DNA of 61,762 nucleotides, the filler included, from Sphacelaria rigidula (lineage: Eukaryota), in NCBI GenBank assembly GCA_964200075.2. It is 10 parts of 10 records of this genome, joined end to end, with 100 filler letters (N's around TTAATTAATTAA, not from the genome) between each part and the next. Parts side by side here need not be neighbours in the genome. Positions count along the whole stretch, not along the records: positions 6,188 to 12,274 come from CAXNAA020022329.1; 9 more parts are not named here. One strand, given 5' to 3'. The translations under genes and the position numbers were made by a program. Below, in pieces: positions 1-61,762 of the stretch. The notes beneath the pieces were generated by a model, which was given only the letters and a program-made list of their open reading frames with translations, had not been told where the DNA came from and searched no databases. The first letter of the stretch is position 1. Each line of letters starts with the position of its first letter.

Positions 1-634
1 ATAATAGCCCTTAACACATGAAAAAAAAAAACTTTTGGTACCGACGTTTTTTTTTTTAATGCCCTATGCGTTGTTTATACTAAATTTCAGGGTCCAACTC
101 TAAATATATGAAAGAGCATGGGCCTATCAAAAACCGGGTCGGTAGAAATTCGGAACAGTATTTCGCAGGCCACTCACCGGCCCACGTTTGGTTTTCGTGT
201 ACTGAAATTGCGTGTGGGCGCGCTCTAAGGCGTAATTAACAAAAAAAAGGGGGCCAGGTTGATTTTTTTCATTTTTTTCCACTGGTTTAGGGCGTTCTAC
301 TATGGTAAAGACCATTTCTTCACGAGAATGCCCTAACCTCTGTGGAAAAAAAAANNNNNNNNTTCTGGTTCTCCACACCAAAATTCGTCGCCATCCGCTA
401 AATGCATCGATCGGAAGTTTCATAGAGCTTTTAGTATTGGCGCTATCTCCCTTACGTATAGGAATTACTAGACATGGGGTTTAATCAACGAGAGAATATG
501 GGCCCAAACTTTTGAGCAGATGAGCACCTTCCCCTTGATTACACGATACGACATGCGGATCACGGCCCAACTCGTCTGTGTCGATGAGATATTGCTTTTA
601 GAACTTAAATCCGTTTTCAGGCTGGCCCAGCTCG
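1..634. mobile_element. Tc1/mariner-type non-autonomous element, right part, truncated by scaffold start
   Basis: Ends in GGCTGGCCCAGCTCG followed by TA (635-636). Colinear with the right half of the complete copy at 23012-24318. Confidence 0.75.
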
Positions 635-639
635 TACCC

Positions 640-2730
640 ACATTTGTCTCATTCACCACCTCTTTCCATACTCCCTTCTTTTTCTTCTCTGCCATATTTT
701 TTGCTTCCTTTCGAGCTTTAGTATACTCCTCCCATCCTATCGTAGTTTTACTCGATATACCTTCCTTCTTGCCTTTATAGTCTCTTTCACTTCCTAATCC
801 CACCATTTTATTGCTCTGTTGCATACGATCAGTCTAATCCCTTTGATTTCACTCGCTGTGTTTTTGACGAACTGCTCCCATCCTTCTTTCACCTTCGCTC
901 CTGCCCTACTTCTTTCCATTTTGGAATGAACTGTACCAAGGGTAGGTCGAGTGGAGTATACTCAATTGCGGGGTATTTTGGAAGTCGTACTTAAAGTACA
1001 CAAATTGGGGGTGGGGTTTCAGGAATCGCTTCCCAGCTATTTCTTGGGTACGACTTCCAACACTCTACCCTAACTCGCGTACCCCGAGTACGTCTTTTAA
1101 AATATCCCGCAATCGAGTATACTCTACTCGACCTGCCCTTGAACTGTACCTACGCGTTCCGACAGCGCGAAAAAAATCCCTGCATTTTTGGCCATCTCTT
1201 CTTGAAACTTCTGCTGTTTTTCATTGATTTCTAATATCGATTCTCCATCTGTACAACTTCCTATCCCGCTTATTTTTTTCAACTCTCGTTTTCTGGCTTC
1301 CTGCCAATATTGGGCAATGATCTGTGTTCCCACGTCCCCAGCGCGTACATGTACTTCCATTTCTTCACCATTCCATGCTCCACCACTATTTATTCAAGAA
1401 CGGAGCGTTCTCTCCCGTCTTCGCATTTTCTAGTTCATGTCCATTGCGCCTCTGGCTTTTGTGCTCTATCGTTCAGCGTCTTCATCTCGTTATGCTCAAG
1501 GAAGTTCAGCATTTCTACCCGATTCGTGGTCTTCTCATCTTCTCCGTATCGGCCAATGATATCATCCGGTTGACCTGCTTTTCCTACCCTTGCAATAAAT
1601 CTCCCACTAACAATACTTCACCTTGCCATTTATACTTATGTACATCTGCTATCTGTGCAAACTTTCACTGTATATTGTTCACCCTACTCTTCGATTCTGG
1701 AGACATGTACATGTTCCCTACAGGGAAGTCCTTCGTTTCCTGCTCTCCTAGTACCCCTATGCATATGCAGTCGTCGAATTTCGTGTCGTCGATCACTTTG
1801 ATGACCTCACGCAGGTATGTCTTGACTAAGAATCCTACTCCCCCCCTCCCCTGCTCTTGGGGTTCTGTCCCACTTTCCCCCTATCAATGCGTACTCTTCA
1901 ACTTTGCATCCTATTCCCGCCCCCTCTTTCTCCCCTGACTCTTGAATTCCTACTATATCTAGGGCGCGGTTACTTGTCCGACTATCCCTATCATGTTGCG
2001 CTTGTCTGTGGCGAATCCACATACGTTCCACGATCCTATTCTCAACTTCTCTTCCGAATCATCATCCACTCTTGTTTTGTCTACTCTCCTTTCTCCGTCG
2101 TTTTTATTTATGTTTTCCATTGCTTGGGGTTCTTCCCGTTTCCGGTTTGGTCGTTGTCTATTTGCTTCTAGCCGGTATGTCCCCTCCCCTTCCCCTTCCG
2201 GACACTTACCTGTTCCTGCTTCTCTTCCCCTCCGTTTACCCGTGGACTACGTCGTGGGTTTGCTGTTCCACTAGCTATGCATACTCTCCATCCTACCCTT
2301 CTAACCCATACCGACACCTTTCCTGTCGTTATCCTTTCCCACTCCTTGCTCGCGCTCTGATTTAGCGTGACTCGGAGTGTTCTCCCTCCCTCTCCACTTT
2401 TCCTATTGCCGAACAATTTAGTCCAATTGCATTGCATTCTCTTTAAGACTCTGTTCTCGTCATATCGCTACGGACTCCGAATACCAGCGCTGCTAGTACT
2501 TTACCACCCACTCTTTACTTTCTCCATCTGTCCTTCCTTACCGTCTCTCCCGATCTCTTTCGAGAGTATCTCCAGCTTGTTCGTTTAAAGTGTTGTAGTG
2601 GGATACAGTCAAGGTACTGGGATATCCCAATCCTAGCACTTGTTGGGGGTCTGGTGTCTTTCAGTTTTTTTCCTGGCTCAGCGACACTTGATAATGCCTC
2701 CCATGTGGGTTCGTAGCCTTCAGCCAAGTT
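640..2730 (-). mobile_element. Decayed LINE (APE endonuclease plus linker toward RT; possible ORF1 remnant upstream)
   Basis: Manual minus-strand translation across frameshifts gives LRIGSWNVCGF, LDIVGIQES, GEGGVGFLV, LLVGD..ARVG, SVLE.IV and TDHCPI (about 2046-1300). These are followed by WEEYTKARKEAK..KKKGVWKEVV (about 730-650), typical of the LINE ORF2 region between endonuclease and RT. Confidence 0.8.
937..1141. mobile_element. hAT-type MITE inserted in the LINE
   Basis: About 55-bp TIRs CAAGGGTAGGTCGAGT.../...ACTCGACCTGCCCTTG. Perfect 8-bp TSD AACTGTAC at 929-936 and 1142-1149. Confidence 0.9.
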
Positions 2731-3756
2731 CAGCCCCTTCGACGCAATTACCCCACGTCTGTGGGGGAGGAGGGGGTGTACTCATGATCTGGGGGAGGAG
2801 GGGGGGCAGCGGAATCGCCTACAAATTGGAAAAGTGTTCAAAAGGCTGAGGCACTGCCTGTGGCTTACATGTCGCCGACCGGCATCTTGCCCGTAGCAAC
2901 TGAATTGCCTAGATAGCTCGGCCTTGTGGACACGGGAATGCGAGAAGGATGGTTTTGAAACCGCAGGTATAGCGTTGGGTCTGAGGCCGTTTCACCTCTT
3001 GGGCCGCCCATCTGCACACGGTTGCATGTTTTGAGCCCGTTACGATAGCAGGCCACCGAAAGTTGACGCCTGACTCGTGTAGAATTGCGAGTTAATCTCC
3101 GATTATCATCGTCCTGTCGATCGTTCTTTCACGTCTAAAAAGTTTTTGCCTGTGTACTGTTGTAGCCCTTTTTGCTGTCGCGCAACACAGCAGCGTGTGA
3201 TGGAGGGTTTCGTGTGCGGTGGTCTTCATTTTTATTTTCCTTGAAGGAAGGAGGAAACTTCACCCAACACTTACTCCGCAAAACGGATTCGTGTGTCGAT
3301 TACTCGGAGGCTCAGCTAGATCACCGTGTCGTGGTCATATGGGGTAGACGCCTCGAGCGTTCCAAAAGCTTGGCTCAAGGTGGTGTGAGAGTTGAACTCA
3401 CGAAAACTCCCTGTCAACTTGACGCAGTGCACGCGCAGCCCTACTCTTATGGGCTTCGGCCCTTCATGTAAAGACGTTGACTTAAAGACGGCAGGAGCAC
3501 ACGCCATAGTGACGCACAAGACAGCACAACACACGAGACTGAAAGCTCCGCTGCCCTCGAGAATCAAACAGATCCAGCGCGAACCGTAACAGCTGTTGAT
3601 CAGCGGAATATGCTGCGCTTGGCTGTGGTTGACGAGAAACGCCGACACGTGACAGTCAACAACGGCACGTTTTCGGCTGCAAATGACACGCGCGCCTGAC
3701 CGCCCTTCCCCCATTACTGAACACATTTTCATGAAAGGTTGATGTGAGTAGATGAG

Positions 3757-4258
3757 CAGGGGCTGCGTGTTGGAGCTAAGTCTCGTGAGTAGGGCGTGTC
3801 TACGCGTATTTTTTCACTTTCCATCTGTTTTTCGGCGAAACTTTTGCCGTTCGTACCGGCTCTCGTGTATGCGTCATTTATTGACGAAAAAATTGTACAG
3901 TTGGCGACATTAGAGGTGGTGGAGCTGTCCCTTGAGGCCGGGAAGGATGTCGTTCGCGAAAGTGTTCCCGTCGCCACCAAGGACACGCAATACAACCCGC
4001 TGGCAAGTGCACCGATACACTTTCACCGACGACATCCTCTCCGGCCTCGAGTGACAGCCCCACCACCTCAGTTGTAGCAAAAGTATGATTTTCTCGTCGA
4101 AGATGCGTAGATGAGAGCTGGTACGAACAGCAAAAACAAAGCGAAAAACAGATGCACTGGGTAAGTAGCTGTATAGTCTACTGTAAGCAGTAATTGCGCG
4201 CTTGCTAACAGTAGCGTCCGGCCGCGAGTGCTGAAGCTCAGCACAGCGGCGACCCCAG
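3757..4258. mobile_element. Fold-back (long inverted repeat) MITE-like element
   Basis: Arms of about 200 bp are reverse complements, e.g. GAGGTGGTGGAGCTGTCCCTTGAGGCCGGGAAGGATGTCG vs CGACATCCTCTCCGGCCTCGAGTGACAGCCCCACCACCTC. Termini CAGGGG/CCCCAG. Confidence 0.7.
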
Positions 4259-6087
4259 TACACGCACCCATGGCCTTTTGTTTAATCAAAGGGACGTTTA
4301 ATGTCTTACGCACCATCTCTTCCCTACCGTTCCCCACAACACCTTCGACACCTTCAGGCCAACTTCGGTGAACCACGTTCAGGTTTGCCGCTCTAACGAA
4401 ACCGCCAAACGAGCGGAGACAATCGTGTACTCGAACATGCGGAACTACCACGGGAAGGACAACGTTCGCGGCGCCGGGCACACGAAGACTACGAAATAAA
4501 CCGAACAGCAACAACGTTTAGCGACCCCACTGTAAAAAAGACACGCAGTAACGACGCGTGTGTAAGTAAATATACTAATTCAGAGATAGGGCACGATTCA
4601 TTTTCCCAGAATGTCGCGTGTCTCTGAAGGAGGAGTAGGTACAATTACGGCGACGGGTGAGCATTACCGGACCCTAGTAGGCATTACCTGACCACAGGCC
4701 TGCCTTCTCTTCTGTTTTTGTCCCGGAGACGGGTGCTACATGTCAGCCCTGACATTTTGTTTGTTTTCCTTGCAGTTCAACTCTGCTCTCCATTCCTTTC
4801 CCATTATTATTTTATTATATCCATCACATATTTCCCCTTTATCGAGTTTTAGTTTGACGAATTTTTGCGATAGTAAAACCTTGGGTGCCTGTGTTGGGAC
4901 CACGACTGGATTTGTTAGCGGGGCAGTTTGAAGAGAATAAAAGCAATATCAGGGTGTGCCGTCGAGCCACTGCTAGGGGCGCTCACTATGTTGAGAAGGC
5001 GTGTTCTTTCCGACGAATTTGATCATTCAGAGTTGAGGGCTATCATGAGCACATGCGTATTGAGTGTAGATAGGAAACCGTCCTGTAGAGGGTCTCCCGC
5101 TAATCCCGTAGGCCTTGCTGGGTGGCATGGGTCTTGTGGGGGAAAGAGCTGCATGTCTGCGTCTGATGGACGCGATGCCCTGAAGCTCATTGTGGTATAT
5201 ATATAATATATATATATGTATATATACATATATATTTGTGATTTGATTCATTGTCGCACGCACATATGTGTTGGACGAACATGCCTCTCTCGAGGCACCT
5301 CGTACGGCGTCATGTGATGGACGATGACTTTTGGGGGTGACGACCGAGATATTACATGGAAAGACATGCGAAGTGATCTTGAAAGGCGTCAACGTTTGAG
5401 AGTGATGATTCCTCTCCTCGCTGTACACTGGGTTGGAAAGCAATTCCAGTGTGTTTCGGCAATCAACGGTGACGGTGATTGTGTGTACAGTGCTACCGCT
5501 GATCGCGTCGAGACGCTGAACTTACAAAGCTCGAGCTGCCACTAACAACGGATCAAGCGTGGTGAGCGACGTGGATGCACAGTTAGGCAACCGCTCCATT
5601 GTTCGTGCACATGTGCGAAGGCATGTACTACATGCTCTTCAGTCGGCCGTCTCCGCATAAGCGTTCGTTTCACTGACAAGCGAATTGCGTTGCCGTCGCA
5701 TGTCCCTTGCAAGAGGCGCTGTTGTTTGCCCCGGCGTTGAAACAGCGGCGTTGAACAGGTCAGCCCCAGGCTCTCAACTGTCGGCATATTCTGTGTACGC
5801 AGGTACCCATAACAAGTCGCAGCACCCATCTTACTCCAAACAACGAAGCACGCGGCAAGTGGACACATGAACTGGCGATGGCGGCGCGTGGAACTTGCAC
5901 AAAAAATGCGTCTTACGATCGCGGATGAAGAATGTGCGGCACCGACTAATAAGGGTCGTTATTAACTGGGCTGTTTTTTTCAGACTTTTCTGACTTTTTC
6001 GGGGGGGGGGGGGGGGGAGCCTGGGGAAAAGGGGGGGAGGAGAGGTTGGAAAGGGGGGGGGGAAAAAAAAAAAAAAAGAAAAAAAAA

Positions 6088-6187
6088 NNNNNNNNNNNNN
6101 NNNNNNNNNNNNNNNNNNNNNNNNNNNNNNNTTAATTAATTAANNNNNNNNNNNNNNNNNNNNNNNNNNNNNNNNNNNNNNNNNNNN
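6088..6187. other. Artificial scaffold linker (44N-TTAATTAATTAA-44N); identical linkers at 12275-12374, 18462-18561, 24649-24748, 30836-30935, 37022-37121, 43208-43307, 49393-49492, 55578-55677
   Basis: Nine identical 100-bp spacers carrying an all-frame stop cassette. The segments between them are 6087-6085 bp in non-increasing order. Confidence 0.98.
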
Positions 6188-6556
6188 CTTTGTTTCATGA
6201 GTGCAGTAGGTCTTGGCATTTATGCCATGCAGTGTCCACCCCTTCCCTTCATTAGGTGCTTTTTGCACGCAATGTCGGGAATTTCTGGAAATGGCTGACC
6301 AGACTTTCACCGCCCAATGGAAACCGGTGAGGTTTCATGGGGATCTCACCACGAGGCCCCACCCTCCATGTGAATTTGACATGGAGGGGGTGATGACCCT
6401 ACCCTATCCGTACTGGTTATATCTTCTGCATTTTGGATTTGCATGTAAGGTGGTCATCCTTCATGCTGTTGTTTACATGTCTAGGTTTTGGATATATTCT
6501 TGTCTTGCGTTTCTCATAGTATGATGGGGGAGAATCTCGGTTCTTTTCCGCGATTC

Positions 6557-7312
6557 CATGTCTATGCCCGGGCTGTGTTATAGTAGGTTAAATAAAAAAG
6601 AGGGTTAGCTTCTCTTTTTCATGTCTATGTCCGGGCTGTGTTATAGTGGGTTAAATCAAAAGGAGGGTTAGCTTCTCTATTTCATGTCTATGTCCGGGCT
6701 GTGTTATAGTAGGTGAAATAGAACGAAGGATTGGCTTCTCCATTCCATGACTATGTCCGGGCTGTGTTATAGTGGGTTAAATCAAAAGGAGGGTTAGCTT
6801 CTCTATTTCATGTCTATGTCCGGGCTGTGTTATGGTAGGGTAAATAAAAAGGGGGGTTGGCTTTTCTATTCCATGTCTATGTCCGGGCTGTGTTATGGTA
6901 GGGTAAATAGAAAGGAGGGTTAGCCTCTCTATTTCGTGTCCATGTCCGGGCTGCGTTATAGTGGGTGAAATAAAAAGGAGGGTTAGCCTCTCTATTTCAT
7001 GTCCATGTCCGGGCTGTGTTATGGTACGTCAAATAAAAAGGAGGGTTAGCTTCTCCATTCCATGTCTGTGTCCGGGCTGTGTTATGGTAGGTGAAATAAA
7101 AAAGGAGGGTTAGCTTCTCTGTTCCATGTCTATGTCCGGGCTGTGATATGGTAGGTTAAATAAAAAGGGGGGTTAGCTTCTCTATTTCCTGTCTATGTCC
7201 GGGCTGTCTTATGGTAGGTTAAATAAAAAGGGGGTTCAGCTTCTCTATTTCCTGTCTATGTCCGGGCAGTGTTATAGTAGATTGAATAAGAAGGAGGTTA
7301 CCCTTTCTATTT
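6557..7312. repeat. 63-bp minisatellite, 12 units
   Basis: Unit CATGTCTATGTCCGGGCTGTGTTATAGTAGGTTAAATAAAAAGGAGGGTTAGCTTCTCTATTT starts at 6557, 6620, 6683, 6746, 6809, 6872, 6935, 6998, 7061, 7125, 7188 and 7251. Confidence 0.97.
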
Positions 7313-7402
7313 CGTGACAGTCTGTAAATTTGTCTAGGTTCCGGTGGCTTGTTTTACAGCGCCGTTGCCACTCGACGCCAACCCAAGAGTGTAGAGGTGT
7401 GT

Positions 7403-7500
7403 GGAGGGGGCGTCTCATGTGTTGCTTGCCTTAGTCGTCTGACCATTGACCACGCATCCCTTTCGAGACGGAGCACCGTTCCTACTCCTAATAGAGACAC
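7403..7500 (-). mobile_element. Interspersed repeat family B (sister of family A)
   Basis: GGGG..CTCATGTGTTGCTTGCCTTAGTCGTCTGACCATTGACCACGCATCCCTTTCGAGACGGAGCAC. Other copies at 7818-7897, 24482-24557, 29421-29527, 29528-29555 plus 30812-30835, 34380-34434 and 60601-60720. Confidence 0.85.
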
Positions 7501-7504
7501 CTCC

Positions 7505-7731
7505 TAGTGGGTTCAATAAAAAGGAGGGTTAGCTTCTCTATTTCATGTCTATGTCCGGGCTGTGTTATGGTAGGGTAAATCAAAAGGGGGGTTAGCTTCT
7601 CCATTTCCTGGCTATGTCCGAGCTGTGTTATGGTAGGTTAAATAAAAAGGGGGGTTAGCTTCTCTATTTCCTGTCTTTGCCCGGGCAGTGTTAGAGTAGA
7701 TTGAATAAGAAGGAGGTTGCCTTTTCTATTT
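7505..7731. repeat. Second block of the 63-bp minisatellite (about 3.6 units)
   Basis: Same unit, followed by the same downstream unique sequence (CGTGACAGTCTGT...CCCAAGAGTGTAGAGGTG) as the first block. Confidence 0.93.
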
Positions 7732-7970
7732 CGTGACAGTCTGTACATTTGTCTAGGTTCCGGTGGCTTGTTATACAGCGCCGTTGTCACTCGACGCCAA
7801 CCCAAGAGTGTAGAGGTGGGGGGGGAGGGGGGCGTTCTCATGTGTTGACCGCGTATGCCTTGCTACACGGAGCACCGTTCCTACTCCTGACGGACACAGC
7901 TTCGACACACGTGGGCACTATTCACATTTTTCCATGCCTTGAACAAGATTTGTTCTTGCATGTCTTCGAA

Positions 7971-8311
7971 GGGGGGAGGAGAGGGAGAGGGTGTGTGTGC
8001 TCATGATCTTGCATGCCATGGTCATAAGACCATTGACCTCGCATTTCTACACAGCCAGGCCGGGGCACACCGGGTTCTCGCCGGACCAGGCTCGCAATCA
8101 ACCACGAAGCGCGAAGCGCCGTGGTGTGCTCGACGAGTCGCATGAAGGGTGAGCTGCATCCTGCCGAGATTGTTCGGCCCGAAGCGTACTGATTATCTTG
8201 CACTCGGATGACAGCCTGCCCACAATGGGTTGCTTCATTTACTGGTATCGCCACTCCCAGAGACAGCCACACCTCACACACGGCCTCATGAGTGTCTCAT
8301 CATAGGGGGGC
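7971..8311 (-). mobile_element. Interspersed repeat family A, long copy (about 320 bp) flanked by G tracts
   Basis: GGGTGT..CTCATGATCTTGCATGCC.TAGTCATAAGACCATTGACCTCGCAT. Other copies at 2763-2790, 18402-18461, 19288-19429, 24569-24648, 34577-34688, 41100-41405, 42975-43130 and 61553-61762. Strand is given as the poly-C-ending strand. Confidence 0.85.
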
Positions 8312-9779
8312 GCGGTGTTTTCCGTGTTCAGGCGCCCTTGTTCCGAACCTTAAGCATCTCGATCAGTACGCCCGCCTCGCGCTACCGAACGTTGTGTTAA
8401 CGGAAACATAGTATCTGTAAAGACGTTTCGGATAGGAAACTCTTCAGAGTGTGTGGAAATTACATCCCGACAATGATATCGGGGTGGAGAAATGCACAGA
8501 CTTCGGGGGAAGGGAGGCATGCTCCATCACAAACCGTTATGACGGCGTGCAGCTTGAAGAGACTCCCACCTGGTACACACAATACGTGAAACAACCTCAA
8601 CCCGTGTGTGACGGCGTAGCTGTTTGATGTAGCTTTTTCAAGAAGGTGCGCGTTTCGAAGAAATGGACCAAGCGCGGGTTTGCAAAGCTCCCCACGAGAG
8701 GAAGGAAGGGGAAGTTCGGCGGGGGAGAGCCGTCAACGGCTGATCCAGTCTCGCTCTATTCCATCATATTTCTTGACATTTACCCCGTCACTCCTTGCAG
8801 TTCACATCAGGTGAAAACTTCATCGCAAAGTGCGCTGTACCGTGCTTCGCCGTACGAACCTCGAACGATACGTCGTCACCCGTGTCCCGGCAGGTTTGCA
8901 TGTAAGATGCACGGCGAACGGTTCCGCGAAATTGTGTGGCTATACACGATGAAGGCAGCTTTTGCTCTTACTTGCTTGGATAGTAGACCGGAGCGTCGAT
9001 ATTCTACACAGGCAAATGTTTTCACGTGAAGTCTACCGCGCCCGCCCGAAACTCTTAACCGCGACCACAAGCCGCAGGCAGAAGGGACTACCCAACGGCA
9101 CACGTGATATGATCATGACGTCACCGAACGGCCAGAAGGAGGGTACTCCGAAGATAGCTTGCAGTACTTGCTGTACTGCGCAAGCCAGCCGCTTATTTCG
9201 CGCGGTATGCTCATAATTTGATTGATTCGAGGTACACTGCGGACCACATCGCCGGGCGGATAGGCATGGTTATACCGCAAAGAAGTGTTCCGATCGCGTG
9301 ATCGATCCGTGGTGGGGACTGGTTATCCTCCATTGTGTCGGAGGAGTACTGGTTGGTGGACCGGCGCCGTGTCCATGTCGTCGCCGGTTTACATCCCAGA
9401 GCTCGCACAGTAGTAGGGGATGTGTACTATACAGTCAGAACCCTGTACGCCGTGCGATGCTACACTGGGAGTGATGCTTCGGTAGGGGTGCACAAATATT
9501 TTCTGAGATTAGAATTGTCAGGAGCCCCTTATCTCATCCTAAACACGACTCATGACAATATGCGAGAGTACGCCAGGATTCCAATTCAAATTTGCTGGGG
9601 ATATCCCGAATAAATCTGAAAACGAGGATGCCCTGACCCATATTCTTGTGCGTCTAGAATCGTGAGGAGCCCCTGAACCAGGCAAATTTTCGCGAAAAAA
9701 AGTGCACCCCTACCGTAACATTTCTTACTGGGCAAAGGTGTTCCAAAGCCGAAATGGCTGAGGATTCTGCCCTTCATGA

Positions 9780-10385
9780 TGAGCTGGGGAATCAGTAAAT
9801 CGCGCATTCGCTTTCCACACCACAACTTCTCAAGGCTGCCAAATCAGCTCGACTTGAGCATATCGCTGTAAAGTGCAGATCAACCTGGAGAAATACGACA
9901 CCGCCGCTGAATGGAAAAAATTATAAAAAAAAATGTACTGCATCATATATGACCATAACGACGGACGGACAAAAAAGAGAGAACCTGGTGGGATTCAAAC
10001 TCATGACCTCCATAGTTGAAGTCTCCTGTATCACTTGAATAAACGGGCGCGGCGGTGTCACACGAAAAGTGCGACGCAAAGCCCAATTAATTCGAGTGGC
10101 CGAAACTTTACCAGGATGTCGTTGACGCGAGTGCCAGTATGTGTTGGAGCGCCGTCGTCGTTTCTATCATTCTGTAGAGGTAGTTATAGCATTTTTCTTG
10201 TTTTTGCTGAAGCTTCAACTCGCTCTACCTTCCTATCTTTGTTCATTTTTTCCCTCTGCACCATTAATAGGGTTGCGCGGGCTGATGATGAAAATGTCGC
10301 GTGAAAAATTCAGCGCCGAACTCTTCGAATTACCAATAGCATCTCTACTCTTCGTTCAAAGATCACTGTCAGCTGGCCCGGCTCG
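9780..10385. mobile_element. Tc1/mariner-type MITE, deletion derivative of the element ending at 27014
   Basis: Left end TGAGCTGGGG.. and right end GCTGGCCCGGCTCG+TA. Positions 9780-9950 match the reverse complement of about 26845-27014. Confidence 0.75.
9946..10035 (-). mobile_element. tRNA-derived SINE fragment nested in the MITE
   Basis: Reverse complement matches about 24820-24904, including the B-box-like GAGTTYGAATCCC. Confidence 0.6.
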
Positions 10386-10834
10386 TACTACGTATTCGAT
10401 CGGTGATTGCTTCGAGAGAGCAAGTGGGCGCCAGGCATGTTGCTTTTCGAAATTATAAAGGGTCTCGGTCGTCGCTGATGAAACAAAACAGGGAATGATT
10501 GGAGTTGGGCGCGATGCTTTTCGCGCAGCAGCAGCGGTCTGGGAAAAAAAAACAGGAGTAGCAGCAGTCGGGAGTCACCTTCATTACCTGTTGCGCTTCG
10601 CTCTCTCCTAGCCTTCAAATCTGCGATCCAGAGCGCGGAAATTGCACCTGTTCCATCGTGTCCAACTACGTACCCTGGAAGTTTCCAAGTTTGCGCTCAT
10701 GACAAGCTTGACACGCTCGTTATAATAGCTGTGATGGTCAGCAGATAGAGGAACACCGCTCGGTTCTGTTTACACGAGTGTATCATGTTTGTTTGAACTC
10801 TAATGGTTCGGAAAAGCCCGGAACGGCCGGCGCG

Positions 10835-11168
10835 ACCTATTTGCAGGTGGGGTATGCAAATAAGAGTGAGAAAGGTCGCAAACGCCTCCAGAACCAAATC
10901 CACAATAACCGCAATTTCAAATCGAAGTGCTGCACACACGAAACAACGGTCAGTTGCACTCCACAGCAGCCCACAGCAAGGCAGGCAAAATAGGATCTTG
11001 TGGTAGAACAGGAGTCCACATACGTCGACGGCGATGAGCTCTCTACTCGATATTGACAAGCCAACAGTGGTATTGAGTTCTTCGTCAACCAAGCACTGCG
11101 CGTGGATTTGGTTCTGGAGGCCTTTGCGACCTACATACTCTTATTTGCGTATCAAACTGCAAATAGGT
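10835..11168. mobile_element. MITE with about 70-bp TIRs
   Basis: ACCTATTTGCAG..TATGCAAATAAGAGT..GGTCGCAAACGCCTCCAGAACCAAATCCAC is mirrored at 11103-11168. Confidence 0.75.
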
Positions 11169-12211
11169 GGTGACATGAGCTACAGCCACCACTCGCACCG
11201 TTGTCTGGGTGAACTGTAGCATTTTGGATTATACGATTATAAGGCCTAAAGAATGAACGTGGGTGCGTTGCATGAATGGAAGTTGGAAAAAAGTCAGGCT
11301 ATACAAGATCTGCGCCGATGCATAGTCTTGGGGTGAGCAGCACTCCACCAGTTGGGTCGGGGCGGGTCGGCGCTCCTGTACCTGGCTGCGTAACAAAGGA
11401 AAAACAATTTGAATTTGAAATTTGTCGGTCGTTTACAAAAAGAGTTCTGGTTTGTATAAAAGGTTCGGTTCAGATTGCGCTAATATGGTTCAGTTCGGCG
11501 AACTTGTTTTCAGCCGCTCAGCGCTCAGCCGACTCCATCATGCCAAGCTGCTCACCACGACCTGCGACGGCGATCGGCAAAAGCACCTGAACACCCAACG
11601 TTGAAAGCACGATACTATTCTGTTGGCATTCGGAGCACACGTTCTCTAAAACCATACTACGGAATTGGTGATGGACTGGAGTACAGCAGTACTGTACAGG
11701 AAGCGCAGCACAGCCTAGCGTGTACATTCCAGTAGTAGTCCGATACAACTTTTGTACGAGCACCGTCTTGCTGCTTGGACAAACCGCGATGGTATCGACT
11801 TAACTTTGCCTGACAGCTGTCCCTCACAGGACACAACCCTGCGTACGTGGGTCGACCACGCAGGACGGTGCGCTATCACGGACTCATTGTGGCAAGGAGG
11901 GACAAGAAGAACATGTGGCACAAATTTTCTAATCATCATGTCCAGCAAGGCGCCACTACAGCGGTGGTTTGGGGATCTCCCGGCGGGTACATATATGCGG
12001 AAAACAGTGACATTGGTTCGCAAGGACGAGATGCTCGTGAAGATGTTGGTGCGGTGCAAAAGGTCGCCAATCCCTTCCCAAGGGAAGTTGATACCGCCAC
12101 CGCTGATGCTGATGCTGATGATGGAGCGGAAGCTGGCTCCCGTGGGACTGCTTTGAAGGTGTGTCATGATAAGCAGAGTGGGCGAATCACCACTAAGAAC
12201 CCCGTTCACTA

Positions 12212-12274
12212 CGAGCTGGGCCAGCCTAGAGGCTGCATGAACGTTTGCAGGCGGATGCGCCGGCCAATATTTGG
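12212..12274. mobile_element. Left TIR of another mariner-type element, truncated at scaffold end
   Basis: TA followed by CGAGCTGGGCCAGCCTA, the same terminus as at 634, 10385, 23012, 24318 and 27014. Confidence 0.6.
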
Positions 12275-12374
12275 NNNNNNNNNNNNNNNNNNNNNNNNNN
12301 NNNNNNNNNNNNNNNNNNTTAATTAATTAANNNNNNNNNNNNNNNNNNNNNNNNNNNNNNNNNNNNNNNNNNNN

Positions 12375-12688
12375 AAGACTTTAACTCATGGAAGAGAAGA
12401 GTATGGGAAGAGAAGTAGTAGAGGAGTGATCAGGTGGGCGAGCACCAAGTAGTGCGAGCCAACCGATCAGCTAATGAGCTTCCAGAACTGCCACACGTCT
12501 AGAACACTCGCGGGATATTACAACCGATAACTCCCGATTGGTCCCCCGACAACTTGTTCGGGAAACATCATGTACCGCAGAATATACCGCAGACTATTTC
12601 TGGAACACTCAAATGATTTCTTACTTGTTTACGATAACCTGCGATAGATAGTAGTCGTTACCAATGACTGACATCGAATATTCCAACA
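12375..12688 (-). repeat. Copia 3' LTR (partial), preceded by the polypurine tract at 12689-12698
   Basis: Minus strand reads TGAGAGGGAG then TGTTGGAATATTCG, about 350 bp downstream of the RNase H stop. Confidence 0.8.
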
Positions 12689-13040
12689 CTCCCTCTCAAT
12701 GGAAAGTCATCTCAAAGGAAAGTAATCCAAAGGAGGAATTTGATGCAAAAAACACTTGTGCAAAATATAACATTATGCACTCCCACTGGCGACTAACAGA
12801 GATCGAACAAAGATCTCTCACGCTGTAGCATGTACGGTAGATGCAGCAAACGAAAAGAGCGCAAGAATGCTGTCTACAAGAAGTCAACAATTTTAGCCTA
12901 GATGCTCAAGCTATTCAGGGAAAGGAAGAAAATATTCACAAATCTTCTGAGGTTGCTACTCCGAACGAGATGTACAGAAGATTCCGCCCGGACTATCCCA
13001 TGGCTATGGTGAGGAGCCCGATCCTTGAGGTTTGGCGTCG

Positions 13041-16000
13041 TCACTTGAACTGAAGGATTTGCCGCGTGGGGCTGTCTTGTACCTCGCGGACGCAGTACTT
13101 GGTGCAAAGGTCGGCCAACATGTGGCGGCCTGGAATTAAGGTTATCTTGATGATGCCTTGACGGATCCATTCGCGGAGTGCGGCGAAGCGGACGGCGATG
13201 TGCCGCGACCTCTGGCTGAAGTTCGCCTCCGAAGTTAGGGTAATCGATCTCCGTTTTTCCACATACAGGGTGAAGGGGCGTTGCCGTGACCATCCTAGCT
13301 CCCCCAGCATAGAAGAGAAGTAGAGCCCGTGCTTGGCGGCGCTGTTCATTGCGATGAGCTCTGCCTCCGATGTCGATTGCACGGCTATGCGCTGGACTTG
13401 ACTGCCGAAGTGAATGAGCCCTCCACTCAGAAAAACCATCGATCAGGTGATGGATTTGCTTGATGGTCCAGATGCGTAGGAGGCGTCACTGTAGCAGGTA
13501 ATGCTGAAGTCGCTGGCGCGCCTGTAGGTAATGACGAGACCTGGATTACGCTTGAGTTACCGAATAATCCTTTCAGCGCTAGCTGCGCTCGCAGTGGTGG
13601 GACTTGACATGTGCCGTGCTACCTTCATGACGACATGCGCGATGTCGAATCTTGTGCAATTCACCAGGAAGATGAGGCTTCCCACCAGGCTCTGGTAGTC
13701 CTTTTTCTCACTTGCGGAAAGAAGTGCAGATTCACCAGTTGCACTGTTGAGCTCGGCTCCTGTCCCTGGAGTGTGCGAGGGATTGCACGTATCCGTGCCA
13801 TAACGCTTAAGCACAGATATGGTGTATTTCTCCTGGCTGAGGCTTTTTGTGCCGTTCTCCAGGTCTTGATGAATGTCGACGCCGAGAGTCTGAGTCGCAT
13901 GACCAAGATCAGTCATCTTGAATGATTGCTGAAGTTCCTAACGCACTTGATGCAGCACGTCGGTAGAAGGGCCCGTGAGAAGAATGTCGTCGACGAAGAG
14001 TGTCAGCATGCAGTAGGTGCCTCCGCTGCCCTTGGTGTAGATACAGGGGTCAGATGCTATAGGTGTAAACCCTTTCGTGCGCAGATCCTTGTCGATTGTT
14101 GAGTTCCAAACGCTCGGAGATTGACGCAGCCCGTACAAGCTCTTGCGCAGACGCCAAACTAGCTGCTTGCTAGTGGTGCTGTCGAACTTTTCGAATCCTG
14201 GCGCCTGAAACGTGTACACCACTTCGGAGAGGGTACCGTTTAGGAACGCTGTCTGCACGTCCATGGCGATGACCGGCCAGTTCTGGGCAGCCGCTATCGC
14301 CAATAGAAGTCTTTGGCTTCCAATCCTGCACACCGGTGCAAATGTGGTGAAACAGTCTATGCCGTGCTGTTGCGCCCAGCGCTGAACGACGACTCTTGCC
14401 TTGAATCGCCCACCCGTTTTGATCCGATAAACCCAGCGCGTGCCGATGATGGAGCAACCGGCGGGTACGGAGTCGAACGGGACGAGATCCGCCACCTCGT
14501 GGTCGGCCAGGCTTTTCATTTCTTTGTTCATGGCCTCTTTACATTCCGCTGTGTGGGGTGAGTCCATGGCCTGCTTGTAGGTGTTGGGCACTTGGATTGC
14601 TGCAGGAGGAAGAACTTGATCGAAGCCCACTGCTCCGATGTACGAGGTCACTGAGTCCAGCATCGCTTGAGATGAATCCTCCTGCGCGAAGTTTAGCTGT
14701 CGTAGCGCCCGAGCCTGTAATGGATTATTCATCTCTGTTTGGAAAGGATGAACGGATCTGGATGAACGTAGTCGTCGTGTAGAACCCAGTGGTAGTTCCT
14801 TGAAGCGCTGTTCCTGTCGGTTGTTGATATCGTGACCTTCGCCGTTGTCCTTGTTGGAACCCAGGAACGTAGTTCCGTCGTGGATTTGCTCCAGATCCGC
14901 CGTGTCGATCGATGATTCTTCTTCTTCACTATCCGGAAGATTGGTACAGCTCAGGGGCTCCGGAACGGGCTCGATGAAGGTGACATTCCGGGAGGTTGTA
15001 ATGCGTCCCGTAGCCCGATCGTAGATACGAAAGGTTGGGCTCCCGTCGTTGTAGCCAACCAAAGCACCTTCCCACGCTTTTGGCTGCAGCTTGTTGGTAT
15101 GACCTTCGACGTGGACGAAGGCCCTGGAGCCGATGATCCGAAGAAAGGAAAGGTTTACCTGCTTGCCGAACATGCGATGGTAGGGCGTGTCCCCTTGTAG
15201 AGCTTTGTGCGGTAGGCGGTTTATGAGGAAAACCGCAGTTGTGCCGCAATTTCCCCTCATAGGCACTTAAGCAGACCCGCTCCGTTCAGGAGGCAGCGGG
15301 TCATGTCATGATGGTCCGTCCGTCGCGCTCCGATATGCCGTTTTGTTGCGGCGCGTGCGGGAAGCTGAACTGCTGTATGATCCCCGTAGTTTTGCAGTAG
15401 TCGCTGAACGCAGTGCTGACATATTCCCCGCCGTTGTCCGAATGTAGATGTTGTACCCGTAGACCGAGTGGAATGGCGAGGTCTTGAACGAACCGTACCA
15501 GAGAAGAAAGGGTGTCACTTTTCCTCTCGAGGAAGTAGACGGCCTTGGGTCTGGAGTAATGATCGGTAAACTTGGCCATGTACTGGTAGCCACCGATCGC
15601 AGTTGGAGTGACGGACCCTAGAAGGTCCGTGCTGACGAGTTGAAGTCGTTGCGTGGCGCCTGTGCTCCTAGTCTTGGGATGATTCCGCTGTGTGCTTTTG
15701 ACACTTTCTACGATAGCCCCCCCCCAAAAGTGCATGGTTTTGGGAGGCAAAATTTTCACGTAAATTGAAATGGGAAAAGCCGAGCACAACGAGCAGCTGG
15801 GAATTCTCACGCGTTTTAACCAGTATTGCCAATATGAGGCGCTTCATGCAGCCTGAACCCAAGCATCACGCGCTGTATGCTCATTTTTTTCGTGACACTT
15901 TTGGCTGGTTTTGGGGAGGGGCTATCGTAGAAAGTGTCTTTTGTTTATCTTGCACGTCCCGCACGCTGACAAGGAGTTGGAAAACGTGACCCCGCTCTCT

Positions 16001-16640
16001 CTTATCCGCCCGACTTGTAGTAGTACTTGGGAATTGGGATGTCCGAGTCGCTGATGCCACGTGTTGGCCATCGATGTAGCCGTTGAGGTGGCACATGCTG
16101 TCTCCTTTTCCGTGTCCTGGATCAAAGAGGCACTGGATGCTATATTTGTTCTTCACGCGGCAGATTTGCGCCGGAGGCGGTTTTTAAAATCGTGTCAAGC
16201 GCAGATGCTATCCGGTGCGATAGCCAGATCCAAGTAGTACATGTTGGTGGTGCAGGAGCTGTCATGTCGAAGAGGCAGCTTGAAGTTTCCCATTCTAATG
16301 AAAGAAAAATCATCAAAAACCAATGGCATCCCTCTTGTACTGCTGTTCCTCCCGAGAAAAGGTGACGACCCAGCCCTGGTGCAATGGTGAAGGGCAGCAG
16401 GACCTTGTGCTCGGCCCCGGTTTGGTCCCGTGTGACGACCTTCATTTTTCCTCTGCCGGTGCCGTGGAGTTTTCCCTTGCCGGCGACGTTGATGACGATC
16501 GGCGGGTCGTACTTCTGATACGCGATTATCTGGTGCTGAAGATTTGGAAGCAGGTCAGGGTCGACAAAGTGGTTACTGGCGCCGGTGTCGACAGCCATGG
16601 TGAAGCGCGAAGGAGCAGCGGCGGTGTTCAGGCTGGTGGT
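13041..16640 (-). pseudogene. pol: Copia pol (protease, integrase, reverse transcriptase, RNase H), disrupted
   Basis: Protease VDTGASNHFV. Integrase Zn region WHQRLGHPN..CGTC. DDE core STDLLG, HSDNGGEY and NGISER. RT motifs RFKARVV, MDVQTAFLNG, LRKSLYGLRQSP and LFVDD. RNase H motifs QSTSEAELIA and HIAVRF. Confidence 0.95.
15700..15938. mobile_element. MITE (GACAC...GTGTC termini, 4-bp TSD) inserted in copia integrase
   Basis: About 30-bp TIRs GACACTTTCTACGATAGCCCC with TTTT on both flanks. Partial copies at 30936-31012, 40344-40553 and 49493-49564. Confidence 0.9.
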
Positions 16641-16849
16641 GGCGACGAAGGAGTAACCCATTCCGGCAGGAGGTGAAGGGTCTGAAGGCGATGGATCTGA
16701 AGCCTGTTGAGTGGTGGCAGTCGCGGAAGTTGGAGTAGATGATCCGGCTGTGTTGTAGTGTCCCACCACAGTAGTAAACCCCGGTGCTACTGTTGCTGTG
16801 TGTGCTGCCGCGGTGGTGTTGTTGTTGTTACCACCTTGTCCGCTGTTGT

Positions 16850-18330
16850 TGTTCACGCCTCCTTGTCCACTGGTGTTGTTGAAGCGGGATTGTCCTTGCT
16901 GCTGTGGTCCGCTTTTGTGACGTGGTCCTCGGCCGCGCTGTCCTTGCTGCCGCTAATCGTCAGGATCGTTGCCTCAGTATTGTTGCGCCTTGCAGGTCGA
17001 ATTGTCGTGAAGACTGGTTTTGTGCAAGGAGCACCAACAGTTACTTCTTCCCCTTCCGTTGTTTCTTGTGATCTTTTTGTTGTTTCGCTTAAAGCAATAA
17101 TTGATGTCATGACCAGGCTTTTTGCAGTAGTTGCAGTATTTTGCCCTTGTGGCGGTCATCGCCGTGGTGCGACCCTCCGCTGCATGCAAAAGCCCGTTTC
17201 CTGCGACACGGTTTGCAAACATGTTCCTCATGGTGAACATGGCGTCTTCAAGATTAAAAGTGCCTTGTGATTCTGCAAGCAGCAGTTGAATCTGGGCGTA
17301 CTCGTCTGTCAGCCCATCCAGGATGATGTCCAGTATCCCGTCGTCCGTAATCACTCGACCCATCTCCGCTAGTTCATCTCGCAACGAAAATAGCTCGTTG
17401 CAGGAGACGTCCGGGTCTTGATCTTGCTGCATTCTCATGTTAGACAGCCTTTTCTGCCATAATTCGACGCCGCTGGCGTGAAGGGTTCTTGTATTTTTCC
17501 ACCAGACTATTCCAAGCGGCGATGCCGTTTGGCGAAGTGCCTGGTCTAGGCTTGTACTTTAGGAGAAAGCTTGCTGCCGGTCCTGCCGTACTCAAGAACA
17601 GGAAGTGGAACAGGATCTTGTTGGCCATGTGCCACTCCCGGATGTCCTCGACGTTCTGGACGTTGTCATCCATCTCCCACATTACAGAAGTAGGAGTCTC
17701 GCCGCTTGTTGAAGTCGGCTCATCTGGTGCAAGCTGCTGCTGTTGCTCGGGATGCAGTGCTGAGTCTCCTGCTGCATCGTTGTCTTCATCCTCTTCTTCA
17801 TCTTCGATGCTTGAGGTTACTTGTTTCTTGCGCTTACCAGCTTTGCCCTTGGTCTTCTTGTAAATGGTCGGTGGACATGGTCTGTCGTCCAGGATGTCTG
17901 CAATGCCCGAATGTCACATGCTGATCACGGACTGTGCTGTGCGCGACCAGACATCGAAGTCCGTCCCGTTGAACTTTCCGCCAACAGCCTTGACGAGCTT
18001 GTCCACTGCGTCCGCCGCAGCAGCATTTTTCAATGGCTCCCCCATGCTGCGGTGATCCTGTTACTGTTGTTGTTGTTGTTGCTGTTGTTGCTGTTGCCGT
18101 CCGTGTAGATGATGTGTACTCGTACAGCAGTCGTACGATAACGTTGAAAATTCCAAGAGAAACTGACAGTCCCTCAACAGAAGATGATGATGCACCCAGG
18201 TTCGAGTTACCTACAGGTGTTGGCTGCGAATGCCAGTTGATAGGCTTGATGGATCCGAAGTCCTTGCTTCTTGGCTAGTGTTGTTAGAAGATCCTGCCGA
18301 ACTGATGATGTCGTAGCTAAAGACGACATA
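16850..18330 (-). pseudogene. gag: Copia gag, disrupted
   Basis: KFNGTDFDVWSR near the N-terminus, a UBN2-like segment (IAAWNSLVEKY...ILDGLTDEY) and the CCHC knuckle CNYCKKPGHDINYC. Confidence 0.85.
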
Positions 18331-18920
18331 GCTGAGTGTCGTTGCTGATGACGACGCATTTCTCTTTTCTCGAAAAACCTCTCACGCAAGAGTCATCCTA
18401 CGGAAGGGGGAGGGGGGTGTACTCATGATCATGCATGCCATAGTCATAAGACCATTGACCTNNNNNNNNNNNNNNNNNNNNNNNNNNNNNNNNNNNNNNN
18501 NNNNNTTAATTAATTAANNNNNNNNNNNNNNNNNNNNNNNNNNNNNNNNNNNNNNNNNNNNGAAAAACTCAGAAAAAAAGACAACTACGAATTTTGAAAA
18601 CTTCTGACGCTGACTGCTATATGCCGGCCTACATCATGTCCTAAATTTCCACCGAAATTTTCGTCCGAATTCAATACGTGTGTGCTATGCACAGACTATC
18701 GAGATCTACGCCATAGACAGCAAACACGTAAACTCAACTGTACATTGTACGTATATACCGGGATGAGCCAGACTCTCAGTAAAAGTGAGCAGAAGTGGAA
18801 AAATTAAAAAACGCGTGCAGTTGACAGTTGACAGTTAGTCATTGATACACAAGGACACATGCCCGGGGCGTAGCCCGTGGACTACCTACACACTTGTTGG
18901 AGGATAAAATGACACCATAC

Positions 18921-19066
18921 CTTCCCCACGATAAGTTCGTCTTGATTGGGGTGCAGCGTCGGCTGGTGAACCTGAACCCGGTTCTCCTTGAGCATGTGAA
19001 GAAGCGTTGTTTTTCCCGCGTTGTCGAGACCCAAGAATAGAATCTTCGCGCTCTTGTGGTAAAATC
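18921..19066 (-). CDS. SAR1: SAR1 small GTPase, internal exon
   Basis: CAG|GATTTT...GGGAAG|GTATGG, encoding (G)[48 protein letters not shown], the Sar1 P-loop and switch I signature. Confidence 0.95.
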
Positions 19067-19518
19067 CTGTAGTTACAGTAACCACCACAGCCACCACCAC
19101 CACCATAACAACAACAACAACAACAGCGACAACGAGGACAACGACGGTCAAAAGGGGACGGTAAGGGGGAAATGGTGTCAAGCGGTATGAATGGGTGGTT
19201 TTATCGGTAACAAGCGCGTCCGAATAACCATTATTGCTTTCAACGACCATTTTAAGTGGAATTCCTCGGAAAAAATCGCCCAAAACACCCCCCCCCCACC
19301 CTCCCCCGCCTGGTTCGGCGAAAACCCGGCGTGCTCCGCACCGGCTTTGTAGGGATGCGAGGTCAATGGTCTTTTGCCTACGGCATGCATGATCATGAGT
19401 GCACACACCCCTCCCATCCCCCCACCCCCGATTGGAGCATGACTCCTTCCCAGTACACAATCTACGCCGCTCCCGGATGTGTGCGCAGCACACTGTGGAT
19501 AAAAACAAGAGATTACAT

Positions 19519-19609
19519 TGTCATAAAAATGTACTGCGTGCAGTATGGAAGGTATTGTCTATTGCGATCGAGGCAACAGTCGATACTGTAGGCGGTACAC
19601 TTTCGGACA
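19519..19609. mobile_element. Small palindromic MITE family (about 90 bp)
   Basis: AAAATGTACTGCGT.CAGTAT...ATACTGT..GC.GTACACTTT. Related copies at 20959-21105, 28243-28310 and 41816-41905. Confidence 0.65.
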
Positions 19610-20249
19610 ACGCGATCTACTGTTACCATCCAGGGTGTGGTGCGCGAGTCTCGTCTAGTGTGTGTTCAGTGCATCTCTCTTGCATTTCTGCATATATTGG
19701 TCAGACAGCTTCTCTACCTCGGACTCGAGCGAGACTTGACGTTCATCGCCTTCCTAGAACTTTCCGGGAAACATGCATATATTTCACTCCGGAATATTTC
19801 TGGGTGATCTGGGAACCCCCCCCTCCCACACATCAAAAACCACACCCGCCTTTGCGAAACCCTGGATACCCCAGACTGTCAGACGGCGGAAACTGTTTCA
19901 AGGAAGGGCTGATCAAAGGCTCAAGGATTTGAAGCGAATTTGTGAGGAAAGTGGACTATGTCGCCCCCGGATTTGTCTTCAACCTGAATTCATCGAATTA
20001 TTTTTGCTGCCAATAAGGGGTGCACCACCAGCAGCCCATCAAAAATATCAAGGAACATGATTGTGTTCTTGGAGAAAGGAATAAGAAAAAAAAAAAAAAA
20101 AGCAAAATCACACAAAAATGACGACAAGGAGCCAGAAGAAGGGGGGGGGAAAAAAAAACGACANNNNNNNNNNAAGTATTTATGCCGCACAAAAGGGGAG
20201 CAACACCAACAAACAATAAAAAAAAAAAAAAAAAATAATTTTTTTATAG

Positions 20250-20281
<32 letters not shown>

Positions 20282-20529
20282 CAAACTCAGACAATCATGT
20301 CGACACGCCGCCAGCAAAATGGGGGGCAAAAATTTGCTTCCATTAGCCGAGCCACTGAAGCTGAGTGCATTCATCGCCTAAAGCTGAGAGCTAGGAGCTA
20401 GAGGCTGGGGAGAGACATTCGAATCGACAATTTGAAGCCCATAAAGTTCTTCGCTCACCCCAGAGATGATATGAGGGTAAATCTTCTCTCCGGAAATTCA
20501 GTCAAATGAAACCTGACTCCTGAATATTT

Positions 20530-20695
20530 GAAGGGCAGGTCGAGTAGAGTATACTAAATTGTGGGGTATTTTGAAAGTCTTACTAGGAGTACACGAATTG
20601 GGGGTAGGGTTTTAGGGATTGCTTCCCAGTTATTTTTGGGTACGACTCCCAACACTCTACCCTACTTTGAGTCTACTCTACTCGACCTGACCTTG
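20530..20695. mobile_element. Second copy of the hAT-type MITE at 937-1141, internally deleted
   Basis: Colinear with 937-1141. Flanks GAATATTT and AAATACTT match at 6 of 8 positions. Confidence 0.85.
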
Positions 20696-21119
20696 AAATA
20701 CTTCTTGAAGAAAATAAAATGATGAAAAAAAAAAAAGAGAGGGTGAAAACGGCGGTACTGATGACCTTAAAGTGGTCAATTCGCACGTCTTCTCGAAATT
20801 TCAGCTCGCAATTCTCGAACCTCGGGCTGCAAACCGCCGGAGGCATGATTTCAGCCGCAAGTAGCGGGATCACCTCGTAGTCTCAGGGAGTCAACCCTTC
20901 TCTCTCCAGATATATACCAGGCTTACACTTGCATCACACCCTGACCAACCGATTACATTGTCAAAAAAAAGTGTACTGCGTACAATATGGAATATTTTGT
21001 CTGTTGCCTGTTGCAACAAATAGATTCAATTCTGTACATACGCAGTACACTCTTGTCTGTTACAGCACACAGTAGATTTCACACCGGACGCAGTACACTT
21101 TTTTTACCTTGCCATCGAT

Positions 21120-21490
21120 TGTCGAGGGTGTGCACTTAATACAACACCGCCACGGTGGCTCAGTTGGTAACCTCGAAACCTTCTGACGGTTGGGTCGTGG
21201 GTTCAGTTCTCGGAGCGATCTAATTTTTTCTCCCACAGTGCCCAACAGTGGAGAGTGACCACGTCGTGGGTACACAAAATTCGACTCAACGGTCAACGAA
21301 GGAAAGGGACTGGTGAACCCCTCTCGCGATAAAAAATCAAGGCAAGCAACGCAGAAGGAAGGTGGAGTGGGGTAGTAAAAACAAATAGAAAGAAAAACTC
21401 CTGTGTTGATCTTCCTCCTGTGTGACCCCGGCTGGTGCGCCCACATATACCGAAAGGTGTAGACCGGTACCCAGCATAGATGGGCCGACA
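21120..21490 (+). mobile_element. Repeat with tRNA-like (Pol III A/B box) head; second copy at 41452-41801
   Basis: A box TGGCTCAGTTGG (21156-21167), arm AACC-TTCTGAC-GGTT, and B box GTTCGAATC in copy 2 (41501-41509). About 330 bp are colinear between the copies. Confidence 0.8.
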
Positions 21491-21621
21491 ACACTACTGC
21501 CGCGCCCCCGGGGTCTAAATTGACATGTGACGACTCACGCTATTAGAGTGGAAGGAACACGGGTTCGTTTCCCGGCGGGCGCGTCAGTTCAAAGCACGGG
21601 GGACATCAGTAGCTAAATTAG

Positions 21622-21872
21622 CAAGGGTCCACACCATACACTTTACACTCGTCACGTTCACGTTCCACGTCAAAAGTCGCCAAAAGTCAAGCCAGGCTAA
21701 TACTACGGTGGGGAAAACTTGGGGAGCCCTGATTTGACTCGACTCTTGAAACACGGCTCCCCACGTGGTCCCCGTCCCCCACCGTAGCAGTACTAGCCTG
21801 ACTTACCTTTTGACGTCACACGTGACACGACATGACACGTGACACGTAACGAGTGTAAAGTGTAGACCCTTG
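21622..21872. mobile_element. Fold-back MITE with CAAGGG...CCCTTG termini
   Basis: Palindromic along most of its length: ACACTTTACACTCGT/ACGAGTGTAAAGTGT, CAGGCTA/TAGCCTG and CTACGGTGGGGA/TCCCCACCGTAG. Confidence 0.75.
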
Positions 21873-23011
21873 AAAAACAGCCTGTTCGGCTGATTTTGTT
21901 TGACGGGAGTGCTGATGGTCATATCCAATCCACCAGACCTAACATGCAACGCGTGTACCGGGAGAGAGAGATGGATTGATCTCATGGGACCATTAGAGTA
22001 TTAGACGACGGACTCATCCGGGGGATGGGCAGGAGTTGTTAGGGCTTGAAAAGTGTGACAAAAGAAAAACAAAAAAAGGCAAACTTGGATCTCCTTCCCC
22101 CAGCCTACTGACTTTCTGTTCTCGTGTTTTTGGACGACGGGACGCGGAAGCAAGAAACTTCGCCACATCGGTCGAACGTTGATGTTCAACGCACTTCGCT
22201 TGCGCCTCAGTACCACCTGTTTTTTTTTCTCCATTTGGCACTTGTTTGTTTTTCTCCATTTGGCACTTGTTTGTTTTTCTCCATTTGGCACTTGTTTGTT
22301 TTTATCCTTCGTTCATCTGTCCTTATTATTTCACATTTCGCCTTCGCCTGAGTTTTCCTCTATTATAGCGCGTGTTTCCGTCTTTTTTACTTCGAGTACG
22401 ATACCCCTGTCTATCTCGACTGGATACCTTGGCATATGTTGGTGTGCGACGATCAATCATTGAATCAATCCATCAGAAATATCGAGTCCATCGGGGGCAA
22501 GCCTTGGCCGCGGGGCGCACCCCCTTCCCCTCCCCTGCATCCTTGAGTACCTCCCCGCAGGGTTGGCTGTCCCCCGTAACGGTTTTTGTAAAATGATCGC
22601 ACGGTACGGAACTTGCGTGTGGCACGGCCATTACTACGGTACGGACAGTATTGTGCGGTACTGCTGAAATGGTAGACTGTACGAGTATTGCGCGGTATAC
22701 TGCGTTTCCTTGGTTTCTCTCCGTACGCGGAGTACAACACTTCTCAGAGACTGCGGTGCGATACAGTGCGGACCGGACGACGACGGTACCTGCCCGCTAA
22801 TAATTTTGTTTTTAAATTTGCCATAGTAGTCGGAAACCTCGGTACCCTGGCGCGGTATTCTCAGTCCTCGGCATGTGCCCTACCGACAGCGGTACTCACT
22901 GCAGCCACGTAGGCGGCGAACGTCAATGAATGAATGAATGAAGGACGGGACCAATATATCAACCCCACCGTTAACCCTTACACCGCGAGGGTAGTCCATC
23001 TGTATCATATA

Positions 23012-24318
23012 CAGGCTGGGCCAGCCTACAAGCGGATTTGTACTTAGCAGGCGAATTCGGAAAAAAAAAATGGAGTTGGAAAGTGAAATTTGGTATGGAC
23101 AATCAACAGGACATAAAGAGAACCTGTCTGTTAGGTTCCGAAGTTTTTTTTTCATGAATCAAGGGCCTTTTACTAAAACCTCAAAACTGAGTTTTGCCCC
23201 TAACTCATGAAAAAATAAAAAACTCCGGGACCCAACAGATAGCTTTTCTTCATGCCCCGTTGGTTGTCCATACCAAATTTCACTGCCCAACTCCAACAAA
23301 AAAATTGCGAATATACCTTTGAAAAACCGGGCCGGCGGCAATTCGGAACAGTATTTTGAGGGCCGTTTATCGGCCCACGTTTGGTGTTTGTGGGTTGAAA
23401 CTTCGTGCGGGATCTCGCTAGGCCATGATGAACCAAGAAAAATGGGTGAGGTTGGTTTTTGTTATATTACTCACTGATTGAGGGCGTTTTAGTATGGTAA
23501 CGACCATTTTTTCACGAGAACGCCCGAACCTTTCAATAAAAAAATAAAAAAATAAGGCTATTTTTTTTACACTCAGCATACCTCTGTCGTTCTCTATGCC
23601 AAGTTTCAAATCACAATTCTACAAATTGAGGTTAACGAATTGATAAGGCCCAAGGGAAATGTTCACTTCTCCTCAAAACTCCCTTACGAACCAAAAAAAA
23701 GATGAAAAAAACGAAAAAGCTGTGTTTTTTATTTCATTGGGCACTAGCGGTTCTCCGTACCAAATTTCATAGCACAACTCTCGAAGACCGAGACGCGATA
23801 TCCAGATTTAGGTCATCTAGTGCCTCTGTTCGTAATATACTGATTTTAGTATGTAAACTTATGTGCGCCAACGCTCTAGATAGATTACGAATTAGGTGAA
23901 GGTGAGGGTATCTATCATCTCCCCGTGCTCCAGGGGAGGTCCACACCAAAAATCGTCATCACCTGCTCCGCTTAATCGATCGTTCGGGGTTTCACATAGA
24001 TTTTAGTGTGGACGCTATCTCCGCTAGGTGTAGGAATTACTAGACATGAGGTTTTTTGTAGTCAACGAGAAAAAATTGGCCCAGATTTTTGAGTAGATGG
24101 GCACCTTCCCCTTGATTAGACGATTAATACAATATGCGGACCACGGCCCAACTCGTCCGTGTCGTTAAGTTATCGCGTTGAGAGCTTAACCCTTAGACCG
24201 CGAGGTGAGTCTTCTGTTGAAATGGCATCAATTTCAAGTGAAAAAAAAGTATGCATGATCCATAAAGACTAGTCTCGCGGCCTAAGGGTTAAATCCGTTT
24301 TTAGGTTGGCCCAGCTCG
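23012..24318. mobile_element. Complete Tc1/mariner-type non-autonomous element with TA TSD
   Basis: TA-CAGGCTGGGCCAGCCTACAAGCGGATTT ... AAATCCGTTTTTAGGTTGGCCCAGCTCG-TA. Confidence 0.85.
24190..24288 (+). mobile_element. 99-bp piggyBac-type MITE with TTAA TSD
   Basis: TTAA|CCCTTAGACCGCGAG...CTCGCGGCCTAAGGG|TTAA, a 14/15 TIR match. The paralogous host copy has a single TTAA at 605-608. Confidence 0.92.
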
Positions 24319-24789
24319 TATACTTTTTTCGAGTGAAATCGATGTCGATTCAGCAGATGACCTACTCTCACCGTCTAAGGCCTATACTGGGACCAAGTTG
24401 AAAAATAGGAAGCATAAATAACGCCTGGGCGCTGCGTGGGCTGTGATAATTACGGGTTTCATTCAAAATACCGGTGGGTTAGGGGGGGGGGTGCACTCAT
24501 GTGTTGCTCGCCTTCGTCGTTTAACCATTGACCACGCATCCCTTTCGAGACGGAGCATAAATATCGGTGGGGGAGGAGGGGGGGTGCTCATGATCTTGCA
24601 TGCCGTAGTCACGAGACAAATGACCTCCTATCCTTACAAAGCCGGGAANNNNNNNNNNNNNNNNNNNNNNNNNNNNNNNNNNNNNNNNNNNNTTAATTAA
24701 TTAANNNNNNNNNNNNNNNNNNNNNNNNNNNNNNNNNNNNNNNNNNNNCCGAGAGTGAACGGTACTGCTTTTATAGCTATTATAAAAGC

Positions 24790-24904
24790 ATCGCGGCTTC
24801 GGATAGGGGCATTTCCATAGAGGAGAAACTGCCAATTATGGAGGTCATGAGTTCGAATCCCGGCATACTCTCTTTTGTTTTCGTCCGTCGTTAAGGTCAT
24901 ATAT
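24790..24904 (+). mobile_element. tRNA-derived SINE fragment
   Basis: B box GAGTTCGAATCCC. Matches the reverse complement of 9946-10035. Confidence 0.6.
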
Positions 24905-25429
24905 TAAACAAGATTCCCCTTCGGGAGGTTGATACTGGCCTCCCGGGGGTGACGCAAGTCGAAAATATACCAGTGTTATTCCTTTTTCATATTATGGACG
25001 CAAATGTGTGAGAGAACATGTACCTTCCAGTAGACACTCGTACTGTCACATTTCGCAGTTTCGAATGTCTCAGATCAAGAGTGGCGGGAAGAGCGGTGGA
25101 CACTTCCAGCTTGACTAGAGCTCGCTTCACGAGCCGTGTGCGAAGGGGGGGGAAACACCATCAAGTACGAGACCCGTCACAGCACACATCGCAAGTGATT
25201 GCTACTGAAATAAGGTTACGTCCCGGTAGTACACGGCGAACTTGTGCAGGGTTCTCTAGATGCCGGCCCGACCCCGCGCGCATGGATTTCAAATCACAAT
25301 TGTATACAGTATATATGCATGATATTGCTTGCTGTCTGTGTGTACGTGGTGTACCACCCCTCGCTCTGCCACATCTAGTACAGCGGTCGGTATTGCAGCT
25401 AAGTGTGCATTTGCCCTAGGTGGCGCACG

Positions 25430-27014
25430 CAAGAGTAATAAGCCGCCTCTGCCGCTATAATTCCTGCCTGTATCTTGAGCGGATGGTAAGACAGCCGCTA
25501 TGGCGCGCAAGGCGGCTGTAACAATTCAAACCGCGTGGAGATTTCTACACTGTCTTGAAGTCATACTGCGCGCAGTTCCCACTTTGTACGAGTATTGTGC
25601 ACGTCGCAGAAGGCAATAGCTTCTACTGTATACTGTGCACAGCACATGTTTTTTAATTGTATACTGACTGCAGAAAGCTATTGCCTACGGTGTAATACAT
25701 TTCCATACATATCAGGCGGTGAGATCGTGAAATAATCAAATAATCCACAGCACATGGCCGAAGTGGAAGTGAGGCAATCACCGGAATATTCGCGTGCAAA
25801 GCCTGTGCGACCGTACTCTAAGTTGTTAACGCTAGAAGAACACCAGTGCAACGGCCATTCCGGCTGCCGGTCTGTGCACGGCCGTCCCGGTAGTGTTGGG
25901 ACTGTCTGTACCGGGATATCGCCCCCAGTGCCAGGTACGCCGGCAAGGGTCCGCAGCACTACCCACTGGTCGCGCGACAGGAGCTCAATCTTCGACTGTC
26001 GAGATTTTTTTAACGGAAATGCTCAGCTCCCAACCCTCACATATATAGCGGACCATAAACGATGCTTATTTGCTGAATTTTTCAAGCGTTCGTCCAAACC
26101 TGGGCGAAGATGGATAGTGAGGCCGGCAGGATCCGTCGCAGAATGCGTGATCAACTGTCACTGTACCCACTCTTTCTAGCCGTCATCAGACAGCAGGGTG
26201 TTGCAAAAACAAAATGGCACGCACCGTGGGTATCCACTGTATCAACGCACACCGGGCCACCAGCGACCTGCCCTGCTGCAGCTATGACTGTGACCCGTTC
26301 TTCTAATACCGATCTACACATTCTTCAGTGTTCTTCACCATGCTTTTTTTTGTGGATTGCTACATTCGCATAATTGGGATACATATCACGCAGATATGAA
26401 CATTCGCATTCATTATCATTCGACTTGTGTTCGCTGCTGACTGAGTCAAGGCAATGTCCAGCTGTTTTCAACTGCTTTTCTCCCATGTTCTCGTGACATT
26501 CGCTGCATATAACCACTGTCTTCGTGTTCTCAAATCATCGAGAACGCAAAGAAAATCACGGTGGCAGAATACCCTGCCATGACCGGTCTTTTGTAGCTCT
26601 CGTTTGAAGTTTTCGACGATTTTGGAAAGGCTTTTGTGGTTCGGGATCGACACCCCGCGCCAGTGTGGGCGACTTTCGATGGCAGGAGCACGCGCCACAG
26701 GTATCAGATGACACCCAAACCTGAACTGTATTGTACTGCTGACCGTCCTTCGTGCACTGCAAAAGAAACCGCGGGCTGAGATGCCTTGCAGCCAGAGAAC
26801 ACTCGGCAAAAGTGGTGAAAAATGCGAAATGATACATGTACATATATCATGCAGTACATCTTTTTCTTTACTTTTTTCTTGATTCAGCGGCGGTGCCGTG
26901 GGTCACGAGGTTGATCTGCACTTCACAGCAATATGCTCAAGTCGCGCTGATTTGGAAAAGTTGAGAAGTTGTGGTCTGGAAAGTGACTGCGGAATTCACT
27001 GCTGGCCCAGCTCG
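25430..27014 (-). mobile_element. Highly decayed Tc1/mariner transposon with transposase remnant and left TIR
   Basis: TIR CGAGCTGGGCCAGC with TA flank at 27001-27016. Across frameshifts the minus strand gives, in order, IPNHKSLSKIVENFKRE, LLSDD..SGY, LWSAI, RDG, DLT.PD.YG and IIAA.GG. Confidence 0.55.
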
Positions 27015-28499
27015 TAGCTAATTTTAGGGGGGTTCATTTAAGGCCGCCTATCGTGTGTAAATAAAAGAAAAATAAAGCTCGTTAAAAAAAAACGCTTCCT
27101 TTTTTGGTCCTTTTGCGTCTGCGTCGTTTTACGCCGTAGGAAGAGGGCTATACTAGGCGGATGTTGAGACACCTCGGAGTTCTTGTTTTATTCGTTGAGA
27201 CTGTCCCAGGACGGACACGATATTGCGTATTCCGGAGGCACCTGTTTTTTGTTTTCATGGCCGAAGTTGCATTTTCACTAACAAACGAAACGGTCAAGTT
27301 TTTTTTGTTTGTCCTTCCTCTCTTTTATTTTCCTTTTTTTGTTTCACACCTGCCACTTCTGTCTTTCCGTGCTTTTCTTTTCCTGACTTTTTATTCATTT
27401 TATTTTTTTTCACGTCTTTTTCTCCACCATATCGTTCTGCTGGACTTTTTCTGCTCCTTTTTTTTTTTTCTTCGGCGTGTGTTTCAGTTTTTTTTTTTGT
27501 CTTGGGTGCATCTATTATCGTGTGGATAATGACCACGGTTGGATCATGTCTCCTGGAGGGTCAGTCAAAGTGCGACAATTAGTCAATCAAATCAATCAAG
27601 CCGTCGAAAAATGACGAAGAGGAACTCAAGCGGATAGATACCACGCGAAAGTGACATGAAAGCTTCAGGTACCCTCATATCCAGGTAACAACCCGATAGT
27701 CATAACTAATTGCACCTGAAGCGCACAGTCTTGAACTGGTAAAGGTTTCACGTCCCGAGCGAACACTAGACGGTCATTAGTCGCAAGGGGCTCAATGCCA
27801 CACGGAGTGATATATATATATATATATATATTATACATGATTTTTTCCCCCTGTTCCAACTCTTGATTGGTCATATTCCAGGGTGTGCAATATTAACGCG
27901 CGACGAGTATTGGGTCTTTCTTGTCTGCAATACCACGCTCGCCCTGCTTTTGGTCCATGTTGGATCTTCGTCAGATGAGGTCATGTCCTTCTTCCCTTCT
28001 TTTTTCTTTTTTTTTTCCTTTCGTTCTGTTTCTGGACCGAGGAAGGAAAGCGAGTGCTTAAGAGCGTTGTTATTGTTGTTGGTGATTTCACATGAAAAAA
28101 AGTTCCGATCTCTGTGCAGTAACCTCTAACTTCCGCTCTGGGCATCTCAAGCGGGCGCCTTCCGTGGTCACAGGCTAGCTACCCTAATATAAGGTGTACG
28201 GAAATGAACCACGCCCTGGATGATGACGAGATGTTTCATCGCCACAAAATGTACTGCGTACAGTATAGGATCTATTGTCTATTGAAATAGATGCAATAGT
28301 CGATACCATTCGGATTGGGGGAGATAGAGCCTGTCGCTCCCGCTGCCGCTTGGCAAAGCATTAATAAGAGGTGGGGGAACGGACAGAAGAAAGGTCCTCC
28401 CACTTCATTTCGAGTTGAGTCTAATATTGTCTTGTTCATTTCTTTTTGTTCTTTTCCTTTCATTTTTTTCTCTATTCTTTTATATTTTCTTGGTATAGT

Positions 28500-28558
28500 T
28501 TATTATTACTATTATTACTATTATTGTTACTACTACTACTACTATTATGATTATTATC

Positions 28559-28619
<61 letters not shown>

Positions 28620-28664
28620 TCTATTATTAATTCTATTATTAATTCTATTATTATACTTATTATT
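28500..28664. repeat. (TAT/TAC/ATT)n microsatellite in intron
   Basis: Long TATTAT/TACTAC run upstream of the adaptin exon. Confidence 0.95.
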
Positions 28665-28725
28665 AGATATTTCGCGTCCGTCTCTGTTTTTTGTTTTGCT
28701 TCGTGTCCTTGTCTATTCCGGTCAG

Positions 28726-28910
28726 GATGCCGACATCAGTATACGGCGCCGAGCGCTGGACGTCTTGTTCGTGATGGCAGACGAGGAAAACGCCGCCGAC
28801 ATAGTACAAGAGCTGGTCACCTACCTCGCCACCTCCGATGCGGCCATCCGAGAAGAAATGGTCCTCAAGATCGCCATCCTCGCGGAAAAGTTCACAGACG
28901 ATCTTAATTG
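28726..28910 (+). CDS. AP2A: AP-2 complex alpha-adaptin, internal exon
   Basis: CAG|GATGCC...AATTG|GTGAG, encoding DADISIRRRALDVLFVMADEENAADIVQELVTYLATSDAAIREEMVLKIAILAEKFTDDLNW, characteristic of the alpha-adaptin trunk. Confidence 0.92.
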
Positions 28911-29555
28911 GTGAGAGGCTCGTTCGCTGTGCGTTTTTCTTTTTTTATATCATTATTGTCGTACTTTCAACCCAGTAGGGTTTCACCCACTTTCGGGTCT
29001 TTTCAAGGTTGATACTCTTCGTGACTACAGTGTGAACGCCGATATATTCGGATCTCTAGTGAGGTTGAAAGTCAGACCCGAGTTCCTCCTGGTGTGCGCA
29101 CAATGTATTTTCCTCGAAATCTGCGCATGCGGAACCCGTATGAGGCCTACCAACGAACTCTGTGCTTAAAACAACTTTTTTCCCACCCCCAAGTCCCGAG
29201 CGTTCTCGGTATGCCTTGATTGATCGATGATTGTCGCACTTTAACTGACCCCCCAGGGGTCCAACGGTGGGTTTAGGACCATTGGTTGGGGTTTGGGCTA
29301 GGGTTATCCTCATGAAAACAACACATCAAACATGGATGTAATGGCCCCGAACTGGGACAAAGCCCACCTTTCTCAAGCCTCCCTACCCCTACCCCCCAAA
29401 TGTTGGAGCTGTCTATATCAGCAGTAGGAACGGTGATCCGTCTCGTAAGGGACGCGTGGTCCATGTTCAAACGACTAATGCAAGCAACGGATGAGTACCC
29501 CCTGCCACCCCCGCACCCCCGCACCCCGACGACTAAGGCAAGCACGAAATGAGTA

Positions 29556-30811
29556 CAGTCGACCCCGCTTTAAGGACGACTTTCCCCCTCAAACCAGGGG
29601 GCCCGACAGAAAATACAACTAGCAGGGTATGTACCATTTTCTACTCTGCGGGCCCCCTTTTTTCACCTCTGGTGGGATGGTGAGCTATTGTCCCCTGATG
29701 TTTAAGGACGAAACCTCGCTTGAATGATGCTTTCCCCCCCCCGAAAAACCATGTGCGTCCTTAACCCCTTTGGGACCGGGCCTCCAGAACGACCAATGAG
29801 GCTGGTCAGGAATGACGTGTCTGGCGTCTGCACGGAACAGTGGCGTGTTGCTGAAAATCCGTGTTTGTATGTAACCGCATGGTTGTTATGACGAAGACCG
29901 AAACTTTCATCCAATCTGTTTTCAGGTGCAGGGTGCGCATTAGGTGATGTGCATCTGATGTAGCAAGCAGCATGAGTCGTGGCAGAGAGCTTCCAACAGG
30001 ATGCGGCGACATGTGGCTTTGAGTGAAACTTTTGTCCTCATCACCTTGCCATACAGCCCTTTGTGGTCGGGGTGGGCCGCCATTTCCCCCCCTTGTTGCA
30101 TGCAGCAAATATTCTCCCCGAAGGGTATTAGCGTTGCGGCGCGCATGCATACAACCGTACAGTACAGTACAGTCTAGTACGCCTCTCCGACTGAAGCAGC
30201 AGCTGCCGCTGCATACCCCCTTGCACGTTCTCGGCAGTTCTTAGCTACCGAAATCAGCTGGCTATTAACAGCTTTGTCATCCCCGTCCACTACATACATG
30301 TGGACTGCACACTGCAAGTCATCGGCAGAGGGATACGCAGAACTCATTACGGTAGCTCCTTATGTCTTCCCACAGCCCACCTGGATTTTGTGCCTCGTGA
30401 AAATGACCACATGGTGGCGTGTACATCCCTTCCCGGTTTTTTCCGGTCCACCCTGTGTTGGTGTAAATTACTACGTTTTAGTAGATAATTGGGACTCAAA
30501 AAACACTTCGGAAAAACTCGGGAACGGTATAGTGAGAGCAAGTAATACCAATGAACCAAGCTGCGACCACCCTGCACTTGGAAAGGTGGGGAGGCTTATT
30601 TGGGTCAGGGATAAGGCCCCTACACGATCTTTGCAGTGGCATTACACTCGACAACAATCCCCGCGCTGATCGTTCGGGTCTGGTCGATAATTTTCGCCTC
30701 GCCGTGATTGGGCAGGTCGCTCAGAGACATTTTCTTTTTATTTCACTAACACAGGGTCAACCCTGTGTTAGTGGGGATCCGGTCCCAAAAGGGTCAAAGC
30801 GGGGTCGACTG
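29556..30811. mobile_element. pogo/Tc1-type non-autonomous DNA transposon (1256 bp)
   Basis: Perfect 16-bp TIRs CAGTCGACCCCGCTTT / AAAGCGGGGTCGACTG with TA on both sides. Confidence 0.9.
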
Positions 30812-33275
30812 TACGCCCCCCCCCCCCCCCCCCCCNNNNNNNNNNNNNNNNNNNNNNNNNNNNNNNNNNNNNNNNNNNNTTAATTAATTAANNNNNNNNN
30901 NNNNNNNNNNNNNNNNNNNNNNNNNNNNNNNNNNNTTTTGGGAGGCAAAATCTTCACGTGAATCGAAATGGGAAAGGCCAAGCACACCGAGCAGCTGGGA
31001 ATTCCCACGTACATGTAAAACCTAAGGTTCTGCAGAGTCAAAACAGTAAACATACGTTCGTAATGAGAGCATCTCCGGTATCATATATAATGGCATGCAG
31101 CAGTGTAATGTGCATGAAAAAATGTGGTGACTTGTGCTGTCGTCTATGATATACACGTTTTGAACGCAACGAGTATATGTGTGTGTATGTACCACGATGT
31201 GTATCCCGGACAGATGATGACTCAGTTCATCTGTTGTGTATACTTCATGCGGGGAGGAACATGTGTGACCCTTGTAGCTCACGTAGGTCACCGGTGAGCT
31301 GCCCTCGAAAAGAACTGCTGTAGCTCGATCTACGGTGAGATGATCTATCCGGGGTGTGCAATCAAGTGCTTTATCGTACGCATTTTCAAATATCGCGACT
31401 TGCAAACATCCGATTTCTGCATAAATAAGCTTAGTGGGCACTTGACAGCGGGAGCATAAAACTAAAAGGAAGGAAGGAATGTTGCAATCAGGGATGAAAA
31501 ATCAGGCATCTTCTATGTGTAATTGTCGGTGTTCCACCCGCTCTCAGATGTAGTCCACAATGCTCTGCGTTTGTATGTTGTCTAATCATCATGATTCCGC
31601 GGAAACAGCGGCCGCAATCCTCAACAAAATCGGCCGCCCTCTACATTAAAATCGCCGGCGCACGTACTCGCCGACCCTATCTTCCGCCCTACTCGCCGTC
31701 TTGCCACCTTCTTGCACACGAGCAGAGACTTTATCGAACACGTCCACAGGGAAGGAGTGATCGTTGTTGTTCCTGAGTATTACCGCAAATCACCTGCAGA
31801 AAAGTGTTCATGTTCAAATGGCGTTGCCACCTTGTGCGGGTTGACGTGCGTCACACATTATCTTACAGCCGTCTTTACCTCATCATTAAGAAGTGACGCT
31901 TGGTGTGAAACGCACATCAACGCTTTTCCTGTTCCTAACATTTTTTATTCAAAACATGTTACGAACGAAACGTACTAGGCGACAGGCGTAGCACCCACAA
32001 ACTGGTGCGCGAATCACAGTAGCAGTATTGACCACTCAGGTCGACGCACATCTGGGTCTACTTGCTTTGAAGTGAAGATGATGCCTATGCAAGAGGTGGG
32101 ACATGCCTGGGAGGTTCAAGAGTTGACCCGGGTAGTTTCTGGCGAGGTGATCATGTACAGGTCACCTCTGGGTGATGACCTTGCTACCTACGTCAACGCG
32201 TTTTCGGTGCTGTCGCTCCCAGATAACGGAGTTAGTTGTTGGCATTGATGAATTCTTGACCACCACCCGCATACCCGACCAGAAAGCCTCCGGCGCTTGT
32301 CCCAGCCCCGTAGTGTTGTCCTCCATACCTACTCCCGTATTTACTCATCTTTCAGGCAAGGGCCCGTAAAAACTGCAAGCTATTAATAGACCCCCCTGCC
32401 GCCCCCCCCTCAGAGGCTGTAGACAACCAACCAGAGGTTATTGTGCGTGAGCTCAACACCGAGGAGCTTCTGAGTCTCAGTTACTTTGGCTACCGGGGGA
32501 AGGGGGGAGCGGGCTGACGGGAAAATACCTATGTCAAAGGTTTCAGTTTGGTCACTGAATCATGGCTTTCGAGACGCACGGTGGATCGAAAAATAGTTGG
32601 TATATTGCATTTGTCCAATTCGCTGCACCACCGTACAACTCTGGCATTGGACCAACGATTGTAGTTACCACCCGTTGGTCATAGAAAACTGTATTTTCAC
32701 CCCCAAGAGAGGGAATAGTGCATCTCTCTGTTGTCTCCACTTTCCTGCATCGGATGTTTCCGTTTCGTTTCATCTCGGGTACGTCTGTCGTGTTACTGTG
32801 TGTGGTTACTGTGTGTGGTTACTGTGTGTGGTTACTGTGTGACCACGGCTGGATCCCTGAGAGATCGGTTGATGTGCGACAACTCGGCAATCAACCAAAA
32901 GTCAAACTCCAGAGAGGGGGGATGGTATACAAAAGATGTGAACTGACAACTGGTGCAGATATGGTGCCGAAAAAGGCCGAAGAATCGGTAAACGGTATGG
33001 AACGAGTGGGGAAAAAAATACACCAAAACTCACGGTAGACGCGTGCCCCACCCAACGTAAGTAGGTGCAAGCTTTCATCTCATTGATAGATTGATTGATT
33101 GATTGATCGTCGCCCGTTAACTTATGCCCTAGGAGTGCAGCCGTCGTCACGAGATGAATGCACGTGAGCGTAATGACGTCGGAAATACTCGCCAAAGGAA
33201 ACTCTGGAAGAGTAAACGAACAAGGAGCTACAAAAAAAGTGACGTTAAGGATGAGAAATCGAACACAACGAAGAA

Positions 33276-33317
<42 letters not shown>

Positions 33318-33445
33318 ACCACCACCACCATTTCTGTCCCATCACAATGTTCCCGGCACCGCGAGTAACCTACTACCGAAAAGCAGAATCGATGTCTCTC
33401 CGACATCCTCACGACATGACCTTGTTGTATATTTTCCCTCCGCAG

Positions 33446-35706
33446 AGCGAGGGCGGGGAAAATGCGCCGCGGCCGGAGTGGCTGCCCGATGGTTGCGAGA
33501 TGCTGGCGGATGGCGAATACGACGCCATTGTGATGGGCACTGGCTTGAAGGAGGCAATCATGTCCGGGTTGCTGTCTACGCTGGGGATGAAGGTCAGGCA
33601 CATGGAGACAGGACAGAGGAAAAAGTTCCAAGAAAAGAGTAGCGATGAACAACGCACCTCACGTGTTTTCCTCAGCTTTCACGCACCTTGCGATCCTTGC
33701 GCGATCCATGGTGTCAGCCTCTCCACGAAGACATTCAACGTTTGGTGCCCCTGTCAGTACTTGAAGGTCGAAAGGGGATTTAGTGGGGATACAAGTAGGC
33801 GACTGCAGTTCGTGCTCAGATGGAAACGGCATGCTGCACTATCGCTGGAGATGTCCATGTGTATATATCAATCCGATCTTGTTGGTGTACAGTGCACAGT
33901 CGCCCCCACCGAGCTGATGAATTTTCACCTGCGTTGCTGCGCTTGGGATAAGTTATAGAATTGCGAAACCACACCCATCCTCTTCTTATTCTCGTTTCCC
34001 TCTGCGCAGGTACTGCACGTCGACCGGAACAACTACTACGGCGGAGAGTGCGCCTCGCTAAATCTCACCAACCTGTACGCCAAGTTCAGGCCTGGACAGA
34101 AACCTGCCGCGGAGCTGGGCCACCCCACTCGCGACTACAACGTGGACCTGATCCCCAAGTTCCTCATGGCAAACGGTGACCTCGTGAAGATGTTGCTCAT
34201 GACCAAGGTGAGGTCCACAGCTCTTGTTGAAAATGTTGAATCCTTGGAGCGCCGGATCTCGATTCAGAAACAAAAAACATCGCGGTTACTTCGAAAGGGT
34301 AGAACCCCGACGCGTTACCTTGACAGCTCCTCCCCAAGACCGCCTTCTACCAATGATGTTACACGGTTTATGTACAATGCCCCCCCTCCGTCTCGAAAGG
34401 GATGCGTGGTCAATGGTCAAATGAGTACACCCCCTAGTTATGGACAGGGTCACCAAAGGTGTTGTTCAGATCCTGCCAACGGTTCACCTAGACTCCATAC
34501 AAGGCATGTGACGCTCAGTGAGTAGTTCGTGGCGCCGAAATTGCCGGCAGAGAAAGGGTTTCCCCAGGCGGGAAATGGGGGGGGAGCGGTACTCATGATC
34601 TTGCATCCCGTAGTCGAGAGAGCATTGGCCTCGCATCCCTACAAACCCAGGACGGAGCACGCCGGTTTTTCATCTGGCCAGGGAAGGGTTCAAATGAAGA
34701 AGTAAATGAAGAAAGTGACGACTAAACGTTGGGTAACAGTGGTTGAAAGTGTGCAAGTCGTGCGATCGCTGGAAATGAAGATTGAGATATGAATATTGCC
34801 GAGGATGTGTCGACACTGATGCAGCTGTGAAACCTATTTTTTTGCGACGTAGTCAAGTATCTTCATGGAACAATGTGGATTGGATAAGGTCAACAATCAA
34901 GATTCACAGACGGGGGGGAGGGGGACACGTAGACGTGTAGACGTGTGAAGATCTATATTTCAGATTCGCAACGAATGAAGAATGGTGTGTGTGCACAGCA
35001 GATCATGTACAGAGAGCAATCGTCGGGTGGTAGCATGAAGAGTTTTCCTTGTTTTCTTGAGTGTTTGACTAGCTCGATATGGTCGATCGAATCGTTTGAG
35101 GAAACGGAGTACAGGAGGGAGTCTACCCTTGAGACTGATCGTACCATCGAATCGGTTTTCATGCTTGGTCGCGAGATCCTCCTCCTTTTCATGTTTGCGG
35201 CGAGAGTTTTTTGGCAAAAATGATTTGCATTTTGAGTCACAGACGTGAAAGTAAAGGATACGGCTTCTTCGTTCTCGTTTTTGTGCATGAAGATTGACTG
35301 GGACATGACCAAATCTAAGTATGATTTATGTAGGAGCATGACAACACTCTTGGGAGGAGGGTTCGGAACATCCGGTCAGAGAAGTGTGCCGGATTAACAT
35401 CGGACACAGCATGTCTCTTCACATCCACGTGTCTGGATGTGTTTGAATGCTAAGCCTTGTTGCCCAATGAAGCTCTCTGTACTTGTATCCAGTCTTTTTC
35501 GAGGTCGACGCACTGCCTCTTCGAGATGTGGCATTCGTGACTAAAGAATCAAGTGTTGCCTCCGTTACGATCAAACCCCAACTCTACAGAAGGATTCGTG
35601 ATTCCTCAAACGCGTTGGTTTTTCTCCTCTTGTACAGGTCACCCGGTACCTGGAGTTCAAGACCGTTGATGGCAGCTACGTGGTGAAGAGTGGCAAGATT
35701 AACAAG
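33446..35706 (+). CDS. GDI: Rab GDP-dissociation inhibitor, 5' part: exons 33446-33592, 34010-34207, 35638-35706
   Basis: Canonical AG/GT boundaries, all phase 0. Spliced product ...[46 protein letters not shown]...[49 protein letters not shown]. Confidence 0.97.
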
Positions 35707-35907
35707 GTGTGGAGGATAACATAATGGTACCGAGGCGCACGGTCCCAAGGGCATATATAGAACACGAACACATGTCATACGACGCCGTGTATATCTTGCG
35801 CGTGAAAGTTTCGTCACGGTAGACTTCGGCGATGATGACTTTAGTGGGCTTATGGATGATGACATAATCTTGGCCTTCGTATGATCTCCGCAGTTTACTC
35901 TTTTCTC

Positions 35908-36776
35908 TAGAGTTGTGAACCGGTTTCGCTAATCAGTTAACTGGTTGCAGAAAATGACAACCAGTTACAGTCACCAGTTGAAACTGGATGACTGGCGGCG
36001 AAGCCGCTCCGCGACTCCGGGAGCGTTGCCTGGTGAGGCAAGGCGGTGAAGTCGCCTAAACGCCCCCCCCCCCCGGCTGGTGAGGGAGCCCCGCTGGAGG
36101 CGCGCCGTCGGAGCGAGGAAAATTATACCATTTGGCTCCACATCTCTTCGAAGTCGCGATAAATTGTAGCTGCCTAGCGCCAGCAATTCGAGTACGTAAT
36201 CAGTGCACAAAAGTATATATGCATGGGAAAAAGAAATATCCCTGAGCTCTGCGACCTGAATTAAAAAACAAAGCGGCGAGCAGTACAATAGTCCACCATA
36301 CACGGCATTCCGCGTGTACCACCCAAGCACCATGAACTACTAGGAGCACGACAACTTGGTAACATTTTGCAGTGTGACTTCATCAGTTCACAACTGATCG
36401 ACAGGAAAAGCACCGCTGCCTGAAGTTGTGGGCTCCTCTATCTCTGACATGTCCTCCTCGCTTCCTTCGTCGCTGCTGCTGCTGCTGCTACTCCTGCTTC
36501 TCATATTAGAGATCATTGTCTGCGATACTCGTGTTCACGTCTAGGTATATGCGTTGTGCGGTCATGTCGTCGCCTCTGTAACAGCATCTCCACGGTCACT
36601 ATAGTGCGACAATACTTCGGAAATATTGATATGAATATGATACATATTTACACAAAACGCTTTGGAGTATGACACATATATCGGGTGAAATAACTGGTGA
36701 CGAAACCGGTCCGTTAACCGGTTGTACCGATTAACTGTGACTGACAGGTTAAACTGGCAGCCAGTTCACAACTCTA
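35908..36776. mobile_element. hAT-type non-autonomous element in a GDI intron
   Basis: TIRs TAGAGTTGTGAAC / GTTCACAACTCTA, subterminal AACCGGT/AACTGGT repeats, and flanks CTTTTCTC and CTACTCTC (6/8). Confidence 0.8.
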
Positions 36777-37797
36777 CTACTCTCTCTTCCCTCTTCGCCC
36801 ATCCCCGCTCCTCGAGTTTCCTTGATGAGTTTTTTATTGCCCATTATTGAGCTCAAAGCATGTATCTATCAAGATGCCAAGAAAAGATGGATCAACTAAT
36901 TATGAATTAACCCTTTGGGAACCCTCCCCTCCCGTCTCCGGGCCAGACGCCTCATTATGAGAAGCCCTGACGAAGAAGAAAATATAGAAACAGAAAAGAC
37001 CGACGGAAACCATTTTCACTGNNNNNNNNNNNNNNNNNNNNNNNNNNNNNNNNNNNNNNNNNNNNTTAATTAATTAANNNNNNNNNNNNNNNNNNNNNNN
37101 NNNNNNNNNNNNNNNNNNNNNAACTGTCCAACGTCCAAGGCAAGCAACGAATTGGTACCCCCCCCCCCCCCCAAACAGCTGTTAGTAGGTGTTGGTACAT
37201 GACCTAAACGAGAATGTTGACGTGTATTTCATTCCGATTCCGTGGATGCCGATGGTAACGTGTGCGACTTGGCGTTGATACACAAATCGTATTGTAGAAG
37301 ATATAATTACAGTATTCTATTTTCTCGTGGTCTGAAGTACGAATGTCTTGTCTCTCATTTGTCCCTTGTCTACGTGAGTTCTTTGTATTTCTCAACGGAT
37401 ATTCCGAGTGGTTAACTTGTGTTGCGCCCATCTCGCGACCACAAGGGCAGGACTCGTAAGCAGGGAATCAGTCGAAGTTCGGCAAATGAGTGCAATGCAA
37501 TGCAATGTAATACAATCAATCAAATAGATTATATTGGGCATAGCTGCGTCCGGCTACGTGTATACCTCTGTGAACGTTTGGGACTTGAAGCTTCAACGCA
37601 TGAATGCCTTTTGCAGGAAATATCTCACAAAATCTTGGAGGTGAAAAGCGCCTCATCAGGTGGCGAGAAACAAATCAAAATCACCTTTTTTTTCGCATTT
37701 TGAGCAGGAATTAATTTATCCCATGTCAGCCAATGCCCGACCCGAAATCGTTTTCAACCGATGACGGTGAACCCAATGATCGAATTTGATTGATCAG

Positions 37798-40700
37798 GCC
37801 GCGCGCGAAGGATGCACGTTGTGGTTGGTGCCGGTGTCCATAAGCTACGAGAGAGTTCCGGAGCAGGCTGAGCTATCGGAGGAACTGTCGAGCGCTAACG
37901 TCGAGTGCGGCGGGACAACGTCTTCGGCAGGAGGAGCGCGATTACTGGGGCTGCTTCGGTAAGGTCCAGTCTCATGGACGCCAGATGTCACGGATGGGTG
38001 CTAGGTCGCGCCTCTACAAAAAATGTAAAATACATGCTTTGCTTATGTAGAATCTACGAGTTGCAGGCCATCGACGACGCAATACATAGGGTGTTGATCT
38101 TGGGGATGGTGCTGGCAAATAGGGGGAGAGCTAGTCAGTCATATATAGAGTCGGCGCTACCGGTTTGAGGGTCTGCCGATTAAAATCGTTCCGAGAGGAA
38201 GCTTGGCGGTCAAAAGGTCAACATTCGGGAACTGAGTGTTGACTCTTGGCTTTTGGCTGTTGGTTGGTGATTGATGGTGAAGTGTATGTTGCTGCCGTGA
38301 TAAGGAGTCTACCTCAACTTTTTGTGAGTTGCTATGGCACTGTCGTCGAAGATTGCGTCCCCGAACATGCCTCGTCCAGATCTTTCGCAAACAGGCTATT
38401 TTTTCGCAGTGCAGACCTTGTTCATGTTTTTTTTGGCGTACCGGTCGGTCTATGCGCCATACGCTGTGTAGCAACCACGGAGAGCTCGATGCCGTGTCTC
38501 TCGCGAAAGGAAACCGACCACTGCTCAGCCCATTTTACCCAATGTGAGCCTATTTATACGACACCGGCGAAGAATAGGAATACCCCTTAATCGTAGACGT
38601 GGGATTACGGTATGCGCAGGCCACTTGATCACCGTGTTACATGCAGAAACATACGAACACTCGGATAGTTATGTGAGGGAGCTCGCTGCCTGAAGTCAAA
38701 TGAATATCGGGTGAAAACGACGACACCTGGTCGGTGGATAATATATAATATTGTGCCGCTTGTTTGCTTTATGTCGTCCTACGTGTCACCCCCTCCCTTC
38801 TCGGTACTTCTCGGTACGAGTGCGTAGTCTCGAGGGTTGATATCAATCCGTCCCTTCCCCGGTACGGTACGTGCATAACAATTTCGGCATCGCTTGTTGG
38901 ACCAGATTCCCCGACCGCATGGACTTCCGTCAAGTTCCTTTGGTATTCATGTTCGTACCTTTCCGACGACGGAACCCAGATTATGCTGGGAAAACGCCAT
39001 TTTTTCATGGGGACGGGGATTCAAACTAGCGGGTTTACGCGCAACTGGCTATATTGCCGACTGGTGTACAGTACAGCAATAGCTAGACCCCCGCGGTGAA
39101 AGTTGTTGATCTGTTGGTGTCATGATCCAACGAACGATTCCTGAAACTGACGCCTGCTACTGTTTCTTTGTTTGTGCCCACGGTGGTGTGGCAGATGGAC
39201 GTTAAGCGTGCTAGCGGGTAGGGTGCGACTGGGCAGGATGTTCATCCGCGCTGGCAAGCCGGTGGCGCTGTTGCCCGGGGGAGATGTACGAGCGGCCGTG
39301 GCGGAGGTGTGTGTGTTGGTGCATGCTTGGCGCCTCGCCGAGTGCTGGTTCAGAGTTTGGACGCGCATTGCTCAGACCCGCGATCAAGCGCACGCCTGAA
39401 TATTTCGCTTGGACAGTTTGTTGAAGTCAACTTCTCACGTGGCTATTCTGTGTTGTGTTGTGTTGTGTTGTGTTACCCAGAGGTTTTTGGGCATATATAT
39501 ATATATATATATATTCAGTCGTTTTCCATTCCGTTGGGTGTTCTTGGTTACCCTCCCTCGCTTTCCAGCTTGAAAAATACTACACGCGTACGAAAGGGTA
39601 TATGACTCCGTGTATTGTAAATCCAATGCACTATCTTTGAGCGGGCACTGAACTGAATGATCGATCTACCATAGATTATATATCCTGCGGTTCAAGCGCA
39701 CAATTAATCCATCAAGTTGTTCAGTCGTGTATTTTTGGTATCCCTCAGGCAACGTACCAGATCACCCAGGCCAATAAGAGACCCGACTTGGATCATGCCC
39801 CCGGAATGCCATGACCAACCCGTTTAATGAAATCATTGCAAGCGTTTATTTTTAGTGACGTCTCCGGCGGCGTGCCCGCTGGCCGCAGGTTGCAATATAA
39901 ATCGAGGTTGATCCTTCCTATCGCCTCCAGTGCCGTGTGTCGTATGTAATAGGACCTGCAGCAGGGTGTGTACCTTTTACGTAGCACTTTTCCTTGGAGC
40001 GGTACCTTTCGTGTTCCCTTCTTATCATCCAACTATACAGCAGGGTGTGTACCTTTTACGTAGCACTTTTCCTTGGAGCGGTACCTTTCGTGTTCCCTTC
40101 TTATCATCCAACTATACAGCAGAGTGTGTACATCCTACGTAGCACTTTTCCTTGGAGCGGTACCTTTTGTGTTCCCTTCTTATCATCCAACAGATGGTCA
40201 TTTCTGTGGCTGTCGTTCGGTACGTATTTCTGCCAGGATGATCAATGCTTATCGCCTTATTGGCTGATTGCGTTGCCTGTCCTGCCCTTCTTTCCCCCTC
40301 ACGTGTCGATGATTTTTTTGTTTTGCGAAAAATATTGTGCCAGAAAAAGTGCATGGTTTTGGGAGGCAAAATCTTCACTTGAATCGGAATGGGAAAAACT
40401 GATCACAACGAGAAGCTGGGAATTCCCGCGCTTGGATTCGTTCTAGCCGATGTCGCCAGTATGAGGCGCTTCATGCAGCCTGAAGGCGAACGTCAGGCGC
40501 TGTATGGCCATTTTTTTCATGACACTTGGGGGGGGGCTATCTCAGAAAGTGTCGCCTGTATCTTGTGAACCGGGCTGGATTTCTGGCAACATCAGTCTGT
40601 GCACCATGACATATTGGATAATCAACTTACCAGCTGACCGATTAGTCGGTTGGCATATCGTGTGTGTTTGTGTGTGTGGTTGTTTGTTTGTTTGTTTTCC

Positions 40701-40868
40701 TTTTTTCTTCACCAGGTGAGATTGCAACACAGAATGGGTACAGTAATCACCCCGTACCACCTGCGAGCGGCCAGCGCTGAGCTTGGACTACCGGAGACGG
40801 ATGTGCAGACGTGTGTGCGGCAACTGGGTGGTACGGTGTGGGATGAGGGCATTGCCGACGACGATGAG
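37798..40868 (+). CDS. PlsB/GPAT-DHAPAT-like acyltransferase, internal exons 37798-37958, 39195-39306, 40716-40868
   Basis: Three AG/GT-bounded exons with matching phases. Spliced product AAREGCTLWLVPVSISYERVPEQAELSEEL...LLGLLRWTLSVLAGRVRLGRMFIRAGKPVALL...VRLQHRMGTVITPYHL. VPVSISYE.V.E...EL and G...I..G.P..L are acyltransferase block IV region features. Confidence 0.75.
38740..39092 (-). mobile_element. Probable tRNA-derived SINE with TA-rich tail
   Basis: Minus strand carries a B-box-like GTTTGAATCCC (about 39017-39027) and ends in a TATATA stretch near 38740. Confidence 0.4.
39959..40191. repeat. 79-bp tandem repeat, 3 units
   Basis: Units start at 39959, 40038 and 40117 (CAGCAGGGTGTGTACCTTTTACGTAGCAC...). 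Confidence 0.95.
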
Positions 40869-43800
40869 GTAAGTACCGTAGGTGGTGTACGGGGTATAAC
40901 ACCCGGTCGATAAAAACTCACCCTGGGGTGAAAGTATGAAGGAGGCTCCGCACTGCCATAGAAGATCCCGTGTCCCGAAGTATCTCTCGGCGACGTATTC
41001 CCAACGACTCGACGTTTTTGCGGGAAAACCCGAGCAACGTCCATGCGGTGCGGGAGTGCTGATCCGATCGGCGGTATCAAAGTGTGAAGGCATATACTAG
41101 GAGAGGGTGTACTCATGATCTTGCATGCCGTAGCCATAAGACCATTATCTCACATTGCTGCAAAGGCCGGGACGGAGCTCGCCAGATTTTCGCCGGATCC
41201 GGCTCGCAATCACCAAGCCCGAAGCCCCGTAATATGTTTCGTGAGTCGCATGAAGGCCAAGTTGCACCCGGCTTAGATTGTTCGGTCCAAAGCGTACTGA
41301 TTACATTGCATATAGATGGAAGCCTACAATGAGATGCTTCATTTTCTGGTATCGCCACTTCCAGAGCCATAGATTACACACTGCCCTATTGGTGTCTCAC
41401 CAGGGATCAACCCCGGAGGATACAGACTCACCCCAAGGACGGGGGAGAGCGGGATTTGCTCAGTTGGTAACCTCGGAACCTTCTGACAGTTGAGTCGTGC
41501 GTTCGAATCTCGGTACGGTCATACGATCTGGGATTTTTTCTCACACGATAATAATAACAATGGAGAGCGACTATGTCGTAGGTACACAAAAATCGACGTC
41601 ACGGTCGCCGAGGGAAAGGAACCGCTGAGCCCCTCTCGCGATGAAAAATAAGACAAGCACTGTAGGAGGGAGATGGAGTACGAGAACCATATAAAAACTC
41701 CTGTGTTGGCCTTCCTCCTGCGTGACCCCGGCTGATGTGCCCACATATACCCGAAAGGTGTAGACTGACGTCCAGAATAGATTAAATGCACACCTTGGAC
41801 ATAAGAATACACAGTGAAAAAGTGTACTGCATACAGTATCGAAAATTGCGCCTATTGCAATAGACAATGTATTCCATACTGTACGCAGTACATTTTTTGT
41901 ACAATATAATCTTTTGTCCATGGTGTGATTAAATGACAACACAACAACACACACACACACACCTACATCCAGTAGCACGTCAAGATTTTACGTTGTATCT
42001 TGATTGTTTGTACACGATACGGCCGGGGAAGAAATGAGTGGATTGAACCCTCCTAAGATATAACGTGAAGATATATCGGACTCGTCCCCAGGCGAGACTT
42101 GGGGCAAGGGGTGAAAGCACAAAAGTGACAAAGATGCCTCTGCAGTGAAGATCCAGGTCGACAACTATTTCGGTTGTGAAAGGCTTGGAACGCGCAAAGA
42201 AGAGGAGTACGTAATTGTGGCGTGGAAGCACGAGATTAATAGGCACCGTGATCGGCTATTGCAAAATTAGATGATTCGCTACGAATCCGGTCGAGGTTCA
42301 AAGGCGGACATTCGTGCCGAACGTATATGTGTCGTAACGCTGGCTAGGGGGAACGTGACGGGGGGCAAAGGTGGAGAAGATAGGGGAGAAGAATAAGGAA
42401 TGAGAGTACGAGAGACAGCAGAATTTCGAAACACAAACGTAGAAAAACGAGGAATAAGTCACGCCTAAATGTACTGTAGCATCGGTCTCGAGGAGAAGGC
42501 GGACAGGCCCCCGCCGCATGATTATAGGTGAGGAATGAGGCTACGACTCATGTACGCAGTCTTTGCTGCTCCATGACAAGCTATGTTCCGCTGTCGGTCA
42601 CCCACGATTGAAAAAATCGTTGTTCGTTAAGGACATACGCATCGTGATTCGGTACTGGGAACTCTTGTCCCGGCATCGTCAACCACCCTCTTATCCAGTA
42701 TTGTTTGCTCTCGTCGAGCCGCCCGTTCTTGAACATGTTTTCGGTGGCAATGTTCACCTTGGCCACATGTAAATTTTGACCACGGCTGAATTATGATTCG
42801 TAGAGGATGACTTACTATGATGGAATGTGTGATGTTAATTCGCGGCAACGAACCGCATCAATTGCACATGCTTTGGACGAGGAAGATTAAAAGCGAAGAT
42901 CCGTTGCATTGCTCTAGTGGATGACACTCTTCGGTCGTTCGTAAGTTATGGGAAGCAGAAAGGACAACAGTTGACCCCCTCCTTCCCCTCCACACGCTCC
43001 GTGTTTGGTGATGAACTGCGAGTGTGGTCTGGCGAAAACCCGGCGTGCTCCGTCCTGGCGTTGTAGGGATGTGAGGTCAAAGGTCTTGTAGTTACTGCAT
43101 GTAGAATCATGAGTACCCCCCCCCCCCCCCACGAAGCAAACCACTCTATGGGGTTCCCCTATCCACGATACTCAGGACAATCACAGCCCGGCAATCAAGA
43201 CTTAAGCNNNNNNNNNNNNNNNNNNNNNNNNNNNNNNNNNNNNNNNNNNNNTTAATTAATTAANNNNNNNNNNNNNNNNNNNNNNNNNNNNNNNNNNNNN
43301 NNNNNNNAGCACACACGGAATGAAAAATTGGCCAAGTTCAAGCGAATGATCAAGGCCACTCTCAATCCGCACCCCACTCTCAATCTCACGAAAACCTTGT
43401 TATAAGTAGCACTACCGGTGAGCAGTGTCACAGAGTTCGGCATGGCTCAGACATGGTTCATCGCCAGCTTTAATAGGGGGCCAAGATCGGGGGAGATGGG
43501 GGACTGTCCCGATCTGAGCAGCAAGGCAATAAACCAAAAGTCAACGTTCAGCAAATCAGTGACTCGATCTGGTTTTCGAACAGCTAAATTAGCCGAAAAA
43601 CATTGCCCAACGAAGGGGGGTCTGAATATCGGCACAGGGCCCACAGATAGGGAGGGGGCAATAATTTAGACTGGCACGATTTTTCCAGTAGGCCTGCGAC
43701 AAGGCGGTGCTTTCGACAAAAATGACCACAGCCGCCAACAGCCTAAGCCACTACATTCGCATGATCATGCTTTGTAGCGCAGCAGTACACTACACAAGTC

Positions 43801-44178
43801 TTTCCAAGGACACGGCCCGTTATGCGCGACCGAGCATGAGGAAAAGACAACAACTTCGAAACTTGATCTCGAAAATCTACAGCACATGGTGCACAAGAGA
43901 ACGGATTGCGAGCTTAATGAATGTGGCGAAGCCGTTATGAATCTTGAGTGCTTCTGACGACGGACCTTAAGCTGATGCTGAAATTATTTCCTAGGTCCCT
44001 GTTGGACAAGCATCAATAATCTAGTCTGGGGAGTACGATGCCGTCCCTCTAGAGGGAACCTTATTCCGCGGGGGTGTTATACACCGTCATCTGTCCGGTA
44101 CCACCTACAGAAACAGAGGTGATTGCGGTACACTACAGGACAGCAGTACGGTACAGTAAAGCTCTACAGTCACGGTAC

Positions 44179-44379
44179 CTTGACACGAACAATACTGATG
44201 CCAGGACTCCGGGCTAGTCCTTTCCGATAAGACCCCTTTCCTTGCTTTCCACTTCCGCTGCCGCTCCACCGCCTCGAGGTGCTGACAGCGATGGCCGCAG
44301 CCGTCGCGAACCCGGCAACACACACCACAACAAGCGACATTTGGTCGCCGCTGAACACACTCATCCATTTGTCGACCAT
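44179..44379 (-). CDS. First coding exon of an unknown protein with an N-terminal membrane anchor
   Basis: ATG...GTCAAG|GTACCG, 67 codons. Hydrophobic stretch SLVVVCVAGFATAAAIAVS followed by basic residues. Confidence 0.55.
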
Positions 44380-45407
44380 TTCCGGTCCTTGTGCTTCTGC
44401 TTGTTTCTCTGATGCTCGTTGATGAACTTTTCACTGCTGTAGCTGGAACTCAAGCGAATCGGTTAAGAGTGCATTGTCAAGCCAGTATCAATACACTTGG
44501 GCTTGGCTAGTCGATACAGGTGGGCAGCAGCACACAGCAGCAAAAATAAGTTTTGCTCGTCGAAGGTTCAATCACCCAGACCCGAGGTCATGAAGGAACT
44601 GGGCTGGAAAAAGCTCAGCCGCCGCATTTCTCAACGACGAAACTTCAGTTCTAATTTTTATCGTATATCAACTTCTGCAAGTGTGATCAAAATATCTCCC
44701 ACAAACAACCACAGCAAACACCCTACGAGATAAGAGTACTCGTACTTCTTTTATTAGTATAGAGTTTATGATGTACATTCGAAACAAGTAGGTACGACTG
44801 ACGGGAACGTACTGATTGGGCAAAATGGAAAAAGAGCCGCCCGTGTTTCAGGAAATAGAGCCATCGACTCGCGTCTGTCTGTGTATCGATTCTAGCAGGA
44901 ACGGAGCGGTGCTAGACGACAGCGACACGGAGAACAACGCAAGGGTTAGAGCCCATCACGAAGGATTTTCCCATCATCATATCTCTGAGGTAGACGTTGA
45001 TGGCAGGGAGAGTGGCTAAGAGATGAGCCCGGCTCTAGTCCCAATTGGTTTCGCGACGAAGAAATCAGATCGTTTTTCGGCAACACGAAAGAAAATCAAA
45101 AACGGCACATCAAGAAACGTGGCACACCGCTTGTAATTGTAGACTCAACGTGGATAGGTCACTCGGCGTCCTAGGACTCCTGTACACACTTGAGGTTCGT
45201 GATACCTATTCGAGGGAGGCTGCCCAGACATGACAAGGGTGTCTCGGTGGATGCACAGTACGGTACGGTAGTCAGTGTAGGCTGTACAGTCTATGATACA
45301 AACCTGGCTTGTGTGTCGTGTGTGTGTGTGTTCTTTACACTCTTGTCTTGGCGCGCACCGACTCTATATTTTCTGATCTACTTGCAGACAAATACAGTCC
45401 GACTTGC

Positions 45408-45821
45408 ATGGAAAGCCAGCGTGCTGCTTCTTGTCTTGACCCCCTCCTCGTGTCTTCCACGTCCAAACCAACAAGGTACGGGACGAGAGCTATGAGTCTT
45501 CCTGGTATCCGATTAGAAGTACTAGAGAGTGAGAATACCGGCGGCGGTGACGGCGGCGGTGGCGAAACACACGTCACCGGATTGTCTGAAAATGCCATGA
45601 GCACTTCCCACCAGCAGCATCATAAGCTTTCGGCAGATAAAGCCGGCGTGGATCACAACATAAACAGTATCGTGGGCGCCACACATGCGCAACAACTGCT
45701 CGAGGGTAGCGAAGACAGTGGTACGGCTACAAACGTTGCCGCGAGCGATCGCATGCAGAGGAACAAGCCAGTGAAATGGAGCGTGGAGGAGGATCGGCGG
45801 TTGCGAGACGCTGTCAGTAAG
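45408..45821 (+). CDS. Myb-domain transcription factor, exon ending within the first Myb repeat
   Basis: Acceptor CAG at 45385-45387, open frame ending KPVKWSVEEDRRLRDAVSK|GTGTGT. W..EED..L..AV is Myb helix 1. Confidence 0.8.
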
Positions 45822-47759
45822 GTGTGTCTTGACCTTTGTTTGGATTTCACTCTGTTATCCCGAACGAACTCGGTATAGATCATGAGTGTGGTGAAGTAAT
45901 TTATACGTGAAACAAGAGAAACATAGGAGGACTGGAAAATATATATACAGTTTTTTTGGGGCTAGGCATGGACCACGCACACACAAGTGAAACCCCGTGC
46001 GGATGTGAGTGACTTGTTTGGACGTTCCTCCAACCGGGCGGCCGCAAGACTACCGTCGAGTATCTTGTCACGCTTTGGGGCCGTCAAACAGCTGTATCCT
46101 TCAGCAACAAACCTCTGTGAAAAATATGTCCTGACCGCGCACGAGGCTTGGTACTCGAATGACTCCCAAGCAGACGGGCGCATGCACCCTCTTCTACAGC
46201 TTTTGCTTGGCCCAATAACCGCTCGTCCGCGCTGACTCTATATGTGTAATCAAGTCCATTTTTTCTTTACACGAGTGTAGAATGTATGTCTCGAATTTTG
46301 TATACAAGCCGTATGTGCAAGTACCGTGAGGGCACCGCTGTCGTTCGATGCCACACCACTTACATACGTCGCGGCAGTGGTGTGTGACTGTCCTCTGTAT
46401 ACAGCATACGACGGCCAAGCCACTTACCGATAGTAACGTTGGAGAACTGTCTGCAGGCTGTGGGTTCTTGTTGTGCTCCCCGTCAGCGTCATGCTGCTGC
46501 GCTACAGCAGCACGCCGCAGCAGCACGGATGTTGTGAGTGTCTCTACAAAAAGTCCGTACAAACTATTCACGAAAAAGAGCGGTACGATCAAGGTACAAC
46601 TTGTGTTTTTTCCCGTTTCTCTCCCTCAAATGAATTCACCTTTGTGTGCCCCACGATTGACAGATGATCATCACCTGCAAACGCACAAGACCCCCTCTTC
46701 GAAATCCTGACACTTATTGCGCGGATTCGTTTTTACGGTGTACCTTGTGCCAGCTCTTCAGCACTCTTGAAACAAGCCACGGTACACACTGCACTCCGAT
46801 GCCCCCTCCCCGCTCCCCCCCCCCGTACCCTGTCCCGTGCACACTATTACTGTCCGGTGGTGCTATGTTGTATCGCCATCACTCGGCAAGGCGTGTCCCG
46901 TATTGGGGGGTACTTGTTGGCCCGCACTTCCGTGTGTTTTCTCTTCTGGTGCAACGAACGATTACTACGTTGTGGTATATCACAGTCTGTACAACAATAC
47001 TTTGTTGGATAATTTGATTTATTTTCTTGTGGAGAAACTTATACGGAAAGGCGGAGACTGGCGTCCAAAATAGATGGGATGGCTACACGCCAACAATAAA
47101 CAACAGTGGAAAGATGGAGAGTCAGTTCTCGTGTATGATATCACAGAACACTGTTGTTTTGTTGGCGATTCGGAGCCGAATTTTGCCCGATCTAGAGAGC
47201 TTGGCGGATTATACCTTATCGTGGAGATATACTGGGCTATGGCTACAACAGTACGGTACAGTGATATTTTCCGAGGCGATCACGCGATCACGGTTATCAT
47301 CATCGAAGGAAGGAGTATCGCCTCATGAGGATTCGAGGGAGTTTATGTTCATAGCGCACCTCGGTCAGTTTTGGTACACATAGTTGAGTTTTCGTCTAGA
47401 CTGCCACAGCAGTCATTAAAGCTTGGAAGTGGTTTGTCGAACAGTTAACCAGTGGAATGGTCACGCGTAGCGCAACTATTAACCTGTCAAATGGTACATA
47501 ATGGTTCAGTCGTTGAGCGGCGCAGCCCCGAGCCAAGAAGCTCCCCCCCGACAGGGGCCCCGCTGGAGGCGGCGTGCCGGAGGCATGTTTTTTCGCTATT
47601 TGGCTTGTCATACGAGCTAAAAATACGTCAAATTTGGGCCGATTTTCAAGGACTTCATGTAGCTTACGTAGCCGGCAACGGCTTTCAAAGCTGGTGATGG
47701 TAAATAATGGTTTGAAACCATCATCGAAATTTTTCATATAACCATTACCATTATTAGAG

Positions 47760-48608
47760 CGTCTTGTATGGCAACAAATCCGTATTTGTACAAAAATGAG
47801 GATTTCAGTCCGTGTACATCCGATTTTCTTCCATGGGTTGATTTTTCGGACCCCAGTCCGTTGGGAAAAGGTTTTTGTCTACAGTAGTGGGCGGTCTAAC
47901 TATTCATTTTCTGGCATTATGTGACTTTTTCGTAATTGGCAATTTTCTCGGACTCTTTTCGCTTGACATCGTTAATCACATCGAGGATCTGAAGATATTT
48001 GTATTCGCTCCGCATTTCAAGAGGAGAAAAACATCTGTACCCAACATTGAGTGACTTACGGGCTGATCGCTCATCGGGGATCCTGCCACGTTTCAGCCCA
48101 GATTACCACTCTTTTGTATTCTCGGTCGATCGAGCCTGTCCCGATCATGTTTGTCAAGAAATGTACAGCTTTATTTTCCGAAATTCTGCCTACTCATTGC
48201 ACTAGGGCCGAAAAGCTGTGTTTCACGGTCAATAACACCCTCCTGATGAACGGGGTATCTACTCGTTTCGCCCTATCACACCAACTGGCACTGACTTGGG
48301 CACTATGTTCCGAGGATGATCTGTTCATTGTACCAAAATCTGCCGACGCTAGCAATTTCTAGTTCTATCGAAGAGGAGTACGCGAGGAAATGCCCAAAAC
48401 ACCCCTAAATAGTGAGACCGCCCACTACTGTAGCTCTGAGGAAACCAGATAAATTCTCCGATTATCTAGACGCTGACTCTTGGTGCATCACCTTTCGGCT
48501 CAGGTGCGGGACGGGAGTCCGAAAAATCAGTTCACGGGAGAAAATCGGATGTACACGGACTGAAATCCTCATTTTTGTAAAAATACGGATTGGTTGCCAT
48601 ACAAGACG
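47760..48608. mobile_element. MITE with about 95-bp TIRs
   Basis: CGTCTTGTATGGCAAC..ATCCGTATTT.TACAAAAATGAGGATTTCAGTCCGTGTACATCCGATTTT is mirrored at about 48515-48608. Confidence 0.85.
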
Positions 48609-50869
48609 GTGTTACCATTGTAATGATAATGGCCAGTTAAAACTAGTACCATTTCCGAGCTCTAGTAATCATGTTTCCTGCATCACCAGAAATCCTGCAA
48701 TTTTTGTGATGAGCTATGCCAGCGTAAAAACATATTTAAGTAAACCCTTTGACCGCACGCAGAGCTCATCTGTTGAGTCAGCATCAATTTCGCCAGAGAA
48801 ATGGCTGCATGGCCAGATGACGTACCCTCGCGCGGTCAAAGGGTCAAGCTCTCACAGCTATATCTCATCGACACAGACGAATATCGGCCGCCATTCGCGT
48901 TTTTATTGATCGCCTATTCAAGACCAACTCTTTTGTGTAGGAAAAAAAATCCTGTTGAATAATTCCCCTTAAACTTGCATTTTCAATAACAGTCGAGTGA
49001 TGGAAGACAGGGGGGAAACTGCCAGTTTTTTCATCACTCGACTGTTTTTTATTGATCATGCAGGGCTTGGCCGAAAATTAAACTGTGGTCAGCGGGAAAC
49101 GCAAAGTTGTCCTGAAATAGTCCCAACGAGTAGAGCAAGTCATTCCAAGGTAACAGCATCCCCCTAGTCCTATTTTCGGGCCTAAAACGACGGAGAAAGG
49201 CCAAAAAGGCAGTTTTCGACAGGATTTTTTTTTTTACATGTGGAAAAAAGTTGGTGTAATCAGGGAGAATATGCCCATCTGCTCAGAAGCCTGGGCAAGT
49301 TTCTTATCGTTGACTGAGCGCCATGTCGAGTAATTCCTCTACCGTACGAAGACGTGGTCCATACTAAAGTAGTCAGCGTCAGAAGTTTTCAGNNNNNNNN
49401 NNNNNNNNNNNNNNNNNNNNNNNNNNNNNNNNNNNNTTAATTAATTAANNNNNNNNNNNNNNNNNNNNNNNNNNNNNNNNNNNNNNNNNNNNCGATTTAC
49501 GTGAAGATTTTGCCTCCCAAAACCATGCACTTTTTTGGGGGGGGGGGCTATCGTGGAAAGTGTCGCGCATAGAAAGCACTGTATTTCCATCACAATTATG
49601 TCCAGATCGGAACGCAACAGTAGTGCAGTAGTTCAGGCAATGTCCAGCGACGATCAAACCTTGTCGCAGGATTTGAACGTACCACAGGGCGGCGATAACT
49701 ACAGCACAGAAATGATGGGTGTGGGCACGCAGCACCTTGTTCCTTTCTTCAGAAGACGCAGTAGCCAACACACCGTGACGTTCCGTGAAGAGGACTACGC
49801 GCCAACCGCAAATCTTGTACCGGCCGGAACACGACGATACAGTAGTCCAGGTAATCCCTAGCGCAGATCAAACCGCCTTCTCAGGGGTCAAACGCACCAC
49901 ACCACAGTGTGAGCTACAGTACAGGAATGAGGGGTGTGGCCACGAAGCGGCTTGTTCGCTACGAAAGACATATCGTCCAACAAACACACTTTGACATCTC
50001 AACTTGGACAAGGCAGCACTGCGCATCAACTACAACTATTTTGTACAAAGCGGAACACTACATCAGTACAGCAGGTCTGGCATCTCCAGCGGGGGCCGAA
50101 CCATCTTCCCACCAAGGTCTCAACACACGACAGTACAGGGATAGTTACAGCACACTTGAGAGAGCGTGAGTGGTTCATGCTGCAGTGCAGAAGTACATCG
50201 CATGATTCATATAATAGCGTAGTTCCTCGCTCGATTTTGAACAGCTTCTCCGATTTTGAACAGCTTCTCCGTTATGCTCGGGTGTTCAAAAGGGGGGTAC
50301 TTATATTAATCAGAAACCCATCCGCTGATCAACATTCAAAATTACGGGTGTCACTTCTGTTTAAAGTCGGCACCGGCTATGTTTCGTAACATACGGTTTC
50401 CCACAATGTGTTCAGTATCGATCAAGATTTTGGTTTTCAACGGGTTCCATAAGATATGGTCTAAGAGCATGTACAAAAATGAGAAGATAAAGATAAAAGG
50501 AGCCCATGCACTGCCCGAGCCTTACAGTAAAGGTCCGTACAAGGGTACTGGTGATCCGTTCGGACGTGGTGTAGCTCTCACTCAAGTCGTGCGTAGAATT
50601 CCTCGCTATGTATGCAGACCGCATGCAGAAGTTCTTCCGACGTTGTAGGATCCCCTGGTTATTTGCACGCCGCTGCACGTGCCTGCTAGAGTATACTGTG
50701 GTGCAAATTAAGCCGCTTGTAAGTGGTGCTATTTTTTCCATCACTCAGAAAAAAACGCTTGCTAGAAAAGATCATTTCATCATGAAATGGTGCACACCAG
50801 CGTCCAGTAGAGTATTAGGTTTACCTTCGCAATGTGGTGCAGATGAATGTACATACATATTCGGGCATG

Positions 50870-51385
50870 GGTAGATGCGGAATGCACTTCTGCGATTCTT
50901 CATGATATAGCCCATCATCGAAATTGAGGATGGAGTTTTTTTTCGAGGATGAGAACCCTGAGGATTTAAATATTCTTACCCACACAAAAATTTCGAAATA
51001 TGATCCCATTCCTTCACCTACCGGTAGCTATTGACAAGCACTACACGTAATCCAAATTTGAATTTCGATGGCCGAAATGCTGGGGTCCTGAGTGAAGAAC
51101 CAACTTCGGCGAATTTCGACGATCCGATCGGATCACCTAACTTTTTCTTTATCTAGGACCCCAACATTTCGGTTGTCAGAATCCAAATTTATAGGGCGTG
51201 TAGCAGTTGTCAATAGGTAACAGTAGGTGAAGGAATGGAACCATATTTCGAAGGTTTGGTGTTGATAGAAAAAATTTAATCCTCAGGGTTTTCTCATCCT
51301 CAATGAAAAGCTCCATTCTCAATTTCGATGATTGGCTGTTATGATACGCGATGAATAAGCACGTAGTAGGTGGGACATTATCCAT
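50870..51385. mobile_element. Fold-back element with arms of about 190 bp or more
   Basis: About 50900-51090 is the reverse complement of about 51155-51345, e.g. CCATTCCTTCACCTAC / GTAGGTGAAGGAATGG. Confidence 0.8.
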
Positions 51386-51514
51386 CAGCAGCAGCTGTAT
51401 TTCTTATTGCAGTGACAAGAGCAACATCGTACTGGCAAGCGCTTGATTTTTTTGAGCGCTCAATAACGATGTCATTGCCGTCAATATTGTGACCTCGCAC
51501 GTGTGGCCGTGTAG

Positions 51515-54500
51515 GGGGAAAACGGTCGAACGGCTCTCACGCAAGCCATCGAAGGCGGTCATGAAGAAACGGCACAGGCGCTGTTAGATGCCGCTAGATC
51601 GCTAGGAAACGCTCGACAACTAGTTGAGGCTGGAGCAGCGTCACCTGGTGGGAGTAGGCCTTGTGCCGGATCCAACCCCGTGCACCTGGCCAGTGCGAAA
51701 GGACTGATCGCTGTAGTTAAAGCGCTGTTGTCCGCCGGAGCAGCTGTCGATGGAAGGGATGGTGACGGAGAGACTCCTCTGTTTTATGCGTGTAGAAAGG
51801 TGAGAAAAAAACGGGAAAATACAACGACAGCGCTGTTCGGTGCTTCAGCGCGTGCACACGAGCACGATTAGCCTACTGGTGGGACATTTGCTTTACCTCA
51901 AGTTGTGTGTCTTGTATTGCGCAGGAAAATGAGCAGACTGGGGGCACGCAGTCGCCACCTCAGAGGCCTCCCCTTATGAGTTATTACTAGATAACGCTCG
52001 TGTGCAGCTAACATCTGACAAGGCCTCATTCGAGGCACGAAATATAGTATGTACTTGCCCCCGGAGTATTCCTGAGGGTGGTATGCTTGGCTGCTTCATG
52101 GTAGCCATGCACACATACGCCTGAATCTACTGTTCCTGCTTGAGCACCCTGGCGAGTTCCGGTGTCTTGGTGCAATATGTATACCGGCATGACGTCGCTA
52201 GCGAGTCGGATACGTCTGTACTCAAGAATCCGAAGAGCCACGTCCTTATTAACCAAACATCTGCATGCTGCTTTTCATGTAGGGGTGTGTGGGTTCTGCA
52301 CGAGAGTTACTGGCACGAGGAGCAGACCCATCAGCAGCGAGCAACAACGGGTCCACGCCTCTGGAGGTTGTGGGACGTGCGGTGAGAACAGTCAGCAGCA
52401 ATGCCTAGCTTTGTAAACAAGTGCGGTGCGTTAAACCTTTTGGGCCCCACCCTCACGCACGACCAAAGCGCGTTTCACTGGCTGGTCATTGTGCAGAGAA
52501 CGCAGAGAATGCAGAGAATGCAGAGAATGCAGAGAATGCACAGAGAATGCACAGAGTGCAGAAAGTGACGCACATGATCAAAATCAATAACGCACATTCA
52601 GAAGAAATATTTAAGGGGTGCAATCAACGACGCGTCTTGGGCCTTTATCGCCGACCACCAGCATCCAGGGCAGTGCAAGAATGCAGTGCAATATACATGT
52701 CGATGGATGTGCCAGCCGGATCCATGTATGCACCAGTTTATGTGCAGTAGTTGCGGGCGGCTTGTGTCCCCGATCATGCTGCTGCCAGTCGTGACTGGGG
52801 TGTTAAGCAGGAGTGTCAGCCTTTGCCATTGCTGGGTATTACAACCATCGAGTACGCTCGGTTAACCTGATCTCCCAGCTGATTGTTGGTGCTCGTAAGT
52901 TGGATGAGTCGTGTCCGCCGAGATTTGTTCAAGGGTTTCTTTGCAGAGTCTCCCTACCCTAAATCCAAATGATGACTGAGCACACGACTCATTCCAGACT
53001 TTTCAGAACGAAAAACAAGTAAGTCTGATCCCTGAAGGGTCTAGGTCGTCGAAACACTATTTCCGTGTCTTGTTTGCTTCTCTCTCCACGAGGACTTGGT
53101 TATTGTGTAGAGGCGTTGTTTTTCTCTTCGGCACGCTTTTACTGTATAGCTGAAAAAGAAGATCCCACTCTTGGTCGCTGGCTGCTTGATCGCTCAACCG
53201 TCGTCAGCTAATGTGATCAGTGTAGCACCAACGGGAAATACAACAAGATAAGAATAAACACTATAATCGTGTAGAGCTAGTACCGGAGTAACACGGGGCG
53301 AGGTCCACAAATGGTTAAGGAAACGCAGCAATCACTCACCAGGCCTACTACGTGTAGCGGCGGGCTGCACACGGCGAACAAACTTCCAGAAGGTAACGAA
53401 ATAGACGAAAAGATACCGTTGCCCTTACTGAACAATGTTCCTGTTGGGACCCGCCATACGTGTTCATTGTACCATACGTGCCTAAAACCATCAGGCGGAT
53501 AAAGAATGGTTTGCGGAACTTCATGGGCTATTGGAGAAAGCGGCGGCTACATTTATAAGACCTGATCCACCAGGGTCGGCAGAACCTAACACCAACGTGT
53601 CCGACGTCGACCGCCGACCTGGAGCACGTGAACCAGAAGTGGATGGTGCTGGAGAAATGAGGCCTGCCCAAGATGTGAGATGACTTTGGCTGTTAAGCTG
53701 AGATGATACCTTCATATTCATATAGACACGGGGCATCGCAGTGGCCTCGACACGTCTCTGCCAATGTTGTTACTATGCAAGGCAGAGACTGGCAGACAAT
53801 CTTACTTTGAAGTTCGTTCGGAAATACGTACTCTCTGCACGGATTCAGACTCTTCCAGCGTTTCTGTGCGTTGTTTGAGTAGGAGGCGGGTTGACATGTG
53901 TTGGTCTCGAAAGTCTCAATCATATTCATCACTACCATGAGAAGAAATCGGGTTCGGGGGCCATCTCGCCGATAAGCATCTCACTTAACGACAAAAGCGC
54001 GACGTATTTACCGAACGCTCTCTGTGCTATGTAATTGGTACCGCAAACCATTTCTGTGAAGATCCGCCCAGAGAAAAAAGCGAAGGCATGGAGGGCAGGG
54101 TTGAGACTTTGACCGTCAGAGTGAGGTTTCTCTTGAATTGACAGGATTTTCACTTGAAAAATGAATGTACGACCCAGATGACTCACCCTGGCCGTCAAAG
54201 GGTTCAAGGAGGCGTGACCGGAAGGGCGGCACAACGACACTGGCATCATCATTGCTTACGCACCCGATGGAAGTATCACCAGGTTCCTTCTGAAACCTTG
54301 TCAATACACTCTTATCACAGGGAGGGTTTGCTCATCTCTACGCGCGGAAATCCTGCATATAGTCCAACTGAAGGGCCGTGTTAACGAGCGATGGCCATGC
54401 GGGGGGAGGGGAGGGGGGTGCACCCGAAAAGTGATCGGCGGGAAACACGCTCCGGCCGACTGCTCACGACGAAAAACGGAACATTGCGGAACAAAAACGA

Positions 54501-55194
54501 TGGGAAAATATAGAGCAGATACCGCCCAAACGAGACCTGCACTCGCGCATTACATTTATTTAATGATCGAACAGTTCCGGCAGATAGTACTTGACAATAT
54601 GTACGTGGGCACACAGTGTACCCGCTCAAAAAAAGGGTACGGCCTTAGAAGGTACAGTAACAAAACAGTCACAGAAACATCGAAACCGGTTGTAACCACT
54701 GTGCACCCCTAGGTCTTCGAAACGGAACGGAATAGTTGAAAAGTCTAAGCCCGCAAGTTCTACCCAATCCTGTGGTGCGTGCTTGAACATCACAGGGGGA
54801 GGACGATGAGGACAATGATGTAATGTTGGTAAATGACTGGGACAAAGAGTTTGACGGAGACGACCACTCGAATGTTGTGGTGTTCGGTGCCGACGACGGG
54901 GAGGATGGCATGAGCGTTTCATCTCCACAGCCACGGCAGCGACCACCATCCTCAGAACCAAATCCGCGAAATGAGACCGAGCAAGGTGCTGACCCGGAAA
55001 AAGAAACTGGTGTGCTGCCTTCACAAGCCGTGTTGCCCGTGCAAGGTGATAACGGAGAAGACGAGGACGTGTTGATGTTGGGAGACTATAACGTGGACGA
55101 AGATTTGGAAGGTTTTGTTGTGGATGGAGCACCCTCTGCCGCGGAGAGTGGGGTGTGGGAGATGACGAATCAACGGCCGCGTTCTGGAATCAAG
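51515..55194 (+). CDS. Ankyrin-repeat protein with acidic region: exons 51515-51799, 52283-52381, 53495-53674, 54796-55194
   Basis: Four AG/GT-bounded phase-0 open exons. GRTALTQAIEGGHEETAQALL, NPVHLASAKGLIAVVKALLSAGA and GETPLFYACRK|GCVGSARELLARGAD...GSTPL are ankyrin repeats. Confidence 0.85.
52493..52562. repeat. 9-bp tandem repeat (GCAGAGAAT)n in intron
   Basis: About 7 degenerate units visible. Confidence 0.9.
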
Positions 55195-57856
55195 GTAAGC
55201 CACTAACGGCTTGCACTCGATATTCTGGTGCATGTCTCGTGCCATGTGTGTACCGTGCCGGTAGTACATCTCAGTAGCCTTCTTATACGTGGGTAGAACC
55301 CTGGGTTGTGTACGGTCGTCGGAACGCCGCGGTATATTGCCGCCTATTTGTTCATGCTGTAGCATTTTACACCACACATACACATTTTTCCGGCCTTCGG
55401 CTTCGCTTCTTCGGCCGGCAGGTGGTTCAAAGCGCGGCATGTATTCATCAAATTCTGAGTTCACGAAAATGAAAGTACAGCAATGCTGTGTAAATTGCCG
55501 TCCAAGAGTGGATTCTCGAAAATGGGGTTAAAAAACAAAATGAGGTCCAACTCAAAAGCCGTGCTTTCCCTGACCTANNNNNNNNNNNNNNNNNNNNNNN
55601 NNNNNNNNNNNNNNNNNNNNNTTAATTAATTAANNNNNNNNNNNNNNNNNNNNNNNNNNNNNNNNNNNNNNNNNNNNCCCCCCCCAATTGTAGCATGACT
55701 ATATCGTGATACCGCGATAGTAACCGCATTATCGCAACATGTAACTACGCGCGTGTCACGGTAGAGTAAGTACAGTGCGTGCAGTATTATGCACAACACG
55801 ACGCTGTATGGTATACACCACATAAGACTCAAATATACAGGCGGTTAAGCCTTTTGACCGCCGAGATGAGTCAAGTGGGTCCAAAATTCCGTTTACAACA
55901 TGCAACCGCTCTAGTATTGTAAAATCGTGACGTCATATATTATCATGCACACAGTGCATGTCTGCCTGCGACTTCTCTACCGTACTGAAGCAGTATGCTC
56001 TACACATAATACTGTATGTTCCGATGTAGGTGTGGCAATCGACGACAGAGAATATCTGTCGGTAAGCATTGTATACCACAGTACATTCTGACATGTATCT
56101 ATCGATTTTCATGGCCGCCATGCATAGATTTTGTACGCAATTTATCAACAGCGATTGCCGTCATCAATAGGTATGATACACAATCTATCAATAGCCATCG
56201 CCGCCATCAATAGAGTTGGCACACGGTGTATCGATAGTCATTTTCGTCATCAATATATTTGACACGCAACACACTCGGTCGGCGGCAATAGATTTCGGTG
56301 TAGGGCCAAAACAGACTGCTGCCCGAACAAAAGTGTGGGAAAGGGGTCTATCTATAGACATTGCCGACGGCAAAAGAGAGAAACTTGTCGATCGATAGCC
56401 ATGACAGCCGACAATATTTGGAATCTACTGCAGCAAATGCTGTTGGTATTGTAACGTTTGTCTTCTATTACCCAGGGTGCGCTTTGTTTCTTATTTCTGG
56501 AATGCATTTGCTGACGTGCCCGTGTGCAGGTACGGGGCAGTGAAATGATGATGCTTGCCTGCGCCGAGGTCTCCCATTTTTTATTTTCGGTGGGAATCAT
56601 CTACTACCTTCTGGTGTTCTTTTCCATTCAGGTACGAGGGTGTATGGGTGTCATGATTCAACCTGAGTACAGCTAGCTTTGCGTTCATTTGCGACAATCA
56701 ATAACTTAATCAACCAGGAGCTTCAGGCTGGTTCACGCCTGTCACCAAAATATTACGTCATCAGCCGAATGCCTTTCGCGATACCTACTCAATAGTTGCA
56801 TACATGATGTCATACTGACCTCCATGTACAGCTGAAGAGCGTGGTGTGGCCGGATTTCTGTGTAAGACCATAGCGGTAGTGCCAGGGGCGAAAAGGTGTA
56901 TCGACCAATCAGCGCCCGGAAAATTGTTCCGAGATTGAAATTACAAATTCCAAGCCCAAGTTTCACCCAATCTCCACAAGCTTCATCTCGTAGTAACCGC
57001 CATCGGCTCGGGAATCTAGCGAAAAAAGATACGAAGTATTTGAAAACGGTTACTACGGGGGTCGAATTATACCCGAAACAGTGATGTTTCGGTCATGTCG
57101 GGTTTTGGCGTCGTCTAGTTTCCACTAATGGTACGTACGAAATACCCAGAGAGCCTCGTTATGGTTTTCCTCAAATCTACCGTAGAAAAGCCTAGATCGC
57201 CCTCAAACGTGTCAGTTCCGTTCATATTGATGCTTCAAATGGAGAAATTGTGCTCTTGGCCACATTTCAAAGTTTCTCCGTTCTCCACCAGCTTCCGGGG
57301 GTCCCAGTGTGGAAACCCTCGGAAAGCAGTACGAAAATGCCTTTTAAAAAAACATAACACGATGCGTCCCGGGATAGTCCAAGGAACATATGTACAAAGT
57401 TTGGTTGAGAAACTCGAAATCCTCAAACAGTTTTACCTCGCCTTAACGAATCAGACTTATCGTTTTCATTGTCCGCTCTACGATTTGTATGAGTCGAGTC
57501 GAACTGGGGAGCACTGCTGTAGCGTTTTACCATACCGATCTTTGAAACTATATCTGGGTCTTTATACAGGCTTTGACTCTGCTTTCACTCCACCCGGTTT
57601 CCTGGGGTACAGGGGGATACTTCTATGCCACGGCGCGATGTAGCTCGTTTTTGCTGAAATCGTGTCCTCGGCAGGCGGCGATCTGACAAAAAACGTACGC
57701 TTGGCCTGAAGGACTGAAATAGTCTCACTTTGCTCGAGGGTTCACCGTCTGCCTTCGTTTGGGCTTAGGATCAGGGCTAGCGTTAGCGTTAGTGCGTAGT
57801 TGGGTTAGCGCCATGAACCCCTACCAGGGTCTGTCCATTCGCACCCTCAGATGATA

Positions 57857-58777
57857 CGGCAGTTCACATCTGAAATAGGAGATTTTCGTAACTGTTGCGT
57901 GGTCGGGGATATTCAAAAATGTTTTCGCGTGCCACCTCTCATCCCAGGGAATATTTAATCCCAAAGGTTGGGAATCGGGAGACACTAGGCATCCCCTCCA
58001 CATTCGGAAATAGGATCACATCTGCGCTCATTGTTGAACGACCTACGGGCTGTCCGGTTTTCTGGGGTCCTGAGATTACCCAGCACCAGGCCCTGGCCTT
58101 TGAGTACTTGTGCTCGATTGAAGCAACCCCAATCGTTTTCGTGAATAGATGATAATGATTGCTTTTTTTATTTCCATATACTTATTGCGCCAGGGCCGAA
58201 AAGCTGTGTTTTGGACTAGTGACGGTCGGTAACATCCCGTGATGAACAAGGTACTTACTCCGTATCAACCTGACAACAACATTTGAAGATTGTGTTCGTA
58301 GCACGACGTGCTTCTCATCCCAGTATCTATCGACGCTAGGACTTTTAAACGCCAACGATGGGTACTACACGAGAAAATTTCGGAAAAGTACCCAAAAATG
58401 AAAGAAAATTGCCCAACCAAGCTCTGCATCGCACAGCGGGGGATGAGCCAATTCGGATCACTGTCATCAATGATTTGACGAACCCTCGTATGTATATTAT
58501 CTAATCATTGCGTTAGAGTCGGAAATAAAATTGTCTTGGACCAAAAACGGTGAATAACACCCCCTATCAATCCAGCTCGGAAGGTCGTTCAATATTGAGC
58601 ACAGAGACAATTTTTCTTGCGGAATGTGAAGCGAATACCTAGAATTTTCAGACTCCCAAACTTTGGGATCAACCGCTCGGTGGGATGAGCGGTGGCATGC
58701 AAAAAAAACATTTAAAATCGCCGACTACGAAAAAATCACAAAAATCTCCTACTGGGTATTCCAGATGAAAACTACAG
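57857..58777. mobile_element. Older MITE with about 130-bp diverged TIRs
   Basis: CATCTGAAATAGGAGATTTT..GCCACCTCTCATCCCA..ATCCCAAAGGTTGGGA is mirrored at about 58640-58777, with TA at the left flank. Confidence 0.65.
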
Positions 58778-61003
58778 TCAACACCCCGCGCCAAGAGACA
58801 TATCAAGTGAGCTAACTTTGATGGAAGACCACGATGCATGCCGAGAACATATTTGGCTGCTACCTCCGGCTGTGTGATGCGGCGATCATGCGTGGCGTGG
58901 TAGTTTGGATGAAATCGCGTTCTTTGTTCTATTCGGAAAACAGAGAGAGGGGGGAGAGGGGGGGGGAACGACGGAGAAAGACCGTCAGGTCAAAAAAATG
59001 ATTTTTCGATGAAAACCATTGGAATTGTGGTGCGATGTCCGGGCAACAGCCTAGGGTGCGAAATACGCTGCCACTTGGCTTCTACCGATCAAGCTCGTAC
59101 CGATTTTTTCCCCACGACGATCGATATGAAAAGGCCTAACTAGCATAATCGGTGAGAGCCTAGTTGCCACTCTCGAAGTGAGTATCGACGCCAAAACATA
59201 ACTAATTGTGTCCAGTGACTTAAATGTCCACCCAGTGATGCCCATCGATCGCGTCGAATCTGCTTCAGCGGCCTTCACAGACTGTGTAGGGTCACAACGT
59301 AGATTTTTAAGTGTCACTTCACCTGGATGTAGGTGCGACATATTTGGCAGCACAATGCCACCTTGGCTCGGCGCTGTGGGTGTGCAGAGCACATGAACCC
59401 CGCTACAGCAGTCGACACGCGATCGACTCATTTCAAGACTTGAAGTAATTTACGATGTTAGGCGGTTACCCCATGACCGTTGAAAAAAAAATGTGAAAAA
59501 AAAATCTGTCTGTGAGAAAAGTAATAAAAAGTTGTCTCAAAATTTAAAACTCTCGTCTTCTTCCAATGGTGCAATGGAATCAATCTACTGTCCCACGGTC
59601 GTTTTCCTTTCTCCACAAATTACGCCGATACTGTTGTGTCAAACGCCTAGTCTGGAATCTCTTGCTGATGGTAGGCTGTCCTTGAGTAAGTATGAACACC
59701 TCACCGTACCTAGTTAGGAGGGGGGCTGTGGACTAGATAAGGTACAACTTCGTGATTTTCGTCTGTAAAAGGTGCGATTTCGGACTAGGTGTGCAGAGCT
59801 AGAAAAGCACGTCAGAATGACCGTTTTCGGTCGCATTGTTTGAAACACATCAACTGGGGATATGTGCTGCGCCTACACGTTGAAAAGACTTTGGAGGGGG
59901 AGGGGAGGAACGCACTCTTGCCTCGTGCGGTCCGTTTCCAAAGCGGAGCTTCTCTTCAAATTCACCTTGTGCCCTCGCTAGGCGGAAATTCTAGAGGCAT
60001 ACCAAATCTGCAGGGGGGGGGCACAAAAAGGGTACACCCTCGTGTTTGTGGAACAAAAAGGGTACCGCATGTTTTCGGTTTGGGGCGCGGCGCTGCACGC
60101 GTGCTGAACACCTCGAGAACGTCCTCTAGCGCATCAACCCCCATGCCCAAGGTACGTGGGCGGCATGTCCGATCATTTGTTTATTGTAGCACGTGGTACA
60201 AGGCTCAACTACGGCGCGGAAAGGATTAGAGTAACGGTTTATATATATAAACCAGGAGGGTACACCCTACTCTGCTAAAAACTCATACCATACCTTTTTT
60301 TGCTCACGTGTCCACCCTGTCATGCTCAAGTGCATACCATTCTCTATGAAGTGGTGGCCGTACCGGCGGCTCCGCAGAAGAGACGCCGAACAGTCATAAC
60401 TATGCCCATTTTATGTGAAAGTACACGCCGCCAAAAAAGCAGAAACCCAACGACCACGAAATTGTAGCCCCCTGCTGGTTGGCCCGCAGACCCGGAAGAT
60501 CCGACGACGATTAATCCAGGGCCCGAACGCGTGTGTGCCGGAGATCGCAAAGATCCAATGAACATGTGTGAAAAGTCTTACCGACACACACACGCCCGAA
60601 CGTGTCACCATGTAGGAGTAGGGACAGTGCTCCGTCTCGAAGGGGATGCGTGGTCAATGGTCAGACAACTAAGGGAAGCAACAAACGAGTACGCACCCTT
60701 CCTCCCCCCGCCCCCCCACCTTTTCTAGCCGACTACGCCCCTCACCAAGTCGCCACAAGAGTAAGGGGGTGAAATGAGAACCAAAAGCAGGAACATATCA
60801 TACCCGCCAAAAATGGGGAGAACTCGTGTCTATATTCGGAATCGACGCTCAGATTCTAGTGTGTGGGAAATCTTCGTGAGGAGTGTTCGGATAGCGGCAA
60901 ACCACCGTCGGAGCGTCGCGGTGGAAGGAGCTGTTTGTGGACGGAGCCTCGAGATTTACGTCGGAGAAAACACGACGGGGTCAAGCGTTATGTTTTGACG
61001 AAC

Positions 61004-61317
61004 GGCATGTGAACTGATTATCGAAAATTTTCACACATCGGACAGGTCATGAGCTACCTACCTGAAATAACTAATCGAAGAGAACTCTCAGATTCATTGT
61101 ACAAAAACATGAGACACGTGACAGCAGTGTCCGATAAGCCAACGTGTTATCTTCCCGCTACATCGGGTGGTCGGCTTCCATCGCTGTCAGGAGCGAATAC
61201 GGAAATAGTGGCCAAATGAGCTAGCCCATGATACGGATCAGTACTCTAATAAAAAGTAATATCAAGGTAGCTCATGAGCTGTCCGATATGTGAAAATATT
61301 CGATTTTTTGGGTGCCA
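61004..61317. mobile_element. MITE with inverted termini
   Basis: ATCGAAAATTTTCACACATCGGACAGGTCATGAGCTACC is mirrored by GGTAGCTCATGAGCTGTCCGATATGTGAAAATATTCGAT. Confidence 0.7.
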
Positions 61318-61762
61318 TAGTTGCTGTTGCTGGTGGTTTGGTCAGGGGCGCGCGCCGACTACATGTCCTACATAAGGTCCTCGAGAAGTCCATTCCCGAC
61401 TAGACAGGATGGAAAGGGCCATCTAGGGAAGGTATTACAAAAAAAACGGGTCAGATCCGGTATTCTTCTGTAGTCTATGCCTAGCGACGATACAGGGTTG
61501 ATGTGAGGAGAAGCTCCGTCTTGTGCATGGACCGCACGGGACGAGGATGCGACCTCTCCCCCCCCCGTCTAATGGTGAGACACCCATGAAGCAGGTAATC
61601 CGTGACTTTCTCTGGAAGTTGCGACACCAGAAAATGAAGTCACTCACTGTAGGCTGCCATCCGTATGCAAGATAATCAGTACACTTCGGGCCGAACAATC
61701 TTAGCAGGATGCAGCTCACCATTCATGCGACTCGCCGCACACACCACGGCTCTTCGCGCTTG

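Follow-up and report, generated by a model that had tools for sequence, protein, structure and literature searches.

LINE/SINE partnerships and tail-primed insertion are textbook biology, and LINE tails include (TAA)n in the I element and (TGTAA)n in UnaL2. The excerpted text of Ohshima (2013; PMC3747384) treats tail-sharing LINE/SINE pairs as established, and likewise non-poly(A) tails such as (TAA)n, (TGTAA)n, and (TTG)n; it describes L1-type priming as the pairing of a T-rich nick with poly(A). Stringent-type pairs, such as UnaL2/UnaSINE1 and the CR1- and RTE-tailed SINEs, comprise a short non-coding element with about 80 nt of the LINE 3' end, and have a non-poly(A) tail and 5' truncation (same excerpts). 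Microsatellite-targeting non-LTR elements are also known, namely Togen, which targets (TG)n, and the HERO families; these are restriction-like-endonuclease elements whose insertion is biased to simple repeats, with the repeat on both flanks (Kojima and Jurka 2015, PMC4640811, in excerpt). Chlamys-type Penelope-like elements (PLEs), as covered by the excerpts of Craig et al. (2021; PMC8557442), have a GIY-YIG domain and a telomerase-like reverse transcriptase (RT); they are reported to insert preferentially at (CA)n and (C)n, to be 5'-truncated, and to have non-autonomous partners with a common 3' end.

We analysed two repeat families, A and B, in 61,762 nt of DNA from Sphacelaria rigidula (assembly GCA_964200075.2; hereafter the window), which is made up of ten ~6087-bp scaffolds joined by N44-TTAATTAATTAA-N44 spacers. 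Family B represents the 3' end, truncated on its 5' side, of an autonomous non-LTR retrotransposon (LINE) of the APE type, and family A is a short non-coding element that carries about 80 nt of the same 3' end. They resemble the stringent-type pairs in this segment, in a tail that is not poly(A), and in 5' truncation, but differ in that the tail is a C homopolymer, no stem-loop is supported, and no tRNA, 5S, or 7SL head was detected in A. With L1 they share a homopolymer tail complementary to the target primer strand, target duplications (at two sites) that start with the tail's base, and insertion into older tails, yet the homopolymer is C/G, not A/T; polyadenylation cannot supply a C tail, which must therefore be copied from the source element during transcription or arise by slippage. 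As in Togen and HERO, insertion is biased to simple repeats, which can lie on both flanks, whereas the target here is a mononucleotide run that is not obligatory (absent at 5 of 15 5' junctions) and the endonuclease is of the AP type. Full-text literature searches returned no APE-type LINE that has a C tail or prefers C/G runs, although Repbase or Dfam may contain such an entry, and the excerpted text of the Phaeoexplorer preprint carries no TE detail. The pair described here thus departs in an uncommon way from a familiar class of mobile element.

Searching the window with blastn, using 7971–8311 and 7381–7500 as queries, recovered every copy of the initial annotation, which had listed about 16 on eight scaffolds. 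With one extra copy (37122–37157), the total is 17 on eight of the ten scaffolds (nine of family A, eight of family B), a density of about one per 3.6 kb. The common end motif that it described is real: in the alignment, all 16 window copies with a visible 3' side keep the terminus. Read with the G tract first, a copy has the form G-rich tract, (T/C)GTACTCAT(G).., element, variable cut.

Three copies of family A reach a common 5' end, which had been recognised from the outset (..TGGTGAGACAC..), and define a unit of 295–309 nt. The copy at 7971 (7996..8304, minus strand; 3' end 7996, 5' end 8304 by blastn) is full-length at about 309 nt and without an ORF; its C-rich 3' tail or target tract occupies 7971..7995 (minus), where the plus strand reads GGGGGGAGGAGAGGGAGAGGGTGTG, and an additional run of six G lies at its 5' junction (8305–8310). 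The copy at 41100 (41108..41402, minus) is also full-length and has only a weak tract (GGAGAGGG) beside its 3' end, and the copy at 61553 (61570..61762, plus) has a complete 5' end, with C9 at the 5' junction (61558–61566), and has lost its 3' part at the scaffold end. Three others are 5'-truncated: a 96-nt copy at 19308..19403 (plus) with C-rich tracts on both sides (19288–19307 and 19404–19428), one at 34590..34682 (minus) with its tail at 34577–34589, and one at 42992..43115 (plus) between a C-rich 5' tract (42975–42991) and a C15 tail (43116–43130). Scaffold ends cut two copies that retain the A 3' end, at 18418..18461 (minus; tail 18402–18417) and 24585..24648 (minus; tail 24569–24584), and a 14-nt remnant of the A 3' end at 2777..2790 (minus) is flanked by two identical 14-nt tracts (2763–2776 and 2791–2804).

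Family B copies are 29–103 nt long, compared with 4.3 kb for the element; all eight in the window keep the 3' end, and they span only the last 13–31 codons of the LINE ORF. The copy at 7411..7504 (minus) corresponds to the LINE's last 94 nt, encodes the ORF C-terminus, and is 95% identical to the complete element L177 described below. A second, internally rearranged copy (7833..7935, minus; tail 7818–7832) lies with it in a duplicated 400-bp block (7099–7502 matches 7518–7901 at 85% identity), so the two may represent one insertion event, not two. Further copies are 66 nt (24492..24557, minus; G10 tail tract 24482–24491), 100 nt (29398..29497, plus; tail 29498–29528), and 91 nt long (60602..60692, plus; tail 60693–60717), and a 43-nt copy with an internal deletion (34387..34429, plus) has C7 at its 5' junction (34380–34386) and a C5 tail (34430–34434). 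A 29-nt remnant at 29529..29557 (plus), without a C tail of its own, is stacked on the tail of the preceding copy. The copy absent from the initial annotation is a B-like 3' end that opens a scaffold (37122..37157, plus) and carries a C15 tail (37158–37172). Both the stacking of copies (7818+7971, 24482+24569, 29421+29528) and their coincidence with four scaffold ends (18461, 24648, 61762, and 37122) are as first described.

Variable truncation at the opposite end is likewise borne out: 5' cuts differ among copies, all visible 3' ends are intact, and truncation is one-sided, not symmetric. This end analysis supports the reading of the copies as retroposons, which had been proposed from a constant 3' end with 5' truncation. 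A DNA transposon or MITE with terminal inverted repeats is a highly improbable source of the same copies. A palindrome, CTCATGAG, does occur near both ends of the copy at 7971, together with one 13-nt imperfect inverted pair, but this pair lies partly in the flank (7987–7999) and is missing from the copy at 41100, in keeping with the absence of terminal inverted repeats in the original description; one-sided truncation and the identity of B as a LINE end also speak against such an element.

Pattern scanning of metagenome contigs gave 119 loci, two of which (L029 and L051) are true copies, the others being 18–20-nt chance matches; the scan of genome contigs gave 57 loci with one true copy (L160; the whole contig is L177), and two pattern scans of viral contigs gave no copies. 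L029, L051, and L177 are metagenome or MAG records outside the window's own assembly. L029 and L051 hold true B copies at 93–94% identity and are 89.6% identical to each other over 1207 bp past the part covered by the window. In L029, where the 3' end of the coding strand reads ..ATGAGTACG-C8, B continues unbroken into a 1014-aa open frame that runs off the locus and contains RVT_1 (Pfam, E 5e-33). L177 is a complete element, with its 3' end at position 110, after G13 on the plus strand, its 5' end at 4415, and a 1382-aa open frame with zero stops; B copies are 83–98% identical to it. Its protein relatives of full length, P0002 (1360 aa, 90%) and P0004 (1328 aa, 76%), both have Exo_endo_phos, Exo_endo_phos_2, and RVT_1 domains (Pfam), which in P0002 lie at 170–392 (PF03372), 279–414 (PF14529), and 740–989 (PF00078). 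The order in the LINE is N-terminal region, AP endonuclease, RT, and C-terminal Cys/His motif, and in a PDB search, L1 ORF2p and R2 score equally (E ~1e-21 to 1e-22); a protein atlas supplied neither a taxon nor a clade name. Extending copies 5' and searching for an RT ORF, as the initial annotation had suggested, thus yielded an APE-type LINE (Exo_endo_phos plus RVT_1), and its phrase "3' ends of an RT element" is true of family B, which is contiguous with an RT-encoding ORF.

The window itself contains the 5' half of a related LINE on scaffold 1 (642..2763, minus), which covers aa 1–571 of P0002 at 40–70% identity with frame breaks; its 3' half is absent. Its DNA is 74.7% identical to L177 over 1146–2763, and the two elements have the same 5' terminus, which in the window lies at 2763 and adjoins a C tract. 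Since homology between the two halts at the same 5' point and the flanks are different, the element is about 4.3 kb long.

The same domain content bears on a link to Chlamys-type PLEs, which the initial annotation had drawn and which does not hold. Non-autonomous derivatives of such an element would fit the (CA)n/(C)n insertion bias and non-autonomous elements reported in the excerpts of PMC8557442, and the copies here are 5'-truncated and stacked. The ORF contiguous with B, however, has an AP endonuclease N-terminal to a LINE-type RT, where Chlamys elements have GIY-YIG and a telomerase-like RT; GIY-YIG is absent at E≤1 in P0001, P0002, P0004, and P0007; and there are no pseudo-LTRs around L177 or in the window and no hammerhead ribozyme. 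Pfam having returned Exo_endo_phos and RVT_1 and no GIY-YIG domain, the element is not Penelope-like, and we give a Chlamys origin almost no credence.

The LINE ORF, 1360–1382 aa long, ends 5 nt short of the terminus ..ATGAGTAC(G/A), after which the (C)n tail follows; in L160/L177 the stop codon lies 5 nt before the G13 run on the plus strand. The TGA stop is inside the conserved terminus ..AAATGAGTACG (L177 110–117; L029 689–696), so the LINE 3' UTR is only 5 nt long and the segment common to A and the LINE is the end of the LINE coding sequence. Unnamed LINE proteins of Ectocarpus sp. CCAP 1310/34 (P0007 and others) are 45–62% identical over the RT and C-terminus and, like the LINE described here, conserve a C-terminal peptide (..APS.RG.VVNG..). 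This peptide, ..APS.(K/R)G.VVNG.., is kept in the Ectocarpus relatives at 57% identity, and an RNA-level signal may be the cause of its conservation.

Family A has stops in all frames and is non-coding. It can be aligned with B and the LINE only over its last ~75–85 nt, and its first ~225 nt had no match in the LINE DNA compared; in the LINE frame the A tail reads ..GCEVNGLMTTACK.., which resembles the LINE peptide but has a 6-nt insertion upstream. Because only this segment is shared, A is best described as a SINE-like non-coding passenger with a LINE-derived tail, and the initial label "non-autonomous retroposons" applies to it. ARAGORN found no tRNA genes, Rfam gave no matches at gathering scores across the whole window, and a search of the two full-length A copies at E≤10 returned only noise, with no pol III-type head and no hammerhead; the tRNA head reported as absent is indeed missing by these tests. 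As no tRNA or Rfam family was detected in A, it is only possibly a SINE in the strict sense, perhaps one with a diverged or novel pol III head. Pairwise identity among A copies is 75–93%, compared with 83–98% between B copies and L177, so A looks older on average. Family A was not found in G001.

A terminal hairpin (GGTCTT/AAGATC) that the initial annotation saw at the A end did not withstand comparison: it pairs in 58% of cells with 0 compensatory pairs, no better than shuffles, and it is lost in family B. RNAalifold on 11 ends gave -4.9 kcal/mol, with a compensatory change at 0 of 14 pairs. The pairing GUGCUC..GAGUAC is conserved but uninformative, since it never varies.

Tracts at both junctions were scored against background. 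With at least 10 G in 16 nt beside the end as the criterion, and 16 window copies plus L029 and L051 as the set, a 3' tract is present in 15 of 18 copies (background 0.66% of 121,328 windows); the exceptions at 41100, 29528, and 34380 have 6 G each. A C5+ run within 20 nt is present at 10 of the 15 5' junctions that were read (background 1.9%; binomial P 2e-14), namely at 2763, 7971, 19288, 42975, 61553, 24482, 29421, 29528, 34380, and the scaffold-1 LINE, and absent at 34577, 41100, 7403, 60601, and L177. Clear target duplications are found at two sites, the other junctions being C-only or without any: at 24482, a 13-nt CCCACCGRTATTT on both sides (12/13 matching) begins in the last C's of the adjacent A copy's tail, and at 2763/2791, the A remnant lies between identical 14-nt CCCCCTCCTCCCCC tracts. 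L177 and the copies at 41100, 7403, and 60601 have no 5' C run and no detectable target duplication. The proposed targeting of C/G homopolymers therefore stands as an association at both 3' and 5' junctions, but the C run behaves at least in part like the element's own 3' tail, as in L177.

How much of the association is tail and how much is target is the point on which the closest rival turns. In that explanation, the C run is no more than a 3' tail, templated or produced by slippage, sites are otherwise unselected, and 5' C runs are old genomic tails. Full-length L177, whose 3' end carries C13 while its 5' end lacks a C run, fits it, and so do the interrupted tails of one form (CCCCCTCCTCCCCC) that recur at 2763, 2791, and 24569, a recurrence that suggests inheritance through RNA; of the ten 5' tracts, two can be recognised as a neighbour's tail (29528 and the LINE at 2763). 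Most 5' C runs, however, have no recognisable element upstream, their frequency far exceeds background, and the target duplications at 24482 and 2763 start inside C runs, so that we consider a tail without target preference unlikely. No paralogous empty sites were found in the window, and no empty-site joints among the 15 listed of 911 joints in the sequencing runs, which limits how sharply tail and target can be told apart. We infer that the element truly ends in a C tail and, in addition, prefers to integrate where a G-rich primer is exposed, much as L1 favours T-rich nicks.

C/G runs of at least 6 nt number 58 in the window, compared with 20.4 in shuffles, and those of at least 9 nt number 17, compared with 0.3 expected; A/T runs are likewise enriched (131 versus 26.5). 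Another repeat family, with an internal G9–G11 between inverted arms (GACACTT...AAGTGTC), occurs at 15700–15938 (minus), 40344–40553 (plus), and 49493–49564 (plus), so some long G runs come from neither A nor B. The end of scaffold 5 (30790–30835) reads ..GGGGTCGACTGTACG followed by C20; the same sequence at 29557–29580 adjoins the B remnant at 29529 tail-to-tail, with no homopolymer between them, and could belong to a third family that likewise ends in GTAC(G). The end of scaffold 1 (6001–6087) is a compound homopolymer block at an assembly break, G17..G7..G10 followed by about 25 A.

Contigs from four sequencing runs of the same genome were aligned to 7380–8600 at 80% likeness, which gave 98,860 (X1), 107,778 (X3), 27,190 (X4), and 5,528 (X6) contigs; that X6 is RNA is a guess only. 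Past the truncation point at 7504, the LINE body (AACATTTGGGCGCTCATTACG...) continues in 994 (X1), 1027 (X3), 293 (X4), and 113 (X6) contigs, as in L029. Before the B end, the loose-end consensus is G20–26 followed by CGTA in 843, 831, 171, and 125 contigs of the four runs. For the A end, X3 has 407 and 450 contigs with preceding G runs, and X6 has 64 and 55; the link between C/G runs and the fixed end is genome-wide. The joint equivalent to 24482+24569 recurs in 13 (X1), 13 (X3), and 3 (X6) contigs. The contig depth summed over A is greatest in the middle of the element rather than at its 3' end, and such depth cannot rank parts of the element. The pure-G loose-end consensus, and the several scaffolds that end in C/G runs (30816–30835 and 55678–55685), are what sequencing or assembly artefacts such as poly-G read ends would produce. 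Yet most tracts are internal and imperfect (GGGGGAGGAGGGGG) with unique sequence on their flanks, and an identical junction occurs in the three independent records L029, L051, and L177, which makes an artefactual origin of the runs exceedingly unlikely.

Several other features share the window with these copies. Host exons encode Arf (18882–19520, minus), adaptin N (28300–28914, plus), and GDI (33158–34525, plus), and three copies (19308, 34387, and 34590) are no more than a few hundred bases away from host exons, probably in introns. A copia-type LTR retrotransposon on scaffold 3 (12898–17558, minus) has gag, integrase, SH3-like, and RVT_2 domains and several broken frames; the best named relative of its polyprotein is an Ectocarpus sp. 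CCAP 1310/34 protein (69% identity). As the LINE, too, has its best named relatives in that alga, homology points to a brown alga, or something close to one among the stramenopiles, as the probable host. A self-complementary, hairpin-forming, MITE-like element of about 150 bp (41781–41934), with partial copies at 19505–19603, 20933–21007, and 28243–28306, has weak miRNA-precursor Rfam scores far under gathering thresholds.

A 63-bp satellite array occupies 6553–7313 and 7515–7732 (12 and 3.5 units) and recurs in L177 (5118–5259), and a ~300-bp repeat at 6189–6488 matches L177 4784–5056; repeat and satellite lie together beside LINE copies in two independent records. The duplicated block around the two B copies is made up of satellite, spacer, G tract, and B tail, and the satellite-LINE block might be a VNTR-bearing composite retroposon. 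A diverged segment resembling the LINE tail, ..GGTGCTCCGTC..GGTCAATGG..TTTCATGAGT.C, is found inside the ~300-bp repeat (window 6188–6205; L177 4740–4797); at 6188–6205 it is in opposite orientation to the nearby B copies, with no C run directly after it.

Overall, we think it likely that B is the tail of an APE-type LINE, that A is its passenger, and that both insert at G runs by oligo-C priming. The endonuclease would nick the bottom strand within a G run or next to one, and the exposed G-rich 3' end would pair with the oligo-C tail of the RNA and prime reverse transcription. Premature termination of reverse transcription would leave the 5' truncations, and a staggered second nick would create target duplications that begin with C. 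Because A carries only the last ~75–85 nt of the LINE, the LINE enzyme would copy it in trans, following the pattern of stringent-type LINE/SINE pairs. Each insertion would deposit a new C/G tract, itself a preferred landing site, and the use of old tails as landing sites would account for the stacking of copies.

A broader reading, possible though tentative, is that a stramenopile (brown-alga-like) LINE lineage swapped the poly(A) connection for oligo(C): the C tail would be read from the source copy's tract, prime on nicked G runs, and be re-deposited there. The LINE and its SINE partner of ~10^5 contigs would in this way have sowed most of the long C/G homopolymers, as self-reinforcing landing pads that break short-read assemblies. 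A cis signal for the RT would lie in the ORF's final ~25 codons and account for the conservation of the encoded peptide out to Ectocarpus, and the segment recognised by the RT would then overlap coding sequence. If the model of oligo-C-primed insertion at G runs is right, it would provide a second natural example of homopolymer tail priming beside L1/poly(A), and it would explain both the richness of this genome in long C/G runs (17 of at least 9 nt versus 0.3 expected) and the shattering of short-read assemblies at these repeats, which about 100,000 contigs per run match.
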